DNA of 64,000 nt from NCBI GenBank assembly GCA_000004985.1, contig GG738884.1. One strand, 5' to 3'. The notes below the pieces were generated by a model, which saw only the letters and a list, made by a program, of their open reading frames with translations, did no database searches and was not told where the DNA came from. How positions within the stretch are numbered: position 1 is the stretch's first letter; each line of letters opens with the position of its first letter. The DNA is from Naegleria gruberi. Lineage: Eukaryota. Below, piece by piece: positions 1 to 64,000 of this stretch. A program made the translations under genes and the position numbers.

Positions 1-447
1 TTAGTTTCCTTATCACTTTCAACGGCTCCACTCTCAATGTACTCCTTCACTCAAACTAAACTAGCCTCAACTCTTGCCAGAATCGCCTTAATTAATTCCA
101 ACAGTGCCTCTGCTATAGCTGTTGCCAATTTGACATTACCAATTGAATTCAATCTCCAACTTGGTGGTCCTGTAGAAAATGGAAAGACACCAAAATGCAA
201 ATACTTTAACGAAGTTTCTAATTCCTTCACCACTGATGGCATTGAAACTATTGTCATCTCTTCAAGTGAAATCAAGTGTAGAGTTACTCACTTGACTGAT
301 TTTGCAATTGTTCCAGAAACAAGTGGAACACCAACAAGTTCTGGTTCAGTGGTCAAGCCAAAGGATACTATTTCAGAAGGAAGTTCAGTTTCTGCAACTC
401 TTGTTACATTATTAGTTGCTATTTTCTCAATGTTTTTCATGTTTTAA
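1..447 (+). CDS. C-terminal fragment of a secreted or surface protein. The reading frame is open from nt 1, so the 5' part lies outside the window. It ends with a Ser-rich spacer plus a hydrophobic tail (SATLVTLLVAIFSMFFMF), consistent with a GPI-anchor signal.
   Basis: ORF 37..447 stays open back to position 1. The hydrophobic C-terminus preceded by small residues is a typical omega-site plus GPI signal. No domain was recognised. Confidence 0.4.
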   Translation, partial: LVSLSLSTAPLSMYSFTQTKLASTLARIALINSNSASAIAVANLTLPIEFNLQLGGPVENGKTPKCKYFNEVSNSFTTDGIETIVISSSEIKCRVTHLTDFAIVPETSGTPTSSGSVVKPKDTISEGSSVSATLVTLLVAIFSMFFMF

Positions 448-553
448 AACATTCACTTATAAATAAAAATATAATAAATTGTAATAACATTATTTGAACT
501 GCGAACAAGTTTACAATTAAATTAGGAACTTGAAAAAAATCAATCAAAAAAAA

Positions 554-1595
554 ATGCAGCAAGCAATTTCGCACGATTTGATAACAGCAGAAAGTAGAGG
601 AGTGATTTTGGATGTCAATGAAACATCCTCTCCCTCACAAATTACAATTCAAGATGATTCCAATGATTATACTAAAATTGATTTGAAAATTGAAACCAAG
701 TCCGATAGTCAATTAGTTCGTTTTGTAGTTTTATCGGATACTCATAGATGTCAGGGTATTTACGACTATTGGTATGATGAGAAAAATAGAAGAGATAGTT
801 TGGATTCCATTGAGGAAAAAGAGAATAGAGAATTTATCAAATTACCGAAAGGAGATTATTTGTTACATTGTGGAGATTTTACAAATTATTGTTTACCGAG
901 TAGGTTTGAAAAGTTTTTAGTGGAATTCTCACACAAAAAGATGAATTGAGTGAATTTAATACATTTCTTGGAAAAATTAAACATCGTTACAAACAAATTA
1001 TTGTAATTCCTGGAAATGTAAGTGAATGCTGAAATATTTTGATATTTACAATTTGACTATTTAAACAGCATGAATTTGTAGGTATTTTTGAAAAATTAAA
1101 ATGTTTAGATGACTCTATTAGTGTGCTGATATGTGTTCTTTATTTTTGTACAATGCAACTGTATTGTTGAATGATTTTTTAGAGCTAGAAGATGGGAAGA
1201 TTACAATATTTGGATCAAGATTTAAATCATTTTGGATGAATTGGAAAATGACTGGATATGACTCTGACGCACAAAGTGACTGGTCAACTCTGACAAAACC
1301 AGTTCTCAAAGGTGAAAAAAAAGTTGACATTCTCATGACTCATCAACCACCTTATTTCAAGGAAATTTCAAATAGATTTTTCAGACGTGGAAGTAAATCT
1401 CTTAGAGAGGCCATAGAAACTGTCAAGCCAACCATAAACTTGTTCGGCCACAATCACGATATTTATGGAGTAAAGTATTCGTCAGATTATGATTTGAAAA
1501 ATCAAATTGACACAACCTTTATAAGTGCTTGCTCTTTGGATTCCCATGAAAACGCAAGAAAAGTAATAGTATTCGATTATCCAATAAATAAATAA
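554..1595 (+). CDS. Calcineurin-like metallophosphoesterase, multi-exon. Approximate exons are 554..899, 941..1017, 1069..~1120 and ~1183..1595.
   Basis: Motifs RFVVLSDTH, LLHCGDFT and GNHE appear in successive exons joined by micro-introns of 41, 51 and about 62 nt (GTAGGT...AAAAAG; GTAAGT...AAACAG). The real ATG is at 554; the track start at 530 is TTG. The third junction is unresolved and may hide a frameshift. Confidence 0.55.
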
Positions 1596-1619
1596 TAATA
1601 CAATAATTTACAATTTATC

Positions 1620-3687
1620 TTAATCAAATAATCCAGAACTTCCTATCAAAGCTGGGGTTGAAGGAGAAAGTGGTTCCTCTACAACTGTACTGTCCATAGT
1701 TTTCTTTTCCTTTTCATATTCTGATTGAGAAATAATGACTCTAACAAGTTCAACATAACCATCTCCATTATTAGAATCAGGAGTACCTTCTTGTTTAACT
1801 CCTTCATTGTAAGAATAAGCTGCATGAGTAACATAGTGAACTCCATAGTTATTTTGAGGTGTACATTCACCACCACCAAAACCACCTCCTCCACCACCTT
1901 AATTGTCCAATAACACAAATAAAAATTGAAAATAATTGTTAAACTATAAAATTGAAAATGATGCTTACCTTCATACAAGCTACCACCTCCACCACCAAAA
2001 CCACCATTAGCTCCACAAGCATTACTGAAAGTTCCACCTTCACCACCATTCTTGAAACTCTTTCCACCAACACATTGATCGCCAGCACCTCCATCAATAA
2101 ACAAACCACCACCGCCACCGCCTCTGTCACCTTTAGCTGCCTTTTGACTTCTTGCTTCGGCTGGTCCTTTCGTATACACTTGTCCTCCCTTAATTAATGT
2201 TAATTTAAAAAACTCATTCCAAAATCATCATCTACTTACTGGTGATTGAACAGTCCAACTATACCAGTTGGCACCGTTACCTCCACCTCCAATAATAAGA
2301 GGCTTCATAGTATCACTATCAACAACAAAAGTACCACCACCACCTAATTGACCAACTTTTAACAAATCAAAATTGAAAATAATACTTACCACCTCCAGCG
2401 CCACATGAACTACCATTTGTACAGTCGCCACCAACTTGACCTACAAGAATGCTCAATTCTCTGCCTCTCTTCAAGTGAAAGACACCACTGACAATAGCTC
2501 CATATCCTTCTCTGAAAGTTGTAGTATATGTATTTTTACCACCTCTTGCACCAGCTGCAGTAATTTTGTAAAATCCAGTTGCTGGAACAACCCATTTTTG
2601 AATACCATTCTCCAATTTAACCTTATTCTTTAAGAATTTACAACTATCATATTGTGAGCCAATAACTGTTGGTCCGTTTTTGCCTGTAGCACCCAAGTTT
2701 GTAAACTTGATTGACATTCCTTTTGGAAGAAAGTCATATAATACACAATCTCTTTCACGAAAATTCTTATCTTCCTTATTCTCAATCATTGCAGGATTCA
2801 AATTGAATCTCATGGCTTCATAAAGCTTTGGGAAAATGACATCTCTCTTGGAAACCAAAAGTGGATGGGAATCAACTGTCGCCAAGACCTCTCCTTCAAC
2901 AATTGGGAATCTGATTTCACCCAAGAAATAGTCCAAATATTGCAATCTATTTTCCTTATCGTGCTCAATCCATCTCATCAAGGACTTGAATAAATTTCCT
3001 TCACTGCAAATGAGTTCCTTTCCAGCAAGCATGATCTTCAAGTCTTCAATTGGTAATTTAACAAAATGTTGACTTTCACAAACAGTATCAAAATCAGCAG
3101 AAATCTTAGTAAGAAGAGTCTTCTTTAAAGAGTTGATTTCTTTAAATTCTTCTAGGTATTGTGAGCAATTTTCCAAAAGAAGGAATGAAGAATCAGCATC
3201 AACAGCAGCATTTCTCATAATTTCAAGAGTCATCTCCTCAATTTCTTGCATTCCATAGGTATGAGCAAAAGTATACAAATCAATAAATTTATCCATTGTA
3301 TAATCTTTTGTGCAACCAAAATACACAACCTTTAAGAAAATTTCCAATCCAAGATCAGTCACCTGTGGCAACACAAGCTCCTTGCCAATCTCGAATTCTG
3401 GAACAAAAAGAAGTTCCTTGAGTTTTGTACTCCATTTTCCTACCTATGAACCATCATGATGTTCGGATCACACAATTAATATTACAATAACATACCAATG
3501 CTCTAAGAGCAGGAAATCTCTTTCCATTCTTACTGATCAATACGCAATCAGAAGCCTCTTCATCCAAATACAAGGATGAAATCATCGACAAGGTTTTTTC
3601 TGTACATTCAATGTAGGCCTCCTCGTCAATGGCTGTCTTTTGCACAGCACCACCACCACTAGAAGAAGAGCTAGATAATGACAACAT
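1620..3687 (-). CDS. BTB/POZ-BACK protein with a C-terminal ALK/LTK-type glycine-rich domain (GRD). Five exons on the minus strand: 3496..3687, 2390..3443, 2240..2355, 1969..2188, 1620..1897.
   Basis: The BTB core reads DCVLISKNGKRFPALRAL|VGKWSTKLKELLFVPEF across a 52-nt intron, followed by a BACK-like helical region. Then ITAAGARGG...GAIVSGVFHLKRGRELSILVGQVGG, GGGGTFVVDSDTMKPLIIGGGGNGANWY, GGFGGGGGSLYEG and ...GDGYVELVRV match the ALK glycine-rich domain signature (human ALK: ISGYGAAGGKGG...LYILVGQQGE...GGGGGGGGATYVF...PLIIAAGGGG...GGFGGGGGGC...GGGGGGYIGG). Introns are 34, 51 and 71 nt, all GTAAGT or GTATGT donors, and sit in phase 1 inside Gly codons. Confidence 0.7.
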
Positions 3688-3696
3688 TTTTTCTGA

Positions 3697-3708
3697 TCCG
3701 CGCGAAAA
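3697..3708. promoter_or_regulatory. E2F-like site CCGCGCGAAAA (reverse complement TTTTCGCGCGG) in the divergent promoter between the BTB-GRD gene and the F-box gene.
   Basis: A perfect TTTCGCGC core sits about 10 bp upstream of the ATG of the minus-strand gene. GC-rich octamers are rare in this roughly 65% AT sequence. Confidence 0.35.
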
Positions 3709-3964
3709 TTAGTAGAACAGATAGAGTTGTTTTTTTTGATTAAAATTTTTAAAAATAATTTGTGATGATCAAGTTCATCTATGCATACTGGAAAGATAAA
3801 AACTTTTACAAAATTCAATATTGAAAGGAACTTGATGAGAGATTTTATTTAAAGGTCTTCAACGTTTGTTGATGAGAACAAACAGCAAATTCCTTTTCGT
3901 AATGAACTTTGTAAGTTAAAGAGAACTTGAGAGAAAATACAAATAATTTTCATTCATAAAAAAA

Positions 3965-4531
3965 ATGGGAAATAGTCAACTAAGAGAACCAAAAAGAACC
4001 GCTCACACTATTGTTGAAGAAGATTTACAAGTGGTATTGAAAGAACAGAATATTATTGAACCACATAACTATTCGAATCAAAACTATTATGACAGTGATT
4101 CAGAAGAATCAAGTTTGTCAACCTGTGGTTCCAACTATGAATATGTTGATCTTTCAGAATTTTGGAATCTTCCTACTGAAATTCAACTTTACACAATGAC
4201 ATTTCTTCCATTGAACAATTTTTCTCGAATTATTCGGGTGTCCAAATCACTTTCCAAAAACTTATTGGAATACAATGAATTATTTACCATATACTATTTG
4301 AATGATTTCAGACCAAGAGCGATTCAAGAAAGAAAATCCTGGGTTTCTTATAGCTGGCGAGATGATCCCCCAGAAAATGACTCTGCTCTCTTTCACCTTC
4401 CTCAATCAATTGATTCTTCTCAGTATTTTCAATCTTTAGGATTTTATGGAACTTTGAAAATTATTGTGGTTGAACATGTTAATGAGAGGAAAAGGAGACG
4501 AAAGCGGGCTAACATGCCACAACCAATGTAA
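3965..4531 (+). CDS. Small F-box-like protein with an N-terminal MGNSQ (possible N-myristoylation) motif.
   Basis: ORF of 188 aa. LPTEIQLYTMTFLPLNNFSRIIRVSKSL resembles an F-box, and a basic C-terminus (RKRRRKR) follows. Confidence 0.4.
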   Translation: MGNSQLREPKRTAHTIVEEDLQVVLKEQNIIEPHNYSNQNYYDSDSEESSLSTCGSNYEYVDLSEFWNLPTEIQLYTMTFLPLNNFSRIIRVSKSLSKNLLEYNELFTIYYLNDFRPRAIQERKSWVSYSWRDDPPENDSALFHLPQSIDSSQYFQSLGFYGTLKIIVVEHVNERKRRRKRANMPQPM

Positions 4532-4626
4532 CTCAGTTTCAAATAATATACAAATTCATAAATGGATTATCTTGAACAGCTTACACATACGCCATTGACT
4601 TGTCTATTAGAAAACAAAGAATTCTT

Positions 4627-5890
4627 TCATGATATTGAGAAGAGTTGGTTTCTAAAATGATCCGCATTGAGAAAGAAGGACAATGTGTTGGAAAAATCAG
4701 AGAATGTACAATGATTATTCAAAGTTTCAAGTAAACAAGTTGGTGTTGGTCTTTTGTTCGATTTTTGAATTAACATTTGAGGAAGAATTTCATGCAAGAG
4801 ACAACTTTTCATTTCCTTATCCACAGAGCTCATATTAGAATTAATAATTCCATCTTGTTGAGCTTGTTGCAAGTGTTGTTGCACTTGAGATGGATCTTCC
4901 AAGCCGTCAAGTCTCTTTTGATGTAAAAGTTCAAGAATGACCAATCCTAGAGAGTAAATATCAGATCTTGGAGAAATAATGAGGGAATTAATTCTTTCTT
5001 GTTGAAAGTGAAAGGCTGTCACTTCCTTCAATAGAAATGACAGGTGTTGCATAATTCAACTTTTGGAATGTGACTTGCTTAGATGAGGATGTTTTCAAAA
5101 TTTGGCTTCTAGTTGTCAATTTGAAAGTATGACTTCCAGCATTTATACTGTCATAGGTGATTGACAGTTTGCTTGAATTATTGTTTGGAAGTGTCATCAT
5201 GTTGGAAGATACAATTTCCCATTTATAGGAAATTTGTTTTCCATCTGTGGAATAACTTTCACTTGCATCCAATAGAATATTTTCACAACTTGAATATGGA
5301 GGTCTATATCCTCTAGAAAATCTTTCACATCTCAATTTACCATTGTTGCAATCGAAGTATTTTCCACGTTTCAGTTTGAATGACTTTGACAGTTCATAAT
5401 CTATAAGAAACCAATGTCCATCATATAGGACAATATTATCTGGTTTGATATCATTGTGTGTAATATTTCCTCTTTCCAATAATACAAGTGTGCCAAGTAA
5501 ATCTTTCACAAATTGAAAAATGTCAACTTGGTCAACTTGCCCATTTCTTAACATTGTTCCCAAACATGTTCCTTTCAGTGTGAAGCAATAATCTGGATTA
5601 TCACTAGGTAAATATAAACTCAAAATTGATTTTACTCCTTCATGTTGCTTCACTCTTTTGACAATACAGTCCACATTATTAATTTTGCATGATAGAAGAG
5701 ATTTACCTCTCGATTCATAAAACACGTTGTAATCCATTACTTTGTATGTGATATTGTAAATATTTGCAACAGTAGGAAAGTTGCGAATTGTTACTTCTTG
5801 CAGTTTCTTCTTGTTTATGTTTCCCAACATTCGATCTTCATTGCACTCAACCATGTCCAACTCCAGCACTGAATCCAAAGATCGTTTCAT
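4627..5890 (-). CDS. Atypical protein kinase-like protein, probably a pseudokinase. It has two exons, with the junction near 5000-5050 unresolved.
   Basis: Kinase subdomains are present: CIVKRVK (VAIK-like), HNDIKPDNIVL (HRD replaced by HND), DYE in place of DFG, then EVTAFHFQQE...SDIYSLGLVILELL (subdomains VIII-IX) in a second frame that opens right after a TGA. There is no glycine-rich loop. A 49-nt intron ending ...TTCTATTGAAG is the most likely join. Confidence 0.45.
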
Positions 5891-6014
5891 TGTTTTTTTT
5901 ATTGCTGAGAATCCTATGGATTTCCTTCGTTTGAATGAAACTGTAAGATAAAAGAGCTATTGCTCTGTACAATGTGATGAACTATTTTTCACAAATATTA
6001 GTGAATTTAATATT

Positions 6015-6620
6015 TTACATGGTCAAACATTTATGTTCTCGAATATTTGTTGTTGTGGAGTTTAAATATTTTACATCTTTTTGAATAATTTCTTTAAATA
6101 GTAATTTTAAATCAGTTTGGTTTTCATGATAATATTCAATTAAATTAATATTAATTTCATTTTTAAATTTTTCAACCATTTCCTCCAAATTATTATTATT
6201 AATTAAATCAATCTTATTTAATGTAAATACAATTGGAATGTCATTTGATTCTTTAATATTTAATATTTGTTCGATCATAAATTTTAAACTGTTAATCGAC
6301 TTGAAATCAAATACATCACAAACAAGTATAAAACATTTACTGGATCGAATACATTGATCTATTTATATTAGATATATAATAATAAAATATATTGACTTAC
6401 ATCTCAATGCTGAATATTCCTCTGCCCCATCTATTTTCAATATTTAATATATTTCTATTCTAAATGTATTTTCATCAACTAGTATATATTTCGCATAATC
6501 ATCTACACATGATAGATCATAGCATAACATATTTCTAAAATTGAAACACAATTGATGTTTTACCTAATTTGTAATTTAATAATTTAAATTTGGTACAACA
6601 TTTATTGGCAATCATCTTGT
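6015..6620 (-). CDS. Ras-superfamily small GTPase-like gene with degenerate G1/G3 motifs, multi-exon, possibly a pseudogene.
   Basis: The terminal exon (to 6015) encodes KCFILVCDVFDFKSINSLKFMIEQILNIKESNDIPIVFTLNKIDL (G4 NKxD). Upstream exons encode YDLSCVDDYAKYILVDENTFRIEI and IDGAEEYSALR (DTAGQE replaced by DGAEE) with GTAAGT introns. The putative first exon lacks the GxxxxGK[ST] P-loop. Reading through requires at least two frame disruptions. Confidence 0.35.
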
Positions 6621-6795
6621 TGTTATTCCCCTTGCGCATTTTTTTGTGGTTTCGTTTCAAAGTTTAAGTTTAATAACCATGCCACATTCTTTTCAAAAAA
6701 TCACTATTACTCAATTATTTAAAGGAAATGAAACATTTGATAATTCTAAAGAACAATGCGTTTTTGAAGTTTAAGTTAATCAAAAGTAAAAAAAA

Positions 6796-7853
6796 ATGGA
6801 CGTAATTGGTCAGGACTGTATGTTGGAAATTGCTGGATTTCTATGCACTTCCGATGCTTTACACCTTTTACAAATTAATTCTGTATGGTATGTAATATTA
6901 CATATGTTTAAAATTATATTAATATTTAAAGGCATGAATTGGTAAAATCAGATTTATTTTGGAAGATTATTTATCATCAAATGATGACTAAAAGATTACA
7001 AAGTGAGACAAGAAAGAATTGTAAGATAAGACTTGAACAATTGATTCAAAAACATATCGGAAAGAGTAAGAATATGTATAAGAGACCATGTGTCAAGGAC
7101 GGAGAATTAGTATTCTTGAAAATTCTCAAAAAGGAGATTGACAGTAAAAGGTTTAGAAATCGTGCTGAAACCCTTAACAAGCTGTTAGTTACAAATGTTA
7201 ACTATTATACTGATGATAAAATAGCGATTGGTTGCCTCAAGAATATTTGGAACGGAATTCAGAATGGAATAAGACCTATGATAGCTGCTTACAATCTCTT
7301 GGGAAAAAAACACCCAATCTCTGTAAGATTATCTGAAAAAATTAGATACCGTTTCCAAAGTGATATACACTATTCACAGATACAAATTAATTACTATCAC
7401 AATCCAAAAAAACTTGTAGACGCCATTTATGAGCTACTTAATACTGTTGGAGCAGACCTGATTGAAATTGATGATATGATTGCCTTGTCAATTTTAGAGC
7501 TTGCTCACCAATTTAAACAAACAGATTTATTCAAAAAGGCATTGAGCAAAATTGTAGAATTTGGATTAAGCTCTTATGGTATTGCACATCTTGAATCAAC
7601 AGATAAGAGCAAAATCTTTTTAACTTTAGTGACAGATAAGCCATTTGAGTGTTTACATCTCGATCAGTTTTTAAAGTTGATAATCTCATGTTTTGAGAGC
7701 AAGGCTAAAGCCATTGAACATCTTTCTAGTGAATTAGGTACATGCAATTGGAGCACAATTACTGCTGAAAAGTTGCATTTTTTGTTGGAGAATGGTTTCT
7801 CAATAATACCACCTATTAACCATCAGCAACAACAACATGGTGAATCTAAATAG
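6796..7853 (+). CDS. F-box protein with two exons: 6796..6887 and 6932..7853.
   Basis: Exon 1 (MDVIGQDCMLEIAGFLCTSDALHLLQINSVW) joins through a 44-nt GTATGT...TTTAAAG intron to HELVKSDLFWKIIY. This is a canonical F-box (LxxEIxxxIFxxL...W...LW). The remaining 300 aa are helical with no further call. Confidence 0.5.
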
Positions 7854-7915
7854 GCATTTTCGAATTAAATAATAAAACGTAACGCTTTTTCTCAAAATCT
7901 TAACGTTACACAAAC

Positions 7916-7927
7916 TGGCGCCAAAAA
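7916..7927. promoter_or_regulatory. E2F-like site TGGCGCCAAAAA (reverse complement TTTTTGGCGCCA) upstream of the Q-rich coiled-coil gene.
   Basis: The TTTGGCGC core lies in the 190-bp spacer between genes. Confidence 0.3.
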
Positions 7928-8346
7928 TTTGAAAAGAATCAAAAAAAAAGTGAGAACAACAACAGCTGGAAGAGGCTAAACCACATTTTGTTGCACTTTA
8001 CTCTCGAGAGAACAATTACCAACAACAATCACAACAAGACAATATATGAACCATCAATTTTCTCATCCTTCCTCCCTGAAGAATACAAATAATAATAACC
8101 TGATACGAGCACCCTTCCTTTCACCTCCATCCAAAATAACACAACCAAAAACACATATTGATACTCCCGTGGTCACCCAGAGAACAATGTTCAATAATAA
8201 TCATCAACAGCATCACTCCTCACTACCATCAGGAACACAGGATGATAGTGTATTAAATAACAGAGACCGTTTACGAAGACAACACCTGAATAGACATAAT
8301 ATGCCCTCCACACCAACACTTGGAAAATCCAATCACTTTCAAGAGA

Positions 8347-10164
8347 ATGCCAATCCAACAACAACAACCTGGACAACCTGGTACTTCATTCACAATAGAA
8401 TTATCTACAGCACCAAAGAAAGGTCCACCACAACACTTGTTAGAACGTTTAAGTAAAAAGACAAGTGTAGCAAAGAGTGTCAAGGATTCCGAAATGGGTG
8501 ATGGAAACAATACACAAATGCAACAACCAGCCACAACAACAGCAGCAACTACTACTGGTAGTGCTAATAACACTGCAATCACAGCCAATCAGAGAAGACA
8601 AACTATTTTGGAATTCCAAAAGAGAAAGAGTACAACAGCAACAACTCTTAAAAATTCCCTCAATAAGCCAACACAAACTAATCCTCCTAATTTAACATAC
8701 ACTACCTTTGATACAAATGGTCTGACATTGGACGATGATTTGGAAATTGGATTTGAGAAATCTGGGTCTCCTATTGTTTCATTGAATGGATTGAATAGAG
8801 CCAGTCAGCCTTCTCCAAATAATTTTGCTTTTGGAGCTCAACAAAATGTAAATAGTCAACCAAACATTCCTGCTCAACAAGGTTTCCAACAACCACAACA
8901 ATTTGGTGGGTTCAATCAACAACAAGAGAATAATCAACCAAACCCTCAATGGCAAATTGAACAACAACAATTAGAACAACAGCAACGAGTGGCAGAACAA
9001 CAAAAGCTTGAACAGCAACAATTGGAGCAACAGAGAATGACAGAACAGCAAAGAGTTGCTGCTGAGCAACTCCTTCAACAACAACAATTGGAACAACAGA
9101 GAATGGCTGAGCAACAACGTTTAAGGGATCAGCAACAACAGCAACAATTGGATCAACTCAATGAGCAACAACGTGCTGCAGCAGAGCAACAAATTCTTCA
9201 ACAAAAGCAAATGGAACAACAAAGAATGCTAGATCAGCAACGTATTGAACAAGAAAAGCTTCAACAACAATTTGCTGAGCAACAACGTAATGCAGAACAG
9301 CAAAGAATTGCTGCCGAGCAACAACATTTGCTTCAACAACAACAAATGTGGCAAGCTCAACAAGTTTCCCATCAACCTCAACCTCAATCTCAAATGCAAT
9401 ATATTCCAGTTTACCAAACTGTTCCATCTGAAGAAGTTCAAAGAATGATTCATGAAGTGCAACGTCAACAGGCTGAATTCGAAAGACAAAGACAAGCCCA
9501 GATGGAAATAATTCAAAGAGAAAGAGCTGAACTTGAACTGGGAAGGGAATTGTTGAGGAGACAACAACTTGAACTCCAAGCCAAATTGAATGAAGTTGAT
9601 CAAATCAAGATGGGATTACCTCCATCAACTGAAAGAAGAAACTCGATCGATGCTCGTAGAAATGAAGTAGAAGCCAACAGAAATATCAAAAGAACAGCTC
9701 AAAGACAAGAGATTATTAAATCAAAGAGAGAACTTAACTTGCTTAATGTTGACAAATTGTCGAGAACCTCAAGAGAAATCAAGAGAGAAGAAAGAGAAGA
9801 AGAAAAGAAGAGAACTAGATCCATGTTACCAGAAGGCATTTTCTCACCACCAAGAGCCAAACCAACACTCTCAAGGCCATCCATGTATGGTTCAAGAACC
9901 ACTCCATCCTCCGTTACTAAATCAGATATCAGCACTGGTAGAAAAACAATTGAGACACCAACTTCTCTATACAGCCCTGCATCCTCAATGAGGGGAAGTA
10001 TTAGATCGAGTGTTTCGACATCTAAGTCCAACTCTAGGGAAATGGCTTCTCCATCAAACCAATTGAGTAAGAGAAAGCAAATGGTTTTGGAAAAGACAAG
10101 AAGAAAAGCAGAAGAATTTTCTCGTAAATCAACATCCAATAATAATACTCCATGTCAACATTAA
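8347..10164 (+). CDS. Gln-rich coiled-coil protein of about 606 aa. It may carry an N-terminal extension from the overlapping ORF 8046..8456 in another frame.
   Basis: First real ATG in the long ORF is at 8347. There are about 9 imperfect QQLEQQRMAEQQR-type repeats (8940-9400), then charged coiled coil and an S/T/R-rich tail. Upstream ORF 8046..8456 (MNHQF...) overlaps by 110 nt in a different frame. Confidence 0.5.
   Translation: MPIQQQQPGQPGTSFTIELSTAPKKGPPQHLLERLSKKTSVAKSVKDSEMGDGNNTQMQQPATTTAATTTGSANNTAITANQRRQTILEFQKRKSTTATTLKNSLNKPTQTNPPNLTYTTFDTNGLTLDDDLEIGFEKSGSPIVSLNGLNRASQPSPNNFAFGAQQNVNSQPNIPAQQGFQQPQQFGGFNQQQENNQPNPQWQIEQQQLEQQQRVAEQQKLEQQQLEQQRMTEQQRVAAEQLLQQQQLEQQRMAEQQRLRDQQQQQQLDQLNEQQRAAAEQQILQQKQMEQQRMLDQQRIEQEKLQQQFAEQQRNAEQQRIAAEQQHLLQQQQMWQAQQVSHQPQPQSQMQYIPVYQTVPSEEVQRMIHEVQRQQAEFERQRQAQMEIIQRERAELELGRELLRRQQLELQAKLNEVDQIKMGLPPSTERRNSIDARRNEVEANRNIKRTAQRQEIIKSKRELNLLNVDKLSRTSREIKREEREEEKKRTRSMLPEGIFSPPRAKPTLSRPSMYGSRTTPSSVTKSDISTGRKTIETPTSLYSPASSMRGSIRSSVSTSKSNSREMASPSNQLSKRKQMVLEKTRRKAEEFSRKSTSNNNTPCQH
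8940..9400 (+). repeat. Imperfect tandem coding repeat (about 39-45 nt unit) encoding Q-L-E-Q-Q-R-M/V-A-E-Q-Q.
   Basis: Repeated caacaacaattggaacaacagagaatg(a/g)ctgagcaacaacg units are visible directly in the sequence. Confidence 0.5.
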
Positions 10165-10213
10165 TTTATTGACATATGATAAAATTATTTGTACTATTTC
10201 AAATTTCAAATTT

Positions 10214-11077
10214 TTAATTCTTGTATGGATTGAAACCTTTGCCTGCTCTAGGTATTGAGCTAGCAACTATTCTAGGATTATGTTCCAAGAAGCGCATGAA
10301 ATTATGTTTATCCACATAAGCAGCTTCTGCTGTAATATCCATCAAGTGATTCCATTTCTTTCCTTTGATTCCAACAAAGATATAGTCACCCTTTCTCTTC
10401 AAATGTTTCATTGAGTTTTCTGATACTTTGCTAGCAACATCCTCAGTCAAAAAGAGATTATATTTCAAATTTTCCATGGAGTTTTGTGGAATATTAATGT
10501 GATCTACTGGGACTATAGTATCCTTATAATTTCCCCATCCAAATTTAGCTGTAACAATTCTGAGAGTTTTCTCATCAATAAGTCCAAATTCCAAAATATT
10601 ATGTCTTGCATAATAAGCAATACCAGCAATAACACCAACAGCTGCCAATCCATATCCAAGTCCAATCAATATTTTAGTTGTCAATGATGCTTCCTCTTTG
10701 TTGCCATGTTCATCAAGTTTTACCATAGTCATTGTAAAATAGGCCAATAATGAAAGCGTTACAGCATTAATCATTGAAGCAATAAAGGCAAACTTGAAAA
10801 ACCTAGCCTTTGGATTACGATAAAGAAGAATATAATTATTAGGCACTGGCTCTTGATTTTTAGGAGGTGTTATAAGTGATTTTACATCTACAGTACTATC
10901 ATCAGCTTTGGTTTGTTGTTGATGTTGAATAATTGGCACTTTGCTATTTAATTGAGTACTAATATGAAAACTTCTAGTAACACCATTCCGAGCAAGAATT
11001 AATAATGTTGATGATGGCGATGATGAAATTGTATGTGTCTTTCTCAAAGAAGAACCCGATGAAAGCAATCTTTGCAT
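10214..11077 (-). CDS. Membrane protein with two predicted TM helices and an N-terminal mitochondrial-presequence-like region.
   Basis: ORF of 287 aa. MQRLLSSGSSLRKTHT is basic and hydroxylated. TM helices are FIASMINAVTLSLLAYF and ILIGLGYGLAAVGVIAGIAYY. No family was assigned. Confidence 0.4.
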   Translation of the reverse strand: MQRLLSSGSSLRKTHTISSSPSSTLLILARNGVTRSFHISTQLNSKVPIIQHQQQTKADDSTVDVKSLITPPKNQEPVPNNYILLYRNPKARFFKFAFIASMINAVTLSLLAYFTMTMVKLDEHGNKEEASLTTKILIGLGYGLAAVGVIAGIAYYARHNILEFGLIDEKTLRIVTAKFGWGNYKDTIVPVDHINIPQNSMENLKYNLFLTEDVASKVSENSMKHLKRKGDYIFVGIKGKKWNHLMDITAEAAYVDKHNFMRFLEHNPRIVASSIPRAGKGFNPYKN

Positions 11078-11284
11078 TTTTTTCTAAAGGTGGCGCTAAT
11101 AACTAGAATTACTTTATTAGTTTTTCAATATTAAAAAAGTGCAGCGTACGGTCTGTCAGCTGACTCGATATAAAAACTCGATTTTGCCAACATGAACATT
11201 TAAAATTCATATTAAATTGATGCAAAATAATATTATGTTTTTTCCTAATTAAATTTGATATTATCAAAATTGATAAGTTAGTTG

Positions 11285-11558
11285 TTACTTTTTCAATTTT
11301 TGAGCCTCCGATTTAATTTCTTTTACACAAGCTGCTAGAGCTTCAGGGTTAATTCCCATCTCACATAGATTCATAATGATGGCTAAACTCTCCCGATCAA
11401 GTCCTGCTCCTAAAATATTACTCATTTCGTGAGCAACTATGAATTCATAGTGAACACTATACATTTCAATTATAAAACCTACTTTCCAAAGTTTCTTGTG
11501 TTTCCTTGATGAGATTTTCCGAAGATGATGAAGATCCTAGGGAGTTATTTGAAGACAT
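11285..11558 (-). CDS. MZT1: MOZART1 (MZT1) mitotic-spindle organizing protein / gamma-tubulin complex microprotein. Two exons: ~11483..11558 and 11285..11436.
   Basis: Not in the ORF track. Exon 2 encodes (I)AHEMSNILGAGLDRESLAIIMNLCEMGINPEALAACVKEIKSEAQKLKK*, compared with human MZT1 [39 protein letters not shown]. A 45-nt GTAGGT...CATAG intron links it to ...ENLIKETQETLE. The ATG at 11558 is out of frame by one relative to the spliced frame. Confidence 0.5.
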
Positions 11559-11570
11559 TTTTTGTTGTAT

Positions 11571-13017
11571 TTATTGATTCTGGTTTTTTATTTTCTTTTG
11601 GAGGGAAGTTAGTTTTCTCCTCAACAGTAACACATCATTGTTGAAACCTTCAATATCAAGAGTTCTTCGTTTTGCCAACTCTTTGTATTTCTTGTGGAGT
11701 TTTTGCATTTTCATTTCCATCTTTTTAGTTTTGAGATTGTACTCCTCCTTTTTGGCAGCCAATTGATCTTGTAAATGCATGATATCATTCTCTTTCATGA
11801 TGGTTTGCTCTCTGAAATATTTGGCATATTCTTCAGTTTGTTCTCTCGCATTACTAATGAGAAGATGGGCTTCTTCTTGAGATCTCTCCTTCAGTTTGTC
11901 AATTTGTTTTCTAAGGAAAATATTCTCTTGTTTGAGTTTTTCAATATTTTCTCCTTGTTTTCTGATTTCAGTTTTGAGATTGTGGGTTGTGACGAAATAT
12001 TCTCTATTACTGATATTGAGTTTTTTGTGACAATCTTCATAATCTCTTTGTAATTTGAGAATTGTTGCTTTATCACGCTCTCTTCTCTTTTCTTCCTCTT
12101 CAATCATTATCATTCGTTCCTTCATAAGGGATTCTTCCTTTTCCCTTGAGAGTTTGAGATGTTCATCGAGTTTAGCTTGTAAAGATTCCACTTGTAGTAA
12201 TAATGTGTCTGTTTTTTCATTTGGAATAATAATTGTTCTCAAAATTCTTGAAGGTTGTTGCTGTTGAGCAAAGTTAGTATTTGTACAGACTTTAGGTTTA
12301 ACTTGTTGATATTTAGTATTGTTTGCGGCTCTGTTGTCGCTTGAGCTTTTAATGTATTCTTCTATACAGGTTTCCTTATTAGAATAATTTTGTATATTTT
12401 CTTTTTTCGATTCGTTATTATTGACCTTACTGGTCTTTGTATTGAGGACATATTTTGTTATTTGGTCTGGACGACAATCTTTAAAATAGGTCACTTCCTG
12501 CGTCACTGGTTGTGTGAGTGCAAGCAAGTCTCTTATTTTCTTTCTGTCCTCCATTTCTTGAACTGTTGAAAAGGTTGATGATTAATTTCATTCAGAATAC
12601 ACTTACTTTTGAGAGCATCATTTTGATGTTGCAAATGCATTGAATGTTCTCTTTCGTCGAAGATATGAAGTTGTGCACCGGAGAGAGCCCTCCTAAGAGC
12701 ATCAATTTCATCTTCTCTCCTTCTCAGTTCCCACTCTTGATCGTGAAACTTTTGATATTGTATTTGTATATCGTTCATCTTTCGACACATGTCCTCCCGT
12801 TCCTTCTCCATTTCAGCTGAATAACAAAGAATATATTAAGAATGTGTATTTGTGAATACGTACCCACTTTCTTTTTATAAAAATCCATCGTGTTATCAAT
12901 GGCAGGATCTACTGGTTGTGTTCCTAACATCATTAAGGTTGCTTGATTGTTCAAATTCATCACTTGAGAAGAGGAAATTCCCTGTGGTGATGATGAAGGC
13001 GGGTTTCCTTGACTCAT
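11571..13017 (-). CDS. Coiled-coil protein of about 450 aa. Three exons: 12864..13017, 12607..12816, 11571..12562.
   Basis: Introns are 47 nt (GTACGT...TTATTCAG) and 44 nt (GTAAGT...CAACAG). Heptad-rich sequence runs throughout (EKEREDMCRKMNDIQIQYQKFHDQEWELRRREDEIDALRR... LQAKLDEHLKLSREKEES...). Confidence 0.5.
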
Positions 13018-13055
13018 TTTTTATTCTAAAATCATTTGAAAGGGTTTGTACATAG

Positions 13056-13110
13056 GGCGCCAAATTTTGGAGGGAAATACTTGTCCATGTAGTGCATGTG
13101 GCGCCAATTT
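13056..13110. promoter_or_regulatory. Pair of GGCGCC-core E2F-like motifs about 45 bp apart in a bidirectional promoter.
   Basis: Motifs are GGCGCCAAA (13056..13064) and TGGCGCCAATTT (13099..13110). They sit between divergent genes starting at 13017 (minus) and 13096/13114 (plus). Confidence 0.35.
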
Positions 13111-14861
13111 CCAATGAATAAGAAAGAAAAAAATATGAGAAAAAGCTCCTCTCCGTATCAAGTATCACCAACCAATAATGCAAAACGTAATTCTAGGACA
13201 AGTACAGCCTCAACCCTAACAGGCACTTTCACTTCACTTCTCAAATTTATGGAAAGGGTAATGGTGGGGTTTTGTATAAGGCAAAACCAACTCCACAAAA
13301 GAAGAAGGAATGGGATGTAAGTGAATTGATTCAAAAATTGTTCATCAATGATGAGGATAGAATACAATACACGACTTGAAAGTTTATAAATTAACTAAAG
13401 AAGAACTGGAAGCAAAGAAGAGAGCGAGAATCTCTAAAAATCAAGAATTTTATAGAGTTGACACTCCGACTAATGAAAGACCTTGTTCTGCACCTCCTTC
13501 AAGACCTAAGAAAACTCCAATCAAAGAACAACCAACTGTTTCACCTAAAACTCCAAAGAGCATGCCAACTCCAACAAAAAATACTTTCAAATCAAATACA
13601 AAGAAAACCACTAGTACCACCCCTAAGAAAACATTTACTCCTCAATCAGCAGCTAAGATTGCCAGCAATATTGACCTGGACAGTACACAATTCTTGTCTC
13701 CACTCAAATTGAAACCCCCACCCCAATTAGATTTACTTCCTCTCACCTCACGCATTCTTCAACAAGAGATTTCAGAAACTTCAAGCGAAAGTGAGAAGGA
13801 TAAGAGTTTGAATATAAGCGAAGAATTCTTCCAAGAAGATGATTATCATAGATTTGGTGAGTGGAGTAGCAATATTCAACAAAATTCAGCAGATCCATTC
13901 AAAGTGCCAATTGGAGCATCTGACAATGTTCGAGGAAATGAACTTGATTTAATTAAGAACGAGCTTAGTGAACTCAGAAGCAATATGATAAAACTTGATC
14001 CAAATGCAAGAATAGTCGAGAAAAAACTTGAGGAAAGAAAGCAAAGAGAATTTGAATTAGAGGAAAAATCAATGATGTTACAACACGAGTTGGATATTTC
14101 CAGACAATCCTATGCAGAACTGGAAGAACGATTCTCAAAATACAGAGAAGATACAGAGGATAGAGAAATGACTATGCTTCAAAAAATAGAAGAACTTACA
14201 CAATTGCTTATGCAACAAGCAAAAGGCATGTACCCTGGAAAGGAATAGTATGAGTATGAATAATCTAAATGATATGGGGAGTTTTAACTATCTCGTGGAT
14301 AATCAGCACTCTGTGTACAGCAACAGCTATTCAAATGACGAACAGTATGGTGAAGATGAAACTGAGCACAATATCACACCAACAAATTCCACTCCTTCGA
14401 AACCATCCCCTCAAACAGACTTTATCATCAATGGAAGGCCTGTACTGAAAAATATCGCCTCTGAACAAGACATTGCTAGATCACCAACAAGGAATCAATC
14501 TCATTTCCCACAACCTATAATGAGATTTGAAACTAATCCTTTACTTGCAAAGGTAACTCCCTCAAAAACAAGAGTTCCATATAGTGAGGAAAATAAGGAA
14601 AACATGATGACAGAATATTCAGAGAAATTGAGTGATGATGTTTCTCCATTTGCAACTTATAGATATCCAGTCGACGATCAAGATGGAGCTATTGAAATTC
14701 ATAGACCTTTAATTGTAGGAAGAGACTTTTCAAATACAATCCAAAACAATACCGTGGTAACAAAACAACATAAGGATTTCTCTCCTCCAAATTCAGGAAG
14801 AGGACTTATGTTGCCTCCTCAATCCAAAGTTAGAAAGTTTAATATTCGAGAAAAACACTAA
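13096..14861 (+). CDS. S/T/P-rich nuclear-type protein with a C-terminal coiled coil. Probable exons: 13096..13257, 13361..14247, 14321..14861.
   Basis: ORF 13376..14248 and ORF 14250..14861 are separated by a TAG. They can be joined by a 73-nt intron (GTATGA...CTCTGTGTACAG) that keeps SNSYSNDEQYGEDETE in frame. The first exon is linked through a 103-nt GTAATG...GATAG intron, which is the weakest part of the model. Confidence 0.4.
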
Positions 14862-14982
14862 TAAACTAATAGAAAATACTCTTTACTCAATCTTGAGGCT
14901 TATTCAGGAAATTAGGTTTTTTGTGCGATAATTGTAAAACTAAAATATTGAACGATTTTTAATTAAAAAAAAATGCAATAAC

Positions 14983-17421
14983 ATGTCGGGATTGAATTTT
15001 GTCAAGTCAAACAAGGAAATCGATTCAATGATGTTATCACCAACAAGTGGAAAAATAAAAGATGAAAAGAAAGTAGATAATAATTTGGGAAATATTTCTA
15101 TGGACACACCTATGGATTCGGCCATTCTTCCTTCATCATCTAATGTTGATTCGGAAAGGAGAGTATTTTCAACACCTCCTCCTCATCCAGTTGCTGCCCA
15201 ACATTATTATAGAAAATTATTTTCCGATCAACAGGAACCAATAAGAAACGAAGAACAATTGAATGATAATAGTCATCCTAATAATAACAATTTTAAAAGC
15301 AATAATGCAATTTATCCGTCATCATTATCTGGAGCTGCTGGATTTATTACACCATATGCTCAACCAATTTATACGATGATGGCACCACAAGCATTCCAAC
15401 CATATCCAGCCTCTTATCAACCTACTACTTCTGTTCAACCCACTATTTCTTCAATAGTTACAGATTCTTTGCTATCCTTGATTAAATACTTGATTTTCTT
15501 CCTTCTCTCATTGGGTATTTTCAAGGTAGGAAAGAGATGGATTCTTTCTCTTTTGAAAAACTATAGAATTATTGAGAGAGTACCCTCAAGAAAGGAATCA
15601 GAGCTTGTGGTAAAACCAGAAATTAAACTAGAAAAAAGAGAAGAGGAAGAATATTCAAATATTAACGAATCAGAACCAAGAGAACAACAGCAACAACAAA
15701 GGGAGAATGTAAAACCAACAAGTGGAGAATCTACAAATCCTAGTTTGGATTTTAATAGTATGATGTTTTTACAAAGAGAAATATTTGATTTAAAATTATC
15801 TTTAAATGAAATGAAAACTAAAATGGGAGAAATGAATAATCAGGCCATTTCCAATACGTTATTAAAACAAATGGAATTGCAACAGGAACAACAAAAGATG
15901 ATCCTCTCCCAAACACTCTCCAAAAATGACAAATCAACCTCTTCTGATGAGCTTCACCGTGAACTTAATAATTTGAGAAATGATTTATCTCAAATGAAAG
16001 GAATGATGATGGTCAATCATCAACCTTACACTGTAGCTCCACCAATTATTCACAGAGAGCCAGTCCAATACTATCCAAAATATAGTACTCAATCAGTTTC
16101 CCCAGCTACCAGCTCTAGCTCCAACGAGAACAAGCTTATTGAACACAATTTGACAAGTAGTATCAAGACAAGCTCACCACCTACTAGAAAAGAAGGAAAA
16201 GCCCCTTCACCTGTAAATTACCTTAATTCTTACAGCACAACTGACCCAACAAATTATGAATCAGGTATTTCCAAACGTTCTCAACCTTCTATTGAGATGC
16301 CACAGCAACCTACAGAAGAAAAAACCAACTCAGCTCAAGAAGCAACACAAGAACATGTTGAATCAAAAACAACACCGACCAATGAGGAAAAGACTGATGA
16401 ATCACAATTTGAATATGGGCAAAAATTCGAACCAATCACAGAGGAAGAATATGATCAAGTTTATGGTGAATATCTGAATTCTCTAGGTAAACGATTCGAA
16501 GATCAAGTAAATTTCCATACACACGCCGAACCTACACCCTCTGAAACTAAAACTGAGAATGCTACTGTTGAGGAAACCATCCCAGTTCAAGAAAGCAACC
16601 CTGTAGCTCAAAATAATGAGAACAATTCACTTGAAACTGAAACTCCAATGACAAGTAATATCACCACAAGCAAACCATTCGATGAGGTTGACGTATTCAA
16701 TATTTTGAAAACACCAACACTATCATTCGATGAATTATTTGTCAAGGCCTCTCCAAAGCAACCTGAAGCATCCTCTGTTTTCAATGATGTAACTTCTCCA
16801 TCAGTATCTATTGAGAATAATAATGCTGTTACTGAAAGCTCACCATCATTTGTAACACCTCAGGCTAGTTCTTCAATTCAGGAGGCTGCCAGAGAGTTGA
16901 GAAAAACTCAACTCACTGCCAAACAAAAGAAATCCAAGATATTTGGTGTATTGTTAGCCCCTGAAAAGAAGACAAAGAAAAAAAGACCAGCCAAAACAAC
17001 TACACCTGAAACCCAAGAAGCGCCAAAGGAGTCAACTCCAAACACAATTTCTATTGAAACTAGCATATTGTCAGAGAGTGAAAAATCAATTGAAAATTCA
17101 CCTGAAGCGGTACTACCAGTCAACAATTTCGCTCCAGAAATTCCAATCAGCATGAACACTCTCTCCAATCCAATTATTGATCCTCCTTCAACAGAATCTT
17201 TTGAAAAGTTTGAAACGTATAATTTTGAAAATGATGAAAGGTTCCAAAGAATGTTAAGTCTCACAGCTGACGACGAAGATTGCCCAATCAATAAGGATGA
17301 TCCAAACTTTTTATTAATGCAAAAAGGAATATATTTTAAACAATTGTTAGGAAATGATGACTTTGATTTAGAGGCCTACATGAAGGTAAAAGGAATTGAA
17401 ACCAATCAACAGAATAATTGA
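14983..17421 (+). CDS. Single-pass membrane protein of 812 aa. It has a TM segment, a coiled-coil segment and a long acidic S/T/P/E-rich disordered tail.
   Basis: Real ATG at 14983. TM is LLSLIKYLIFFLLSLGIF. A coiled-coil region follows (LKLSLNEMKTKMGEMNNQAISNTLLKQMELQQEQQKM) and the C-terminal third is low-complexity. Confidence 0.45.
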   Translation: MSGLNFVKSNKEIDSMMLSPTSGKIKDEKKVDNNLGNISMDTPMDSAILPSSSNVDSERRVFSTPPPHPVAAQHYYRKLFSDQQEPIRNEEQLNDNSHPNNNNFKSNNAIYPSSLSGAAGFITPYAQPIYTMMAPQAFQPYPASYQPTTSVQPTISSIVTDSLLSLIKYLIFFLLSLGIFKVGKRWILSLLKNYRIIERVPSRKESELVVKPEIKLEKREEEEYSNINESEPREQQQQQRENVKPTSGESTNPSLDFNSMMFLQREIFDLKLSLNEMKTKMGEMNNQAISNTLLKQMELQQEQQKMILSQTLSKNDKSTSSDELHRELNNLRNDLSQMKGMMMVNHQPYTVAPPIIHREPVQYYPKYSTQSVSPATSSSSNENKLIEHNLTSSIKTSSPPTRKEGKAPSPVNYLNSYSTTDPTNYESGISKRSQPSIEMPQQPTEEKTNSAQEATQEHVESKTTPTNEEKTDESQFEYGQKFEPITEEEYDQVYGEYLNSLGKRFEDQVNFHTHAEPTPSETKTENATVEETIPVQESNPVAQNNENNSLETETPMTSNITTSKPFDEVDVFNILKTPTLSFDELFVKASPKQPEASSVFNDVTSPSVSIENNNAVTESSPSFVTPQASSSIQEAARELRKTQLTAKQKKSKIFGVLLAPEKKTKKKRPAKTTTPETQEAPKESTPNTISIETSILSESEKSIENSPEAVLPVNNFAPEIPISMNTLSNPIIDPPSTESFEKFETYNFENDERFQRMLSLTADDEDCPINKDDPNFLLMQKGIYFKQLLGNDDFDLEAYMKVKGIETNQQNN

Positions 17422-17445
17422 TGATTTACATTTCAGGAACATTAA

Positions 17446-18486
17446 TTAATGAATATTGTGTTTATCTGTGACACTGAGTCTATCACAATAGAAAGGAAAA
17501 ACAACAAAGATCTGATTTTTCTCATTATATGCTATCCTTCCATTTTTTGATTCATATACTTGTGGAATTGTTAATCCAAAAAGTTCTAAATAAAGCTCTG
17601 AAATCTCCTGTTCTAAATTAACCTCTTCCATCTTTTTTGAAATACCTCCCACAACCAATGTTTTGCTTATAGTGGATGATGCTGAAACATTTGGACCAGT
17701 GAGACCTGGCCAAATTTGAATGTGTGTCTCCATAGAAATAAGCTGTTCTACCTCGGTTATCGTATCATCATCATGCTTGTCGAAAGTTGAAGAACGATGA
17801 TAAATTAAAGCTTGGCTTTCATATTTGGTTTTGAGAGATTTAAACGAATCTAGGTAATGTAGGAGAAATTCACCATCTGAAATAGATTCCAAAAATGTTG
17901 AGTTTTTGTATTTGGGTGGATAAAGGGTTCTCAATTTTCTGATTGAAACCCTTTTCAAGTCTCTGTGACTTGTTTTCCAGTTAGCTTTGGAATAGTCTAT
18001 TAAATAGTGAAATATTTCATGTTTGAATTTCTCCTTGATATCATTATATGCAACCCTAAATAAATTGTGCAAAAGTAAACACGGCATCCATTTAACAATT
18101 TCTATATATTTATGTTCTCTTGTTGATTGTTCCAATTGGTTATTGACTCTTACTAATGTATCCGATCTAAATCCAACTCGTGAAAATGTGTTATTATAAA
18201 ATTCCTGCAAAACTTTCCTAAATTTTACACTTTTAAATCCTGATCCCCAGTTGAATCCATCAAAATATTCCTTTTCCAATATAAAACCATCACAAAATCT
18301 GGATGCCAACCTGAAAACAGCATTTCCGAAAACACATCTATCCGTATTGACTTGTTGTAATTGTTCATGGAAAAATCTATTCGATAATTCCAACAAATAA
18401 ATTGAAGGGATTTCCAAATAGGAGAGTATACAATTACATAAATCCTCATTATCGGTAAACAGAGAGAACAAGCTTTCTTCTGCCAT
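17446..18486 (-). CDS. F-box-like protein of 346 aa.
   Basis: N-terminal LCNCILSYLEIPSIYLLELSNRFFHEQL resembles an F-box. The remainder is of unknown function. Confidence 0.4.
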   Translation of the reverse strand: MAEESLFSLFTDNEDLCNCILSYLEIPSIYLLELSNRFFHEQLQQVNTDRCVFGNAVFRLASRFCDGFILEKEYFDGFNWGSGFKSVKFRKVLQEFYNNTFSRVGFRSDTLVRVNNQLEQSTREHKYIEIVKWMPCLLLHNLFRVAYNDIKEKFKHEIFHYLIDYSKANWKTSHRDLKRVSIRKLRTLYPPKYKNSTFLESISDGEFLLHYLDSFKSLKTKYESQALIYHRSSTFDKHDDDTITEVEQLISMETHIQIWPGLTGPNVSASSTISKTLVVGGISKKMEEVNLEQEISELYLELFGLTIPQVYESKNGRIAYNEKNQIFVVFPFYCDRLSVTDKHNIH

Positions 18487-18571
18487 TTTTTTAAATAATT
18501 AATTGATCATTGTTTAATCTATTAATATATTTAATATGATCCAACACTCATTGTAACAAATTTCATTACAA

Positions 18572-18970
18572 TTATTGCTTTGAGTGTGCCAGCAATGCAT
18601 CAACCCAAGAACACAACTTTTCTGCAACCATTGAAATATTGCCATAACTATTCTCCAAAATTCCTTGATGATTATTTACAAAAATTGTGGCCTTCTCTAA
18701 GGTTTCCTTAGATACAGACTCGATAGCAACAATTCTCGATCTAATATCCACACTTCCAGTAAGTTCTCTCATTATGTCTTTCCAATCATATAAACCCTCC
18801 TCTTCAGTGGCTATGTTCTTTTTACTCTCCAACAAGATCATCACAAGGGAAAACATGATTGGCAATTTTGCTGGAGGTCTGCAGAATGACATCATTTCAT
18901 TAAATCCGTGTCTCTCAAGTTTTTGAACATTGGAGCGTGCTTGATCTAATCTTTCCCTTGTTGAAGACAT
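18572..18970 (-). CDS. Small protein of 132 aa resembling the dynein heavy-chain stalk-tip microtubule-binding domain (MTBD); paralogue A.
   Basis: FNEMMSFCRPPAKLPIMFSLVMILLESKK...DWKDIMRELT...ETLEKATIFVNNH...SYGNISMVAEKLCSWVDALLAH matches the dynein MTBD consensus (L..LKNPPE.VKLVMEAVCILLG..DWK.AKKLL....TLKK...Y..P.F.PEKV.KVS.AAAGLCKWV.AM). Confidence 0.5.
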   Translation of the reverse strand: MSSTRERLDQARSNVQKLERHGFNEMMSFCRPPAKLPIMFSLVMILLESKKNIATEEEGLYDWKDIMRELTGSVDIRSRIVAIESVSKETLEKATIFVNNHQGILENSYGNISMVAEKLCSWVDALLAHSKQ

Positions 18971-19209
18971 TTTTTTAAAATTGAAACTTTAAGGTTTTGA
19001 GAGATTGAAAAAAACTGTAGAAATACTCATTAACAAAGTTCATCAGTAAAGAATTAATTGTAGTGGATATAAGATAAGGAAATAGTATATGAATGGAATG
19101 CAGATACCTTCAAGTGATGTAGATGAAAGGTTTAGAGTATACTCTAAAGTAAACTGTCTTTGTTTGTGAATATTCCAAATGCATCTAATCGACATAAAGT
19201 GTTGTTGGC

Positions 19210-19641
19210 TCAATTTTGAGTTGATTCTACATGATTAATCAAAGCGAGTGACCACGAAACCAATAAATAGGCAATGGATAAAGAGCATTTTCCCAAAGAA
19301 TTTTCATTAAAAGCATCTGGATGACGATTAATAAAGATTTTTGCCTTATCAAGAGTGTCTTTGGAGATTGTGTCCATCTTTGTTATCGAATCAATAAGAT
19401 CAGAATTATTCAATCTCTTAACAATTTCCAACCATTCATAAATTTGATCATTAGGAAGTGACTCCTTCCTTGGTTGTGTTTCGAGAAGAATGAGCACCAA
19501 ACTTAACATTTCAATAAGCTTTGTAGGAGGACATTTAAAAGCCATCAATTCCGAAAAATCACTTCTTCTGCACTGAGATTTAATTGAGGCTCGTGCCTGT
19601 TCAAGTTTTTCAAATGATGTTGATGAAGATGAAAGTGACAT
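19210..19641 (-). CDS. Small protein of 143 aa resembling the dynein heavy-chain MTBD; paralogue B of the previous gene.
   Basis: FSELMAFKCPPTKLIEMLSLVLILLETQPRKESLPNDQIYEWLEIVKRLNN...DTLDKAKIFINRHPDAFNEN...SLSIAYLLVSWSLALINHVE shows the same pattern. It lies in tandem, about 240 bp downstream of paralogue A. Confidence 0.5.
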   Translation of the reverse strand: MSLSSSSTSFEKLEQARASIKSQCRRSDFSELMAFKCPPTKLIEMLSLVLILLETQPRKESLPNDQIYEWLEIVKRLNNSDLIDSITKMDTISKDTLDKAKIFINRHPDAFNENSLGKCSLSIAYLLVSWSLALINHVESTQN

Positions 19642-20073
19642 TTTTTTCTTGTTCTTTTTATGAACCTAAAACTACAGTGGCCCTTGAGTCTCAAACTCAT
19701 CAAATATGAACTCTGGTTGTATTTTTCTATTAATTTAGGTTGACATTCAATAATATACGACTTTACAATCTCAATTCGATTTAGCTCATGCTCTGATAGT
19801 ACAACCGAGATTGAGTGATTAATGCTCACTTCCATCCATCATTTGTGCATGCTCTTTTAATACGCACGCATTTATTGTTTTTTATTGCTGTACACGCTTG
19901 AGCGGCATAATCAAAAAACAAGAATCAAAAAAAAAGGCGTATTTGCTACCTCTGCCACATCCAAACCCATCATCACATTCCGTTCCTTGTGTGTTGTTGA
20001 CTAATTATTTATTGTCTCCCATTGTGTTACCTCTTCTTCTTTCACTCACTTACCATAATTGAAATACTTTTCA

Positions 20074-20919
20074 ATGTCATCAGTAACTAGCAATACTTCC
20101 ACAAGTACCTCTACCAACGCTACTAATAGTAGAGAATCATCAAGAATCATAAAGGCCAAGAATTTGAGTCAACATGAAGCCTTGTTAGAAACAGAAGAAC
20201 ATTATGAAACCTTCTTGGATGCTAGCAAGGACAGTAAATTGCACTCAGATAAAGTATGGATAAAGCCTGACCCAAGCATTTTCAAGTCGGAAAATGTAAA
20301 GAATCTTGTTGAACAATTCCAACAACAGCATCAATCGTCAGATGACGAATATTCATTAACTCTCCAATTATTCCCTGATACCACCACCTGTCCTAATTCT
20401 CATGATGATTTAGTCTTGTCAGCTGTTATTCACACTCTCCAAGAATTGAAAAGATCCCACGTTGACCTTTTACTCATCAAAGTTTCCAATTCAAAGCATT
20501 TGTTGAAATATTGGGCCGATATGGAATTACTTGTTGAAAATAACCTTGTCAAACAAATTGGTATTTGTGATATTGAAGTTAATGATCTCGAGCACTTGGT
20601 ATCACAAGTTAAAATTATGCCAAATGTTGTTCAAGTCAACCTTGCCTCCTATGAATCCATTGAATCTATTAGTGAATTATCACAATATTGTACAGGACAT
20701 TCAATTAAGGTTTTAACTGGTTCCAGAGGCTCATTCTCTGATTTTGCAAATGCTGGCGCTAAAGCCGCAGGTTCAAAAGATATTCAATTGAATTGGGTTG
20801 TCAGATATTCCCTCCTCTCTAGACCAACATCAGTAGTCTCAGATATGGGATTCCTGGTCAAATTGGATGGAACTGAAAAATGTACATGCATTTCAAATCA
20901 AGACCAAAATTCTCTGTAA
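20074..20919 (+). CDS. GCLM: Glutamate-cysteine ligase regulatory (modifier) subunit, AKR-like.
   Basis: KHLLKYWADMELLVENNLVKQIGICDIEVNDLEHL and MPNVVQVNLASYESIESISELSQYCTGHSIKVLTGS...WVVRYSLLSR align with human GCLM (LEHLQPYWEELENLVQSKKIVAIGTSDLDKTQLEQL...KPNSNQVNLASCC...LLTHNDP...WLLRYSVIVKSRG). The real ATG is at 20074. Confidence 0.6.
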   Translation: MSSVTSNTSTSTSTNATNSRESSRIIKAKNLSQHEALLETEEHYETFLDASKDSKLHSDKVWIKPDPSIFKSENVKNLVEQFQQQHQSSDDEYSLTLQLFPDTTTCPNSHDDLVLSAVIHTLQELKRSHVDLLLIKVSNSKHLLKYWADMELLVENNLVKQIGICDIEVNDLEHLVSQVKIMPNVVQVNLASYESIESISELSQYCTGHSIKVLTGSRGSFSDFANAGAKAAGSKDIQLNWVVRYSLLSRPTSVVSDMGFLVKLDGTEKCTCISNQDQNSL

Positions 20920-21613
20920 ATATTTCAATTAAATTATTTGCTCCTTAATCTCAAGTTTCAATCGAAATTCTAAAGTGCATTCTACCAATACCATGTCTAA
21001 ATGTTTTCCACAAGAAACAAGATGAATTTCATTCGTTGTCACACTTACCATCAATGTCACTGAAAATTTCCTCGACCAATGGATTTGATAAATGATGAGG
21101 GAATGGATTTGAAAAGATAAGAATCAGAATCCTCATCTTTGTTTGATATTCCTATTTGAGGACCGATTGGTGACCTTTCGCATTGTTCAGCAAAGTTTAA
21201 CAAAATGAAAGTTCAATTCTGACAACCGAAGTTAAAGAACATATGATTTTTGTTAAACTTTAATGAACCAATTTATTGAACAAAAAGGCATCTATGATTC
21301 TTCGTTAACGTCATACAGTACAAGACTATTTGATATACTACACTTTTATTTAATTATTTGTTTACTTAGCCTCCTTAATTACTTTTTATTCATAAAGTTT
21401 GAGAATTGTAAATATTTCCAATTAAATTATTTTCTTAATATCTCAATTTGAGGATAACCTTCTTTTTGAATCAATATCATGGAAATTCAATTCCGTATTT
21501 CTAGAGAGATTACAAAATCTATTAATATCATGCTTGTTTTCAACAGTATTTCCAAGCAGAAATTGAACTTGCTGGGAAATTTCAATCGTCATTTTATAAA
21601 AAAATTTCTAAAC

Positions 21614-22731
21614 AATGAGCGTAAGTTTTGGATTTTAGCTAAATTTTTTTTATCATGATTTTAACACTGTGAACTCGAACTCGCTAATAATATTGTTGTG
21701 TTGCTTTACATTGATGAAACTACAAAATATTTACTACTTTTTGTGATGATTGTGGTGCTCTGTCTTCCTTTGTTTAAAAATTGTTATTTTATGATCATAA
21801 AATTGTACAATGAACTCTTCCTACTTGGTTAAACAATATTGCCACTGTGCCTAATTTTTCGACCCAAATAATGATGATAACACATAATGTTATTATATTG
21901 TACTCTCCATATAATAATAATTGTAATAATAATTTGATCAAATAGTCAAAACTTAAATTAACCTCCACACAAAAGAATACACTCCAACAATTCCGTAATA
22001 TTACATCAACATCCGAGAAGGTTGCCACAGATTTCCTCAAAAAGTCAAACTGGGAATTGGATAGAGCTGTTGATGATTATTACAATAGTACTAATGGTGG
22101 TTTGAGCTCTGTCACCTTGTCTAAAGAAATGGAAGAAGCCTTTGAAAAATACAAACAAGCCAGTAACAATACAAACGAAGACACTATCAACAATGTTACT
22201 CTTGATGGTATTTTGGAACTTGCCAAAGACTTGGAAACTGATCCAGAATCAGATCCTCTCATCTTTGTTTTATTCTACAAACTTGGTTGCAAGTCGGCCT
22301 ATAATATTACTCCTGATGAATGGAAGCAAGGTATGGGTGGTGATTTAAAGGTCACAAAGATGGATCAATTGAAGAAGAAGATTAGTCAAGTCAAGTCTGA
22401 TATTTACAATGATAATCAACTATTCAAAGACTTTTATGAATATGTTTTTGATTACTCTTTGGATGAAGGAGCAAAGACTGTTCCACCAGATATTGCTATC
22501 GGTCAATGGAAATTGATTATGAAGGGAAAGTACAAATTCTTGGATGCTTGGTGTGAATATATAGAAAAGGTCTTCAAGAAGGCTATTACAGCTGACACTT
22601 GGAAACTCTTCTTGGACTTTACCAAGAATTATGCCACTGGTGACTATAAGGATTACGATGCTGATGCAGGTGCTTGGCCAGTTGCTATTGATGATTTCTG
22701 TGTTTGGCATCAAGAAAAGTTGAAGAAATAA
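21614..22731 (+). CDS. DCN1-like cullin-neddylation factor (UBA-like plus PONY/DCUN1 domain). The model has a 6-nt first exon 21614..21619, a 326-nt intron, then 21946..22731.
   Basis: SKLKLTSTQKNTLQQFRNITSTSEKVATDFLKKSNWELDRAVDDYY matches the DCUN1D1 N-terminus (MNKLKSSQKDKVRQF...SEK...NDWKLDVATDNFF). The PONY domain (ILELAKDLETDPESDPLIFVLFYKLGCKS...WCEY) follows. ATGAGC|GTAAGT supplies the initiator. The exon-1 assignment is tentative. Confidence 0.55.
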
Positions 22732-22824
22732 ACATCTTCAACCTCTAGTGTAATAATATTATTAATTTTGCATTAATAGTTAAAAATTAAATTTAAAATT
22801 AAATAATTAAAAAAAATAATAACA

Positions 22825-23314
22825 ATGGTTGTCTTCAAACAAAGAACAGTTTCAATTTGTGCATCAAAGAGAGGTTTTCATCTTGTCACTGATAAAATTC
22901 TCAAACAAATTCAACAAGATTTAAATGGTGTTTCTATTGGATTATGTAATTTATTCATTCAACATACTTCGGCTTCATTGACAGTGAATGAAAATTATGA
23001 TCCTTCTGTTAGACACGATTTAGAAGAGTCTTTTAATAGGCTTGCACCTGAAAATCAATCATACTATCAACATACTATGGAAGGTTAGTTATTTAATAAT
23101 AATAAGAAGGATATTAATAATGGCATGATAATTGAATAATTTAGGCTCCGATGATATGCCTGCTCATATTAAAACTGTATTGATTGGTCCATCGATTACT
23201 ATTCCTATCACAAATGGAAAATTAAACCTTGGAACCTGGCAGGGCATCTACTTGTGCGAACATCGTGATCATCCTTCTGATAGAAAGATTGTTGTTACCA
23301 TTCAAGGACAATAA
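22825..23314 (+). CDS. UPF0047 / YjbQ-family protein. Two exons: 22825..23083 and 23145..23314.
   Basis: [21 protein letters not shown]...YYQHTMEG|[54 protein letters not shown] joined by a 61-nt GTTAGT...ATTTAG intron. The family signature is [10 protein letters not shown]...GTWQGI.L.EHR. Confidence 0.6.
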
Positions 23315-23407
23315 TTCATTTTCTATCGTAATTTGACAATTGTTATCATGAAAATATTCACACAAATTTATAGTTTATATTATTTAGAATCTAATGTTGG
23401 AATTATG

Positions 23408-24382
23408 TTAAATGGTATTGAATAACAACCCAAATAATTTTAAAATAATTAGTAATATTAATAGTACATTATTGATTTTCAATTTGGAGGAATTACTAGC
23501 AAGTTTATCCTGATTAATTCTCGAATTTTCAAAAATCCAATCTTTATAATTGTAAACTTTTGTAAAGACACTCCTTTTCCAAATCTTTCCACAACTATTG
23601 GTTGGACCAAAACTTGTCACACCAATTAATGATTTGTCGTTGCAAGTGTTTCCAAGTTGAATTAATGGGCCACCAGAATCACCTTGACTTTGAATTTTAA
23701 AATAGTTCTGAAATGATACAACATCAAAAACCTACCATGATGAATGACCATTACCCTTTCCAACACACCATTGATCTCTTTGCTCATTGAGCTCTAACCC
23801 CATTGAAGTACAGTCACTGATATTTGTAATATATGTAGGAGTTTCATGCAGTATTCTTTCATCATTGATTGTATCATATTCATTAGTGAATCCCCATCCA
23901 GCTATCATCAAACGAGATGTATTAGACCATGGTTGATTATAGTCTGATATCACTATAGAAAGATTAAGCATTGGAGTTTTAGTGTAGATAATTGCAAGGT
24001 CATTGATCATTTTAAAAGGAGAATATTCTGGGTGAACGATAATACGGTCAATTTCAATATTTTCACATTTGTTGTTTGTTAATTTTTGAAATTGATCCTG
24101 GCAATTTGAAAGATTCGTTTCGCCCAATACGATGGCAGTATTATCAATGTCGATTGGCGTTGTAAGGGCATCCCCTTTAAAACAACAGTGTGCTGCTGTT
24201 AGCACGTGATAATCCGAAATAATGGTTCCTGCACAGTAATGCATTCCATTCTTTTGAAGGGATACCAAAAAAGGATAATTACTTTTATCAGCCACAGTTC
24301 CTCCCATAATATTATTCGATTGATACGAAAAACACACCAAACACAACATCACAAAGCAAATCCACACAATCAATTGAGACAT
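23408..24382 (-). CDS. Trypsin-like (S1) serine protease with a signal peptide and a C-terminal hydrophobic anchor. Two exons: 23736..24382 and 23408..23687.
   Basis: IMGGTVADKSNYPFLVSL, LTAAHC (His), DLAIIY (Asp) and, across a 48-nt GTAGGT...TTCAAAG intron, SCQGDSGGPL (Ser) plus GVYTKVYNYKDWI. The tail LLILLIILKLFGLLF suggests a GPI or TM anchor. Confidence 0.65.
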
Positions 24383-24425
24383 TTTTTCAATACATGAATT
24401 GTTGCTCCAAATTTCATTTAAAAGT

Positions 24426-25431
24426 TTAATGTTGGTTGAGTACTTTATTGGAACGCCTAGTTAAACAACAAATTGTTCCACAAGTTGCACAGAACATTAT
24501 GGTTAATATTGGTAAAAAGGTACCAAAGAATGCACCAAATAATGCACTACTTCTTGGTTGGAAAACAACTGCTGGTTTGCAATAGTCATTGATTTCGGCC
24601 ATGACTGGAAAATGAACTTGTACCTTATATTCTGTTCCTGGATCAATACTTGAAGCATAGAAAATAACACCATCATCAGATTTTGTTTTTGAAGTTGGAT
24701 TTGCCACATATTGAGAAGATGTTGTATTCATATTATCAAAGATTACCGTACATTTGAAGGTCTTGACTTTGGCAATGGTATCACTGAAAGAGTATCTTAT
24801 TAGAGATTTCTTTCGAATAGTTTCAATATGAAATTTCACAACCACTAAAAACTTACATTTTTAGTTTCATCATAAAAGAGTAGCCCTGTAGCATAGTATT
24901 CATGTGAGAGTGTGAGTCTTGTAGCTCTAGATGTGGTTTCTCTAATGTCACTATGAAGCTTGAAACCAATAAATGGATCATCCTCTTTTGGGCTTATCCA
25001 TGTCACTTCCGATGAATAGAAACCTCCACCACTCAACATTTGTGGATCATAATTATCAATACCCACAACTAGGGAAAAGGGAATATATCTATCAATGGTC
25101 TTTGTTCCGACAGGTAGAGTATATGTGACAGCCTTATTATTTCAACAAATACATTGTTATGAACAAAATGAATGAAACTCACCTCAACAACCTTAGTCTT
25201 ATAACATCCCATTGAGTAGGTTGAGGGATCCAAGCTAACATATATTATCGTATCTACGTATTCAATTGTATAGGGAGCGGCTAATCCCTTTTCAATAATT
25301 CCCAACAATGAAACCATCATCGTCATCATTAATATTATCGTAAATTTCCAATAATAATTATACAATCCTCTCAGACGAGTTTTCCTCGATGAACAACTCT
25401 TGTTATTACTATTGATGATATTAGCCATCAT
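24426..25431 (-). CDS. Membrane protein of about 300 aa with three exons: 25183..25431, 24857..25132 and 24426..24809. The N-terminal signal-anchor and C-terminal TM are predicted.
   Basis: The three minus-strand ORFs are linked by 50-nt (GTGAGT...AATAAG) and 47-nt (GTAAGT...TTCGAAAG) introns. TM segments are FTIILMMTMMVSLLGII and LFGAFFGTFLPILTIMFCATCGTICC. Confidence 0.45.
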
Positions 25432-26132
25432 GATGAGTTATGTAACCGTTGGATTTGAGTCAATTTTTTTCAAGGTAATTGAAATGAACCTTAAACGAAC
25501 TTTGCCGCCAAAAGTATCAATATTTTATAACAAAAGAATACAAGGAATTGATTATGAAAAATCATTCGAATAAGCAAATTATGAATCGAAGAACAGGTCA
25601 ACCCAAGTGAAAGGCCAAGATTATATGAACTGCTAATGGAATTACTCAATCAGTTATTATGAATAATGATAATGCATTCGAATATTAAATCACTGCTGCA
25701 GTATCCTTTTGATGAGAAAACATATCAGAACCAATCACTGAACTGTTTGAATTAAACTCATCTTTCAATGTTTAGAAAATATTCAATCACATTCGTTGTT
25801 CTCCACACTTTAAGATATTGAGAGGACGTTAAATAATAAACGAAGGTTTACAATATACAGCAGCCTTAAATATCAACAAACCCAATTCCCTAAAACGACT
25901 TCTGATTTTTGATCTTTGTTTCATTTCACTTATGTATTTGGCTCTTCATCATCAATTTGATTGTCATCACAATAAAGTGATGTTAATTGTTTCATTTATA
26001 TTTGCTACACTATTTCGGAATTGAATAACAATTACAAGGTTCAACTTTGAATTTTACTAACCAATAACATTTCCATTGCAATTCAATTGCAAACAATTTC
26101 TAATTTTCAAAACTAAAACTCTAAAAAACAAA

Positions 26133-27551
26133 ATGACAAGAAAAACCAAAGAGGCCCACTCTACACAGAAAAAGAAGAAGATTTCCGAAAAGTCTTACTT
26201 TCAACCTTTAACACAAACTGGCACTGGTCTTCACTTGGACAGTTGGCCAAATAATTTGTGGGAAAAGTTGAATCCAGATTATACCTATGATCCATTAGAT
26301 AGATTCCGACCATTTCAATCCATGTTGTGTCTATAGGATGGTCATGAACATCCGTATAAAGAGGAAGGTGGGTTAGAGCTGATTCCTGGCTTTGCTTCAA
26401 TAGCAACCGAATATTTCAAAGCGACTGATGTTAAATTTAGAGATGGTCAATTGATGAGAGAGAAGAATCCGTGGGTTAGTCCCTATCATGTCAAATTTAC
26501 ATTGGATGAAGATAAACCATTGCTTGGACTCATTAGAAAGATAAAGAGAGTTCCAGTGGATTGGAATTTAAAAGAAAATTTAGAACCTCAAATTTCAGCA
26601 AATTCAGATGCTGTAGATCAATATTTGGAATATTTAACAAACATTGTAAAGGAGCATGATGAAATTCCATATTTTCCAATTCAAAAGGGTGATTTTGTAT
26701 TTTTTGATGTTAGAAGTCCTCATCAAAATTCAAACTCTAATCGGTTGACTCATCCAAGATGTGTATTTTATCATGCCTACTCTATGACTCATGATATCAA
26801 TAGAGATACCATCGAGGCACTCAGGGAAAAGAGAAAAACCTTTGAACATCCTGATGATTTCAGTTCAAGTTTCAAAATGGAACAACAGTCAATGGATCCT
26901 CAAAATCCAAATCATTTAATTCCACTTACCACTCTTGGAGAATGTCTTTACAATGAGAAAAGCTATGAGGAAACAATATTTTCGGAACAAATTGAGGAAA
27001 AAGATGAGAATGGTCAAGTAAGAAATTTGACACGTTTTGAGAAAATCTATGAGCAACATTCTCACATGCTTACCAAACGTCATTTGGACTTTTTCCACAG
27101 ATACGGATATGTTGTGGTAGAAAATGTAATTAATGAACAAGTTTGTAATCAATTATTGAAAGAATTGGGAGAATTTTCAGAAAAATCAAATTGTCCACTT
27201 CCTGTTGACACCATTATTAACAAGACTGGAAAGTATGAAAAGATGAATGTTTCCAAAGGAGAATTTAGAAATATTTCAAATCCTTTTGGTGCCATGATTG
27301 AGTTCTATCACTTACCTACACAACAAAAATTAAGAATGGATGAAATTCTCTATGTTTGTACAGTTAAAATGCTTTCGAATACTTGGTGTAGCAATTTAAA
27401 TATTTCACAGGAATTGCAACAGTCAGATTCGATACCAGGTCAATCCATACCTCATTGGAAATATCAATGTCCAATAGAAGCTCAATTGGATCCTAGAAAA
27501 TTGTGGCTCTACGTGGATAGAATGAACTTTAGACTTCCAGACAAAAAATAA
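26133..27551 (+). CDS. Hypothetical protein of about 470 aa, interrupted by an in-frame TAG at 26334..26336. It has weak 2OG-Fe(II)/PhyH-like motifs.
   Basis: ORF 26076..26336 (real ATG 26133) and ORF 26451..27551 share a frame and are separated only by TAG. KGDFVFFDVRSPHQNSNSNRLTHPRCVFYHAY and GYVVVENVINEQVCNQLLKEL are reminiscent of PhyH-type dioxygenases but in an unusual order. The call is low confidence. Confidence 0.35.
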
Positions 27552-27606
27552 AACCATTTTTGAGATAGGTTAACAATTGATTAAGGTCATTTTATTAATA
27601 ATGTAA

Positions 27607-27679
27607 GGGGATGTAGCTCACATGGTAGAGCGCTTCTTTAGCATGGAAGAGGTACGGGGATCGATACCCCGCATCTCCA
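27607..27679 (+). tRNA. tRNA-Ala (anticodon AGC).
   Basis: Cloverleaf: acceptor GGGGATG/CATCTCC with the G3:U70 alanine identity pair, D-arm GCTC-ACATGGTA-GAGC, anticodon stem CTTCT/GGAAG with loop TTAGCAT, T-arm CGGGG-ATCGATA-CCCCG, discriminator A. A downstream T-run (CTTTTTATTTT) fits a Pol III terminator. There is no intron and no encoded CCA. Confidence 0.85.
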
Positions 27680-27764
27680 ACTTCCTTTTTATTTTCCCTT
27701 CCCGACTTTTCTTGATACTATTTATTTTAGCGTCAACTTTATTACAGTTTTAAAAACGAAAAAA

Positions 27765-28127
27765 TTACCTCACCTCAAAACGACCATTTGGAGTCTTTTC
27801 GCTAGTTGAGAGACTTTTAAATTTTCTAATGATTTCCTTCTCGTGATGATCCCGAACAGATTTTTCAAATTGTTTAAGACATTCCATGGCAGTGCTATCC
27901 TTATGTAGAGTTGCTTGATTCTTATGTGCGATTCTTTGATTGGATTTAATATCTTGATGATGAAAAGGTTGGGAAATAACGTGATGGTCATTCTCGGAAG
28001 AAGTTGATCCCTCTTTGGAGGCTCGTATGTGGAGAAATGATGAAACCACTCTTTCAGTATTTCTCTCTTCTGTATAATGAGTGAAACGCGACAATACTTG
28101 TATGGATGATGTTGTGTTATGAGACAT
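27765..28127 (-). CDS. Small hypothetical protein of 120 aa, His- and Ser-rich.
   Basis: ORF only, no recognisable motifs. It lies directly downstream of the tRNA on the opposite strand. Confidence 0.25.
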   Translation of the reverse strand: MSHNTTSSIQVLSRFTHYTEERNTERVVSSFLHIRASKEGSTSSENDHHVISQPFHHQDIKSNQRIAHKNQATLHKDSTAMECLKQFEKSVRDHHEKEIIRKFKSLSTSEKTPNGRFEVR

Positions 28128-28176
28128 TTTTTTGGTTTATGATTTACTGACTTTCGAATACAACAATAGGAATAGT

Positions 28177-29290
28177 TTATTGTTTGGCACTACATCTTGC
28201 GCCAACTACAAGATTATTACCAAGCTGAACCCAATCAATCTTGCCAATAATTTTTGCTGGTAACGGTTTTCCGTTTAGTAATTGTTCAAACTTTGCCTTA
28301 TTGGTATCTCTAAGACAGACCTTATCTTTTCCTTTGTAATCACCAGTTGTCTTCAAAACATAGAGATCGTTTTTTTGATCGTATCTGAAAATTCCACTCT
28401 TTCCAATCAGATCATTCTCATTGTTGAGTTTGGATAGGTCAATATTCTTATCTTTGGCTGCAGAAGAAGTTGTATTGCTTGATGCCTTATTGGATTTGTC
28501 ATTCTTTGATGATTTTTGGGAGGAGTTATCATCAGTTTTATCTGATCTAAAGACACTTAATAGCTTCTCCAAAAACGAAGGATCTTTTTTTGTGCAAATT
28601 TCCTCAACCTTTTCACTGTAGGCTTTATAGATGGCATGTTTTTGAGAATATTTGACCCAGATAGGATGGTTTTCTTTGGACAACTTGTCAACAATTTTCT
28701 TCACCTTTTTTGAATCAGATCCGTGTTCATTCATTAGAACAGTAATTCTTTCTAAATCCAAACCAACATACAAGTAATAGAGAACATAAGTCCTGTCCTT
28801 CTTTGCCAAAATAGTTAGAGACTTGAAGGTTTCTGGATCAATGTGCTCATTAACGCATTTGTCAAATGAAACAAGGTTGGTTTTTTTGGATTCGAGAAAA
28901 TTTGTAATTCCTTCCTTTCTCAACTTTTTGGATTCTCTCTCAAGTTTCATCTTGATCAGTTGTTTTTCTAGTTGGTATCTGTCTGCAGCTTTTTCATTCT
29001 TTCCACCATTCCTATTTCCTCCAACACTTGAACTTGGTCTGTTGACTTGGCTGCCTTCGTTGCGATAACCAGAGAATCCATTACCACCTTGTTTTTGGTA
29101 GACGAATGTTTGAGAAGATGGTGCAGATGTTGTGGAATTCACTCTTCTGCTTTCAACAACAAGATCGAGAGCATCCTTTGCTTCAGCAATTGAAATGCCG
29201 AATCTTTGACCCACTTTCAAGATGAGTACATCTTTTGTATCGCCACTGTTGCTTTGGATGAAATTGATAATTTCTTGATTAGAATTCATG
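28177..29290 (-). CDS. Hypothetical protein of about 370 aa with a possible N-terminal UBA/CUE-like helical module.
   Basis: Real ATG at 29290 (MNSNQEIINFIQ...). DTKDVLILKVGQRFGISIAEAKDALDLV resembles a UBA-like three-helix bundle. The middle is basic and Ser-rich; the C-terminus has no assignment. Confidence 0.4.
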
Positions 29291-29445
29291 ATCGATTTAC
29301 GTATTTTTTTTAAGAATAGTTGGCGAAGTGACAAGTTAAAAGAAACGTGAAAAGGACAAACAATTCCTTGTTGTAAAATCAACGGAATTGAATGCTTTAT
29401 TTTTGTACTTTTCACGTTTTAGACGGAATGGTATGACTCACTGCT

Positions 29446-30711
29446 ATGATCAATATCAAAGAAAAAATGTTAACACTTGACAATCACCTTGCCAATATCA
29501 TCAATAATTACATTTTACTTGCCAAAGTCAACAAACAACAAGCATTTGACGACTTGGTAAAGGACGAACAAACATTGAACTTCCTCGCCAACAGATTTGG
29601 ATCTGTAGAATTACAGAATGCCCTGGCCCAGCTCGATCAAGATTGTAATAATGAGTCAAATCTCTCTCTTAGCCAATCATTGAAGCATGGAAAGGAACCA
29701 GTCAATTCAACATCCACTTTTGAAAAAAACTTAAAACACTCTCTCAAATCATTTGAAGACAGCGACAGTGATGACGACGATAAAAGTGGCTGGGAAGAAA
29801 CTCAAGCTCTTTATGAAGAATTGTGGAAGAGAAAGAGGCAGACAGAAGAACAGTCCATTAAAGAATCACACCAAAAGAAGGAAAAGAAATCCAATGTTGT
29901 GCCAATTTGTCAAGATTACAGGGTTGGATTTTGCAGATATGAAAATATTGCACACATTGGCAAATGTAAATTTAGACATGAGGGAAAACGACCAACTAAT
30001 TTCGCTTTTACTCTAACGCCAGCTACACCTTCTGAAGACCAAACATGGAGAACCAAATTCGTTCAAGCTTTTGAAGGGGGAAATGTTACTGTCACTTCAA
30101 TTCAAAAGATTGAAAATAAGACTTTGGAGACAATGTACAAATTGAAAAGTGAAGAAATAAGAAACAGAAGAAAGATTGAAGAAATCTCAAACTTTGAACC
30201 TTACCTCTACCATGGAACTACAGAACAAGCTTTAAATTCTATCATGACATATGGAATTAACATACCATCTGATTACAAAGCAGATCCTACGTGTCCAGTG
30301 AGTGGAAAGTTGCCAATCTCCATTTGTAAAAATGATTGTAAACTTTGCACACAAGCAAGACATTGCTGGGGAAATTGTCACATGTATGGATTGGGTGCTT
30401 ATTTTGCTGATAAGAGTGTAAAGAGTGATCGTTACGTATATGATACAAATGGAGCCAAAGATCATAAAACGGGAAGAAAGATGCTTGTTTGTAAACTATT
30501 TCCAGGAAAGGTTAAAACAATTGATACACATCTAAACAAACAAGATCAACACCATGATGACATTCTCCCTCCTTCTGGTTATGACAGTGTATTTGCTAAA
30601 GGATTGGGATCAAATGCAAAGGTTGGATTTAGTGTAATCAATTCAGAATTCATTATTTTTCATCCATATCAATGTCTTCCACTCTATCTCATTACTTATA
30701 ATAAAGCTTAA
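29446..30711 (+). CDS. Poly(ADP-ribose) polymerase with an N-terminal CCCH-type zinc finger and a PARP1-like catalytic core retaining the H-Y-E triad. A Cys-rich insertion sits in the donor-site region.
   Basis: CQDYRVGFCRYENIAHIGKCKFRHE (CCCH); YLYHGTTEQALNSIM (His); HMYGLGAYFADKSVKSDRY (compare PARP1 GKGIYFADMVSKSANY); VINSEFIIFHPYQ (compare PARP1 YNEYIVY, Glu retained). The insertion is CPVSGKLPISICKNDCKLCTQARHCWGNC. Confidence 0.7.
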   Translation: MINIKEKMLTLDNHLANIINNYILLAKVNKQQAFDDLVKDEQTLNFLANRFGSVELQNALAQLDQDCNNESNLSLSQSLKHGKEPVNSTSTFEKNLKHSLKSFEDSDSDDDDKSGWEETQALYEELWKRKRQTEEQSIKESHQKKEKKSNVVPICQDYRVGFCRYENIAHIGKCKFRHEGKRPTNFAFTLTPATPSEDQTWRTKFVQAFEGGNVTVTSIQKIENKTLETMYKLKSEEIRNRRKIEEISNFEPYLYHGTTEQALNSIMTYGINIPSDYKADPTCPVSGKLPISICKNDCKLCTQARHCWGNCHMYGLGAYFADKSVKSDRYVYDTNGAKDHKTGRKMLVCKLFPGKVKTIDTHLNKQDQHHDDILPPSGYDSVFAKGLGSNAKVGFSVINSEFIIFHPYQCLPLYLITYNKA

Positions 30712-30712
30712 T

Positions 30713-31613
30713 TTATTTCAATTCTTCCCAGTTGCCAATCGATAATCTAATCATTTTACTTCCTTTTGGCATTCCAAGTTTAATACTGGCATCAACAATT
30801 CCAGTTTTTTGGACAATTCCAGAAATTCTATTTGGCAGAACAGATCCATTTCTTTCCGATTTGATAACATTGAAATTTTCCAAATCAAGACAAGCTCTTC
30901 CTCCAACCTGATTATCATATTGACCAATACAGTCAAGTAGATAGCCATATCTCTTGTACAAGGTGAACCAACTCTCTTCCAACTAAATCTTCAATCGAAT
31001 TTAAAGAGCTCAAATCTATACTTGGGAAGGAAAAGATTTTCTTTGGATTGTGATTGCTAGTACTGCTACTCTTGTTGGATCCTTCTCCTCTATTGGATGG
31101 TTTCTTCATAGTAATAGCATTGGGTCTAGTGCTCTCTGATAAAGGAGCCTTCGAAGATTTGTTGGCAGACATTGATCCAAATGAGCCTAAACCACCTCCG
31201 TTGGAAAACAAAGCTGCCTTCTCGATATGAGAATCCAAGCAATCTTTCAACAAACATTGTTCCTTCCATTGTTTGTAAATGTCATTGTCTTCAATGAGTG
31301 AAATGTAATGTAACAAATTCTCTCTAATGACATATTTCTTTTTCAATGAGTGAGAGAAGTAGTCATTAATCATGGTGAAAGAATAGCTTGCTTTCATCAA
31401 CATTAGAATTTCAAGAAGTATAATGTTGAAAGAAGGCCCGGAAGGGTTTTCGTCAAGAACGGTTTCTAATTCGTTAATTGTTAATTGTTCGTATGAATTT
31501 TTGAAACCATTCGAAAGTACACTATTAGCAATGTTGGAAACAATCACGCAGTGATCATCTCTTTTGGTGTTGTTGAATTCCCGTTTCGTGAGATCAAAGA
31601 ACAAGCTGGACAT
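30713..31613 (-). CDS. Hypothetical protein embedded in the PARP/ARH cluster. Two exons, with the junction near 30965-31015.
   Basis: ORF 30933..31613 (MSSLFFDLTKREF...) and ORF 30713..30982 overlap in different frames. A 46-nt GTATAG...TTGGAAG intron is the most economical join. No domain was recognised. Confidence 0.35.
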
Positions 31614-31660
31614 TTTTTTTAATAAAAGAATTATTTCGAAAGTGACTCACTCATCACGTT

Positions 31661-32656
31661 TTATTGATTGGTATTCATTTCTACGTCAAACATTTCGTCT
31701 AAAGCAACTTTATCAATTTGATTTTTAAACAAGGTTTCAATGTCTTTGTTACCTTTGAAAAATTGATAAGCACCCTCAAGCATTTGTAAAGTTGATTCGT
31801 CGTGAACTTTCTTCCAACTCATTAAGTAATTTCTCAAGTTTTCTCTGCTAAAGTTATTAATAATGAATGTAATATCGTAAACTGGAAGAGGTCCTGTGCT
31901 TACACTGTTTTTGGCACTTTGTGAGTTTTCAGTTTTGGCTTGATTCGATTCGGATATTTCATTATTTGAATTTTCCAGTTTAGAATCAGTTGATCGTGTT
32001 TCTATTTCTTCACTGGCCAAAGATGGAGTAATTTCTTTGAGTTTTGTTTCGGGAGGAAGGTAATTGGGGTCATTAAGTATTAAACTCATGGTAAGACTCA
32101 AGGACATGTTGAAAACTTCATCTTGAGTGTCTTGATCCTCTGGTTTTACATTTTCATCAATTACAGTTGTGTTAGTAACATCATTTGGTGGCCTATAAAC
32201 AGTTTTTCCATCTCCAGAAGCTGTCAAATTATTTTCTTCACTTTTGACATTTGATGACTCGGTATTCCCTTCCTTTTTTTCAAAAGAACTTTCATCAAAT
32301 CCCTGATCCTTTGATGAATTATAACTTGGACACTGGAAAGTATCCATCTTTCGTGGAAGTAAATTCAAAAAATGATTCATAATGATATGAGAAGAATTCT
32401 CCTTTTCTTGATTGATGAATGCATAAAGATGTGAGAGAGAATCAGGTAAGAAGAATTCACTTGTATTTGAATTGATCTCCCTTGAAGTACTTTCCAAGTT
32501 GGAATTTTGAGAAAATGAAGAAAATTCTTGTTCTGATGTTGCTGATCTTTGAGGTGGTAAACGAGAAAGAAACAGAGAAATAATTCCATCTTCACGTTCT
32601 CTCATCACGTTTCTGGTGAAATCTCGAAGTAATAACACACATTCTGATTCTTTCAT
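31661..32656 (-). CDS. Hypothetical acidic Ser-rich protein of about 330 aa.
   Basis: ATG at 32656 (MKESECVLLLRDF) is preferred over the in-frame ATG at 32713, which would lie 4 nt from the ARH stop codon. The middle is low-complexity. The C-terminus is YQFFKGNKDIETLFKNQIDKVALDEMF. Confidence 0.35.
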   Translation of the reverse strand: MKESECVLLLRDFTRNVMREREDGIISLFLSRLPPQRSATSEQEFSSFSQNSNLESTSREINSNTSEFFLPDSLSHLYAFINQEKENSSHIIMNHFLNLLPRKMDTFQCPSYNSSKDQGFDESSFEKKEGNTESSNVKSEENNLTASGDGKTVYRPPNDVTNTTVIDENVKPEDQDTQDEVFNMSLSLTMSLILNDPNYLPPETKLKEITPSLASEEIETRSTDSKLENSNNEISESNQAKTENSQSAKNSVSTGPLPVYDITFIINNFSRENLRNYLMSWKKVHDESTLQMLEGAYQFFKGNKDIETLFKNQIDKVALDEMFDVEMNTNQ

Positions 32657-32717
32657 TTTTTTTAATGTTCTTTGTGTCACTTTACAAAGTAATATGAATG
32701 TGACGTCTATCATTTTA

Positions 32718-34310
32718 TTAATACTTCAACTGTCTGCCAAGCTTGAAGAATTGCACATTGTTTGATGATGAGAATATTTGGTTATAGATGTGATTGAGAT
32801 CTGATTCATTGAAGAACATCATTTGTTGACTAAACTTTGGTATGATATTTCTAATAAAATCCTCATCACTGACATTTCTCAACATACTTCTCTCCTTCTT
32901 CAATTGATCAACAATATTTTGGAGTACATTGACTGGTCTAGAGCACATATAATGAGGTGTTCTTTGTTCATTCTTAACAGCAAGCAACTCTTTTGTAATT
33001 TTCAACTCTTGACGATACAAAAATCCAGCAATTTTCTTTGCATCTGGAACAGCACTCCCATTTGCCCATTCAATGAACAACTTGAAGAAATCGTACAAAG
33101 TTTGATAACCAACCACTTGCTGAGTAATATAGAATGGAATGCTAATACCTTGTGCTCCTTTATAGGCACCAACCATTGCACCCACCATTGAGGCTACTGT
33201 ATCAGTATCTCCACCTGAAAAGTTAAAGTTTGAAAAATTAAATAATTGACTCAACTTACCAATATCAATAGCCTTCTTTAGTATTGTTAAAAGTTCTTCA
33301 TCCTTGTGAATAATAGAATGGAATAGAGCAGTGGTACAACTGGCAACTGCAAATCCATCACTTGGTCCATTGAGCTTATTGTCTTTGGTTACTAATGGAG
33401 CATATTCAACAACTTTAGTCTTGACAATTTTCATGTATTCATCTGGAGAGTTGAATTTTCTCTTTTGAATTTCTTTCAAGATGCTTTCAATAATAAATGA
33501 ATATTGACCCAATTCACCATCTTTAAATCCATTTCTTGAAAGATACTTTTCGAATAAAGAAGTTTCTGATAAAACTGCACTGATAATATCCAAAGAAGAA
33601 AGCTTCAAAAGAGAACCGCTCATCCATTGGTACATTAGCCATGCAATAGAATAGGCAGGAATGATTCCCAAAACTGAACGGTGAGTCAACTTGGCATTTG
33701 CAATCACTTCTTCTCTCAATCTACCAATTCTTTCATGAGGAGGATAACGAAAAACAGAAATGACACATGGCCAAACTCTCATGGCAACACCATTACCAGC
33801 TGTATCTTTTGAAATATCGTTGGTGCAATTTTCGTTTAGTTGAGCAACGCTTCCTCTAAAGTTTCTTCCAGTTCCTCTAAAACCACCAAATTGATAATCA
33901 GCTAGAGGAAATCCAGCCCAATCAAACCACTTTTGAGAAGAAAGAAACTTCCAAAGACTTTTGATGTAAACATCATTCAAATTTCCATCACTATGATCAA
34001 AAATTGATAGTAGATGAAATTTTCAAAGAACAACTTACACCAAATATGATTCAATAATAGAAATAGCCATTTGGGTATCATCAGTATAAATTAAACCTAA
34101 ATGACACAAGTGATCATTAATAGTATTATTAGATTTAGACCAAATTCGTTGAATTTCTTCTGGTTTCTTATTTTCGAAAGGTGATCCAATGGCATCTCCG
34201 ATCGTTGCACCAACAGCACAACTAACCATCGCCTTCTGCACATTATTTCTACTGAATGAAAACAATGGTATCTCCTGTTTGGTGACTTGTTTTTGAAATG
34301 AAATTGACAT
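32718..34310 (-). CDS. ADP-ribosylglycohydrolase (ARH family, PF03747-like). Three exons: 34039..34310, 33260..33990, 32718..33214.
   Basis: The N-terminal motif is AMVSCAVGATIGDAIGSPFE (GDAxGxPxE) with TDDTQM. The C-terminal motif IDIG|GDTDTVASMVGAMVGAYKG (GGDTDT) is restored by removing an in-frame 45-nt GTAAGT...TTTTCAG intron that the long ORF reads through. The first intron is 48 nt (GTAAGT...CATAG). The real ATG is at 34310. Confidence 0.7.
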
Positions 34311-34398
34311 TTTTTTTAAACTTCTTTTCACGTTTTCCAATTCACAATTGCAAAAATAAGTTTCTTGACGAGTATTCAGCGGTCACGTTTGTGTGTTG

Positions 34399-35379
34399 AT
34401 GAGAATTAACCCATCAATTAAAAATTCTAATACTCTAATCTTCATGTCATACTTTGCAAAAACAGATTTGTCACATCTCTTATCTTCCTCTCTTCTGTCT
34501 TCTGGAGGACCAACCGAAAGGAAAAGAATTCCAGAGAAGCGTAGGCACTCCTGCGATTATGAGCATGCTGGATTTTGCAAAACTGATTGTCCTTCAAAAC
34601 ATTCTTCAAAAGGAATAATCTGCAGAAATTCATTGATTGGAGGATGTTCAGATAATAAGTGTCGTTACCAACATCCACATCCAAGGAGAGTTGAGAAAAC
34701 TCTCCAAAGCATCTATGTTAACAAGGGTCTTGATTCAGATGATGATCAGAAAAAGTTCCTCAAGAGGCACGTTGTTAAATGTCCAATTCATATGGCAAAG
34801 GATGTTTGCTCTGATCCTTTGTGCAATGATTCAAAGTGTAACAAGCAACATTTTGTTGATACAAGTGTTACTGGAATACAAGCTTTTGACTTGCAAAAAA
34901 CATTGAACGGGAATACATCAAAACTTGTGGATTGTCCTCCTTCCAGTTTCGAATATGAATTGCTCATCAGTACATGGAAGGAAAAGAGAGGTCAGAGTCA
35001 AATTGTCAAAGTTGAGAAGGTGATCAATCCTTCATTGGAAGCTGTCATTGAAAGGAGAAAGGCAGAGTTATTGCAACAATGGCAAGAAATTGATTTCCTT
35101 TTCCATGGAACCTCAGAAGCAACCATTCAATTGATCCTTGCCAATGGTTTTGATGCTACAAAGAACACAAGGGCTGCTTGGGGGCCTGGAATTTACTTTG
35201 CATTCGATCCAAACACTGCAATTGGGTATTCCAATGAGAAGGGAAGTAAAAAGCTGATTGTGTGCAAGGCCTTCCTTGCAAAAGATGCTTCAGATCACAA
35301 ATTTGTTGCTCAAAATACTTGGTTTGTTGTTCAGAATACCAGTGGTCTGCAACCAATGTATGTTCTCACTTTGGCCTAA
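34399..35379 (+). CDS. CCCH zinc-finger PARP-like mono-ADP-ribosyltransferase (H-Y-T; catalytic Glu replaced). Transcribed divergently from the ARH gene.
   Basis: Two to three CCCH fingers (CDYEHAGFCKTDCPSKH; CRNSLIGGCSDNKCRYQH; CPIHMAKDVCSDPLCNDSKCNKQH). Then FLFHGTSEATIQLILANGF (His), GPGIYFAFDPNTAIGYS (Tyr) and QNTWFVVQN (Glu replaced by Thr). Confidence 0.65.
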   Translation: MRINPSIKNSNTLIFMSYFAKTDLSHLLSSSLLSSGGPTERKRIPEKRRHSCDYEHAGFCKTDCPSKHSSKGIICRNSLIGGCSDNKCRYQHPHPRRVEKTLQSIYVNKGLDSDDDQKKFLKRHVVKCPIHMAKDVCSDPLCNDSKCNKQHFVDTSVTGIQAFDLQKTLNGNTSKLVDCPPSSFEYELLISTWKEKRGQSQIVKVEKVINPSLEAVIERRKAELLQQWQEIDFLFHGTSEATIQLILANGFDATKNTRAAWGPGIYFAFDPNTAIGYSNEKGSKKLIVCKAFLAKDASDHKFVAQNTWFVVQNTSGLQPMYVLTLA

Positions 35380-35449
35380 TCATCACGTTTGAGCGCTAAT
35401 AAATGTCATTCCAATCTTTCATTTGACTTTGACAGGACCATAAAAAAAA

Positions 35450-36361
35450 ATGGAACAAGAAATTCTTGGTGCTCTTGCTCAATTTCGTAACAAGAATCAC
35501 ACGTTTGATGAAGGTTATGTGGCAGCAATACAGTTGTTGACTCATTCCTACACTTTCACCCAATTGAATACCATTAAAAAAGATATTCAACAACGCGAGT
35601 TGAGAAACACAAAAGATTTCTTTAAAGAGTTGGCTGGATCTTACTCCAAAAATTCTGAAGGAATGACCAAGGAAGAATATTTGCAAGAATCTATTAGAAA
35701 TCTTTCTGGATTTTCTTTTGCTGATATGATCAACCTGAGCAAGGAGGAATTCTATAAAGCACTAGAAAGTAGAAAAGGCCCAAAACGTGTGGTAAGCGCT
35801 TCTACCACTCCATTGGATTCTGATAGTAGTGACGATGAAAGTCCAAAACCATCTTCCTCATCAGGCAAGAGATCATATTCATATGATCATCTATTCTCTA
35901 GACACGATTTGAGCTCCAAGTTAGATATCAGACCCAAATGCAAATATGGAAATACTTGTAATCAGTTATATGATGAAAAGCATATGAAGGAATTCTCACA
36001 TCCATTCCTACCTCCATGTTGTTTCAAAAACTCTTGCTCTGAATATGGTGATGAAGCTCACAAGTTTTCACATCCCTGTAGATATGGCTCTCAATGTAGA
36101 GAATTGAAAGATCCACATCACACCCAATACTATTCTCATGCAGAGAGAAAGGTTTGTGAACATGACAAGGAATGTCTTTGTATTCATGATAGAGATCACA
36201 TGCTTAGAGTTAAGCACACTGGTGCATTGGATTTCAGGCATGAGTGTAAGTATGGGTTATTATGCAAAGATGACTCAAGAGAACACCATTTGAAATATGC
36301 CCATCCCTCAACTTTAGGTATTCCAACAAACTTTTACGGTACGTTGAGAAATCTTATTTGA
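35450..36361 (+). CDS. PBZ (PAR-binding C2H2-type zinc finger) protein with 3 canonical and 2 degenerate PBZ motifs.
   Basis: CKYGNTCNQLYDEKHMKEFSHP, CRYGSQCRELKDPHHTQYYSHA and CKYGLLCKDDSREHHLKYAHP fit C-x5-C-x6/7-H-x5-H with the conserved Y/F-G, as in APLF and CHFR PBZ. The N-terminal half is helical and acidic with an SDSSDDESP stretch. Confidence 0.65.
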   Translation: MEQEILGALAQFRNKNHTFDEGYVAAIQLLTHSYTFTQLNTIKKDIQQRELRNTKDFFKELAGSYSKNSEGMTKEEYLQESIRNLSGFSFADMINLSKEEFYKALESRKGPKRVVSASTTPLDSDSSDDESPKPSSSSGKRSYSYDHLFSRHDLSSKLDIRPKCKYGNTCNQLYDEKHMKEFSHPFLPPCCFKNSCSEYGDEAHKFSHPCRYGSQCRELKDPHHTQYYSHAERKVCEHDKECLCIHDRDHMLRVKHTGALDFRHECKYGLLCKDDSREHHLKYAHPSTLGIPTNFYGTLRNLI

Positions 36362-36480
36362 AATTAATCCTTTGTTAATTAGATATCAATCAAGATATAG
36401 ACTTTGATGCCAATGTTGTAGCTCTTTCCAGTTCTATTAGCAATTATTCAATCAATACTGGAGACCTAGCATTGATAAAC

Positions 36481-37989
36481 ATGTTATCAAAAATTGACTC
36501 TGGAGATCGTAGTGTAGATTTCATATATGAGTATGTTAATAGAATTAGCCCACAACACAGATGTAAAGAACCAATATTAAAACTCATTCTATCGCATGGC
36601 ACTTTACTATCAAGAGTTTTCCAAAAGAAAATGACAAGCTCACCAAAGGAAGCATGCATGGAGCTTGTTTTTACAAGTCCTTTAATTACACAATCCATCA
36701 TGCATGAAAGACTCACATTATCCAATGATGTTAAAAAGTGGATTGTGGAATTGTTGAACTTTCAGATAGACCAACGTGACAATAAGAATCCTAAATCTGT
36801 GACTTGCAAATTAAAATTAAGCAAAAAATGCCAGCAGGAGGTAGAAGGTGTGATTAAGGACATTGTTCGTGCCGTCTTTTCACACACAGTTACTGGTATT
36901 GGTTGCCCATTGGATTTAGCTGTGAAAACAGACCAACAGGTTTTTTCAATTGTTGGTATTAATAAGGCAGATTATTATGGTGATATTCTTTTCATACTTA
37001 ATAGGAAAATCATGTTCCATCCAGATTTTAACATGAGTTTGGAAGCTGCCACTCATTATGTGGATCGCCCTGGAGAAGCTTCAAAGACAAACAAGTGGAG
37101 AATCCCTCCTGGAAATAATTCAAACAGTAATTATGAGAATGCCAAATTGCACCCAGCTGCCAAAAACTTTCACAAATTATTAGCTAAGGATATGGCAGTA
37201 TATCATTTCAAATTATTTGGTTCTTTGCCTAAATCTGTTGATGATTTGGTAAATACCTCACTCCATGAAGATCCACACAATGTATACGAAGGTCATTTAC
37301 CTCCAATAGTCCCAGTATCTTATATTTCCCACGTTATTATGCCAAAAAAGGTATTTGATAACCTGTCTGATGCAGAAAAAAAAGTACTCAAAGTTGTCAT
37401 TTTGAAAAACAAAGCAGATAGATTAATATTCAAGGACTCTGGGCATCATCACCTTATCAAATCCCAACAATTATGGGATTGCAAGAAGCACAAATTGACT
37501 GAAATGTATTTAGGAAGATTATTGTCCTTCTCTATCATGTATCAATATGGAAAGTTCAGTATGTTGCCTCAATTAGCTCTTCATTCATCAACAAAAACAG
37601 TTATTGAACTGTGCATCAGAGGAAAGGATATTGGTATATGTCTTTCACCAACCAAGAAGGCAGATAGATCCAATTCCCTATTCATCATCATCAACAAGGT
37701 TTTCTTTTGGAAATCCAACAAGACTCCATCAACAATAATTACTGACGGCAAGAAGGAGTTGAAAAAGGTCAAGGAATTCATCCTGGGTGATATCTTTATG
37801 GAAAGATATATTTACTATACCATCACCTATAAACCTGGTAAAAAGTTGAGAGTGGAGGTGAGTGAGAAGAATAGTAATGATATTGAGAGGAAATCGTGCG
37901 AGGTTAACATCTCCCATAGTAATTTAAAGAACATACTATTCTCTAATTGGAGTTCTCTAGTAGAAGTTAAATATATTTCAATTAAATAA
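36481..37989 (+). CDS. Hypothetical protein of 502 aa, adjacent to the PBZ gene.
   Basis: Long clean ORF, real ATG at 36481. No recognisable motifs. Mixed alpha/beta composition with an HHH tract. Confidence 0.4.
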   Translation: MLSKIDSGDRSVDFIYEYVNRISPQHRCKEPILKLILSHGTLLSRVFQKKMTSSPKEACMELVFTSPLITQSIMHERLTLSNDVKKWIVELLNFQIDQRDNKNPKSVTCKLKLSKKCQQEVEGVIKDIVRAVFSHTVTGIGCPLDLAVKTDQQVFSIVGINKADYYGDILFILNRKIMFHPDFNMSLEAATHYVDRPGEASKTNKWRIPPGNNSNSNYENAKLHPAAKNFHKLLAKDMAVYHFKLFGSLPKSVDDLVNTSLHEDPHNVYEGHLPPIVPVSYISHVIMPKKVFDNLSDAEKKVLKVVILKNKADRLIFKDSGHHHLIKSQQLWDCKKHKLTEMYLGRLLSFSIMYQYGKFSMLPQLALHSSTKTVIELCIRGKDIGICLSPTKKADRSNSLFIIINKVFFWKSNKTPSTIITDGKKELKKVKEFILGDIFMERYIYYTITYKPGKKLRVEVSEKNSNDIERKSCEVNISHSNLKNILFSNWSSLVEVKYISIK

Positions 37990-38308
37990 TATTAGTCTCT
38001 ACCATTTGATACATGTATTTTCTTCGAGATGTGATTTTAATATTTTTATTTAAATTTAACGTTAAAATTAGCGGGTAAAAATTCTTTTGCTGTGTTGGCA
38101 AGTAATTCCCTTCAATTATTTGTTCTTCAATAATCATGACAATTAAGTTTGAGAGTGTATTCCGCTCTAAAAAACAATCAAGAAGACATTATTCCTCTCC
38201 ATCACACATTACCTCCAAAACTTTAAATAACTCACCGTTACAATTTCAATTAAAATTATTAAAAAAAATTTTAAAAGTTTTGTGTGTTTTGTGGTAAAGA
38301 GAAAGAAC

Positions 38309-40405
38309 ATGAATATTATTTCCTCTAAAAAGGCATCACAAAGTAAAACAACCAACTCCACTCCCAATAAGAATGCTCAAAATTCCTCTCTACAATCAAC
38401 TCCTAACAAATCTTCATCATTAATTAAATCTAATTCTAACCAACAATGTTCATTTCAAACACCAACTAAAAGTAGTACTACTCTCCGAACACCATCATCA
38501 ATAGCATCATCATCCTCTCTAAAATCGTCCATTGTTTCCTCCTCGTCATCATCAACTGATGTTTATCAGGTAGCAAAGAATGCAGCCCTCTCATCCAATG
38601 AGAGAAATACAGAGCAATGTCTACGAGCCATCAAGTATTTTGCAGAGGGAAAGTTTGAATTGGCTCTGGGTCAGATTAGTTTGCAAACAACCAAGTCATT
38701 TCTCTCCAAATTGGTTTCGTATAAATGTTTCTATCACATGAGTGAAATTGAGAAGGCACTGCTTGTTTTGAAAAATCTGTACAATGATACAACCACTCTG
38801 ACTGAGAGAGGTGAGGAGGATGTGATTGGTAGTGTTCAGATCAGTATCATGTTTGCCCAAATTGTTCTCTTCAAACTCATTCCAAAACGATTGACATTCA
38901 AGTGTTTATTGGCTGAGGAGAGTGAAATTCTTGAGAGTGGGGAATCTATTAGTTCTGATTTGGATATAATTAAGGAATATTTGAGAAAAATTGTAAATAT
39001 GTTGGATAAAGCAAGGGAAGATTTGAAGAAATTAGAGAATGAATGGATTAATTTTGATAGAGAGGAGGCACCTTTCGATTTGACATCAATTATCAATCAA
39101 TTGAAGTGGTTTATTATGTTTTACAAGGGTGTGGCCCATTTTAGAACCTACGAGTATGTATACACTAAGAATGATTATGAGGAGTGGAAGAAAATTTTGG
39201 AAACGCTTTCGAAAAAGGGCCAATTTCTGCATGTAGACTTTTTTTACATGCGCTCACACTTATCATTCATGGAGGGTGAATTAGAGAAGGCACTATTTTA
39301 TTTAAATAAGGCAGAAAGATCAGAGGAGCATTGTAAAAAAACAATTAAGGAACATGTGGGTGGTGTCAATGCAACAGATGCCATGTGGATACTTGATGAC
39401 AGTGCTCTTTCTTTTGACGTATTTGACATGATTCAGGATTTAAAATCCAAAATTACATTTTCACAATATCTGGAAAAGAGAATGGTCTTAAGAGAGGTGT
39501 CAGAAAAGAAGGAATTGGAACGTCTCATTAGAGAAATCAGATCAGTTAGTATTAAGAGAAGACAACACAATGCTTCACTCGCTGAGAGAACTAAACAATT
39601 TGATGGATTCTTGGGTACATTAGCCCAGACCATGTTTAAGAACTTTGATTGTTCTATCATTGAGAAATTCAGAATTTATGGTCAGTATAGATATGTGGTT
39701 CATTTAGCCAAGAGTTTACTCAATTCTGACAAGCCATTATCACATTCTATGAAGATCGCCTGCGTACATTATCTAGTTGAAGCTCTGTACTATCTGAAGA
39801 GGTTTAGTGAGTGCGTTTCAACCTATTCTATACATTCGGATTTATTCAAAAATATTGATTCGAGTCAGGAACATAGATTACTCAAAGTCAATTACTTTGT
39901 TGTAGATAGTACCATTACAATTAACTTGGAGGGTGGCTCTCTAACCTGGACCATTCAGGAATCAGAAGCACTCATCAAGCAAAATTTGAAAATTACCAAA
40001 GAAGTTCGACAATTATATCTAGCTCTCAGATTTTACAAATTTCTTGGACGTGAATCAGCAGCCACATTATTGAAACATCTATTCACCTCCATTCAGAAGG
40101 ATTCTTCGATTACTTATTCAGAATTTTTCACTGTAGTCGAACAGTATAGTTCCAGAAATTTCACCATCAAGATTGGCACGAGCAAATCCCTAATAGCTAC
40201 ACCAAACAAGACCAACGAAGCTACTCCTCAGAAGAGTGCAACTCCATCAGCTGTTGATGACTTGGTTACCTATTCAAATTTTGAAGACTTTTCCCCACTT
40301 CGTTTACAAAGCAAAATGAAGAAACAGAATCAAGCACTTGAGGAATTGAAGAGAAAACGAGAAGCTCAACAATCATCTTCAACAAAAAAGACAAAAACAG
40401 AATAA
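38309..40405 (+). CDS. Hypothetical helical-repeat protein of about 700 aa with an N-terminal Ser/Thr-rich tract.
   Basis: Real ATG at 38309. A 54-codon upstream ORF (38136..38297) precedes it. No confident domain call was made. Confidence 0.4.
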   Translation: MNIISSKKASQSKTTNSTPNKNAQNSSLQSTPNKSSSLIKSNSNQQCSFQTPTKSSTTLRTPSSIASSSSLKSSIVSSSSSSTDVYQVAKNAALSSNERNTEQCLRAIKYFAEGKFELALGQISLQTTKSFLSKLVSYKCFYHMSEIEKALLVLKNLYNDTTTLTERGEEDVIGSVQISIMFAQIVLFKLIPKRLTFKCLLAEESEILESGESISSDLDIIKEYLRKIVNMLDKAREDLKKLENEWINFDREEAPFDLTSIINQLKWFIMFYKGVAHFRTYEYVYTKNDYEEWKKILETLSKKGQFLHVDFFYMRSHLSFMEGELEKALFYLNKAERSEEHCKKTIKEHVGGVNATDAMWILDDSALSFDVFDMIQDLKSKITFSQYLEKRMVLREVSEKKELERLIREIRSVSIKRRQHNASLAERTKQFDGFLGTLAQTMFKNFDCSIIEKFRIYGQYRYVVHLAKSLLNSDKPLSHSMKIACVHYLVEALYYLKRFSECVSTYSIHSDLFKNIDSSQEHRLLKVNYFVVDSTITINLEGGSLTWTIQESEALIKQNLKITKEVRQLYLALRFYKFLGRESAATLLKHLFTSIQKDSSITYSEFFTVVEQYSSRNFTIKIGTSKSLIATPNKTNEATPQKSATPSAVDDLVTYSNFEDFSPLRLQSKMKKQNQALEELKRKREAQQSSSTKKTKTE

Positions 40406-40571
40406 ATTTCTAAGTAGAATCTCTCTTGTCATTCTTTGAATTTTAACCTTCATCAATGCATTCTCAAACTTTACAATTTCTCCTTGGGAGAACTCATGAG
40501 TATCAAGTTCATCACACAACAAAATTATTTTTAATTTAAAAAAAAATTGATCAACTCTTAGCAGTCATACA

Positions 40572-42560
40572 ATGGAACCATTCGATGATATTGTAACACC
40601 AACTAAAATGGAGGCACCGATCGACGATTTTACATCTGATCAAACACCACAAACACCGGGAAGTGCTATTGATTTTGGAGCCTTGAGTGGATTGGAAGTT
40701 GATGTGGCTGAGATTGAAAATCCAGATGCTGTTCAAGAAAAATTAGCCTCTCTCTACAATGTAGAGGAGTGCTCTGATATTGTATTTATAGTTAGGAATA
40801 GAAGATTTTTTGCTATCAAGGCTCTTGTGTGTGGTTGGAGTCCAGTTTTCAAGTCAATGCTATGTGGAGAGTTCATTGAATCAAGTTTAAGAGAAGTTCC
40901 TTTGGATGATGTTGAAGAAACTAGTATGGAAATGTTTTTGAAGGTTATTTATTCTGGAAAGACTGGTCCATATCCAATTCATAATTTTGTTGATCTATAT
41001 GCATTTGCTAATAGATTTGAAGTTCCAGAAATTGAAAAACTCTGTCTCACTGCATTACAAGAACAAAATTTGGCCAAACACTTATTCCCATTGATTGATG
41101 CTTGTGAAAAGTATATTGATCTCGAAGAAATTGAAAAGATTAGAACCGAAGTTGTAGCCAAAATTTGTTGTGAATTTGATGAAGTTTGTTCTAGACCTGA
41201 CTTTGTGAATATGCGTATTGATTACTTGTTGAGATTCTTAAAATCTGGAATTATTGTCATTCCAGAAGATGTTTTATTCAATTCTTTAATGCGTTGGATT
41301 GTACACGATAAGGAGCAAAGAATTCAATACTTGGATGAATTATTGTCCTTTATTAGATTCCCAATGATGGAATCTGTTGCATTGACAGAAATAGAAAACC
41401 ATCCTCTTCTCCAAGATAAGATGGATGAAATGAAATCCATTATTTACGAAGCAATGAAATTCCAATTGAACAAGGATGCCATTCCAGAAGAAAGAAGAGT
41501 TCATGAAAACTTTAAAGAAAGAGAAGGCCCACCAGAGGAAGATGGACATTCCTACAAGTACAAGAAGGTCTTTACTTTGACATCTCTTGGTTGTACAGGA
41601 AGCGTCAAACCAACAAGTATTGGAACTCATTATGACAAGCATCTTTCCAAAGTAATTACTCTCAAGAATGGTATTCAAGAATGGAAAGTTCATGCTAGTG
41701 GAAAATATAGAATAACTGCAGTTGGTGCATCTGGAGGAATCAACCCACATACCACCAATACTAAGGGTGGTAAGGGAGCCAAAGTGAGTGGAATTTTCAA
41801 ACTCAAGAGAGGTCAACTTATCCAAGTATTAGTTGGTCAAAAAGGAGGTAAGTTGAACTATTTAATAATAATCGGTCTAAACAATTGTTAAGAGGATGCC
41901 ACAGGTAGTACTGGCGGTGGAGCTGCAGGAGGTAAGTTGTTCATTATTTGAATGAGGATGTTAATTAACAATTTTCAGGTGGTGGAGGTACATTTGTAGT
42001 GGATGGAGAATTGCAACAACCATTGATAATTGGAGCTGGAGGTAGCGGGGCAAATTGGTATTCATTTACCATCGATGGACCTGGTGGTCAATTATACGAT
42101 CCTTCAATTGAATCAACCAAGTCGGTTGAAGCTTATGCAGAAAGAGGAGGTGGCGGCGGTGGATTTTATATTAAGGGTGCTAATGGTTCATCTTGCACTG
42201 GTGGTGCCAGCTTTTTAGAAGGTGGGTCTGGAGGTACTAACTCAACTAGTACTTATGGAGCTAAAGGTAAGTAACACAAGAAATTTGATTGAATTGATTT
42301 ATTCTCTTAAAGGTGGATTTGGTGGAGGTGGTGGTTCTGAGCACGAAGGTGGTGGTAAGTAATTTTTTTATTATCCTATTGAATTATTAACTTTTCAAGG
42401 TGGTGGAGGTTATGTTGGAGGCAAGTCACTCAAATCTAATGAATATAACACTTCTCGTCCTGATTATGGTGCCTATTCTTTCAATTCTGGTTTAAAGCCA
42501 GAAGGTGAACCAGCTTGTCACGTTGGTGATGGTTATGTTGAATTTGCCAGAGTTTTCTAA
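40572..42560 (+). CDS. BTB/POZ-BACK protein with a C-terminal ALK/LTK-type glycine-rich domain; paralogue 2. Five exons: 40572..41847, 41893..41931, 41979..42266, 42313..42354, 42400..42560.
   Basis: BTB: DIVFIVRNRRFFAIKALVCGWSPVFKSMLCGEF. GRD: ITAVGASGGINPHTTNTKGGKGAKVSGIFKLKRGQLIQVLVGQKG | EDATGSTGGGAAG | GGGTFVVDGELQQPLIIGAGGSGANWY...GGGGGGFYIKGANGSSCTGGASFLEGGSGG | GGFGGGGGSEHEGG | GGGGYVGG...GDGYVEFARVF. All four introns are 45-47 nt, GTAAGT donors, phase 1 within GG(T/A) Gly codons. Confidence 0.7.
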
Positions 42561-42895
42561 AATTGTAAAAAGAATTGTAAAATAAATATTCTCTGCATTA
42601 CACCAAAGATAACATAATTGTTCCTTCTTTACCAAAATGAGATAATAGATTATTTGAGTAATTCACTGAATATTGACAATAAACTGAAAATTCTTGATTC
42701 AATACAAATACACCCTTCTATACTTTTCTATCCTCAATACATTTTTCCTCCTCCCCTCCATCTCGACAAGTCAAATAATAATAATATTTATTATTTAGTT
42801 TTCAATAAGGTGGAACACTGATCTCTCCTTCCTTATCTCATCAAAAAACTCTAAAAAACCGACAAAAAAAACAATTCAAGAAAAAATCTAAAAAA

Positions 42896-44100
42896 ATGAG
42901 CAGCGAAAAGTTTGTTGCCTTTGTGGATCCATCCAAGTTGGAATTTAAAATCATTAATGATGATGATTTATCGTCGAGTACAATGTTAGAATCGATGGAT
43001 TCATCATCCGCAATGTTATCGTCATCATCATCATACGGATCGATGGAAGAGGGATTTTCTTCCGAATCTATTTTGGAACAATATTTGACTTTGTCTAATC
43101 CGTATGATAGTGTATTGAGTTTTAAAATTGAATGTAATAAGCCTGCACACTATTCTTTGAAAATACCAGCAGGAAGTATTGAACCGAAAACGGAATTTAA
43201 AATGTACGTTTTATTATTAAAACAAAATAATAATTGTCGATCGGAAATAGTAAATTAAAGATGAAACCTGCTTTTTTAAATGATATTCGTAAGCGGGGAA
43301 GAAAGAATCAAGCCATGGTTGAGGAAGTTGAACAATATGAAGATGCATTTCAAGTTAAATTTATTAGAACAAGTGATTCGAAAGAAACTTCTAAAATCAT
43401 CAAATCAAATATTAAGGTTATTTATAAACCGACTCCAATTGTATCAACACCATCACCATTACTGGAATCGACTAATTCTCTCCTAGACAGTACGATTGAA
43501 ATTGTTAAACCAGTTGAGGAAAAGGTTGAATCTCCAGCCAAAACAAAAATTGTAATTGTAGAAGATCACTTCCAAACATCTTTACTGAAAGATGTTGACT
43601 CTAAACAAGTTGAACTACCACCAACTATTAGTATTAGTACTCCACCTTATACACCTCCACCTACTCCAAATGTGCGAGATTCGAGAATGATTGTTGAAGA
43701 AATGTTTGAGGATAAATTTGCCGAGTCCAACAATGATTTGATTACAACTGAGGAAAATTTAAATGTTAGAACTGAATCACCAATGACATCTGATTCAGTA
43801 ACATCTGATGAATATCTTCAATTAAGCAAAAAGAAAAGTTCTAGCACAATTGATGACGGTGAAAAGTCATCTGATAAGAAGAAGCTCAAATCAATCTTGA
43901 AGAAGACTCCTCCACCTCCAAAGGAAAAATCCTTGAAGGATATGATAACAGATTTATTCCCACTCTTGGCTGGATTGATAATTCTTGTAATATTTGCCAA
44001 GTTCAACAGAGTTGATTATGATACAGTTGTGAATATGTTTACATCCTATCTGCTTGGTGTTTGTGCCATGTATGTTCAAATGAAGTTTAATGAGGAATAG
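42896..44100 (+). CDS. VAP-like tail-anchored protein: an MSP domain with a Ser-rich insertion, a long P/S/T-rich linker and a C-terminal TM. Two exons: 42896..43204 and 43261..44100.
   Basis: MSP-like FVAFVDPSKLEFKI...LTLSNPYDSVLSFKIECNKPAHYSLKIPAGSIEPKTEFKM. A 56-nt GTACGT...ATTAAAG intron follows. The TM is LFPLLAGLIILVIFAKF, near the C-terminus. Confidence 0.5.
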
Positions 44101-44300
44101 TTATTTAAAAATCATAAGGATATTGTGAATAAACAAATAATTGTGAAATGTATAAATTATCAGAACCTTTGGGTTCATATTTATTGATCCTTTTGGTTCT
44201 TGACTATACAATAGTATGCAATAATCCTAAATCTCTGAAGCTCTTAATCAAAACCCAACATTACAATCAAAATAAGATTGTGTTCAAAAAAGTGTCCTGA

Positions 44301-45734
44301 TTATTGAATATTACTGGTTCCAGAAGAATTATCTGAACTTGGATTGAGTAAAAAGCTATGGGCAGCAACTGGCTCGAGAAGAAGAAGATTTTGAAGAGCA
44401 AGTTCGGAGGCCTTCTTGTTAGCATCTTGACCTAGTTGTTTCTTAATTGCAAGTATTGCTTCCAATTTGCTATTGAAGAGTTGCATATTTTGGGATGGTT
44501 GAGAAACATTCATTACAACTTCAGGAATACTAACATCCATTTGAGCATCTTCATTGTTACGATTCTGTTTCTTGGTTTGTCTTCTTGTTTTCTTCTTGAC
44601 TGGCTCCTCTTGTGCAGGTTGAGCTGGATTGGTAGCAGAAGATGCTGTTGCTGCAGATGAGCTTTCTGCAGCTGGTACATCTTGAACAGAAGAACCATCC
44701 TCATCTGGATCAGTTGATTTACGTTTCTTTTTGGATGGTTTTGGTTTGGTAGGTTGAAGTGTTTCAGTTTGATTTTCATTGGTTGGTTTTCTAGCAAATA
44801 CATTGAATGGAGGAGCAATAAGGGAAAAGAGTGGTTTATCCAAGTTGGCAGGATTATAATAGTGAATAATAAATCCAAAATGACCTTTTTCATGATGGTA
44901 GCTTACATCTGTGAACTGAACTTTCATTAATCCCTTTACAACTTCCTCTACTTGAATAACCGTATTTGACTTCTTTGAAGAAACATTAGATTTAGTCAGA
45001 GCTGTTTCCATAGTTCCCATAAGACATAACTTGTTGGTATTCTTTGAGTTTCTCAATTCCTCTCTATTTGCTGGATTAATTACATGAATTTTAGAAACAA
45101 TGAGTGGATACTTTTCTACCAAAGTCTTGCCAGAAATTTCATGCATGACCACATACTTGTGGGAACTGTACAATTTGTCTGGTACATAGTTTTTAGCTTC
45201 CTCTCCTCTAATTTTCATAGTTACTCTCACAGTCACATCATTCAATTCATTAGGGGTGCTTGTTTCGAATATCCAATAACGACCTTGTTGATTACTTGGT
45301 ACTTCATCCATAGGACAAGCAGAACGTTGATTTGGTAGTAATTTCAAATGTGAAAGTGTACTATCCTCCACTGATCCTTCTTCGGAAACTTCCTCATCAT
45401 CTGCATCATCATTCTTTTTCTTCTTTGGTTTAGGTGTAGAGGCAGTCGAATTTCTTCTTGTTGTAGTTGTTGTTGAAGCTGATGATGATGCTCTCTTTCG
45501 TCGTGTACTTGTTTGCACAGGAATTGTTGTGCTACTGCTACCACCAGTACTATCTTCATTGGATCGGTTGTCATTGATGAGCACTGGTTGTTGATGTGTA
45601 GCCATTTGTTGTTGATTTGAATTCATTGAAGGTGTACCTTCCATCATCAGATTATCAACATCAAATAAACTACCCGAATCTAGAATTGCTTCACCTTCAT
45701 CCATTATTGTTGAGGCGTTATTTTGTTCAGTCAT
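44301..45734 (-). CDS. Hypothetical nuclear-type protein of 477 aa with a central beta-rich globular region flanked by basic S/T-rich tails.
   Basis: The core is RYWIFETSTPNELNDVTVRVTMKIRGEEAKNYVPDKLYSSHKYVVMHEISGKTL...GHFGFIIHYYNPANLDKPLFSLIAPPFNVFARKP. KKKRK-type motifs are present. It may be a DNA-binding beta-sandwich but is unassigned. Confidence 0.35.
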   Translation of the reverse strand: MTEQNNASTIMDEGEAILDSGSLFDVDNLMMEGTPSMNSNQQQMATHQQPVLINDNRSNEDSTGGSSSTTIPVQTSTRRKRASSSASTTTTTRRNSTASTPKPKKKKNDDADDEEVSEEGSVEDSTLSHLKLLPNQRSACPMDEVPSNQQGRYWIFETSTPNELNDVTVRVTMKIRGEEAKNYVPDKLYSSHKYVVMHEISGKTLVEKYPLIVSKIHVINPANREELRNSKNTNKLCLMGTMETALTKSNVSSKKSNTVIQVEEVVKGLMKVQFTDVSYHHEKGHFGFIIHYYNPANLDKPLFSLIAPPFNVFARKPTNENQTETLQPTKPKPSKKKRKSTDPDEDGSSVQDVPAAESSSAATASSATNPAQPAQEEPVKKKTRRQTKKQNRNNEDAQMDVSIPEVVMNVSQPSQNMQLFNSKLEAILAIKKQLGQDANKKASELALQNLLLLEPVAAHSFLLNPSSDNSSGTSNIQ

Positions 45735-46118
45735 TCCGAAATTTAGTTTTTATTCTCTCTCTATATGTACACAGTTTCTCTCTTCTTTAATGTATTATTT
45801 ACAAAGTGCAACTTTTGTTGTTGGATTAAATTTTTTCTTGTTGTTTTTTGATCTTCCACACTCAAAAATAAGCGCGATGAAGAGTTTGATGTTGTTGTCT
45901 TTTTTTCTATTCTAAATATAAGTAATTTACAATTCTTGAGATTACCATATTTCAAATCAGTTAAATAAGAAAGGTTGGATCATGAGCTTTTTACGTTAAT
46001 TTTGTTTCATCACAATACTGAAGAAGAAGATTTTAATTGTTTTAACGATAGAAAACTCCGATCCTCATCTTCTAATCACGATCAAACTCATCATTAAATA
46101 TTTTAATTTTAAAAAAAA

Positions 46119-47030
46119 ATGTCGCAACAACAAACAGGAACAAAGGGATCAACATCATTCCGTGCCTTTTCTCTCTTTAAAAACTTTGCTGAATACTTTA
46201 TTGATGTTCCAAAGGAATCTCACTTTTATGAGAGAGGTGTTTTAACACCAGAAGAATTTGAAAAGGCTGGTGATTTATTGGTTTCAAAATGTCCAACTTG
46301 GTCTTGGTCTGCAGGAGAACCATCAAAGAGAAAGGATTATCTTCCTGCCGACAAGCAATTCCTCATCACTCGTAACGTTCCTTGTTTGAAACGTTGCAGT
46401 GAATTGATCGAAATGGCCAAGGACGAAGAACCAGTTGAAGATGGCGAATGGATTGCTACTCATATTAATCACACAAAGGAAAAGGAAAAGGAAGAAATTG
46501 GAGATATTACTGGAGGAGTTGATGATCTTGTTATTCACAGCGCTGAGGATGATGAGGAAGATGATGGTGAAGCCATTGATATTGATAATTATTCTGATTC
46601 TGAACTTGAGGATACAATTAAAGACAAGGGAGCCCTTGAAGCCAATAACGGTGACAGCATTCTTCAAACCAGAACTTATGATTTTAGTATTACTTATGAT
46701 AAGTATTATCAAACTCCAAGAGTTTGGCTTTTTGGCTATGATGAACGTGGTGCTAAATTGGAATCTGAAAAAATTCTTGAAGACATTCATGCTGATTATG
46801 GTAATAAGACTGTCACTATTGAACAACATCCACATTTAAATACTCAATGGGCCAGTATTCACCCTTGCAGACATGCTGAAGTCATGAAGAAGATGGTTGA
46901 TCGTTTAGTTGGAGGTGGTTCAGGCGAAAAGCAATTCGTTAGAGTTGATCTTTATTTGTTCCTCTTCTTGAAGTTTATTTCATCTGTAATACCAACCATT
47001 GAATATGACTTTACCACTCAAGTCGATTAA
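46119..47030 (+). CDS. ATG3: Autophagy E2-like enzyme Atg3.
   Basis: FYERGVLTPEEFEKAGDLLVSKCPTWSWSAGEPSKRKDYLPADKQFLITRNVPCLKRC matches Atg3 ([29 protein letters not shown]...YLP..KQFL.TKNVPC.KRC). A long acidic insert follows, then the catalytic HPC motif (IHPCRHAEVMKK) and the C-terminal FLKFISSVIPTIEYDFT. Confidence 0.75.
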   Translation: MSQQQTGTKGSTSFRAFSLFKNFAEYFIDVPKESHFYERGVLTPEEFEKAGDLLVSKCPTWSWSAGEPSKRKDYLPADKQFLITRNVPCLKRCSELIEMAKDEEPVEDGEWIATHINHTKEKEKEEIGDITGGVDDLVIHSAEDDEEDDGEAIDIDNYSDSELEDTIKDKGALEANNGDSILQTRTYDFSITYDKYYQTPRVWLFGYDERGAKLESEKILEDIHADYGNKTVTIEQHPHLNTQWASIHPCRHAEVMKKMVDRLVGGGSGEKQFVRVDLYLFLFLKFISSVIPTIEYDFTTQVD

Positions 47031-47090
47031 ATTATTGTAAAATAGTAAAAATATTTTTTGTCTTTATTTTGTCGGAAGGAATGGGAGATG

Positions 47091-50000
47091 TTACTCTACA
47101 ACATCTTGCCACATTTCCTCAATTTCATAAATGGCTTCAAGAATTTCTGAAAAGTCAGGTCTGATATTTTCATCAGTTGCCCAACATGTCTTCATCAATT
47201 CTGTGTACTTATCAACAAGTGGGATCAATAGATTGGAACTGGTCAATTCTACTCTATTCTTTTGCTTATTACAGAATAAATACCATTCACATTTTAGGGT
47301 ATCTTCGTCTTGCTCGAATTCGGACGAGTCGTTTTGAATTTGGAGTGCATTGTTTCTTACTGAGCTTATTTCCCATGGAATGACTGGTCTTCTGCCCTGA
47401 ATAACTTCACTACCAATAGAGAAGATACTCATCATATCAGAGCCTATAAATGTAGTATGACCTGATGTGTCAGAGCTTGTCAAATCAGAAATTTGTGAAC
47501 CACTATTAGATTCAGTACTAATTCCAATACTAGACCTTTCCTTCTTGGTGAGGGGAGATTTTGGAAGTTCTGTATATGGTTGTACCATGAAGAATAATTC
47601 ATACATGAGGATGGCAAAACTGAAAACATCACATTTGACTGTATATCTTCTAGATTGCTTGAGGATTTCTGGACTTGTGTATTGGATAGTACCATAACAA
47701 ACACCAGTCATTGTGAGTGAAGACAATGGCTTTGACACACCAAAGTCACAAACCTTACAATTGCCAGCTTCATCTATGAGAACATTTTGAGGTTTCTATT
47801 ACAAAAAATTAATTAAGAGTATTCAATTTGAATACTTACCAAATCTCTGTGAATGATAGGTGGTTTAGTGTTATGTAAATAAATCAAAGCTCTACAAATA
47901 TCCTTCAATATTTCAAGTTTTCTTCCAAATGTAATAATTTCATTTCTAGCCTTCCTCTTCTTAGGATAGATGATCTTGTCCAAACTTCCACCTTTTACAA
48001 ACTCAGTTACGATATACTTGTTATCCTCGTCCACACTGACACCAATAAGTAAGACAACATTAGGGTGTCTCAATCCTGTTAAAATATTAGCTTCATGTTC
48101 AAAGTTTTCATCATCATCACAACCAAATTGGTTAGATTTGATTCTCTTGACAGCAACTTCAGTACCTTTCCAAGAAGCTCTGAAAATAACACCTCCAGCA
48201 CCTTCTGAAACTCTCTCCTTGAATTCCAAATCTTCAATTGGAATCAAATGGGCAGATGTATTTGTAGAGTCCATTGAAGAATAGAAACTTGATTTAGTGT
48301 TGTGCTCGAGAAGTTTAGATAACATTTCATCTTCTGCCTTCTTCTTTCTCTTGAGAGTTTGTGATTGTCTTCTAAACATGAAAGCAAATATACCCAATGG
48401 TATAGCAACCACAAGAATTATCAAAATACCAGCTACAATTAGAATTGGAACAATAACACAAGCAGCATATGAAGTGTTTCCATTCGTGAATGTTGGTAAA
48501 CCCAGTGGACAAGAAGTACATTTGACAGCACCTTTCAAATCAGAGTAAGTAGAAAATGGACAAATTTCACATTGTAAATCTCCATTAAGGAAGAAACCCT
48601 CCTTACAGTATACGCAAATAGATAAATTCTTAGAACCAGCACTTTCTGTAGTCATACCTGTTGGACAAGAATAACAAACAGGAGAACCAGTAGAGTTTGA
48701 ATAAGTTCCAATTGGGCACAATTTACAATCTCCTTCTGATTCGGATCCACTATTTGGTTGGAATGTTCCAGCAACACAAGCTGTACATTCCTTTTGACCC
48801 ATAGTATTAGCATAAGTACCAGGAAGGCAAGGAACACAACTGGTAGAGTTGGATGAACCCTCATTTGGATTAAAGGTTCCAAGTGTGCATTTTGAGCAAA
48901 TAGAGGCACCCTCCTTTTCAGAGTATGATCCAGCTGAGCAAGGTTTACAATCTGATGCTTGATAACTGTTCATATTAGAGTTTGCTGTACCTGCTGCACA
49001 CTTGGTACAATGAGGAGCTCCAGGATTTGCGCTAAAAGTACCAGTCGAGCATGGCAAACATGACATTGAACTATTTTGACCAAATAGTGGTTGATAGGTA
49101 CCTTTTTCACAGAGTGTACATTGATATTGTTGCATTAGATCTGCGTATTGACCTGTAGGGCAAGGAAGACATTTCTTTAAACCAGTCACAGGTGCAAATG
49201 TACCAATTGGACAAGCTGTACAATTTAAAACTTGTCCAGTAGTATTTGAAAAAGATCCTTTTGGACATGAGTCGCACAATCTCTGTCCAATTGTTTTTCC
49301 AAAAGTACCAGGTTCACATGGAATACATGAAGAAGGATAAATAGAACCCATTACAGGATTGTGGGTTGAAATAGGACATGGAATACATGAAGAAGCTCCT
49401 ACATAAGGATTGTATTGTCCATAAGGACAAGGTGTACAGGTTTCATTTGAGAAGGCAGAAAGCTCATCACTTGCTGTACCTGCAGGACAATGATAACATT
49501 GTTCATCCTTAAACATAATTGTATAAATTGTTGGTAAACTTGGAAGGGTTCTATTGTAGAATGAAACAACATAGGCCTTATTTGATTCGCTGTATGCCGA
49601 ATAAATAGCTCCATAAACTGTATCTTTGGATTTTTCAATAATAGTTTCCTTATACCATCTTTCTCTATTTCTAACACAATACTTGGAAGCGAAAAATCTA
49701 GATCTGACTTCATTGGGATTACCAACATTACTACCACCTGGTCGAATAACTCCAGATACGTAGGTGAAACCACTTGAATCTACATCAAATGTTGTATTGT
49801 AAACGTTTTGGAAAGTAAGCATTGATTGCAAGAAACCATTTGAATCAGTTTTAGCAAGGAAAAAATTTCTATCAAAAGAGCTGGTTACATTTTGCCCTTG
49901 GAATGATACATAACTACCAAACTCGCCAGAAAAGAGAATATTTCTATTTGGATCAAACTTGAGAAGACTGCTGAACTCTGAAGTGAAGAATTGGTCAGAA

Positions 50001-53000
50001 GTGATCATATTGTCATCCTTACTACTGTTAGTAGTAATTGTTTGCATCCATAATATCTTTCTGTTACCGGTTGTTTGGTCTAGTGGACCAAACTTGAGTA
50101 AATAGTAAGAGAGTACTTCTGAATTGTGATTGATTATTTGCAAATCCTCAAACCTGACTGCACTCTTGAAAACACCAGAAATTACAACATTTCCTACAGA
50201 ATCTGGTAATACAGAGAACCCTTTAGACATACCCTCACTAGTGGCTATCCACAAACAAACCATATTAAAAGGCTCAATTTCAAATACTATAGTGTTAACA
50301 AGAGAAGAAGAAGTTGTAGTACAGCTAGGATCAATTTCAACGCTTCCTCTATATCCTCCAGTGATTAAAATTGATAAATCTTCAGTTATTCTAATAGATT
50401 CAGGGATTACGTTGATAAACTCCTTTCTTACTTGAATTCTTCCTTCATTGATTTTTAACATTACACCTGTGAATTGTGTAGCTCCATAATTTTGTTTGGC
50501 TTTCCATCCAACAACCCAAGTGTTATCAAACCTGTCAGTAGCAACACTGGTTACAGTAATTCCATCTGTAGAATTGGTTTGATCTGAGAGAGTAGCAAAG
50601 TAGTTGAAGCTTTCAGCATCCAAAACCGATGAAAACCTGACAGAAATTCCATTCAAAGGACCTCTTGGACTTGTAGAAATACCAAAGCCTGTATATGAAA
50701 TACTACCATGTCTACCAAAAGAAATGTAGAGTGAAGGAACTGTTCCATATAAAAAGATTGGACTCACAATTTTGTCTGCATCTGTTTGATTTACCAAATA
50801 CGAGCCGACTCCACAACTAGTAAATCCTTGCACAATTTCAGAGCCACAATTTTCACCAGTATAGTTAGTATAACACTTGCAAACATCTTTAGCAACACAA
50901 GCTCCGTGAGAAGCACATACAGACATATTGGTTGCGTCAACCCCAAAGCAATTAGCAATTTCGCAATTCTTTCCTGTGTAATTCTCATTACAAATACAAT
51001 AGTCAGGAAAAGCACATCGTCCATTGCCTGAACAGGTCTGCACATCATTTTGTGGAATGTCAAAGCATACAGGATACTGACATGACTCACCAGCAAATGT
51101 TCCCAAGCTACAAGAACAAGAATTTGGTCTAACACATTTTCCTCTTCCTGTACATGCTCTTGTATCATCTTGAGAGTAAAATCCACATAAAGGAATAGTA
51201 CAAAGTATATCACTACACTTATTACAACCCTCTGTAACAGTTGAAACTAGTGTATTAATGAAGCCTACAGGGCTAACAACAGTACTTGGATCTCCAATTA
51301 CTTGCACATTACCACTGAAAGAAGCAGACACATAGAACTGTCTTGGAGTCCTTGCATCGGTCGATAACATTAATGGTTGAGTGGCTATCAAGGATCCCTT
51401 AATGAAAGAGTGAATGTAGGTTTGTTTGAGTTGTACATTTGTACTATCGCCAGTGTTAACAAATTTTTGGGCAAAGAGAGTGATTGAGCTTTGAACACCA
51501 AAGGTTATAAAACTATCCCAATCAATATTAGAGTAGACATTACCATTCTTTCCGATAACTACAAGCTCATTGTAATTGTTTGCTCGAATTTTAACACCAA
51601 AATATGGATTATCATATTGAACTAGATGAGCTATAAGACTTCCATCGTCTATTGATACTTGGGAAATGATACTACTAAAATTCGAAAGTTGAACATTAAT
51701 TAGCATAACATCACCCAAAAATGTTATATCTTCCACAGATTTTGCTCCATCAATTTCAATAATTTGTGACCAAATTTCTTGATCGGTAGTCTTGAAAGCA
51801 TCGTAGCAAACAATATAAACTTGGTGAACTGTTCCAACATCTGTCAACATGGTTTCCATGGTACCTGCAATGAAAACTCTGTCCTTCTTAGGAGATAAGG
51901 TAATCAAATGAGCTGAAGAAGAACCATAAAGATAGGATGGTAAAGGATCTACTTTAGTGGCATAAATTACCTTTCCAGTTGTGTTGGAGAGGGCACCATA
52001 GAATACAGAGCTTTGTTTTCTAGATTCTAAAACAACTCCAACATCCACAAAAGTTAATTTGGCATTAAATACTCCTGTAAAATATAGTGTTCCATCTTGG
52101 CCGTAAGTAACATCCTTAACTATGTTCATAGCCACACTACCCATAATTGTATTTGGCATAATAATGGCAGGTGGAGGGAAAATGGGTTGAGGGAGCTCAG
52201 CTTCCTTATTAATTGCTGGTTGATCCAAAATATTATCCAGATCAAATTGGAATAACATTAGTGTTGATTTAGATTCGTATTGGGTTTTTGCAATTTCCAA
52301 ATATTGAGGCAATTCACCTCCCAATGCTACTCTCCTTTTCCCATTATGATCAAGCTTAGCCATCGTGTATAAATAGTATTTGGTGTTTCTTGTAACTATT
52401 CCAACTTTGAAAAGTCTAAACATGTTACTATTTTCATAAATTACCCAATACCCTTGAGTAACACCAGCTGAAATCTCTGCTACGACCTCATCAGCCACTG
52501 CCACATCAGACCCTGAAAAGTGCCCGATTGTATAAATTCGATTCTCATCACTCACCAATTTTCTTTGATCTACCTGCAAAGTAGACAGGAAATCAAATCT
52601 GGCTCCTTTCTCTTCAGGCGATGCACCTCGAATAAAACTCATTCTAGTTGATGTAATAGTTCTGTTTCTAATAATCATTGGATGAAGAAAATCTTTACTG
52701 CAGTCAACCACATGGTTTGGATTTTCGCTATCTGGATCCAGAGATACATACGAATTATAGAATAATCTCTTGTCAATGATACCATTCTCGGTTGATGCAC
52801 AACTCGCAAGACTAAATAAATAATTATGTAATATAAGTATTATACATAGAACAATAATGATTTTTCCAATTCCTCGATTATTATTATTATTATGATTTAC
52901 AACATTTAACCCTTCCAATTTTGATAATCCAATAATATTTGTTGTTCTTTCTCGATTATGATAATGATTGAACCAGGTTGATGAAAATTTATTTTTCTTC

Positions 53001-53134
53001 TTATCCTGTTGTTCTTGTTCTTGTTGTATCTGATGATGGTGCGATATTGATGATGAACAAGGAGTTTCATCATCAGAAGAGAAAAGTAACAGCGGTGATA
53101 GTAGTGTTTCGCCTCCAAGTAGAAGCAGAGACAT
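47091..53134 (-). CDS. Giant TKL-family receptor Ser/Thr kinase of about 2000 aa. It contains an N-terminal globular region, 4 EGF/tenascin-type repeats, a second beta-rich region, at least 12 GCC2/GCC3-type Cys repeats, a TM helix, and a kinase split by one 44-nt intron. Exons: 47840..53134 and 47091..47795.
   Basis: EGF-like: CTGRGKCVRPNSCSCSLGTFAGESC... Repeats of CxPCPxGxYxxxxGxxxC (for example CTPCPYGQYNPYVGASSCIPCP). TM: VIVPILIVAGILIILVVAIPLGIFAFMF. Kinase: GAGGVIFRASWKGTEVAVKRI, HRDL|KPQNVLI (intron GTAAGT...GTAATAG), CDFGVSK, GTIQYTSPE. Confidence 0.7.
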
Positions 53135-53534
53135 TTTTGAGCTGAAGATTTTCTAACCGTAATGCGCGAGAAGCAAGGGATTTTTATTGTTGTGTCTTTT
53201 GGTGAGTTGGAAGCTTAGTTGGCCATGCTAATATCTTTGTGGTAGGAAGATTTCTTCTTTCTGTGTTACTTTCGGAAGGATGGTGTTCGAAAAGAAACTT
53301 GAAAGCCTTTTGATTAGTCTATCGGAAATCTATGGAATCATGTAAAATACAAGATCATCGTGAAGGATAGGAAAGACTTCAAGGATCAACCTCACAATGT
53401 ACAATCAATTCTTCAACTTGGGTTGGGAATTCATCACAATAGCTATTTAATCATCTGACTCGCTTTGATGGAAAATATATTTTTATCTTCATTCAAAAGA
53501 AACAATTAATTGCTTCAACTTAGAACACATACTA

Positions 53535-55487
53535 ATGGTCTTCTCTGCCAATACTTCTGATCAAAAACAACCCATCATCAATAATACTAATATGAATAAT
53601 AACTTTCAATCCTTCTTTTATCAAGCTCATCTTTCTGCTGGGGGGAGCAATACTAACAATCATCATCAACAACCACCACTACTAGCCAATCAATCTAAAA
53701 GTCCAGCGAATAATTACTTGCCAGGCACTGCCAATGGACAAATTAATAATAATCTACATGATTATCTGTATCAACTTCAACAACAGAAGCAATCACCTCA
53801 ACAACCATTGTTGCCCTTGTCGAATTCATCTTCCGAAGAGGAATTATCAGACCCAACTAATGATTTCATCAATACTTACCATCATCCCTCCACCGAATCA
53901 CTTTATGGCAGCTCATTGTATGAAGGTGATGAACAGGAGGAATTTATGGATGAGAGTAAAATATTGCAAATGAATGGAATTTCCATCATCAATAATAGTA
54001 ATAACGAAATAGATCATCAACAATCTAAGCACGTATTGAATGGAGCACAATCATCACCATCCTCCTCCTCAGCCTCTGTAAATATTCTCAATCAAATTAA
54101 TCACCAACATCATCACAATACTACCACCACAACTGCTGATAAACAAGTTGGTTCTTCTTCCATCAATTATAATGGTGGATTGTATCAACAACAACAGCCA
54201 CTATTGATTACTGCATCACAATTGCAACAATTCTTCCCTGTGAAACAAAAGATTAAGAAGGCAATCTTGTATATTGATCTGGATAATTTCCCAATTTCTA
54301 GACCTTCTGAATATTTGGAAATGTTAGCCAAGATTAAATCCAAATACTCTATTGATGTGACAGCAAAGAAGATATTTGGAGATTTGAATCAATTTGAAAA
54401 ACTTCCAGTTGACTTTCAATTCTCACATCAATTAATCATTTGTCCAAAGGTTTCATCAAGAAAGAATACGACAGATATTGCATTGACCATTGAGGTCATT
54501 AAGGATTTGGAGAGAAAGAAACCATTCGATGTGTTTATTATTGCCTCGTCTGATTCGGATTTTGTTCCGGTCGTTAAGGCCATCAGAGATGAGGGCAAGG
54601 AATGTTGGATTTTGCCATCTCACAATTATCCTCACCAAACTTTGATGAGCATTTGTAATGGCATTCTTGATTTCAACTCACAACAAAATGTGAGTAATCC
54701 TCTTCAAGAGTTGAACATTCCATCCAAGCCATCTCAAGTGGCCAACAAGACGAGTCCAAACACATCTCCAAGAAAGAAGGAAGTACTTCCTGTTCCAAAG
54801 GTTCATGTCAAGACGAATCATATTCCTCCTTCTCAAAACAAGTTATCTATTGTTGAGGTTAAATCAATGATTACAAAGATTATTAGAAAATTAGAGTTTA
54901 GTGGTGTGAAAATTTTCAACCTGTCATGTATTCATGAACAATTGAGAGACAAATCCATTATTTATCACCACTATGGATATCCAACATTCAGAGCTCTATT
55001 CGAAGAATGGAGTCAAGAGAATCCAAAATACAAATTCGAAAGAAATGAAAAGGATGGTCAATTATCATTTGCTCAAGAGGTACACCCAAATATCTTACAT
55101 AGACCACCACAAACAGTCCCTCAAACAGCCTCCACTAACCTTACCTATTCCAATGTAAAAATACTCCCAAAACCAACTAGCAGCACAAGCCTCTCTTCAA
55201 GTAATGAAAGTCCTGAACCATCTTTTAAACCAAAGGGAAGTAGGAAAGCTTTGAAGAATGCCATTACCCAAATTCTCAAAAATCTCCACCAAGCCAATCC
55301 AAAGGGAAGTTTTAACATGTCCTTTGTAAATGAGAGAATGAGAGAAAGAAGTCTCAAATACAAGGAACATGGCTATGATTCCATGAAAACTCTTTTCACT
55401 GAATGGAAACAAGAACATCCAACAGCATTTCTTGGTGTTCGTGAAAAGAGTGGCGAATTATACTTTTTGCCAACCTTCTCTCTTTAA
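53535..55487 (+). CDS. NYN-domain ribonuclease with two C-terminal LOTUS/OST-HTH domains (MARF1/limkain-b1-like).
   Basis: NYN: ILYIDLDNFPISR...KIFGD...TDIALTIEVIKDLERKKPFDVFIIASSDSDFVPVVKAIRDEGKECWIL. LOTUS 1: VKSMITKIIRKLEFSGVKIFNLSCIHEQLRDKSIIYHHYGYPTFRALFEEW. LOTUS 2: ALKNAITQILKNLHQANPKGSFNMSFVNERMRERSLKYKEHGYDSMKTLFTEW. The N-terminal 230 aa are Q/N/S-rich. Confidence 0.6.
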   Translation: MVFSANTSDQKQPIINNTNMNNNFQSFFYQAHLSAGGSNTNNHHQQPPLLANQSKSPANNYLPGTANGQINNNLHDYLYQLQQQKQSPQQPLLPLSNSSSEEELSDPTNDFINTYHHPSTESLYGSSLYEGDEQEEFMDESKILQMNGISIINNSNNEIDHQQSKHVLNGAQSSPSSSSASVNILNQINHQHHHNTTTTTADKQVGSSSINYNGGLYQQQQPLLITASQLQQFFPVKQKIKKAILYIDLDNFPISRPSEYLEMLAKIKSKYSIDVTAKKIFGDLNQFEKLPVDFQFSHQLIICPKVSSRKNTTDIALTIEVIKDLERKKPFDVFIIASSDSDFVPVVKAIRDEGKECWILPSHNYPHQTLMSICNGILDFNSQQNVSNPLQELNIPSKPSQVANKTSPNTSPRKKEVLPVPKVHVKTNHIPPSQNKLSIVEVKSMITKIIRKLEFSGVKIFNLSCIHEQLRDKSIIYHHYGYPTFRALFEEWSQENPKYKFERNEKDGQLSFAQEVHPNILHRPPQTVPQTASTNLTYSNVKILPKPTSSTSLSSSNESPEPSFKPKGSRKALKNAITQILKNLHQANPKGSFNMSFVNERMRERSLKYKEHGYDSMKTLFTEWKQEHPTAFLGVREKSGELYFLPTFSL

Positions 55488-55641
55488 GCTCAAGTTATGA
55501 TACCTTTTTTTGAGCTCTTTTGTAAATATTCTACTCTAGGTTTTTCTCTTGTAAATATAGGTCAATATGATTACTAGACTAAACATTTTGTAAACTTTTT
55601 TAAATATTATTAAATATTAATTAAATATAAAATTAAAAAAA

Positions 55642-56910
55642 ATGAGCAATATCCTACAAGGTTTCGAACCATGCAAACTCACCACAGCTGGCCGACCTCT
55701 CTATTCAAGTCCCAAAGAGTTGGAACAAATGATCGTGATTGGAATTGCCATCTACGACAACTCTGCAAAGGAATTGAAGGATTTTAATCACGTCTACTTG
55801 ACCACTCACAGAATTTACATCATGTTTCATAGTGACAATACATCATCATCAATACAATCGGATCATGGAATTTCCTGTCCACTCTCATCAATAGAAAAGG
55901 TTGAGAAGGAGAGTGGAGGCTTCTTCCGATCACCGAAAATTAAATTCACCATCAAATCATCAAACTTTTCGATATCATTTAGAAAGGGAAAGAGGGATGA
56001 GTTTTATGATCATCTTCAAGATCAATTAAAGAAGAAAAAGTGGACGGAAGATGTAAATAATGCAATGCAAATATCAACATCAATGGATTCGATATCATCT
56101 CTAACAACAGACTCCAGCAATAATAATAATAAGAATGTAAAGAAGGATTTCACTACAAGTACAGCTGGTGTTGCTGGTATTATGAAGAGAATTGATCAGG
56201 AAAATTTGGAGGAACGAAAGGAAATGGATGATGCCTTCTCGGATTTGAAAAAGTTGATGGAAAAAGCTGAGGATATGGTTAATATGGCAGAAAATTATAA
56301 GAACAAAATTGTACAAAGGATGAAAAACGACACTGAAGCCACATCAGAGGAAACTGAAGAAGAAAAACAAATTTTGGACTTTTTATTGAATTTGGGTTTA
56401 GCTTCTCCTGTTACCAAACAATCTACTGGAGCACTTTATCATCAACAATTAGCCAGGCAACTTATTGACTTTCTAGACAAGATTGTACAGGAAAGATATG
56501 GTGGTGTTATTACATTGAGTGATGCATATTGTTTGTATAATAGAGCGAGAGGTACAGATCTGATCTCACCAGAAGATATGGAAAAAGCTTGCTCTCTTTT
56601 TGAAAAATTGAAACTTCCAATGAAACTCAAAGTATTCGATAGTGGCGTAATTGTTATTCAATCCTCCCAATATTCTGATAGAATGATGGCTGAAAAGATT
56701 GCAGAATTCATTAGAGATGGGCATGAGTGTGATGTAATGACATACAAGTTTATTACAGCTGTGCGGTTAGCTCAATTACTGAATGTCAGCATTGTTCTTG
56801 CAAAAGAATTATTACTTACTGCTGAACATAACAGAACACTTTGTAGAGATGAAAATGAGGAAGGTATCAGATTTTATTTAGTATCTGATGTGTTTGACAA
56901 ATTTATTTAA
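55642..56910 (+). CDS. VPS36: ESCRT-II subunit Vps36/EAP45-like, with an N-terminal GLUE/PH-like region and C-terminal winged-helix EAP30-type domains.
   Basis: RPLYSSPKELEQMIVIGIAIYDNSAKELKDFNHVYLTTHRIYIMF (GLUE-like). GGVITLSDAYCLYNRARGTDLISPEDMEKACSLFEKLKLPMKLKVFDSGVIVIQS matches the conserved Vps36 WH motif. Confidence 0.6.
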   Translation: MSNILQGFEPCKLTTAGRPLYSSPKELEQMIVIGIAIYDNSAKELKDFNHVYLTTHRIYIMFHSDNTSSSIQSDHGISCPLSSIEKVEKESGGFFRSPKIKFTIKSSNFSISFRKGKRDEFYDHLQDQLKKKKWTEDVNNAMQISTSMDSISSLTTDSSNNNNKNVKKDFTTSTAGVAGIMKRIDQENLEERKEMDDAFSDLKKLMEKAEDMVNMAENYKNKIVQRMKNDTEATSEETEEEKQILDFLLNLGLASPVTKQSTGALYHQQLARQLIDFLDKIVQERYGGVITLSDAYCLYNRARGTDLISPEDMEKACSLFEKLKLPMKLKVFDSGVIVIQSSQYSDRMMAEKIAEFIRDGHECDVMTYKFITAVRLAQLLNVSIVLAKELLLTAEHNRTLCRDENEEGIRFYLVSDVFDKFI

Positions 56911-56957
56911 TTGTAAAAGTTATTGAAATTTAATCTGATTCTCAAATCATCCACTAT

Positions 56958-59859
56958 TTAATTCAATATTAGAATAATATTAGAATGAAAATATCGAATC
57001 GAAAACTTACAGTGATCGTGAATTCCTCTTGTGGCTAAAATACTATTAATGATTGTTAGGAGCATCTTGAAACTCTTTCTAAATTCAGTTTCCATCTCTT
57101 CAAGCTCTGGGATAAAAATATCTTCTCTTTGAGTTTCTTTAAAATTGGCCAATTTGGTTCTCAAAGTTATACACATTTGCACAACTTTGAAAATGTGATT
57201 CTTTACGAATAGAGCTTTCTTTAACAGGAATCTGTCCTTAATCTTATTGAGATAGTCCAAGTGGAAGCTGCGAAGATCATCCATATTTTTTGCTGATAAA
57301 ATATTTTCACACAATTCATTCCACAGAGTATGTAATATTCTATTCATCATGTAGTACTGTACAGTTCCAATAAAATGTTTCAATTGGTTAAGGAGAGAAT
57401 AAAACTTGAGATAGGCATTACTTTTGTGTGTAAATGCATCAGTCTTGAGACTCATCTTGTCCAATACTAGTGTTTAAAGTTGTATTGTCAATTTAAAATA
57501 TTAAAAACGAACCTTGTTTAGCTTGTTTTAGTTTGAGATTGAAAACTAAAACCTCATTATAGCTCTGTATGTGTTGAGCTGAAATAATCAGATTTAAAGG
57601 CCACTCTAATTCATAATTAAAAGTGACTGCATCAAAAAAGTTATTTTCCTCATGCTTGATACTTCCATCATCAAAGTGAACCGAAATTATTTCATCCAAT
57701 TTCAGAGAAGTGAAAATATCAGTAGTGTAGACAGAGGTTGAGTTTTCGGTAGCAAAAGAATACCTCCTTGGAAATTCCATTCCTAAACGAAGTGCATCTT
57801 TGAGAATAACCTGAAGATCAAATGTTGTAATTCCTCTAAAATCAAATTGGAAAAATCTATCAGATAAATTAAATAATTTGGTGGCAAAATAGTCCATAAT
57901 GTCACCAGCCTCCATCAAGTAGAATGCTCTTATTGCTGTCAGATGGTCCAGTAACTTGCATCTATTGACCAATAAATCACAAAGATAGGGAGATACTCTA
58001 TGATATTGCTCCTCTATGTGGCTTGATAGTCCAACGTTAAATATTATTTCCAATGGTAGAGTTTGTAATTTTTGACTATTCTCTGATGAAAATTCAAGTA
58101 CATCCATGAGACTCTTCTTCTTGAAAATTGAGGTTAGCTTGTCTTGATTTGTTATTTTGTGCTCCTTAGAAAAGTCAAAGAACAAGAGTTCTTGTTGATT
58201 GGTGCTATTGTCAGCTGGAAGTGCATTACTGTACAAGTCTTCCTTTTCTAAAAGTGATATCATTCGTTTTTTCTTTGGTGGTGATCTCAGAGAGTGTAAA
58301 GATCCAATGGGAGCAAGTGTGGTTTGTCTGATGTTGTTTGAAGAAGAGCCTGCAGATTGATTTTCTCTCTTCTTTGAGGATGATGGCGAGGACCTAAAGG
58401 AATTGAGAGGTTTCAGTGGAGAAATGATTATTGACTCGTCATCATCAAAGGGTGAGTGATGTTCATCATTCTCTAAACCCATCGAAGAAGAAAGTAGATT
58501 AAAGAGTGAGGGTTTCTCCTTTTCTAGTAGATAATCACCAATAGAACTGTTATTGGCAGCAATTTCATACTTTTGCTCAATATCCCGCACAATAATGATG
58601 GATTTACCTGTTGCACTAATCTTGTCCTTAATTTTTGAGAGCAGGGAACAGACCTTAGATTCAGTAAATCCCTCACTCCAGAAGAGAGGTGTTCCAATAT
58701 CCACCAACTCATTCCTCTTGAGAAGAAATTCATTGTGTTGGTCCTGCAAGGTCCCTTCGAATATCCAGCTGTCTGTAATGGAAAGGTATGGCTTTAGAAT
58801 AGCCATCAATATTTGCAATGAATAATCATACTCATCATTGTTGCTCTCCATGGAAATATATTGTCTCGTGAGAACTTTTTCATAAAAGTGAGAAATTAAA
58901 TCTGACATTAAATTACTCTGTGAATCCTCTCTATCTAAGATTTCCTCAATTTCTTCATCCAGTTTTCTGAGTGTATGAATTTTTTGTTCAAAAACAAAAA
59001 GATTTGTCCTAAGGGAGAGGAGAGAAAGATTGTGTGTATCTCCAAATCTCTTTCCCATTTGATTACTCTTCTCCATTTCCGATAAATCGTCTCTGATTTT
59101 CTCTATTATTTGTAATATTGATGAGTAGCAAGATTGAATAATTGTGCTTTTTACAAGGCGTATCGATCTTGTTGCAGTCGAATGCATTTTCCTCAGCTTG
59201 TTACCTATCTTAATAAAATAATTTAAGGAATTATGTAGAGCTGTCCTAGAGAGGAAAGAAACAGAAAGCTCCCTATCAGAAAGCTCAAAATTATCATTCA
59301 CAATTTTAAATATAGTTCCCTGAAATCCTCTCAACATGTTGAATATTTCGCGTATCAGATCATTTTGTCTAATAACTTTTGTACAAGGTGTAATTACCCT
59401 AATATTTCCAATAGGAGGAGTTTGTGTAATTTTAAAGAGAGTATAATGCTCAAATAAATGTCCATGAGGAAAGTGAGTAAATGGTAAATGGCAAGTGATG
59501 AGTTTGTTTGGATCAAAATTGATAGTATAGAATAAATCTTCCGATTTTTCATTGGTTGTATTGAAATCATCATTCATAAAATCATCGTCGTCATCAAACA
59601 TTCCATGATCATCATTGTGTAATATTTGATGACGATCTTCCATTCTATTATTACTACTAAAGATATCTGTAATATTACACATCGTATCCATATGAAACAC
59701 TACATTATCATCAAGAATATCATTATTATTGGTGGTTTTGGTTTTTCTTGCTTGTTTCGAATCCAATTCCTCATCATCGGACCAATCACTTAAATCATCA
59801 TCATCCGAGCCATACTCTGCAAAATTTCGTTTATATTCCTCCAAATCTAATAAATTCAT
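56958..59859 (-). CDS. Gamma-tubulin complex component (GCP/Spc97-Spc98 family). Two exons: 57513..59859 and 56958..57466.
   Basis: LLDHLTAIRAFYLMEAGDIMDYFATKLFN and the C-terminal FHLDYLNKIKDRFLLKKALFVKNHIFKVVQMCITLRTKL fit GCP grip motifs. ORFs 57493..59916 and 56958..57464 are joined by a 46-nt GTTCGT...CACTAG intron. The real ATG is at 59859. Confidence 0.5.
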
Positions 59860-60227
59860 ATGAATTACTGCTTCCGATTCCAAGTAGAGTGCACACCCAA
59901 CAGTTACGTTGTTCAATTATTTTTTTTGTTGAATTATTTAATAATTTTGGCGGGAAGAGAAAGTAATCTTTTATACACAATATATTACCAATCATTACAA
60001 ACTGCAAGTATTAATTATTAAGCATACACCATTTGAATTGATTTAACAACTTCGTATGACACTTCCTTATATAGTAACCCATAAAAACTAATTAGCTCGT
60101 ACGCACAAATTGACCGCAGGATATCCAAAACAACTCATATACCTCCTGTATAAAAACCACACAACTATCCCCAATTCAAGAGTTCAATAACAAAAAAACA
60201 ATTCAATCTTCAAACTAAATCATAAAC

Positions 60228-60965
60228 ATGATCAAGACAGTTCTTATTACTGGTGCTACTACTGGAATTGGTAAGGCAACTGCTGTTGCATTTGCAAAGA
60301 AGGGGTTCAATCTGGTTGTAACTGGAAGAAAGATTGAAAAGGAGCAAGAATTGGTTGAGCAAGTTAAGAAAGCAGGTGCTAATGATGTTTCTTTCTTTCA
60401 ACTCGATGTCGCTCAAGAAACTGCTTTCGAACAAGTTGTTAAGAAAGTTGTGGAAAAGTATGGAAAGTTGGACGTGCTTGTTAATAATGCAGGCATCTCC
60501 ATTAGCATTGATTTGTTGGCCGACTCCAAAACTGAAGATTTCAAGCAAATGATTGATACAAATGTTTTGGGAGTTTACTATGGAATGAAATATGCCATTC
60601 AAGCCATGTTGCAAACTGAAACCAAAGGAGCAATAGTCAATCTTGCCTCCATTGCAGGACACAATGGTTTGCTCTATACTTCACAATACTGTGCCACTAA
60701 ACATGCAGTGGTTGGATTGACAAAGGGAGCTGCAACTGATTATGCCACTAAGGGAATTGCACCAGGAGCAATTAAGACTGAAATTTTACAAAATGCAATT
60801 GATTGTGGTGCCTATTCTGAGGAGGGCATTGCTGCCATGCATCCAATGAATAGAATGGGAACAGTTGAGGATATTGCTAATGGAATTGTCTTTTTGGCAA
60901 GTGATGACTGTTTGTTCATGACTGGAACTACCTTATTCGTTGATGGAGGATACAATTGCAAATAA
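60228..60965 (+). CDS. Short-chain dehydrogenase/reductase (classical SDR, FabG-like), intronless.
   Basis: TGATTGIGKATAVAFAKKGFNLVVTGR (TGxxxGxG), NNAG, S...YCATKHAV (YxxxK), and C-terminal FMTGTTLFVDGGY. Confidence 0.75.
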   Translation: MIKTVLITGATTGIGKATAVAFAKKGFNLVVTGRKIEKEQELVEQVKKAGANDVSFFQLDVAQETAFEQVVKKVVEKYGKLDVLVNNAGISISIDLLADSKTEDFKQMIDTNVLGVYYGMKYAIQAMLQTETKGAIVNLASIAGHNGLLYTSQYCATKHAVVGLTKGAATDYATKGIAPGAIKTEILQNAIDCGAYSEEGIAAMHPMNRMGTVEDIANGIVFLASDDCLFMTGTTLFVDGGYNCK

Positions 60966-61118
60966 TACTTGTTTGATTAATGAGATTTCAATAAACAATG
61001 TTTTTAAGTTGCGAAATCATGGAAAGGTTCTTTCATTAATACCATTTGAACAAACTTTTAACACAAGTTTACAATCATAATAGTTTAAGCAAGCCACAGG
61101 TTGCATTGAAATAGTAGT

Positions 61119-61754
61119 TTACTTTTTACAAATGAAATATTCGAAATTTGTTCCCTTCACTTTTCCTCTTTCAGTAATTTGAAATTTTGATTTTCCAATT
61201 TCCTTATCAGTTTCTCTAACCATCGATGCACCAACCAATGGATAAGTAATCAATGTGACCATTGACAGGAAAACATCAGTCCAGAAATTATAAGTCTTGA
61301 AATGTTCCACAAAGAAAGCAGTTCCACCAGTTTTCAATACTCTATATGCCTCATCAAAGGTCTTTTTCTGATCATCCACACTACACAACACATCAATACT
61401 CAATACAGTGTCAAAAGTCTCATTCTGAAATGGCAAACTCTCACAAGGTGCTTCCATCAATTCAAATTTACTCAAATTATCTTTCATTTCTGTTCTGACC
61501 TTTTCTCTTGCCTTATTGAGCATTCCACTCGATAAATCAATCATGGTAATACTCTCAATCCTATCCATCGGATAGTATTCAATATTGGGACCAGTGCCAA
61601 CGGCAAGGTCCAATACCTTACCCTCAACCATCGGGACAAATCTTGTTCTGCATTTTGAGAGTGTGTTCTTTTCAAGGTACTGCATGATCCAATCATAGAT
61701 CGGAGCAAGAAGATCAAATTTTTGAATGCCAAACCATCCGAGTGGTGAAATCAT
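61119..61754 (-). CDS. Class I SAM-dependent methyltransferase (Methyltransf_11/UbiE-like), intronless.
   Basis: Motif I VLDLAVGTGPN, motif post-I ITMIDLSSGML, motif II FDTVLSIDVLCSV. The preferred ATG is at 61754 (MISPLGW; A-rich context). The track ORF extends to 61844. Confidence 0.6.
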   Translation of the reverse strand: MISPLGWFGIQKFDLLAPIYDWIMQYLEKNTLSKCRTRFVPMVEGKVLDLAVGTGPNIEYYPMDRIESITMIDLSSGMLNKAREKVRTEMKDNLSKFELMEAPCESLPFQNETFDTVLSIDVLCSVDDQKKTFDEAYRVLKTGGTAFFVEHFKTYNFWTDVFLSMVTLITYPLVGASMVRETDKEIGKSKFQITERGKVKGTNFEYFICKK

Positions 61755-61928
61755 TTTTTTTAATGTTGTTTTTCTGGTGTGATTCTTTTTTGGACAAATT
61801 TGGAAGATTGACATAAAGAGGCGAATTGCCACTCTGTCAACCATGTTTTACCCACTATATTTATTTTAATAGTATTTGTGTAAATTGATTATTGAACTGG
61901 TACAGGCAAAGGATGATTTTAAAAGTTA

Positions 61929-64000
61929 TTATTCAGAAACGTTTATTACAAAAGTGTCACTAATGTCTGCTTCTTCGACATACTTGCTGTCAAGATATTC
62001 ACCATTGGCGTACAATGTACCCATATTGTCGTAATTCTTAGCAAAGATATTACCATCATTGCCAGTTGGAAGAATGAGTTTGTCTCTGTGGAGAGCATTG
62101 TTGAAAGTGAGAATTTGGCGATAGACTGGTCCTTCGTTGGTTTGATAATTTTCGTCCACATTATTCAAAAGAACTGTTTCAGTACCTCCCTCAGTTTTGA
62201 GAATAATTTCTGAAAGACAGCCAATAATTGGCGTATCCTTGCCTGCAATGTGATAGATTGGAGTTGCATGAATAGTTCCCCATGTTGGGATTTCACCATA
62301 TTGATTATAGAAAGTATCGACCATCAAGACAAACTTGGCAATGGCATAATCAGTACAGGTGGAATATCCTTGATTGATACATGCCTGATCATTGTTTCTC
62401 AGCATGGCATCCTTGTAATAGTACCATAAGGCAAGTCTATAGTTAGCAGCTTCGGCTCCTTCCATTTCCTTAGAAGCAAGTGTACCGAAATATCTCAAAA
62501 ATCCTTCAAATAAAGAAGCTTCCTTTGAAGTCTTCTTCATATAACCATCCCAATTAATCAAACTGGTCAACAAGTCAGAGTATTTAGAACCCTTCTTGGC
62601 CATTCCACTTGTCATGTTAACAAACATGAATTTGTAATCTCTATAAACCACGCTGAAAGTATCCAATTGAATATTAATCATATCTTGCATGGTCAATTTA
62701 CTTCCAGTCTCTGCATTTTGCTTCATTAATACTGCAAAAAGTTCTTGAATTCTTTGCTGTCTGTAATCGAAAAAGTAATCAGCACTGACTGTGTATGGAT
62801 ATCCTGGAGGAACAACACGATTATTAGCAGATGAAACATATCCTCTCTTTGGATTGTAAACTTCTGGTGCCTTGTCCACAGGTACATATCCATCATAATC
62901 CCATGTCATTGTATCTCCTCTAACAGCATATCGTCCAGTATGGCCCTCCCTACGCATTGGAATTCTTCCAGAAAGCTTGTAACCAATATTACCATTTACA
63001 TCCATGAAGGCATAGTTGAATACAATAGACTTAATTCCATTCACATAGGTACGGAACTCATTCCAATTCTTACTCAAAATCAATGCGTAGTAATTATTTA
63101 CGCTAGTGTCATTTTCAACTTGAGCAATCCATCTGAGAGCTGGAAGTTCTGTCTTGCTCTCGGATAACACTGGACCAAAGATTGACTCTCTGACCTTGAT
63201 GGTGACTGGATCAGCTCCAGAAATTTTGATTGTTTCACTATAAATAGTGAATGGTTTGGAGACTCCATCGACGAGATAATTATTCTCATTTGATGGATCT
63301 GGTGTCAAAATGTAGAGATCCTGAACATCAGTATATCCCAATGTTACACCCCAACCAATATATTCATTTCTTCCAATACCAATACCAGGAACTCCACTAA
63401 AAGCAGCTCCAGAGAAATTCCTAGGAGCTGAAGAGTCACTAGAAGTTCTATAATTCATTTGAACAAGATAAAATTGATCAGGAGCTTGGAATTCCAAGTG
63501 AGGATCATTGGCCAAATATCCTGTAGGACTATCAGTGAATGCCTTATTGACAGCCCAATTATTAGAGCCAATGGCCTTCTTGGTATTTCTTACCATTTCC
63601 TTGACAGTTTTAGAAATGAAGGAATATCTTCCACTGGAACTTTTACCCAATTTTCTACTTCCAGATTTTGGAATATAGGCACCTGTATTATTTCTGTTTT
63701 GCTTCCACTCCATAGCGAGTTCTTCTTGATGGGTCAAGTTGAGTCCTAAATCCTCACGAGTCACAATGGTGGCTGCATCAAACGGAACTGGTGGATCAAG
63801 GACCTCCATTCTGCTCAATGTAACTCCATACTTTGTCATTGCATTGTATCTTCTTTCTTCATCCAAATAATTCACAGACATGATAAACTCGATATACTTT
63901 ACAACACAGAGAGAATCAAAAATGGACCAAGGTTCAATATCATATCCCAATAGAATGGCTTCTGCAGGAGCTGCATTTCCACTTTGTAAATAAGCATTAA
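61929..64000 (-). CDS. Penicillin amidase / acyl-homoserine-lactone acylase family Ntn-hydrolase, partial. The 5' end lies beyond the window edge. No introns are seen in 2 kb.
   Basis: The frame is open to position 64000, and the track start MGYD is a TTG artefact. The beta-subunit N-terminal nucleophile region is GSNNWAVNKAFTDSPTGYLANDPHLEFQAPDQFYLVQMNY (SNxWA...ANDPHL). The length and the LDTFSVVYRDY region fit PF01804. Confidence 0.65.
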   Translation of the reverse strand, partial: NAYLQSGNAAPAEAILLGYDIEPWSIFDSLCVVKYIEFIMSVNYLDEERRYNAMTKYGVTLSRMEVLDPPVPFDAATIVTREDLGLNLTHQEELAMEWKQNRNNTGAYIPKSGSRKLGKSSSGRYSFISKTVKEMVRNTKKAIGSNNWAVNKAFTDSPTGYLANDPHLEFQAPDQFYLVQMNYRTSSDSSAPRNFSGAAFSGVPGIGIGRNEYIGWGVTLGYTDVQDLYILTPDPSNENNYLVDGVSKPFTIYSETIKISGADPVTIKVRESIFGPVLSESKTELPALRWIAQVENDTSVNNYYALILSKNWNEFRTYVNGIKSIVFNYAFMDVNGNIGYKLSGRIPMRREGHTGRYAVRGDTMTWDYDGYVPVDKAPEVYNPKRGYVSSANNRVVPPGYPYTVSADYFFDYRQQRIQELFAVLMKQNAETGSKLTMQDMINIQLDTFSVVYRDYKFMFVNMTSGMAKKGSKYSDLLTSLINWDGYMKKTSKEASLFEGFLRYFGTLASKEMEGAEAANYRLALWYYYKDAMLRNNDQACINQGYSTCTDYAIAKFVLMVDTFYNQYGEIPTWGTIHATPIYHIAGKDTPIIGCLSEIILKTEGGTETVLLNNVDENYQTNEGPVYRQILTFNNALHRDKLILPTGNDGNIFAKNYDNMGTLYANGEYLDSKYVEEADISDTFVINVSE

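Follow-up and report, generated by a model that had tools for sequence, protein, structure and literature searches.

A seven-gene ADP-ribosylation cluster in N. gruberi

In Naegleria gruberi NEG-M, seven genes within ~9.8 kb (28177-37989) form an ADP-ribosylation cluster, and their sequences make it fairly likely that the cluster is one co-regulated neighbourhood. The members are PARP-A, PARP-B, a PBZ-ART gene, an ARH gene and the lineage-specific genes '412', '226' and '350'; three of the products (PARP-A, PARP-B and the 831-aa PBZ-ART protein) belong to the ADP-ribosyltransferase superfamily. A first-pass annotation of this 64-kb stretch of DNA (hereafter the window) had described four adjacent genes within 7 kb, two writers, an eraser and a reader. 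The adjacency and the four domain assignments (PARP, PARP, ARH, PBZ) hold, as do their coordinates, but the unit extends to seven genes. The features of the cluster are as follows.

28177..29289, minus strand: gene '412', 370 aa from the first ATG, lineage-specific
29343..29419, no strand: '412'/PARP-A divergent promoter region, with TCACGTTT at 29343-29350 (minus) and 29412-29419 (plus)
29446..30711, plus strand: PARP-A, 421 aa, finger and PARP catalytic domain, H-Y-E
30713..31613, minus strand: gene '226', lineage-specific ORFs
31654..31661, plus strand: TCACGTTT, 41 nt upstream of the '226' start codon
31661..32713, minus strand: gene '350', lineage-specific, acidic and Ser/Asn-rich
32718..34310, minus strand: ARH-family ADP-ribosylglycohydrolase (PF03747), 499 aa spliced
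34310-34039, 33990-33260 and 33214-32718, minus strand: ARH exons of the spliced gene model
33991-34038 (48 nt) and 33215-33259 (45 nt), minus strand: the two short ARH introns
34328..34390, plus strand: motifs of the 88-bp divergent ARH/PARP-B spacer, TCACGTTT at 34328-34335 and 34383-34390
34399..35379, plus strand: PARP-B, 326 aa, three CCCH-type fingers and a compact PARP catalytic domain, H-Y-T
35383..35390, plus strand: TCACGTTT, 60 nt upstream of the PBZ-ART start codon
35450..36338, plus strand: PBZ-ART exon 1, helical N-terminal region, then five PBZ fingers (~35939-36304)
36339..36382, plus strand: PBZ-ART intron, 44 nt, phase 1, GTACGT...TTAG, donor G/GTACGT at 36339
36383..37989, plus strand: PBZ-ART exon 2 (the '505' ORF), linker INQDIDFDAN, ART-X core (~36502-37419), beta-rich C-terminal region

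Two divergent PARPs and an ARH hydrolase

PARP-A had been described as a CCCH-finger PARP with an intact H-Y-E core. The Pfam PARP profile scored 45.8 bits in ORF 29446-30711 (cut-off 26.7), and alignment to PARP10 and tankyrase, together with the family alignment, located the triad motifs LYHGT, GAYFA and NSEFIIF. Since the Glu of PARP-A aligns with Ile987 of PARP10, the triad is H-Y-E, as claimed. The finger, in contrast, is single and atypical (C-x7-C-x10-C-x3-H) and is not recognised by Pfam. A conserved Cys-rich insert (donor loop) lies between the H and Y motifs, and a search of 5.8 billion proteins found only 7 homologues of PARP-A.

For PARP-B, the catalytic domain scored 41.6 bits in ORF 34393-35379 against the same cut-off of 26.7, and the motifs are LFHGT, GIYFA and NTWFVV; the last gives the H-Y-T triad that had been proposed. 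The zf-C3H1 and ZAP-like CCCH matches are below the Pfam threshold. The third triad residue varies in the PARP-B family (T in N. gruberi, N in N. fowleri, G in Ploeotia). Because PARP-B has no catalytic Glu, it would be of the mono-transferase type at most. By sequence, its closest solved structures are PARP14, PARP10, ZAP and PARP15. PARP-A and PARP-B are distant paralogues with only 21% identity, and both belong to families that, judged from their homologues, are small and restricted to Discoba. The proposed PARP12/ZAP-like identity is not upheld: the resemblance is architectural only, with no WWE domain and sub-threshold CCCH fingers in Discoba-restricted families.

The ARH assignment on the minus strand was confirmed by Pfam ADP_ribosyl_GH (60.1 bits in 32718-33980 and 39.6 bits in the upstream exon ORF 34035-34340; cut-off 26.2), with the correction that two introns interrupt the gene. 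The hydrolase carries the metal-site motifs YTDDTQM and GGDTDT and a C-terminal extension of ~100 aa, and it corresponds to N. gruberi XP_002674466.1, with differences only at gene-model gaps. Its best solved-structure relatives are the archaeal MJ1187 (6.9e-15) and then ARH3 (6e-8); since the archaeal protein ranks first, orthology to ARH3 is not established. The ARH ATG (34310) and the PARP-B ATG (34399) lie on opposite strands with 88 bp between them, in agreement with the earlier figure of about 90 bp, and this spacer is a plausible candidate for a common promoter.

The PBZ gene encodes a third transferase-like domain

In the PBZ ORF (35450-36361), the Pfam PBZ score is 22.3 bits, just under the cut-off of 22.7, and 24.5 bits in the longer public gene model. 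A motif scan picked out four fingers, inspection by eye added a degenerate fifth, and five are present in N. fowleri. The PBZ ORF is merely exon 1, and with the '505' ORF it makes one gene, as the following sequence features indicate. The two ORFs splice in frame into an 831-aa protein, the JGI model also joins them, a same-phase intron lies at the equivalent place in N. fowleri, and the N. fowleri protein CAG4716485.1 is annotated with exactly this junction. Within the window, no ATG occurs in the upstream conserved stretch of exon 2. Distant homologues have a conserved linker, LNxxIDFxxN, immediately after their PBZ array. The protein had been proposed to be a reader with three to five PBZ fingers; the five fingers agree with this, but the array is fused to an ADP-ribosyltransferase-fold domain, so the protein is more than a reader.

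We call this domain ART-X. No Pfam family spans it and no description of it was found in the literature; it is a previously unnamed third transferase-like domain of the cluster. Its structure model (pLDDT 89.8) has a DarT/OspC-like transferase fold: Foldseek ranked DarT at the top in the PDB and DarT-like viral proteins in BFVD, and the closest structural relatives are the bacterial toxins DarT and OspC, along with uncharacterised proteins of baculoviruses, iridoviruses and giant viruses. There were no sequence-level matches to Pfam DarT, PADLOC or any solved structure, and hhalign paired vHRC..sIL.hG of ART-X with HGT..I..Gf of PARP at a probability of only 1.8%. Conserved residues are H19, Y159-G160 and E263-x-H265, and in 22 divergent members the invariant or near-invariant polar residues are H19, R20, S37, D138, T143, Y159, H173, T184, H259, E263 and H265. 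OspC/CopC enzymes have an H-F-E triad and an essential E-x-H (E326/H328 in OspC3; PMC9239266), and H19/Y159/E263-x-H265 would parallel these, an equivalence drawn from the motifs rather than from superposition. Among the long members of the ART-X family, 22 of 28 carry a microbial-type PARG and at least 9 carry PBZ; WWE, ART or PARP domains occur in single members.

A promoter motif confined to the cluster

All 7 copies of TCACGTTT in the window lie inside the cluster (29343-35390), compared to 1.4 expected window-wide. Six copies are at most 100 nt upstream of probable gene starts and the seventh abuts one, and for each of the seven genes a copy lies no farther than ~60 nt from the probable start codon. 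In an unbiased scan of 19,015 8-mers, TCACGTTT came out on top (p 3.4e-12): the upstream regions of the seven genes, 568 nt in all, hold six of its seven copies. Its orientation relative to the genes is variable. At the '412'/PARP-A promoter the two copies make up an inverted repeat of 18 nt (I11, complementarity 94%), and a repeat finder, independently of the motif scan, returned a 40-nt direct repeat (D1, 70% identity) between the ARH/PARP-B spacer and the PARP-A promoter. The grouping of the genes is non-random, and the promoter motif suggests that the seven are probably co-regulated.

The lineage-specific genes carry the same motif. The start codon of '350' is probably Met37 (32605), with TCACGTTT (32605-32612) and TCACGTTC (32592-32599) directly ahead of it. 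Gene '412' has no Pfam domain; over its last ~90 aa it is similar to the C-terminal end of '226'. In '226', the reading frame changes near 30950-30985, owing to either an intron of 51 nt or a frameshift.

Conservation in N. fowleri and fusions elsewhere

Synteny was compared with one other genome, that of N. fowleri, in which six cluster genes are still grouped on contig L001 in a rearranged order, whereas the ARH orthologue lies outside the cluster. No homologue of the flanking genes there (DUF4419, guanylate cyclase) is present in the N. gruberi window. The cluster is older than the split of the two species. The '412' orthologue is at L001 6211-7428 (33% identity), the '226' homologue is head-to-head with PARP-A, and '350' may be the orthologue of a UIM-bearing gene at 7767-8492, with which it has weak C-terminal similarity (E 0.34). 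TCACGTT is enriched there as well, with 6 copies compared to 1.5 expected; several motif copies in this species are variants or lie within coding sequence. The ARH orthologue is in tandem with a kinase-PARP gene, a different PARP, and the motif is not enriched at this locus. In the euglenid Ploeotia vitrea, PARP-B-like and PARP-A-like catalytic domains are found in one protein (P0005); this protein was assembled from transcriptome data and may be a chimera. The earlier proposal that the genes form a module beyond chance, probably a co-regulated one, is supported by the cluster-only motif, the persistence in N. fowleri, this euglenid PARP fusion and the eraser-reader-ART-X fusions of other eukaryotes.

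Alternative explanations

In a compact genome with many PARP, PARG and ARH paralogues, such genes could be neighbours by accident; intergenic gaps are short throughout the window, and the PAR machinery of N. gruberi is expanded, with up to seven bacterial-type PARGs (PMC4245714). We consider this very improbable, since the other 54 kb of the window contain no PARP-like or ART-X-like ORF, the motif is exclusive to the cluster and six genes stay together in N. fowleri. A rough estimate with assumed, generous family sizes also puts two PARPs, one ARH and one PBZ in seven consecutive genes at <1e-4 genome-wide. Tandem duplication of a divergent pair with its promoter is somewhat less improbable, though still unlikely; motif and synteny would then reflect history and not joint function. 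The PARP paralogy, the C-terminal domain common to '412' and '226' and the repeat D1 fit such an origin. However, TCACGTTT also precedes ARH, '350' and PBZ-ART, none paralogous to the others, the genes remain together in N. fowleri despite different flanks and shuffled order, and independent fusions join the same domain types. Moreover, since the PARPs are only 21% identical, a neutral promoter of such age would have lost an exact 8-12-mer. A defence or toxin-antitoxin set recently acquired from bacteria or giant viruses would agree with the structural proximity of ART-X to bacterial toxins and viral proteins and with the archaeal relative of ARH, but this is the least credible origin: the GC content of the cluster equals that of the remainder of the window, spliceosomal introns lie at conserved positions, CCCH fingers are typically eukaryotic, and the cluster was already present before the Naegleria split. 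The named ART-X relatives that were looked up are all eukaryotic, and pattern scans of IMG/VR and GTDB genomes returned nothing. PBZ fingers are known only from eukaryotes (PMC4245714).

A different alternative concerns ART-X itself, which could be a degenerate fold that binds ADP-ribose, NAD+ or PAR or acts as a scaffold, like ZAP/PARP13 and TASOR, leaving the gene a pure reader. Eukaryotes have many inactive ART folds (PMC7955679, table), the sequence matches no characterised ART, and the domain is always tethered to PBZ reader and PARG eraser modules. We regard this as doubtful, though the most credible of these alternatives, because the near-invariant polar residues form a pattern typical of an active site, and H19, Y159 and E263-x-H265 appear to occupy ART catalytic-motif positions, with E-x-H as in OspC3.

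Proposed function and comparison with known systems

If the cluster is a co-regulated module, one transcription factor would bind the ACGT-core motif and switch on the seven genes together, probably upon a stress, DNA-damage or infection signal. PARP-A would build oligo- or poly-ADP-ribose on targets reached via its zinc finger, and the PBZ fingers would bring the third transferase to this polymer, where ART-X would consume NAD+ in modifying a protein or nucleic acid close by. PARP-B would contribute mono-ADP-ribose, and the ARH hydrolase would remove or limit the marks. Other eukaryotes have a bacterial-type PARG eraser in one polypeptide with PBZ and ART-X, and the adjacent ARH gene of N. 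gruberi may fill its part.

Like PARP-A and PARP-B, animal PARP12, PARP13/ZAP and PARP7 have CCCH-type fingers N-terminal to the PARP catalytic domain, but the cluster PARPs differ from them as described above, and PARP-A in addition keeps H-Y-E and has one atypical finger and the donor-loop insert. The short orphan H-Y-E PARPs 72525 and 80603 of N. gruberi, with a C-terminal catalytic domain, no known N-terminal domain and a position outside the PARP clades (Citarelli et al. 2010, PMC2964712), fit PARP-A when compared by description only; that paper does not report gene clustering. In DarT-DarG, which pairs a bacterial DNA ADP-ribosyltransferase toxin with its antitoxin, the antitoxin is a macrodomain, whereas the cluster hydrolase is an ARH, and ART-X lies outside the DarT family by sequence and is eukaryotic, intron-bearing and fused to PBZ. 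Identity of ART-X to the bacterial effectors OspC3/CopC, which are arginine ADP-riboxanases, and SopF is only ~10-12%, and ART-X lacks ankyrin and calmodulin-binding regions. For Adineta vaga, Perina et al. 2014 (PMC4245714) noted PARG proteins of the bacterial type that carry PBZ repeats. Such bdelloid rotifer and protist proteins share with Naegleria PBZ-ART the PBZ array, the LNxxIDFxxN linker and a C-terminal region homologous to ART-X, but the Naegleria protein has no PARG domain. As in DraT/DraG and PARP1-HPF1/ARH3, an ADP-ribosyltransferase is paired with an ARH-fold hydrolase, but in Naegleria the two are paired by gene position, as divergent genes 88 bp apart in N. gruberi and as tandem genes in N. 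fowleri.

The cluster PARPs and the ARH hydrolase

The seven-gene cluster (28177-37989; '412', PARP-A, '226', '350', ARH, PARP-B and the PBZ-ART gene, the numbers being our gene handles) is real and richer than first described, and its coordinates and the PARP, ARH and PBZ domain calls of the first-pass annotation were right when checked against Pfam. Both PARPs belong to the PARP/ARTD catalytic family, scoring above the PF00644 cut-off of 26.7 bits (PARP-A, 45.8 bits, 29446-30711; PARP-B, 41.6 bits, 34393-35379). Alignments to solved PARPs and to the two families confirmed the H-Y-E triad annotated in PARP-A, which is kept in 4/4 complete family members, and the H-Y-T triad annotated in PARP-B, whose third residue is N in N. 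fowleri and G in Ploeotia. The triad glutamate is required for polymer elongation, and because PARP-B has H-Y-T instead of H-Y-E, its sequence points to a mono-transferase type at most.

The combination of CCCH fingers and PARP had been taken as PARP12/ZAP-like architecture. The hallmark of the PARP12/ZAP/PARP7 clade is CCCH fingers, a WWE domain and the catalytic domain. In the Pfam searches, neither PARP matched WWE, PARP-A matched no CCCH profile, and the fingers of PARP-B stayed below threshold (zf-C3H1, 19.0 vs 20.9; ZAP-like CCCH, 17.9 vs 27). Membership of this clade is therefore not supported, and the likeness to PARP12 and ZAP is, judged from domain content, architectural only. Nor is the PARP1-3 clade supported, which is marked by WGR and PARP regulatory (helical) domains, since neither domain had a Pfam match at E up to 0.1. 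Among solved structures, the two PARPs are closest to PARP10, PARP14 and tankyrase. Searches detected just seven homologues of PARP-A, which fits the description of the orphan H-Y-E PARPs noted in N. gruberi in 2010 (PMC2964712). One of the seven, a single 688-aa protein of the euglenid Ploeotia vitrea (EukProt transcriptome), carries a PARP-B-like catalytic domain (35% identity, E 2e-23) N-terminal to a PARP-A-like part made of a zinc finger and a catalytic domain, so the PARP-A/PARP-B pairing may predate the Heterolobosea/Euglenozoa split. Between the His and Tyr motifs of PARP-A, at the donor-loop position, lies a Cys-rich insert conserved across its family (30292-30384, plus strand; C..S[IL]C...C..C....H.W..CH), a probable zinc site whose position is not that of the zinc motif in tankyrase.

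The hydrolase passed the PF03747 (ADP_ribosyl_GH) cut-off of 26.2 bits in two segments (60.1 bits, 32718-33980; 39.6 bits, 34035-34340; both minus strand), and with both acidic metal-binding motifs, YTDDTQM and GGDTDT, it belongs to the ARH/ADP-ribosylglycohydrolase family. It has two short canonical introns: 33991-34038 is supported by retained residues that are conserved in N. fowleri, and 33215-33259 by the absence of its 15 residues from N. fowleri and from the JGI model. Apart from gene-model gaps, the gene is 100% identical to XP_002674466.1 (N. gruberi NEG-M). The best solved relative is MJ1187 (6.9e-15), followed by ARH3 (about 6e-8 to 2e-7) and DraG (5e-5); the UniRef name 'ARH3' is an automatic annotation. 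The start codons of ARH and PARP-B lie on opposite strands 88 bp apart, close to the 90 bp first estimated, and transferase and hydrolase genes are thus neighbours, as in a toxin-antitoxin-like or defence pair. In such a pair the hydrolase would undo the modification made by its partner, the transferase would be toxic, and the two together would guard against parasites. XP_002674466.1 itself begins at an internal Met and drops 11 residues conserved in N. fowleri (DGNLNDVYIKS; window 33991-34038 and 34230-34310); its first intron was probably drawn too long. The ARH subfamily also has a conserved C-terminal extension of ~100 aa with the motif RTPHY (32718-33020, minus strand), and an amoebozoan relative from Pellita catalonica (P0015) adds a RanBP2-type zinc finger.

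The PBZ ORF continues into a second exon

The gene first annotated as a reader at 35450-36361 does carry PBZ fingers, five in number, but this ORF is only part of a gene in which an intron joins it to the downstream '505' ORF. The bare ORF scored 22.3 bits against the PBZ cut-off of 22.7 (PF10283) and the longer public model 24.5. Using the pattern C-x2-5-C-x6-8-H-x5-H, four fingers and one degenerate copy were found in N. gruberi and five in N. fowleri; PBZ family membership holds, and the capacity to bind PAR is predicted. In the '505' ORF (36472-37989), conservation extends upstream of the first start codon, where there is no ATG. A 44-nt phase 1 intron (36339-36382, GTACGT...TAG) connects the two ORFs in frame, a GTAAGT...CAG intron occupies the same position and phase in N. 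fowleri, and the spliced proteins of the two species align end to end with 47% identity. The N. fowleri annotation CAG4716485.1 uses exactly the same junction, and the JGI model likewise merges both ORFs via a different phase 1 donor within PBZ finger 5. The 831-aa product comprises an N-terminal helical region, the five PBZ fingers, a linker and a C-terminal part of 535 aa.

The public model XP_002674388.1 (NAEGRDRAFT_50979) spans the PBZ gene. This 1387-aa model, which fuses ORF 38282-40405, was rejected because the C-terminus and stop codon of the shorter product are conserved with N. fowleri; its splice donor, GTAAGT, lies within PBZ finger 5, and it continues into the next ORF, bypassing the conserved C-terminus. 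Since the donors at 36246 (public model) and 36339 (favoured here) are both phase 1 and have a common acceptor, alternative splicing giving four or five PBZ fingers is possible.

ART-X, a predicted transferase-fold domain

When the '505' ORF was used in a word-indexed homologue search, the N. fowleri orthologue alone was recovered. A full profile search yielded 240 relatives, of which 145 had E values up to 1e-10. The conserved domain is here called ART-X, and its core of ~300 residues is marked by the motifs P.HRC..iFESIL.HG..MSR, GIGY..D...GT..VFSIlGPH.G.YYG, eIM.HPD.NF...AAT and DSH.vfE.HLP...PL.YI. Among the 28 long relatives, a microbial-type PARG is present in 22, PBZ in at least nine, and WWE, ART, PARP or RING domains in single members; the usual order is PARG, PBZ array, an LNxxIDFxxN linker and ART-X. 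Named members come from Pharyngomonas (Heterolobosea), bdelloid rotifers (Adineta, Rotaria and Didymodactylos), Diphylleia and Kipferlia, and all are annotated as uncharacterised. Rotifer PARG-PBZ proteins were noted in 2014 without mention of the C-terminal domain (PMC4245714); we found no description in the literature of a domain after the PBZ repeats of such proteins, although an earlier one is possible.

An AlphaFold2 model of ART-X based on a 22-sequence alignment had a pLDDT of 89.8 and a pTM of 0.87, and the whole 534-aa C-terminal part, modelled from two sequences only, had a pLDDT of 32. The top Foldseek match of the ART-X model in the PDB was DarT; in BFVD, DarT-like proteins from baculoviruses, iridoviruses and giant viruses ranked first (PMC9503650). 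The predicted structure has the split beta-sheet ART fold of the DarT/OspC-like superfamily. ART-X matched no Pfam family, DarT included (E up to 0.1), and no PADLOC family (E up to 1), and its profile found nothing significant among the sequences of solved structures, so sequence membership of a described ART family is not supported. Aligned with the PARP family by hhalign, only vHRC..sIL.hG paired with HGT..I..Gf, in the expected register and with weak statistics. H19, Y159-G160 and E263-x-H265 are conserved in ART-X. They may be the counterparts of the H-F-E triad and of the E-x-H motif that OspC3/CopC require (PMC9239266). A non-catalytic ART-X is less likely than an active one, which would bind NAD+ and transfer ADP-ribose.

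Pattern scans for ART-X in IMG/VR and GTDB returned no match. A metagenome scan found five loci, probably rotifer, where a single ORF encodes both a PBZ array and ART-X; none of the five has PARP or ARH neighbours. On L004-L007 (AT-rich JGI metagenome contigs, probably rotifer), the uninterrupted PBZ/ART-X ORF is followed by a second PBZ array.

A promoter motif marks the seven genes

The 8-nt element TCACGTTT was first noticed as a recurrent element on reading the intergenic spacers of the cluster. The 64 kb contains seven copies, every one of them between 29343 and 35390 (1.4 expected window-wide; seven reached in 0 of 100 shuffles). Each of the seven genes has one or two copies within 0-60 nt of its probable start, and the copy before '350' suggests that this gene starts at Met37. 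In an unbiased enumeration of 8-mers the motif ranked first: the 568 nt that precede the seven genes contain 6/7 copies (binomial p 3.4e-12; 19,015 k-mers enumerated). The spacer between '412' and PARP-A contains an 18-nt inverted repeat, and two of the promoters share a similarity of 40 nt; a repeat finder detected both independently. TCACGTT occurs six times in the N. fowleri cluster (1.5 expected; as many in 1 of 200 shuffles), several of these copies being variants or lying within coding sequence; the motif is not enriched at the N. fowleri ARH locus. A eukaryotic functional gene cluster can be defined by at least three adjacent non-homologous pathway genes and a shared cis-element. Here, PARP, ARH and PBZ-ART-X genes and three unknowns are adjacent, with TCACGTTT before each and none elsewhere in the 64 kb.

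The cluster in N. fowleri

The clustering extends in part to a related genome. A 13.5-kb N. fowleri contig (L001) holds homologues of six window genes ('226', PARP-A, '412', PARP-B and PBZ plus ART-X), whereas ARH lies on another contig. Gene order and orientation on L001 differ from those in N. gruberi, and nowhere in the 64-kb window is there a homologue of the genes that flank the L001 cluster (DUF4419 and guanylate cyclase). In the one species compared, adjacency of these six genes is thus conserved beyond background synteny. A seventh L001 gene (7767-8492, plus strand), between the '412' homologue and PARP-B, weakly resembles '350'; it has two consensus matches to the ubiquitin-interacting motif (UIM), EEDQIEIAKARSLQD and EEEFQRALAISEQE, which hint at a ubiquitin link for the cluster. 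The ARH orthologue FDP41_002170 is in tandem with a gene for a 1105-aa protein made of coiled-coil, protein kinase and PARP (H-Y-E), an architecture that is unusual:

L008 (VFQX01000028.1) 12052-15424, plus strand: kinase-PARP gene, ~100 nt downstream of the ARH orthologue

ARH therefore has a PARP neighbour in both species, PARP-B in N. gruberi and the kinase-PARP in N. fowleri, but a different PARP in each.

Alternative explanations and a proposed function

Six genes remain together in N. fowleri amid unrelated flanks and the motif is confined to the cluster, and we consider chance adjacency less likely. Mere duplication history could account for paralogous genes with similar promoters. The paralogous proteins are ~21% identical, and over such a divergence only selection would have preserved an exact 8-12-mer. 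This speaks for a shared, putative transcription-factor site, and duplication by itself is the less likely account. A foreign island might be suspected from the viral matches of ART-X, and is less likely given the introns at positions conserved in N. fowleri and the lack of ART-X matches in the IMG/VR and GTDB scans.

Our inference is that all seven genes are expressed together and serve a single pathway. PARP-A would construct polymer, the PBZ fingers would carry ART-X to it, and PARP-B would add mono-ADP-ribose; ARH would remove the marks, perhaps in place of the PARG to which PBZ and ART-X are fused in other eukaryotes. Stress, DNA damage or infection might be what sets the system off. As proposed, the cluster would work most like the writer-eraser pairs DarT-DarG and DraT-DraG with PAR-dependent recruitment added, although its proteins fail membership of those families at the sequence level, and PADLOC gave no defence-family match for any cluster protein. 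A bolder but unlikely idea is that the cluster is a eukaryotic counterpart of bacterial ADP-ribosylation defence, a regulon of one transcription factor with a hitherto undescribed DarT/OspC-like transferase recruited through PAR and PBZ and with ARH as antidote. Under such a defence role, genotoxic stress or infection, with giant viruses of Naegleria as one example, would induce the regulon, and ART-X would ADP-ribosylate nucleic acid or make an unusual protein modification; its relatives in Naegleria, Pharyngomonas, bdelloid rotifers, Diphylleia and Kipferlia would then form a new enzyme family whose chemistry has no known precedent in eukaryotes.

To our knowledge, clusters of functionally linked, non-homologous genes are rare in eukaryotes outside metabolism. 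The present one would be of a signalling or conflict type, defined by a testable promoter motif through which one could ask directly under what conditions, and to what end, an early-branching eukaryote activates ADP-ribosylation. The public N. gruberi gene models are corrected, and the new PBZ-ART model reveals an unnamed transferase-fold domain that, across several eukaryotic supergroups, is physically joined to readers and erasers of PAR. ART-X most resembles bacterial DNA- or arginine-modifying toxins and, if active, would bring a new writer chemistry to eukaryotic ADP-ribose biology. The conservation of the cluster in N. fowleri, the brain-eating amoeba, gives it relevance to a pathogen. 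No mention of the cluster gene IDs was found in the literature, and the cluster, its motif and ART-X appear to be previously undescribed.

Genomic setting

Features within and around the cluster

2367-3374, minus strand, and 40572-41891, plus strand: two paralogous genes with BTB/BACK and an ALK/LTK-type glycine-rich domain
26451-27551, plus strand: Gig2-like/PhyH-type dioxygenase gene, ~0.6 kb from the left edge of the cluster
27607-27679, plus strand: tRNA gene (53.6 bits in Rfam), close to the left edge but outside the cluster
30913-30985, minus strand: reading-frame change in '226', explicable by a 51-nt GTACAA...CAG intron or by a frameshift (pseudogene or assembly error)
47091-53134, minus strand: large receptor kinase carrying EGF domains and nine ephrin-receptor-like repeats

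The window, part of a 363-kb N. gruberi scaffold, is AT-rich (~35% GC) and very gene-dense. Its ordinary eukaryotic genes include those for Vps36, a gamma-tubulin complex protein, a receptor kinase and an Atg3-like protein. Cellular genes like the first two led us to reject the idea that the window stems from a giant virus or a nucleomorph. Rfam gave no match in the cluster, only the tRNA outside it. Between the dioxygenase gene and the cluster lie this tRNA and a 120-aa ORF; the dioxygenase gene was not counted in the cluster because it has no TCACGTTT and no counterpart in the N. fowleri cluster. Downstream of the frame change in '226', the other frame encodes a domain like the C-terminus of '412'. 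In the receptor kinase, the kinase domain is spread over two ORFs separated by a gap of ~74 nt, which is probably an intron.

Follow-up and report, generated by a model that had tools for sequence, protein, structure and literature searches.

We analyzed a 64,000-nt stretch of Naegleria gruberi DNA (hereafter the window) and found that two uncharacterized genes, gene 1 and gene 2, belong to a cluster of ADP-ribosylation genes that is conserved in a distant relative and enriched in a shared octamer, AAACGTGA. Our preferred reading, held tentatively, is that both are genuine lineage-restricted genes of a conserved, probably co-regulated ADP-ribosylation module in which they would play reader or adaptor roles. 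The genes themselves, their orthology and paralogy, the conserved cluster and the octamer enrichment are demonstrated, whereas folds, ligands and roles are predictions. Writers, erasers and readers of ADP-ribosylation are well catalogued, yet the discovery of accessory factors such as HPF1 has changed the field. In this cluster, three or four families without known relatives are linked to two PARPs and a PBZ reader in two independent ways, namely by a gene set held together through rearrangements in a distant relative and by an octamer that occurs only in the promoters of the cluster.

Layout of the cluster

ORFs and Pfam matches confirmed the placement of genes 1 and 2 between a PARP gene (29446..30711, plus strand) and an ADP-ribosylglycohydrolase (ARH) gene (32718..34310, minus strand), both of them on the minus strand like ARH. 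The cluster is larger than first described and also includes p412 (28177..29289, minus strand), a paralogue of gene 1. Its genes and octamer copies are as follows:

28177..29289, minus strand: p412, 370-aa gene 1 paralogue, head-to-head with the H-Y-E PARP
29343..29419, unstranded: AAACGTGAAAAG, two copies on opposite strands of the divergent p412/PARP spacer
29446..30711, plus strand: H-Y-E PARP (PARP1), Pfam PARP E=6.5e-12, one CCCH-like finger
30713..31613, minus strand: gene 1, from its ORFs, ~300 aa after repair of a 2-nt deletion
31654..31661, minus strand: AAACGTGA(TGAG), overlaps the stop codon of gene 2 and precedes the gene 1 ATG by 41 nt, kept in L001
31661..32656, minus strand: gene 2, ORF of 331 aa
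32605..32612, minus strand: AAACGTGA(TGAG), within the first 52 nt of the gene 2 coding sequence
32718..34310, minus strand: ARH, Pfam ADP_ribosyl_GH E=1.9e-30
33991..34038, minus strand: 48-nt intron (GTAAGT..AG) in ARH
34328..34390, minus strand: AAACGTGA, two copies, in the ARH/PARP2 divergent spacer
34399..35379, plus strand: second PARP (PARP2), several CCCH fingers, from Pfam
35383..35390, minus strand: AAACGTGA, in the PARP2-PBZ spacer
35450..36361, plus strand: PBZ protein, about five PBZ-like C2H2 fingers, Pfam zf-CCHH/PBZ E=1.3e-4
36481..37989, plus strand: gene 3, 502-aa globular orphan, no family or PDB match

The seven to eight genes are separately transcribed, with spacers of 30-120 nt and divergent promoters at p412/PARP1 and ARH/PARP2, and ARH lies directly upstream of gene 2. 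Gene 1, gene 2, ARH and PBZ have an A-rich start context in common. Outside the cluster, the window holds a tRNA/Gig2-like flank on one side, with a tRNA-Ala gene 500 nt from the cluster edge, and a 707-aa ORF on the other. The host genome is AT-rich and gene-dense, and TAA is clearly a stop codon.

The first PARP carries a poly-ART-type H-Y-E triad (HGT / YGLGAYF / NSEFIIF, aligned to the triad positions of PARP10 and tankyrase), which is kept in the orthologue of the relative. The second is nearest to the mono-ART clade (PARP14/10/15/ZAP), and its third triad residue, read by eye from the sequence, is not Glu. For the PBZ protein, the zf-CCHH score at this E-value is 22.3 bits, slightly below the gathering threshold of 22.7, and at least three of the five fingers agree by eye with the PBZ consensus [K/R]xxCx[F/Y]GxxC...H...[F/Y]xH (PMC4756826).

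Conservation of the gene set and the shared octamer

To compare gene order we used the sole distant relative available (contigs L002/L003), with protein identities of 28-51% (PARP1 37%, PARP2 40%, PBZ 51%, gene 3 47%, p412 33% and gene 1 28%). Seven genes are contiguous there and in kept order (OB-like gene, PARP, OB-like gene, gene 2 and second PARP, followed by PBZ and gene 3 as a pair), although several are inverted with respect to the window. Genes 1 and 2 are both present in this cluster, in keeping with the original prediction, and the H-Y-E PARP has the two OB-like paralogues on either side in both species. Synteny stops at both edges of the gene set, where the relative's flanks (guanylate cyclase and DUF4419) are unrelated to those of the window, while the inner order outlasts several inversions. 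ARH is absent from the relative's contigs, so that its proximity to gene 2 is not conserved, and it is outside the conserved gene set. The relative's cluster is subtelomeric, with the telomere repeat TTTGGG, for which the literature consulted offers a match only in the variant repeat of Paramecium.

The octamer AAACGTGA is found 7 times in the 64-kb window for 1.22 expected, with all 7 copies inside the cluster (29343-35390) and 6 of them in short spacers. AACGTGA is the top non-poly-A 7-mer common to six cluster spacers, and 6 of its 11 occurrences in the window fall in the 541 nt of these spacers; a second AACGTGA lies at 32592, near the octamer copy in the 5' end of gene 2. On L003, the core ACGTGAT is present 6 times for 1.15 expected, in matching spacers, with sites upstream of p412', PARP1'/g1' and PBZ'. 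Gene 3 and the ARH-gene 2 spacer are without the motif. As a cluster-specific promoter motif, the octamer adds evidence of co-regulation. Since the relative keeps the gene group together and the genes have a promoter motif in common, the orphans probably work with the PARP enzymes, and the guilt by association invoked in the original prediction is strengthened for genes 1 and 2.

We weighed against this the possibility that both genes are bystanders, that is, fast-evolving taxon-restricted orphans with no role in ADP-ribosylation, left beside the PARPs through too little rearrangement since the split. We consider this unlikely. Because only two lineages can be compared, the kept order could reflect inheritance rather than selection, and weak conservation (28% identity for gene 1 and about 27% for gene 2), a frame disruption of each gene in one lineage and a gene density so high that neighbors are unavoidable would all fit. 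It is countered by the end of synteny at both edges of a seven-gene set whose inner order survives several inversions, by the restriction of AAACGTGA to the cluster, with one copy preceding gene 1 by 41 nt and another in the gene 2 5' end, and by the presence of a gene 1 paralogue across the same PARP in both species.

Properties of the orphan proteins

Using hmmscan, we obtained no Pfam match even at E<=10 for gene 1 (split and repaired), gene 2, gene 3, p412 or their orthologues. Genes 1 and 2 therefore hold no macro, PARG, NUDIX or WWE domain, as originally noted, and the same is true of gene 3, which had been described as equally family-less. Searches of NCBIfam, PADLOC and the PDB by sequence and profile returned nothing for gene 1, gene 2, gene 3 and p412, and the PADLOC anti-phage/defense models gave no match at E<=1 for eight proteins. 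We also found no confident housekeeping homology in Pfam, NCBIfam, PADLOC, PDB sequences and a word-indexed set of 5.8e9 proteins, nor, for gene 1, in an exhaustive phmmer search of 1.84e9 representatives, which yielded a single distant homologue (E=1.5e-22). Across these searches of billions of proteins, relatives of the orphan genes were found in just two other organisms, and a scan of JGI metagenome contigs with gene 3 and PARP1 retrieved no relatives.

Gene 1 is located as proposed (30713..31613) but is not one intact ORF in the window, where it is broken into two (30933..31613 and 30713..30982). The window reads GGTTCACC (TT at 30966-30967) where L001, a metagenome contig 95-98% identical to the window, has GGTTTTCACC and reads straight through, and the distant orthologue P0003 supports the read-through frame. 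Judging from this alignment, the break comes from the loss of 2 nt, through either an assembly error or a strain-specific lesion, and not from an intron. A 52-nt GT..AG intron joining the two ORFs (30908..30959) was rejected because L001 carries two additional T and its frame stays open, because P0003 matches the read-through peptide and because splicing would remove barrel strands 1-2. Against L001, the dN/dS of gene 1 is 0.25 (small counts), which points to purifying selection.

In a low-confidence AF2 model, the repaired protein has a helical N-domain at aa 1-137 and an OB-fold-like C-domain at aa 196-300 (about 30713..31028; topology b1-b2-b3-helix-b4-b5, pLDDT 60-70). Between them, aa 138-195 form a basic linker rich in Ser and Lys (pI 10.7). 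Foldseek matches to this domain are OB-folds for nearly all top matches (S1, RPA, Stn1, BRCA2, AspRS), none of them significant. Neither the gene 1 nor the p412 C-domain resembles any OB family of Pfam, by sequence or by profile, at E<=10, and a profile of four gene 1/p412-type C-domains retrieved only chance matches from PDB sequences. Similarity between gene 1 and p412 (phmmer E=4.7e-7) covers the C-domain. The latter protein combines a small N-terminal helical domain, a helical middle domain, a Ser/Lys linker and a predicted gene 1-type C-terminal barrel, and has an orthologue on L002/L003 (E=7e-34). Within the predicted gene 1 barrel (~100 aa), invariant positions are occupied by hydrophobic residues or Gly (L, N, G, F, Y), and the structured parts of gene 1 show no conserved His/Asp/Glu/Cys constellation. 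With its modeled OB-like barrel, gene 1 looks like a binder.

Gene 2 encodes an acidic protein (331 aa, pI 4.6) that is mostly disordered. Low-complexity stretches rich in Ser and acidic residues make up about 60% of it, a motif near the N-terminus (LLRDF..FL..LP.Q) is conserved, and some 70 aa on the C-terminal side are poorer in disorder-type residues. Gene 2 had been said to end within about 60 nt of the ARH stop codon; it is instead the 5' end of gene 2 (ATG 32656), not its 3' end, that lies 61 nt from this stop. An upstream in-frame ATG at 32713 was ruled out as the start, L001 having ATA there. The protein is 95% identical to P0001, the ORF is uninterrupted over 331 codons in two strains, and dN/dS against this 95% relative is 0.54 (small counts), again pointing to purifying selection. 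Compared with L001, the ARH-gene 2 spacer shows 6 differences in 62 nt versus 27 in 993 for the coding part.

The orthologue of gene 2 in the distant relative (g2') aligns collinearly with it (L003; z=5.8-8.4, with 0 of 1000 shuffles as high), at about 27% identity and with a BLASTP match over residues 9-40 in both (E=1e-3). Its coding sequence falls into two different frames on L002 as well as on L003, and no intron on L003 would keep both conserved segments. We searched for ubiquitin-interacting motifs using the UIM consensus Ac-Ac-Ac-Ac-Phi-x-x-Ala-x-x-x-Ser-x-x-Ac, and g2' has two exact instances, SEEDQIEIAKARSLQD and YEEEFQRALAISEQES, 7 residues apart, with a Pfam UIM_2 match at E=0.2. 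The aligned UIM-like stretch of gene 2, QDEVFNMSLSLTMSL, is degenerate (Ala to Ser and Ser to Thr), and the first motif is lost.

Gene decay, with gene 1 a pseudogene here and gene 2 a spurious or degenerating ORF, would account for the 2-nt frameshift, for the frame break of g2' in two assemblies and for the omega of 0.54. We find it improbable, as gene 1 is intact in L001 and L003 (P0003) despite 28-32% identity, the gene 2 ORF is unbroken in two strains with omega below 1, the spacers flanking gene 2 diverge faster than its coding part, and both genes start in the same A-rich context as ARH and PBZ. Still, each gene is frame-disrupted in one of two lineages, and we regard both as candidate regulatory or reader components only.

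Genomic proximity to writer, eraser and reader genes, together with the absence of any family assignment that speaks against catalysis, could also mean that gene 1 and/or gene 2 encode an ADP-ribose hydrolase or transferase unrelated to macro, PARG, NUDIX and ARH. This is improbable for a gene 2 that is largely low-complexity sequence and for a gene 1 made of a small helical domain and a ~100-aa barrel devoid of a conserved His/Asp/Glu/Cys constellation. The proposal that both are PAR-metabolism or regulatory candidates is partly supported, from linkage and motif, for a regulatory or reader role, and nothing supports its enzymatic part. Gene 3, large, globular and 47% conserved, appears the better enzyme candidate. 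It is the best-conserved orphan of the cluster (47-49% identity to P0002), and its AF2 model from a 2-sequence alignment is unusable given a pLDDT of 31. By-eye resemblances of its TGIGYP to a macro loop and of its FHPDFN to a J-domain HPD were dropped, neither having any profile support.

Finally, an origin of the genes as viral or mobile-element cargo that integrated beside a tRNA gene is highly improbable: the nearby tRNA-Ala, the subtelomeric position in the relative and the differing flanks would suit it, but relatives of genes 1, 2 and 3 are found in none of 2.9 million viral contigs nor in BFVD, no Pfam integrase, transposase or capsid occurs in ten cluster-region ORFs and most other window ORFs of at least 250 aa, a search for terminal repeats around the cluster found none, and base composition is the same as in the surroundings.

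Proposed module and comparison with known systems

Under our preferred reading of genes 1 and 2 as members of an ADP-ribosylation module, this module would consist of the H-Y-E PARP, a mono-ART-like CCCH-PARP, a multi-PBZ reader and four orphan families, joined in this genome alone by the ARH eraser. Gene 1 and p412, on either side of the H-Y-E PARP, would most likely bind single-stranded nucleic acid or poly(ADP-ribose), and this binding would target the enzyme or read out its activity; the enzyme may in addition modify them as substrates. Gene 2 may be an acidic disordered scaffold with short linear motifs, including in g2' a tandem UIM consensus; it is most likely an adaptor or substrate, and possibly couples ADP-ribosylation to ubiquitin. 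Should the predicted OB-like proteins recognize PAR or nucleic acid and act together with the adjacent H-Y-E PARP, they would constitute new modules for reading or targeting, and the cluster would represent an unusual operon-like organization of a eukaryotic signaling pathway; otherwise, they would be ordinary taxon-restricted orphans.

More speculatively, and with a rather low probability in our estimation, the block could be a eukaryotic counterpart of a defense island, co-regulated, fast-evolving and partly subtelomeric, in which CCCH-PARPs of ZAP/PARP12-like architecture work with gene 1 and p412 as dedicated OB-fold sensors of nucleic acid that is foreign or damaged, with gene 2 as a disordered adaptor linked to ubiquitin, with the multi-PBZ reader and with gene 3 as an effector. 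Three or four new protein families would then join ADP-ribosylation signaling, in a functionally coherent gene cluster defined by a promoter motif, which would be rare in a protist.

Several known systems resemble parts of the cluster. Tandem-UIM adaptors (RAP80, S5a, epsins) share with g2' two UIM-consensus motifs in an acidic disordered protein, with a spacing of 7 residues that is comparable to that of RAP80. They differ in that the UIM_2 match of g2' is at E=0.2, that the window gene 2 has its key Ala and Ser replaced (Ser, Thr) and its first motif lost, and that the cluster is without ubiquitin enzymes. As in the animal CCCH PARPs (PARP12, PARP7, ZAP/PARP13), both cluster PARPs join CCCH fingers to a PARP catalytic domain, and the cluster proteins evolve fast (28-51% identity between two lineages), like the antiviral PARPs of animals. 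Unlike in the animal proteins, one cluster PARP retains the H-Y-E triad, WWE and macro domains are absent, and the partners are adjacent orphan families.

OB-folds and PBZ are recognized PAR readers (PMC4756826). The predicted five-stranded barrel of the gene 1/p412 C-domain, in which a helix separates strand 3 from strand 4, is reminiscent of OB-fold PAR/ssDNA readers (hSSB1, BRCA2 OB, RPA/Stn1-type); its nearest structural neighbors, at a match level that is not statistically significant, are of the S1/RPA/Stn1/BRCA2 type, and both genes are encoded beside a PARP. In contrast to these readers, gene 1 and p412 are without sequence or profile similarity to any OB family, and neither the order of helical domain, linker and barrel in gene 1 nor its helical domain has an identified counterpart.

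The cluster as a whole can be compared with prokaryotic ADP-ribosylation neighborhoods and with the vertebrate PARP9-DTX3L-PARP14 locus. It differs from them as a eukaryotic cluster of seven to eight genes with its own specific octamer, and none of its accessory genes is homologous to known ones or matched by PADLOC. It resembles them in bringing together writer, eraser, reader and accessory genes under divergent promoters.

Orphan genes of the ADP-ribosylation cluster

We annotated the AT-rich, very gene-dense window (~34% GC), which is eukaryotic (Atg3, Vps36, a gamma-tubulin complex protein, receptor-kinase-like and BTB-BACK proteins are encoded) and uses TAA and TGA among its stop codons. 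Pfam recovered both PARPs, the ARH and the PBZ-finger protein, and the ADP-ribosylation context around the orphan genes is real, as originally described. The genes are:

26451..27551 (+), Gig2-like/PhyH dioxygenase gene (Pfam), just outside the cluster
27607..27679 (+), tRNA-Ala(AGC), just outside the cluster
27765..28127 (-), 120-aa orphan ORF, just outside the cluster
28177..29289 (-), p412, paralogue of gene 1
29446..30711 (+), PARP1, a PARP retaining the H-Y-E triad (Pfam)
30713..31613 (-), gene 1
31661..32656 (-), gene 2
32718..34310 (-), ARH (Pfam)
34399..35379 (+), PARP2, a second PARP with CCCH fingers (Pfam)
35450..36361 (+), PBZ-finger protein (Pfam)
36481..37989 (+), gene 3

The clade closest to PARP2, whose CCCH fingers are CPSF30-like, is PARP14/10/15/ZAP; the ARH belongs to the ARH3/DraG-type family as a generic member, with TDDT and GGDTDT motifs in its sequence and a 48-nt intron (GTAAGT..AG, 33991..34038). 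The 120-aa ORF shares the start context AAAAAAATG with cluster genes and contains ACGTGATG internally. Elsewhere in the window, two paralogous genes (2367..3374 (-) and 40572..41891 (+)) have the unusual architecture of BTB/BACK plus a glycine-rich domain of ALK/LTK type, and a penicillin-amidase family ORF in eukaryotic context (61929..63950 (-), Pfam E=2.7e-119) was possibly acquired horizontally.

Genes 1 and 2 were described essentially correctly, except that gene 1 is split into two ORFs (30933..31613 and 30713..30982). L001, a metagenome contig of 1.9 kb that is 95-98% identical, has GGTTTTCACC in place of the window's GGTTCACC and stays open throughout. An exhaustive phmmer search of 1.84 billion representatives with the repaired protein found a sole relative, P0003 (E=1.5e-22, 32% identity, residues 4-292), which agrees with the read-through peptide (VLFKKYKDGLGYLLVCHN vs LVFTLYKRYGYLLDCIG). 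The read-through and the peptide match together show that 2 nt are missing from the window at 30966-30967, as an assembly error or a strain-specific lesion, and rule out a 52-nt intron joining the two ORFs. Paralogy with p412 was detected by phmmer (E=4.7e-7) and by alignments.

Gene 2 had been predicted to end close to the ARH stop; the 61-nt distance holds, and it is the start (ATG 32656) that lies there, downstream of that stop. An in-frame ATG at 32713 was rejected as the start, L001 having ATA at this position. Against L001, 6/62 positions differ in the ARH-gene 2 spacer and 27/993 in the coding part of gene 2. Gene 2 encodes an acidic protein (pI 4.6) in which residues 111-262 are almost all Ser/Asn/Glu/Asp/Thr/Lys; a word-indexed search through 5.8 billion proteins gave P0001 alone (95% identical). 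Nei-Gojobori omega against L001 is below 1 for both genes, on small counts (0.25 with 8 differences for gene 1; 0.54 with 27 for gene 2).

Genes 1, 2 and 3 had been noted to lack recognisable macro, PARG, NUDIX or WWE signatures; neither these nor p412 matched Pfam (E<=10), NCBIfam, PADLOC or PDB sequences, and scanning JGI metagenomes and viral contigs as well gave no additional relatives. The one relative of gene 3 is P0002 (47-49% identity).

Gene order in a distant relative

P0002 and P0003 are encoded on two contigs that are 99.9% identical and come from one species, L002 (13.5 kb) and L003 (11.9 kb). We searched window ORFs against both contigs, and seven cluster genes were matched: PARP1 (37% identity, E=1e-92), PARP2 (40%), PBZ (51%), gene 3 (47%), p412 (33%, E=1e-33), gene 1 (28%) and gene 2 (a weak match). 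With primes marking the relative's orthologues and its contig flipped, the orders are:

Window: p412(-) PARP1(+) g1(-) g2(-) ARH(-) PARP2(+) PBZ(+) g3(+)
Relative: g1'(-) PARP1'(+) p412'(+) g2'(+) PARP2'(+) g3'(-) PBZ'(-)

Counting gene 1 and p412 as paralogues, the common order is OB-like, PARP1, OB-like, gene 2, PARP2, PBZ/gene 3 pair, with several genes inverted. Absence of the orphans from the cluster in relatives would have counted against the original proposal; they are retained in it here, in a comparison that covers the only two lineages in databases. All seven conserved genes are ADP-ribosylation genes or orphans. The flanks are unrelated, the relative's cluster being bordered by a guanylate cyclase at one end and by DUF4419 and a (GGGTTT)n telomere at the other. 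Neither contig carries an ARH, nor counterparts of the Gig2-like/PhyH gene, tRNA-Ala or 120-aa ORF.

The BLAST match between gene 2 and g2' is weak (E=1e-3, residues 9-40 in each), while their full-length collinear alignment scores z=5.8-8.4 over composition-preserving shuffles (0/1000 as high). In g2', two stretches 7 residues apart match the UIM consensus exactly; one degenerate version is left in gene 2. The g2' frame is broken in both assemblies (L003:4408-5296 (-), L002:5047-5935 (-)), its first frame running 64 codons to TTG TAA A. No GT..AG intron restores the reading; a true frameshift, use of an internal start or an error common to both assemblies could each account for the split.

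These contigs have several further features. L002:13400-13538 holds ~17 terminal GGGTTT copies followed by Illumina adapter, which indicates a chromosome end, with the PARP cluster ~3.4 kb from the telomere; in the literature TTTGGG is known solely as the variant Paramecium repeat, yet TAA is a stop in these genomes. PARP1' (L003:6798-8336 (-)) has a 51-nt in-frame insertion, its first bases inferred to be GTATGT, directly before the catalytic Glu, probably an unspliced short intron like that of the window's ARH. Just downstream of g1', L003 has 722 bp extra between aligned blocks (9255-9976, vs L002 9894), which may be a true insertion/deletion or an assembly error; L002 also predicts another C-terminus for g1', probably through a separate small difference within g1'.

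A shared motif and a structure model

A repeat finder detected 40 nt of similarity between the p412/PARP1 and ARH/PARP2 spacers, with TTTTCACGTTTT at its end. The 64-kb window has 7 copies of AAACGTGA (1.22 expected; no shuffle gave 7), all within 29343-35390: two in the p412/PARP1 divergent spacer, one across the stop codon of gene 2 (41 nt before the ATG of gene 1), one within the gene 2 CDS (first 52 nt), two in the ARH/PARP2 divergent spacer and one between PARP2 and PBZ, with AAACGTGAAAAG and AAACGTGATGAG as longer forms. In an unbiased count of 7-mers across the six spacers of the cluster (541 nt), AACGTGA came top after poly-A, being present in four of the six, which hold 6 of its 11 window copies. 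On L003 the core ACGTGAT has 6 copies (1.15 expected), four of them in the PARP1'/g1' interval or ahead of p412' and of the first ATG of PBZ'. Taken as a sequence-level stand-in for the co-expression check originally proposed, the motif is positive for gene 1, ambiguous for gene 2 (where it is inside the CDS) and negative for gene 3.

We modelled repaired gene 1 with AF2 from an alignment including P0003 and p412, yielding a low-confidence model (mean pLDDT 50) in which the C-terminal 100 residues (pLDDT 60-70) follow the OB-fold order strand-strand-strand-helix-strand-strand. Foldseek against PDB gave no significant match (best E=0.014, an S1 domain), and the non-significant list was mostly OB-folds (exosome S1 subunits, AspRS anticodon-binding domains, BRCA2, Stn1-Ten1, Rim1, eIF2-alpha, Rho). 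Because no match was significant, we treat the predicted C-terminal domain as OB-fold-like by hypothesis, not assignment. AF2 of gene 3 gave no usable model (pLDDT 31).

Gene 1 and p412 both have a basic interdomain linker (pI 10.7) rich in Ser and Lys, with abundant Lys-Ser dipeptides (NKSSK; QKSSKNDKSNKAS) at 30713..31200 and 28177..28500. Serine ADP-ribosylation in animals prefers a K-S context, and these linkers might serve the neighbouring PARP and ARH as sites of modification.

Probable accessory components of a PARP module

The guilt by association from which the orphans were proposed is strengthened by the conserved cluster and its specific promoter motif; the PAR-metabolism role proposed for genes 1 and 2 is not supported. 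The reading with the best support makes both of them accessory, non-enzymatic parts of a conserved and probably co-regulated PARP module. Gene 1 and p412 would bind nucleic acid or PAR as partners of the H-Y-E PARP they flank, PAR reading being established for OB-folds and PBZ fingers (PMC4756826). For gene 2 the proposed role is that of a disordered adaptor or substrate. Less probably, the genes would be bystander orphans, new enzymes, decaying genes or mobile-element cargo. The module reading draws on two lineages and on a structure model of low confidence, and the frames of gene 1 in the window and of g2' in the relative are disrupted. The protein families are new, and what is known is the kind of system, ADP-ribosylation writer, eraser and reader genes with accessory partners.

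What the first reader, a model, noticed from the sequence alone, without database searches (positions are those of the whole stretch)
33215..33259. In-frame 45-nt intron hidden inside a long ORF; micro-introns of 34-73 nt throughout the window
The ARH ORF reads straight through a GTAAGT...TTTTCAG segment that is exactly 45 nt with no stop. Removing it fuses IDIG to GDTDTVAS and recreates the family-defining GGDTDT motif. Other introns here are 34 nt (2356..2389), 41, 44-52, 61 and 71-73 nt. Introns this short that are multiples of three will be invisible to ORF-based annotation elsewhere in this genome. Several long ORFs in this window (for example 47840..53134 and 38309..40405) may contain more.
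Basis: seen in the sequence. Interest (0 to 1): 0.5.

Follow-up and report, generated by a model that had tools for sequence, protein, structure and literature searches.

The report
Short in-frame intron, already annotated
The 45-base segment is almost certainly an ordinary tiny spliceosomal intron in a Naegleria gruberi ADP-ribosylhydrolase gene that happens to be in frame and stop-free, and the public gene model already removes it, so it is correct but not new.

Summary
On the minus strand, 33259..33215 is a 45-nt GTAAGT...TTTTCAG segment with no stop in the reading frame. Removing it joins IDIG to GDTDT.

The window is Naegleria gruberi nuclear DNA. Four lines of evidence say the segment is a phase-1 spliceosomal intron:
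- The 15-residue insert is absent from all 13 aligned homologues, including bacterial and archaeal ones, and it splits the invariant metal-binding GGDTD motif.
- Naegleria fowleri genomic DNA encodes ...VIDVGGDTDTVAS... without interruption.
- Pfam PF03747 rises from 106.9 to 123.4 bits after removal.
- The segment ranks first among 2,992 in-frame, stop-free GT..AG segments in the window's long open frames. It is 78% A+T, against 65% for the gene's exons.

The public model XP_002674466.1 already splices it out. A hidden intron of this kind is about what chance predicts: roughly 6% expected, 1 of 14 seen.

About 14 short introns (34-52 nt) are present in the window, two of them checked against orthologues. 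No transcript data could be examined.

By-products:
- The public model probably uses a wrong acceptor for intron 1.
- The 45-nt intron is absent from N. fowleri.

The parts
33215..33259 (-). Intron 2 of the ARH3-like gene. It is 45 nt, phase 1 and GT-AG, stop-free in the reading frame. This is the finding itself.
   Evidence: Sequence read. The insert is absent from all homologues and from N. fowleri genomic DNA. Pfam gains 16.5 bits on removal. It is the top-ranked candidate of 2,992. The public model P0001 removes it.
33254..33259 (-). 5' splice site GTAAGT, extended to GTAAGTTG, preceded by exon base G.
   Evidence: It matches the window's donor consensus: G1 T2 A3 A4 G5 T6 in 11-15 of 15 introns, with T7 in 10 of 15. 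Donor score is 13.2 against 8.4-16.7 for the training introns.
33222..33226 (-). TTAAC, a yUnAy-type branch-point candidate with its A 9 nt upstream of the 3' splice site. A second candidate, TTAAT, lies at 33237..33241.
   Evidence: Motif scan. TTAAY occurs within 30 nt of the 3' end in 7 of the 15 introns listed there. Which A is actually used is inferred, not shown.
33215..33221 (-). 3' splice site TTTTCAG: a short pyrimidine run followed by CAG.
   Evidence: Only this acceptor restores GGDTDT. The next in-frame AG (51 nt) would delete the GG (one search lists the alternatives).
34039..34310 (-). Exon 1 (CDS). The likely start is the ATG at 34310 (MSISFQKQ...). The public model starts at the ATG at 34229 (MVSCAVG...).
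   Evidence: The N-terminal extension aligns with the N. fowleri N-terminus; this is suggestive only.
33991..34038 (-). Intron 1, 48 nt, phase 2, GTAAGT..CATAG, with an in-frame TAA.
   Evidence: N. fowleri has an intron of about 215 nt at the same codon and phase, and its exon 2 begins NQRLDPIYIKT, matching DGNLNDVYIKS here.
33260..33990 (-). Exon 2. It encodes most of the ADP-ribosylglycohydrolase domain, including the YTDDTQ metal-binding motif.
   Evidence: Pfam PF03747 and alignment A1.
32718..33214 (-). Exon 3, including the stop codon. It begins with GT GGA GAT ACT GAT ACA, which supplies the rest of GGDTDT.
   Evidence: The nucleotide-level match to N. fowleri across the junction is.
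47796..47839 (-). A 44-nt intron in the neighbouring receptor-kinase gene that splits HRDL|KPxN. It is an independent validated example of the window's short-intron class.
   Evidence: The N. lovaniensis orthologue has a 59-nt intron at the same position.

Best explanation
The segment is a canonical U2-type GT-AG spliceosomal intron (45 nt, phase 1). It sits in the first glycine codon of the GGDTDT metal-binding motif of a Naegleria gruberi ADP-ribosylglycohydrolase (ARH3-like) gene.

It belongs to the genome's ordinary class of very short introns, 44-52 nt in this window. Such introns are presumably recognised by intron definition: a GTAAGT(TG) donor pairing with U1, a TTAAY branch site and a short T-run plus CAG acceptor. 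Splicing produces the mRNA that encodes the contiguous motif needed to bind the second Mg2+ of the binuclear centre.

Its length being a multiple of three, and its lack of an in-frame stop, are coincidences of the frequency expected by chance. It is present in N. gruberi and absent from the N. fowleri orthologue, so it is a lineage-variable intron; whether it was gained or lost is undetermined.

Shown: the sequence signals, the alignment evidence, the uninterrupted N. fowleri genomic sequence and the public annotation. Inferred: actual excision in vivo, the choice of branch point and intron-definition recognition.
For: - Identity of the window: it is N. gruberi, and P0001 (XP_002674466.1) is identical to the window-encoded protein apart from the choice of intron-1 acceptor and start codon.
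- Public model: P0001 reads ...KKAIDIGGDTDTVAS..., so the 45 nt is already annotated as an intron.
- Alignment: in A1 the 15 residues KLSQLFNFSNFNFSG are an insert seen only in the unspliced reading. G350 G351 D352 T353 D354 are invariant in all 14 rows, which include bacterial and archaeal proteins that cannot have spliceosomal introns.
- N. fowleri genomic locus L002: exon 3 encodes residues 239-540 without interruption, including VIDVGGDTDTVAS. At nucleotide level the spliced N. gruberi junction ATTGATATTG|GTGGAGATACTGATACAGT matches N. fowleri ATTGATGTCGGTGGAGATACAGATACAGT.
- Pfam PF03747: 106.9 bits unspliced, 123.4 bits spliced. As a negative control, removing a false candidate (63543..63593) lowers Penicil_amidase from 413 to 383.7 bits.
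- Splice signals: the donor GTAAGTTG equals the window consensus. The length of 45 nt falls within the 44-52 nt class. A+T is 0.78 against 0.647 +/- 0.067 for the exons. It ranks first of 2,992 in-frame candidates.
- Solved ARH-family structures have the motif uninterrupted. In human ARH3, Asp314, Asp316 and Thr317 (D-x-D-T) coordinate Mg2+, and mutating them abolishes activity (PMC8141533).
Against: No transcript evidence could be examined with these tools, so excision is inferred.

The branch-point candidate closest to the acceptor has its A only 9 nt from the 3' splice site. That is shorter than the TTAAY candidates most comparable in position in the other introns (-11 to -20).

The acceptor-region score from my small 13-intron matrix was low (2.1, against 5.5-12.1 for the training introns). 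I regard that matrix as too noisy to weigh.

Because the intron is 3n and stop-free, a retained form would be translatable, so some retention cannot be excluded.
Confidence: 0.93

Rival explanations
1. The 45 nt is genuine coding sequence: a lineage-specific 15-residue loop insertion (KLSQLFNFSNFNFSG) retained in the mature mRNA and the protein. On this reading the resemblance to splice signals is fortuitous.
For: The frame is open through the segment. The unspliced protein still scores well above the Pfam threshold, at 106.9 bits against a cutoff of 26.2.
Against: - The insert boundaries coincide exactly with GTAAGT and CAG.
- The insert sits immediately before invariant metal ligands and is absent from every homologue, including the 44-48% identical N. 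fowleri orthologue and its genomic DNA.
- Its composition is intron-like: 78% A+T, in the top 2.5% of exon windows.
- Removal raises the family score by 16.5 bits.
- The public model, made with a eukaryotic gene-prediction pipeline, splices it.
Confidence: 0.03
2. It is an intron, but one that is facultatively retained (exitron-like). Because it is 3n and stop-free, the retained transcript escapes nonsense-mediated decay. It is translated into an ARH variant with a disrupted Mg2+ site, which would give a regulated inactive or substrate-trapping isoform.
For: The segment is 3n and stop-free in frame. Intron retention has been reported in N. gruberi transcriptomes in general (PMC6142364). Exitrons are a described class (PMC4484396).
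Against: - Nothing here indicates retention.
- The segment has intron-like rather than coding-like composition and strong consensus signals, unlike the weak sites typical of exitrons (my knowledge).
- The frequency of 3n stop-free introns in the window is what chance predicts: 5 of 14 are 3n and 19% of intron-frame combinations are stop-free, so about 6% are expected and 1 of 14 is seen. No selection needs to be invoked.
Confidence: 0.04

Closest known systems
Annotated intron of N. gruberi gene model XP_002674466.1 / EFC41722.1 (UniProt D2VNE3, 'ADP-ribosylhydrolase ARH3')
   Same: It is the same locus and the same 45-nt segment is removed; the model reads ...AIDIGGDTDTVAS....
   Different: The public model uses an 81-nt intron 1 (33958..34038) and starts at the ATG at 34229. 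Orthologues support a 48-nt intron 1 (33991..34038), and possibly the upstream ATG at 34310.
3n stop-free introns as a gene-prediction blind spot (Roy & Penny 2007, PMC1950532). Their depletion under NMD surveillance in short-intron genomes (Jaillon et al. 2008, cited from my own knowledge).
   Same: It is a short intron whose length is a multiple of three and which lacks an in-frame stop, so ORF scanning reads straight through it.
   Different: This one was not missed by the real annotation. In this window the class is neither enriched nor visibly depleted (1 of 14).
Exitrons (Marquez et al. 2015, PMC4484396)
   Same: It lies inside an open reading frame, is 3n and has no stop, so both spliced and unspliced forms would be translatable.
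   Different: Exitrons are coding sequence that is alternatively spliced. This segment is AT-rich and non-conserved, has no counterpart in any homologue, and carries full-consensus splice sites. Alternative use was not tested.
Human ARH3 / ADPRHL2 and archaeal MJ1187 (PDB 2foz, 6d36, 1t5j): the protein encoded by the host gene
   Same: PF03747 domain. The TDD and GGDTDT metal-binding motifs are conserved after splicing.
   Different: Identity is only about 25-30%. The Naegleria protein carries a C-terminal extension of about 140 residues shared with N. fowleri. Enzymatic specificity is untested.

Membership tests
U2-type GT-AG spliceosomal intron | GT at the 5' end and AG at the 3' end | tested here: met
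   GTAAGT...TTTTCAG.
U2-type GT-AG spliceosomal intron | Extended 5' splice site matching the organism's consensus (U1-complementary GTAAGT) | tested here: met
   GTAAGTTG. The consensus from 15 window introns is G T A A G T T G/T. Donor score is 13.2, within the range of the training introns.
U2-type GT-AG spliceosomal intron | Branch-point motif (yUnAy) upstream of the 3' splice site | tested here: inconclusive
   Two candidates exist, TTAAC (A at -9) and TTAAT (A at -24). Which one is used, and whether -9 is permissible, cannot be decided from sequence.
U2-type GT-AG spliceosomal intron | Removal restores a conserved, uninterrupted protein sequence | tested here: met
   Alignment A1; Pfam gains 16.5 bits; N. 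fowleri genomic DNA is contiguous at this site.
U2-type GT-AG spliceosomal intron | Absent from mature mRNA | not testable with these tools
   No transcript data are reachable. RNA-seq exists as PRJEB23822.
ADP-ribosylglycohydrolase family (Pfam PF03747; ARH3-like): the host gene | Profile match above the curated threshold over the whole domain | tested here: met
   123.4-123.6 bits against a cutoff of 26.2, covering profile positions 2-284 of 287.
ADP-ribosylglycohydrolase family (Pfam PF03747; ARH3-like): the host gene | Binuclear-metal ligand motifs T-D-D and D-x-D-T (human ARH3 Thr76/Asp77/Asp78 and Asp314/Asp316/Thr317) | tested here: met
   YTDDTQ and, after splicing, GGDTDT are invariant in A1. 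Ligand roles are taken from PMC8141533.
Exitron (alternatively spliced coding segment) | 3n length and no in-frame stop, inside an open frame | tested here: met
Exitron (alternatively spliced coding segment) | The segment has coding character, meaning conserved protein sequence or exon-like composition | tested here: not met
   Absent from all homologues. A+T is 0.78 against an exon mean of 0.647.
Exitron (alternatively spliced coding segment) | Both spliced and retained isoforms present in mRNA | not testable with these tools
   No transcript data.
Introner-like (repeated, mobile) intron | Multiple near-identical copies of the intron sequence in the genome | tested here: inconclusive
   No second copy was found in the 64-kb window or in L002/L003; the only matches were AT-rich fragments of 14 nt or less. 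The rest of the genome could not be searched.

The most novel reading that the evidence does not exclude
The 45-nt intron is a recent, N. gruberi-lineage gain inserted directly into the catalytic GGDTDT motif. Because it is 3n and stop-free, retained transcripts evade NMD and are translated into a metal-site-disrupted ARH. That product would act as a regulated inactive or substrate-trapping isoform opposite the neighbouring PARP-domain gene.
Probability: 0.04. Interest if true: 0.35.

Novelty: already known. Interest (0 to 1): 0.1.

Why it matters
It matters little beyond annotation hygiene. It is a clear example of why ORF scanning is unsafe in short-intron eukaryotes: the unspliced frame stays open and still passes the Pfam threshold while carrying a 15-residue insert in the metal-binding motif. 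That hazard is well known, and this particular intron is already in the public model.

The by-products are small:
- An orthologue-supported correction of intron 1, and perhaps the start codon, of XP_002674466.1.
- A probable chimeric model (P0128).
- Evidence that intron positions differ considerably among N. gruberi, N. fowleri and N. lovaniensis.

Tried and rejected
- **Acceptor matrix.** A position matrix for the acceptor region built from 13 unvalidated introns gave the candidate a low score (2.1). I do not rely on it, because the training set is too small and mixes AAG, TAG and CAG acceptors.
- **Pattern enrichment.** The composite pattern GTAAGT..TTWAY..YAG (34-75 nt) is only weakly enriched in the window: 5 observed against 2.5 +/- 1.6 in Markov-1 simulations. 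It has no value as a stand-alone detector.
- **Exact-product look-ups.** That left no route to transcript or Logan evidence.
- **First search for 38309..40402.** The word-index homology search returned nothing, presumably swamped by Ser-rich low complexity. The full HMMER search then found the orthologues.
- **Other in-frame, stop-free candidates, rejected:**
  - 32801..32887 (GTATGTTGAG, 87 nt) lies in sequence conserved with N. fowleri.
  - 63543..63593 contains the GSNNW nucleophile site of a penicillin-amidase homologue, and removing it costs 29 bits.
  - 58769..58831 reads as ordinary protein sequence with a weak donor; it was not tested further.
  - 39356..39436 covers residues conserved in orthologues.
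- **7323..7379.** This one remains unresolved. The PDB sequence search gave nothing useful for it.
- **Introner-like repeat.** No second copy of the intron was found in the DNA available.
- **Structure prediction.** I judged it non-discriminating between 'intron' and 'real loop insertion' and did not run it.

Full report
**What is at the coordinates.** Read on the minus strand, window 33259..33215 is GTAAGTTGAGTCAATTATTTAATTTTTCAAACTTTAACTTTTCAG, 45 nt long. It lies inside the 420-codon open frame 32718..33980(-). In that frame it reads KLSQLFNFSNFNFS without a stop; the other two frames have stops.

**What the gene is and where the window comes from.** The open frame is the second part of a three-exon gene. 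Exon 1 (34310..34039) is joined to it through a 48-nt GTAAGT...CATAG intron (34038..33991) that contains an in-frame TAA. The spliced product (499 aa from the ATG at 34310) matches Pfam PF03747 (ADP-ribosylglycohydrolase) at 123.4 bits, against 106.9 bits when the 45 nt is left in. The best database hit is 'ADP-ribosyl-GH domain-containing protein [Naegleria gruberi]' (XP_002674466.1, UniProt D2VNE3). It is identical to the window-encoded protein apart from the choice of intron-1 acceptor and start codon, so the window is N. gruberi nuclear DNA.

That public model reads ...LKKAIDIGGDTDTVASMVGAMVGAYKG.... The 45-nt segment is therefore already annotated as an intron.

**Comparative evidence that it is an intron.**
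- In a 14-sequence alignment, the 15 residues are an insertion found only in the unspliced reading. It falls immediately before the invariant G-G-D-T-D columns. The other rows include N. fowleri, two other eukaryotic sequences (one from a Trinity transcript assembly) and bacterial and archaeal proteins that cannot contain spliceosomal introns.
- Solved structures of the family (MJ1187 1t5j; human ARH3 2foz, 6d36 and others) carry the motif uninterrupted.
- In human ARH3 the D-x-D-T residues Asp314, Asp316 and Thr317 coordinate the two Mg2+ ions, and the aspartates are required for activity (PMC8141533).
- I recovered the N. fowleri genomic locus (L002, VFQX01000028.1) and mapped the protein onto it. 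Its third exon encodes residues 239-540 without interruption, including VIDVGGDTDTVAS.
- At nucleotide level the spliced N. gruberi junction (ATTGATATTG|GTGGAGATACTGATACAGT) lines up base for base with the contiguous N. fowleri sequence (ATTGATGTCGGTGGAGATACAGATACAGT).

**Signal and composition evidence.** I collected ORF-bridging GT..AG segments across the window. About 14 are short introns of 34-52 nt, most of them 44-52 nt, with a donor consensus G-T-A-A-G-T-T-(G/T). The candidate's GTAAGTTG matches this fully, and its 45 nt sits in the modal length class.

Among all 2,992 in-frame, stop-free, 3n GT..AG segments of 30-90 nt in the 47 open frames of at least 150 codons, it ranks first on donor score and is the most AT-rich of the high scorers. 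Its A+T is 0.78, against 0.647 +/- 0.067 for 45-nt windows of the gene's exons; only 2.5% of exon windows reach it. Two yUnAy-type branch candidates are present, TTAAC with its A at -9 and TTAAT with its A at -24. Which one is used cannot be told from sequence.

As a control for the 'removal improves the family score' test, I deleted a false candidate in a penicillin-amidase homologue (63543..63593). That lowered its Pfam score from 413 to 383.7 bits.

**Is an in-frame, stop-free intron surprising here?** No. Of the 14 short introns, 5 have lengths divisible by three, and 19% of intron-frame combinations are stop-free. About 6% of such introns should therefore be 'hidden' by chance, and 1 of 14 is. 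The gene-prediction hazard of 3n stop-free introns is a described issue (Roy & Penny 2007, PMC1950532). In this case the real annotation was not fooled.

- The 1,765-codon frame 47840..53134(-) aligns to its N. lovaniensis orthologue (P0121, 61% identity over 1,638 aligned residues). Beyond residue 135 there is no insertion of 4 or more residues on the N. gruberi side. The poorly comparable N-terminus is the only untested part.
- The frame 38309..40405(+) is kept whole in the public N. gruberi model (P0128, 100% identity over residues 1-698). It has no insert of 5 or more residues unique to N. gruberi against three orthologue representatives.
- The best splice-like candidates inside both ORFs have weak donors and exon-like composition.

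One other candidate, 7323..7379(+), is 57 nt (GTAAGA...CACAG). Removing it makes a sub-threshold CDC24-CH Pfam match appear (19.9 bits against a cutoff of 21.3). Its donor has A at position +6, where all 15 reference introns have T. I could not obtain orthologues for it, so it stays unresolved and I consider it unlikely.

**How it most likely works.** This is an ordinary U2-type intron of the very short class, presumably recognised across the intron. It is excised to yield the mRNA for an active ARH-family hydrolase. Excision itself is inferred, not shown, because no transcript data were reachable. N. gruberi RNA-seq exists (PRJEB23822; PMC6142364) and would settle the question in minutes.

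Because the intron is 3n and stop-free, a retained transcript would be translatable into a protein with 15 residues wedged in front of the Mg2+ ligands. I give a functional role for such an isoform about 4%, and a purely coding reading about 3%.

**Evolutionary note.** Intron 1 is shared with N. fowleri at the same codon and phase (48 nt against about 215 nt). The 45-nt intron is absent from N. fowleri, and N. fowleri has a different second intron (at QWIQ|GNL) that N. gruberi lacks. Likewise the N. lovaniensis kinase orthologue has four introns (65, 114, 76 and 59 nt), of which only the last (HRDL|KPQN) is shared with N. gruberi (44 nt, 47796..47839). Intron positions thus turn over noticeably within the genus. 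Whether the 45-nt intron was gained or lost cannot be polarised with the data at hand. No second copy of its sequence exists in the DNA available.

**Annotation by-products.**
- The public ARH model uses an 81-nt intron 1 (acceptor at 33958) and so drops DGNLNDVYIKS. N. fowleri (NQRLDPIYIKT), two other eukaryotic homologues and the position of the N. fowleri acceptor support the 48-nt version. The Pfam score rises from 118.2 to 123.6 bits.
- The N. gruberi model P0128 (1,387 aa) joins ORF 35663..37857 to ORF 38300..40405 through an 'intron' of about 440 nt. The orthologue representatives begin at the second ORF, so the model is probably a fusion of two genes. The reported mean annotated intron length is 203 bp (PMC8296547). 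If such mis-fusions are common in the annotation, they would inflate that mean relative to the roughly 47-nt class seen here. This is my inference.

**Verdict.** The feature is ordinary for this genome, occurs at the frequency chance predicts, and is already in the public annotation. Interest is low and novelty is 'already known'.

Noticed in passing
window 33958..34038 (-), compared with 33991..34038 (-): The public model XP_002674466.1 uses an 81-nt intron 1 and omits DGNLNDVYIKS. N. fowleri (NQRLDPIYIKT, with its intron at the same codon and phase) and other homologues support a 48-nt intron. Pfam rises from 118.2 to 123.6 bits. Both versions are 3n, so alternative 3' splice-site use is also conceivable.
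   Followed up: yes
window 34229..34310 (-): An in-frame upstream ATG at 34310 (MSISFQKQVTKQEIPLFS...) adds 27 residues that align loosely with the N. fowleri N-terminus (..FENQIDHRQDIPLLE..). The public model may therefore start too late.
   Followed up: partly
window 35663..40405 (+); junction about 37857 to 38300: The public N. gruberi protein P0128 (1,387 aa) fuses two long ORFs through an 'intron' of about 440 nt. Three orthologue representatives (P0129-P0131) begin at the second ORF. It is probably a chimeric gene model.
   Followed up: partly
window 7323..7379 (+): A 57-nt in-frame, stop-free GTAAGA...CACAG segment. Removing it makes a sub-threshold Pfam CDC24-CH match appear (19.9 bits, cutoff 21.3). 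The donor has A at +6, unlike all 15 reference introns. It is a possible second hidden intron, but doubtful.
   Followed up: partly
window 34393..35379 (+), next to the ARH gene; N. fowleri L002 4052..5949: The ARH (eraser) gene sits head-to-head with an ORF carrying CCCH zinc-finger-like motifs and a PARP catalytic domain (PF00644, 41.6 bits). In N. fowleri the ARH orthologue is also adjacent to a gene with PARP and kinase hits. This may be a conserved writer/eraser gene neighbourhood.
   Followed up: partly
window 41848..41978 (+): Two short introns (45 and 47 nt, both with GTAAGTTG donors) appear to flank a 39-nt micro-exon (AGGATGCC...GCAGGAG) in a Gly-rich gene. This was not validated against homologues.
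   Followed up: no
L003 (N. lovaniensis PYSW02000001.1) compared with window 47796..53134; L002 compared with window 32718..34310: Intron positions differ markedly between Naegleria species. Three of four N. lovaniensis kinase introns are absent in N. gruberi. One N. fowleri ARH intron is absent in N. gruberi, and one N. gruberi ARH intron is absent in N. fowleri.
   Followed up: partly
window 63543..63593 (-): The penicillin-amidase (PF01804, 413 bits) homologue contains the GSNNW autoprocessing and nucleophile site inside a segment that superficially looks like an in-frame intron (GTAAGA..AAG). This is a useful false-positive control.
   Followed up: yes

What the first reader, a model, noticed from the sequence alone, without database searches (positions are those of the whole stretch)
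40572..42560. Second BTB-BACK-GRD paralogue with an extra 39-nt micro-exon
This gene has the same architecture as the gene at 1620..3687, about 37 kb away on the opposite strand. It has an additional 13-codon exon (41893..41931, EDATGSTGGGAAG) flanked by 45- and 47-nt introns. Donor and acceptor phases are conserved between the paralogues, and protein identity is high in the BTB and GRD blocks. This argues for a real, expanding family and not an assembly artefact.
Basis: seen in the sequence. Interest (0 to 1): 0.65.

Follow-up and report, generated by a model that had tools for sequence, protein, structure and literature searches.

The report
Annotated Naegleria BTB-BACK-GRD gene, extra intron
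This is a real, already annotated Naegleria gruberi gene for a probable ubiquitin-ligase adaptor carrying an ALK-like glycine-rich domain; its 39-base "micro-exon" is ordinary conserved coding sequence cut off by one species-specific extra intron, not new sequence.

Summary
The window is Naegleria gruberi. My spliced model of 40572..42560 (+), with five exons and 601 aa, is 100% identical to the deposited protein XP_002674389.1 (NAEGRDRAFT_80637). The 39-nt exon 41893..41931 is therefore already in the public annotation. The gene at 1620..3687 (-) is XP_002674458.1 (615 aa). The two proteins are 45% identical (E 9e-157), and both are BTB + BACK + ALK/LTK glycine-rich ("TG") domain proteins. 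An AlphaFold model (pLDDT 85.7) matches the LTK/ALK TG domain (target TM-score 0.74) and Cul3-adaptor BTB-BACK structures.

(1) The micro-exon adds no residues. EDATGSTGGGAAG aligns without gaps to conserved residues of every homologue, including "EDACPST" of human ALK. What is extra is one intron (41848..41892), found in only 1 of 8 heterolobosean genes, so a lineage-specific gain is most likely. (2) Intron positions are mostly not shared. One is identical, one is 2 codons off and four are gene-specific. The phase similarity reflects a general phase-1 bias (25 of 30 introns) in Gly-rich coding sequence. (3) The family is not expanding. N. gruberi shows two members, each with a 1:1 N. fowleri orthologue.

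The likely function is a Cul3 substrate adaptor that uses the TG domain as receptor. This is inferred, not shown. The finding is ordinary and of low interest.

The parts
40572..41847 (+). Gene 2 exon 1 (codons 1-425 plus 1 nt). It encodes a disordered acidic N-terminus, BTB (aa 62-165 = 40755..41066), BACK (aa 187-273 = 41130..41390), a linker, and the TNF-like half of the TG domain (from about aa 331 = 41562).
   Evidence: Spliced model identical to XP_002674389.1; Pfam hits; AF2 model.
41848..41892 (+). Gene 2 intron 1: 45 nt, phase 1, GTAAGT...CTAAAC...AAG. It is specific to N. gruberi gene 2 and is the feature that creates the micro-exon. If retained it gives an in-frame stop (…GGKLNYLIIIGLNNC*).
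   Evidence: Absent from the 7 other heterolobosean genes mapped.
41893..41931 (+). Gene 2 exon 2: the 39-nt micro-exon (aa 426-438, EDATGSTGGGAAG). It lies at the junction of the TNF-like half and the first polyglycine stretch of the TG domain.
   Evidence: Conserved as EDAKGGTGGGAAG (N. fowleri), ENAVGGTGGGAAG (L006), GDCTNGSSCGAGG (gene 1) and EDACPST (human ALK). G435 and G438 are invariant in the family alignment. pLDDT is about 86-95.
41932..41978 (+). Gene 2 intron 2: 47 nt, phase 1, splits a GGT Gly codon. This is an ancient intron.
   Evidence: The same or a neighbouring position in the Gly run (±2-3 codons) is occupied in 7 of 8 heterolobosean genes.
41979..42266 (+). Gene 2 exon 3 (288 nt), the central glycine-rich part of the TG domain.
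42267..42312 (+). Gene 2 intron 3: 46 nt, phase 1. This is the second intron specific to N. gruberi gene 2.
42313..42354 (+).
42355..42399 (+). Gene 2 intron 4: 45 nt, phase 1. This ancient intron is at an identical position in N. fowleri P0002 and metagenomic L006, and 2 codons away in the gene 1 lineage.
42400..42560 (+). Gene 2 exon 5, including the TAA stop at 42558..42560.
1620..3687 (-). Gene 1, the paralogue (615 aa, XP_002674458.1 / NAEGRDRAFT_70448). Exons: 3687-3496, 3443-2390, 2343-2240, 2188-1969, 1897-1620. Introns: 3495-3444, 2389-2344, 2239-2189, 1968-1898.

Best explanation
Window 40572..42560 is the annotated N. gruberi gene NAEGRDRAFT_80637. It has five exons and encodes a 601-aa intracellular protein made of BTB, BACK and a C-terminal TNF-like/glycine-rich ('TG', PF12810) domain of the kind that forms the ligand-binding region of ALK/LTK. 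SHOWN: the gene model, the domains, the fold and the paralogy with 1620..3687. Also shown: the 39-nt exon encodes conserved core residues of the TG domain, and its upstream intron (41848..41892) is present in only this one of eight related genes, whereas its downstream intron is ancient. INFERRED (about 0.85): the micro-exon arose when a new phase-1 intron was gained in the N. gruberi lineage, 39 nt upstream of the ancient intron. A second gene-specific intron (42267..42312) made a 42-nt exon in the same way. Both micro-exons are constitutive, because skipping or retaining them would remove invariant residues or introduce a stop. INFERRED (about 0.55): the protein works as a substrate adaptor of a Cullin-3 RING ligase. 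In this model the BTB dimer, the phi-x-E loop and the BACK/3-box bind Cul3, and the TG domain takes the place of a Kelch propeller as the substrate- or ligand-binding module.
For: Gene model: identical to XP_002674389.1. Domains: BTB 60.2, BACK 54.7 and PF12810 46.6 bits, all above the curated cut-offs; ALK at E 3e-16 and KLHL3 at E 2e-12 by sequence. Fold: AF2 pLDDT 85.7; Foldseek gives LTK TG 7nx1 at E 4e-18, target TM-score 0.74, plus ALK 7lrz/7n00 and C. elegans ALK 7lir. The N-terminal half matches KBTBD2-CUL3, KLHL11-Cul3 and SPOP. Micro-exon residues are conserved in all homologues and in ALK. Intron map: the upstream intron occurs in 1 of 8 genes and the downstream one in 7 of 8. On the NJ tree, one gain competes with at least 4 losses. 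Retaining intron 1 gives a stop. An alternative in-frame acceptor at 41904 would delete the conserved EDAT. Adaptor model: KLHL3's Cul3-contact M-S-E aligns to F-I-E in gene 2. There is no signal peptide or TM segment, with maximum hydropathy 1.3. The TG domain is C-terminal in several other E3-type scaffolds: B-box (Willaertia, N. lovaniensis), RING-B-box (metagenomic P0265; amphioxus P0081, where the RING/B-box part is from Pfam and the TG part from the 8e-27 match to gene 1), BTB (Skoliomonas) and Kelch-BTB. TG-type domains are receptor or ligand binders in ALK/LTK and in phage tail fibres (PMC9608196; PMC10605310).
Against: No transcript data could be consulted, so splicing of the micro-exon rests on annotation, canonical signals and conservation. 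Intron gain is a parsimony argument over eight genes, and no closer N. gruberi-clade genome was available. No source for the new intron was found. Cul3 binding, dimerisation and any TG ligand are untested, and I did not check for a Cul3 gene in N. gruberi. The paralogue (gene 1) has E-F-E instead of phi-x-E, and its BTB hit is weak (23.4 bits), so the adaptor model may not hold for both genes.
Confidence: 0.75

Rival explanations
1. The micro-exon is ancestral. The upstream intron was present in the family's common ancestor and was lost independently in all other lineages.
For: Intron loss is common in intron-poor protists (general knowledge). The family's introns are clearly in flux: N. fowleri P0002 has 8 and Willaertia P0006 has 1.
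Against: This needs at least 4 independent exact losses (N. fowleri orthologue, L006, the gene 1 lineage, the Willaertia clade) on the tree, against one gain.
Confidence: 0.1
2. The 39-nt exon is a regulated cassette, or intron 1 is a regulated retained intron. Skipping stays in frame, and retention gives a truncated BTB-BACK-TNFL protein or an NMD target.
For: 39 nt is a multiple of 3, and the skipped product reads through (…VGQKGGGGGTFVV…). Retention yields a 439-aa ORF.
Against: The 13 residues include family-invariant glycines and the conserved E-D motif shared with ALK, and they are confidently modelled inside the domain. The homologues encode them constitutively inside larger exons. There is no transcript evidence either way.
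Confidence: 0.1
3. The 45-nt interruption is a disabling insertion and gene 2 is a pseudogene.
For: Unspliced, the reading frame hits a stop.
Against: The insert has a perfect GTAAGT 5' site, a CTAAAC branch-like motif and a 3' AG, and its length is typical of the neighbouring introns. The rest of the CDS is intact and 65% identical to its N. fowleri orthologue with gapless GRD alignment.
Confidence: 0.03
4. Functional rival: the protein is not a Cul3 adaptor. The BTB-BACK part only oligomerises, and the polyglycine-II bundle has a structural or other role (for example scaffold, ice or surface binding, or a pathogen-recognition decoy).
For: Many BTB proteins do not bind Cul3 (general knowledge). 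Gene 1 and its N. fowleri orthologue lack the phi-x-E motif. Glycine-rich PPII bundles also occur in antifreeze proteins and enzymes (bioRxiv 10.1101/2023.11.25.568672).
Against: Gene 2 keeps phi-x-E and a BACK domain. Its closest BTB-BACK structures are all Cul3 adaptors, several solved in complex with Cul3. The recurrent fusion of TG to RING/B-box and BTB scaffolds fits a substrate-receptor role.
Confidence: 0.3

Closest known systems
BTB-BACK-Kelch Cul3 substrate adaptors (KLHL3 4hxi, KLHL11 4ap2, KBTBD2 8gq6) and SPOP
   Same: The N-terminal BTB + BACK architecture. Sequence matches reach E 7e-13 and Foldseek matches about 1e-11. The phi-x-E Cul3-contact motif is preserved in gene 2 (F-I-E vs M-S-E).
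   Different: The C-terminal Kelch propeller (or MATH in SPOP) is replaced by a TNF-like/glycine-rich TG domain. Gene 1 lacks the phi-x-E motif. Cul3 binding is untested.
TG (TNF-like + glycine-rich) supradomain of ALK and LTK receptor tyrosine kinases (PF12810; PDB 7nx1, 7lrz, 7n00, 7lir)
   Same: The same domain by Pfam score, by sequence (E 3e-16) and by predicted fold (target TM-score up to 0.74, 29% identity). The conserved motifs LVGQ-GED, GGGGGT(F/Y)V and GGFGGGGG…GGGGGGY(I/V)GG are all present.
   Different: There is no signal peptide, TM helix, EGF-like module or kinase domain, and the predicted location is intracellular. ALK has an insertion of about 28 residues after EDACPST that is absent here. 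The UniRef name 'receptor protein-tyrosine kinase' is a misnomer.
TRIM-like B-box/RING proteins with a C-terminal TG domain (Willaertia P0009, N. lovaniensis XP_044556082.1, amphioxus 'TRIM33-like' P0081, metagenomic P0265)
   Same: The same TG domain sits in the C-terminal position that normally holds the substrate-binding module of an E3 ligase. Within Heterolobosea the TG domains are closely related (53-54% identity).
   Different: The N-terminal scaffold is different (B-box / RING instead of BTB-BACK). No N. gruberi counterpart appeared in my searches.
Phage tail-fibre tips with TNF-like + polyglycine domains (Pam3 gp24, S16 gp38)
   Same: A TNF-like sandwich extended by a polyglycine lattice that is used for receptor recognition. 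The authors report it as structurally similar to C. elegans ALK (PMC9608196).
   Different: These are trimeric, extracellular virion proteins. I did not test sequence relatedness to the Naegleria proteins.
Micro-exons of animals and plants
   Same: A very short internal exon (39 nt; also 42 nt in the same gene) flanked by canonical introns.
   Different: There is no evidence of regulated inclusion. Here the micro-exon is a by-product of an extra intron in intron-dense Gly-rich coding sequence. The N. fowleri orthologues have 33-nt exons and even a 6-nt exon elsewhere in the same domain.

Membership tests
PF12810 ALK/LTK glycine-rich (TG) domain family | Score above Pfam's gathering threshold across the domain | tested here: met
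   Gene 2: 46.6 bits vs 24.5, profile positions 7-238 of 243. Gene 1: 24.6 vs 24.5, which is borderline.
PF12810 ALK/LTK glycine-rich (TG) domain family | TNF-like beta-sandwich plus polyglycine bundle fold | tested here: met
   AF2 model with pLDDT mostly above 85 in aa 331-600. Foldseek: LTK TG 7nx1 at E 4e-18, target TM-score 0.74; ALK and C. elegans ALK also match. This is a prediction, not an experimental structure.
ALK/LTK receptor tyrosine kinases | Signal peptide, transmembrane helix and cytoplasmic tyrosine-kinase domain | tested here: not met
   No kinase hit in Pfam. Maximum 19-residue hydropathy is 1.3, and the N-terminus is acidic and disordered. The protein is not a member, despite its UniRef name.
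BTB-BACK Cul3 substrate adaptors | BTB domain followed by a BACK domain | tested here: met
   Pfam BTB 60.2 and BACK 54.7 bits for gene 2; 23.4 and 59.9 bits for gene 1. Structural matches to KBTBD2, KLHL11 and SPOP.
BTB-BACK Cul3 substrate adaptors | phi-x-E motif in the BTB loop that contacts Cul3 | tested here: met
   For gene 2, F-I-E aligns to M-S-E of KLHL3. It is not met in gene 1 (E-F-E) or in N. fowleri P0004 (D-F-T).
BTB-BACK Cul3 substrate adaptors | Physical binding to Cul3 and a Cul3 orthologue in the genome | not tested
   The tools hold no searchable N. gruberi genome or proteome, and no interaction data exist. A literature search gave nothing relevant.
BTB-BACK Cul3 substrate adaptors | C-terminal Kelch / MATH / other known substrate-binding domain | tested here: not met
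   The C-terminus is a TG domain, with no Kelch or MATH hit. This would be a variant adaptor class.
Micro-exon (internal exon of 51 nt or less) | Short internal exon with canonical splice sites on both sides that keeps the reading frame | tested here: met
   39 nt at 41893..41931, between GTAAGT…AAG and GTAAGT…CAG introns. The spliced CDS is identical to the deposited protein.
Micro-exon (internal exon of 51 nt or less) | Inclusion confirmed by transcript junctions | not testable with these tools
   No RNA-seq or EST resource was available.

The most novel reading that the evidence does not exclude
The TG (TNF-like/polyglycine) module, known functionally only as the extracellular ligand-binding region of metazoan ALK/LTK and as a phage tail-fibre tip, is an ancient portable recognition domain. 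Protists such as Naegleria, Willaertia and Skoliomonas, and also amphioxus, would use it inside the cell as the substrate receptor of Cul3-BTB and TRIM-type ubiquitin ligases. The Naegleria pair would then be founding members of an undescribed class of CRL3 adaptors, and the ALK ligand-binding region would descend from this older pool.
Probability: 0.4. Interest if true: 0.5.

Novelty: already known. Interest (0 to 1): 0.22.

Why it matters
For the scan, this finding can be closed. The gene, its 39-nt exon and its domain content are already in GenBank and UniProt. The 'extra micro-exon' and 'expanding family' readings do not hold. Two modest points remain. First, there is a clean example of lineage-specific intron gain, twice in one gene and each time about 40 nt upstream of an ancient intron, in an intron-poor protist. 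It lies in Gly-rich coding sequence where G|GT sites abound. Second, the ALK/LTK ligand-binding fold recurs as the C-terminal module of E3-ligase scaffolds in distant eukaryotes. I found no paper describing this, and it offers a testable idea about the domain's original role.

Tried and rejected
(1) The new intron as a copy of its older neighbour. Intron 1 vs intron 2 is 72% identical (98th percentile of 253 short-intron pairs; shuffle z 2.9), but clearly non-homologous pairs score as high or higher (76%, 72.5%; z 3.0-3.75). Intron 3 vs intron 4 is unremarkable (83rd percentile). No conclusion can be drawn.
(2) Origin of the new introns by tandem duplication of exon sequence. There is no significant similarity to the flanking exons (p 0.05-0.97).
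(3) Introner-like mobile element. Only chance matches of 18 nt or less occur elsewhere in the 64-kb window.
(4) Further copies in the window. tblastn finds only the two genes.
(5) Genome-wide count using a profile of the TNF-like half. The search returned only short fragments (175 aa or less) and no N. gruberi protein, so it was uninformative. The count of two rests and is not exhaustive.
(6) Literature. There were no papers for the locus tags or accessions, for Naegleria + BTB + glycine-rich, or (relevantly) for PF12810. Naegleria + cullin + BTB gave nothing relevant.
(7) Assembly artefact or recent duplicate. Rejected on 45% identity, different intron sets and separate orthologues.
(8) Synteny for gene 1. 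No conserved neighbour was found within ±3 kb of the N. fowleri orthologue.
Full report
IDENTITY OF THE WINDOW AND THE GENE MODEL. The region is AT-rich (about 35% G+C) with short GTAAGT…AG introns. I spliced 40572-41847 / 41893-41931 / 41979-42266 / 42313-42354 / 42400-42560 and obtained an intact 601-aa ORF. A database search returned a deposited protein that is 100% identical over 100% of its length. It is 'predicted protein [Naegleria gruberi]', XP_002674389.1 / EFC41645.1 / NAEGRDRAFT_80637 / UniProt D2VNE6, on a 363,092-bp contig. The gene at 1620..3687 (-) splices as 3687-3496 / 3443-2390 / 2343-2240 / 2188-1969 / 1897-1620. This gives 615 aa, identical to XP_002674458.1 / NAEGRDRAFT_70448 on the same contig. 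The public annotation already contains all of it.

PARALOGY AND DOMAINS. The two proteins align at 45% identity over 575 residues, E 9e-157. By block, identity is BTB 39%, BACK 43%, the TNF-like half 52% and the Gly-rich half 55%. Pfam finds BTB, BACK and PF12810 (ALK/LTK glycine-rich domain) in both. All hits exceed the curated cut-offs, though BTB (23.4 bits) and PF12810 (24.6 vs 24.5) are borderline in gene 1. The precomputed public annotation lists only BACK for gene 1. By sequence, the C-terminal 270 residues match the ALK and LTK extracellular ligand-binding fragments (E 3e-16), and the N-terminal half matches KLHL3, KBTBD2, SPOP and KLHL11. An AlphaFold2 model built on 26 homologues has mean pLDDT 85.7. 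Only the first ~44 residues and a linker at 324-330 are disordered. Foldseek places the C-terminal half on the LTK TG domain (7nx1, E 4e-18, target TM-score 0.74) and on human and C. elegans ALK. It places the N-terminal half on Cul3-bound BTB-BACK adaptors. Neither protein has a hydrophobic signal or TM segment. tblastn finds only these two copies in the window.

WHAT THE MICRO-EXON REALLY IS. In pairwise and multiple alignments the 13 micro-exon residues align without gaps to residues 403-415 of gene 1 (GDCTNGSSCGAGG), which lie inside that gene's large exon 2. They also align to EDAKGGTGGGAAG in N. fowleri, ENAVGGTGGGAAG in a metagenomic relative, and the start of 'EDACPST' in human ALK. 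G435 and G438 are invariant in the family, and the segment is modelled with pLDDT of about 86-95. No coding sequence has been added, and both genes have five exons. What differs is where the introns sit.

To compare intron positions I reconstructed exact exon maps for seven relatives:
- N. fowleri P0002, the orthologue of gene 2, with 8 introns.
- N. fowleri P0004, the orthologue of gene 1, with 6 introns.
- Three Willaertia magna genes.
- A complete gene on metagenomic contig L006, closest to gene 2.

On the eight-gene alignment, the intron downstream of the micro-exon (phase 1, in the AAGG|GGG run) is present in 7 of 8 genes. The upstream intron (41848..41892) is present only in N. gruberi gene 2. 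The same is true of intron 3 (42267..42312).

An NJ tree gives (N. gruberi g2, N. fowleri P0002) 200/200, plus L006 200/200, and (g1, P0004) 200/200. Willaertia forms a separate clade with 135/200. On that tree each gene-2-specific intron needs one gain or at least four losses. I therefore infer two intron gains in the N. gruberi lineage.

If intron 1 is left unspliced, the frame stops after 14 codons. An alternative in-frame acceptor at 41904 would delete the conserved EDAT. Skipping the exon keeps the frame but would remove invariant residues. The annotated splice pattern is thus the only one that preserves the conserved domain. No transcript data were available to me, so this remains an inference.

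INTRON PHASES. Gene 2 introns lie at codon/phase 426/1, 439/1, 535/1 and 549/1; gene 1 introns lie at 65/0, 416/1, 451/0 and 524/1. Position 439 equals 416 exactly. Positions 549 and 524 are two codons apart within a hexaglycine run, and that offset is conserved within each orthologue pair. The remaining four introns are unshared. Across the eight genes, 25 of 30 introns in the TG-coding part are phase 1. In the two N. gruberi genes these mostly split G|GT glycine codons. The phase resemblance is therefore a property of Gly-rich coding sequence rather than evidence of positional homology.

ORIGIN OF THE NEW INTRONS (unresolved). Both new introns sit about 40 nt upstream of an older intron. Intron 1 is 72% identical to intron 2 (98th percentile of 253 short-intron pairs), but clearly unrelated pairs score as high. 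The introns share GTAAGT and a TTAAC-like branch motif, so this is not evidence of copying. I found no similarity to flanking exons and no further copies in the window.

FAMILY SIZE. Two full-length searches found only these two N. gruberi proteins, each with a single N. fowleri orthologue, and 4-5 members in Willaertia. Gene 2 also keeps its downstream neighbour in N. fowleri: window 42896-44121 matches L001 6245-7608. An exhaustive HMM search of 1.84 billion representatives found very few proteins matching the whole BTB-BACK-TG profile. These were the Naegleria and Willaertia clusters, Skoliomonas TZLM1-RC, a Kelch-BTB-TG metagenomic protein and fragments. The TG domain alone is common, with 288 representatives at E ≤ 1e-30, many of them giant multi-copy bacterial proteins. 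The duplication is old (before the N. gruberi/N. fowleri split) and the family is small, not expanding. The count is not exhaustive, because the N. gruberi genome itself could not be searched. A profile of the TNF-like half returned only fragments.

HOW IT PROBABLY WORKS (inference). BTB-BACK proteins are typically Cul3 substrate adaptors. Gene 2 preserves the phi-x-E Cul3-contact motif: F-I-E aligns to M-S-E of KLHL3. Its best structural matches are adaptors solved with Cul3. The position normally held by a Kelch propeller is taken by the TG domain. The same domain occupies the C-terminal slot of other E3 scaffolds:
- B-box-coiled-coil in Willaertia and N. lovaniensis.
- RING-B-box in amphioxus TRIM-like proteins and in a metagenomic protein.
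- BTB in Skoliomonas.
- UBA-Kelch-BTB in a metagenomic protein.

In ALK/LTK and in phage tail fibres, TG-type domains bind ligands or receptors. The most economical model is therefore an intracellular CRL3 adaptor whose TG domain recognises the substrate. Some caveats apply. Gene 1 and its orthologue lack phi-x-E. Neither Cul3 binding nor the presence of Cul3 in N. gruberi was tested. Polyglycine-II bundles also serve unrelated roles.

COMPARISON AND NOVELTY. The protein is a member of the PF12810 domain family by score and by predicted fold. It has the BTB-BACK architecture of Cul3 adaptors. It is not an ALK/LTK receptor kinase, because it has no signal peptide, TM segment or kinase domain. 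The UniRef name 'receptor protein-tyrosine kinase' is an automatic misnomer. I found no paper on these loci or on BTB-TG proteins. Even so, the gene model and domain hits are public, so the finding as stated is already known and ordinary. The residual interest lies in two points: the tidy double intron gain, and the hypothesis that the ALK ligand-binding fold is an old E3-ligase recognition module.

Noticed in passing
window 42313..42354 (+): Gene 2 has a second micro-exon (exon 4, 42 nt). Like the first, it is created by a gene-2-specific intron (42267..42312) lying about 40 nt upstream of an ancient intron. The repeated 'new intron about 40 nt upstream of an old one' pattern is unexplained.
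   Followed up: partly
L002 4705..4710 (N. fowleri orthologue of gene 1): The deposited N. fowleri protein can only be reproduced with a 6-nt exon (CTGGAG) between two GTAAGT…CAG introns of 85 and 63 nt. That exon restores the conserved 'GGSGANW', and no single-intron solution exists.
   Followed up: partly
L001 4263..4295 and 4367..4399 (N. fowleri orthologue of gene 2): There are two consecutive 33-nt exons in the TNF-like half. The same sequence is continuous in N. gruberi, so micro-exons recur in this family at different places.
   Followed up: partly
TG-coding parts of window genes 1 and 2 and loci L001-L006: 25 of 30 introns are phase 1. In the two N. gruberi genes most of them split G|GT glycine codons, suggesting that poly-Gly coding sequence is a hotspot of proto-splice sites.
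   Followed up: partly
window 1620..3687 (-): Gene 1 is under-annotated publicly (only BACK precomputed; 'Predicted protein'). Its BTB is divergent (23.4 bits) and lacks the phi-x-E Cul3-contact motif (E-F-E), as does its N. fowleri orthologue (D-F-T). This hints at functional divergence between the paralogues.
   Followed up: partly
window 40572..42560 (+): UniRef names D2VNE6 'receptor protein-tyrosine kinase', although the protein has no kinase domain, signal peptide or TM segment. The annotation appears to have been transferred from the ALK GRD hit.
   Followed up: yes
window 42896..44121 (+): The gene downstream of gene 2 has no Pfam hit for its longest ORF (43234-44100). It is conserved and syntenic with the gene downstream of the N. 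fowleri orthologue (L001 6245-7608).
   Followed up: partly
window 47813..53134 (-): A 1773-aa ORF carries ephrin-receptor-like cysteine-rich repeats, EGF-like modules and a protein kinase domain. It is a receptor-kinase-like gene about 5 kb from gene 2 and is unrelated to it.
   Followed up: no
window 8320..10164 (+), repeat at 9007..9136: A long ORF with no Pfam hit contains a 66-nt x2 tandem repeat. It coincides with the unusual AT skew (0.34) and higher G+C of the 8-10 kb bin.
   Followed up: no
P0239 (N. lovaniensis XP_044556082.1) and P0009 (Willaertia): Heterolobosea also have a B-box-coiled-coil-TG protein. No N. gruberi counterpart appeared in any search, so it may be absent or unannotated.
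   Followed up: no
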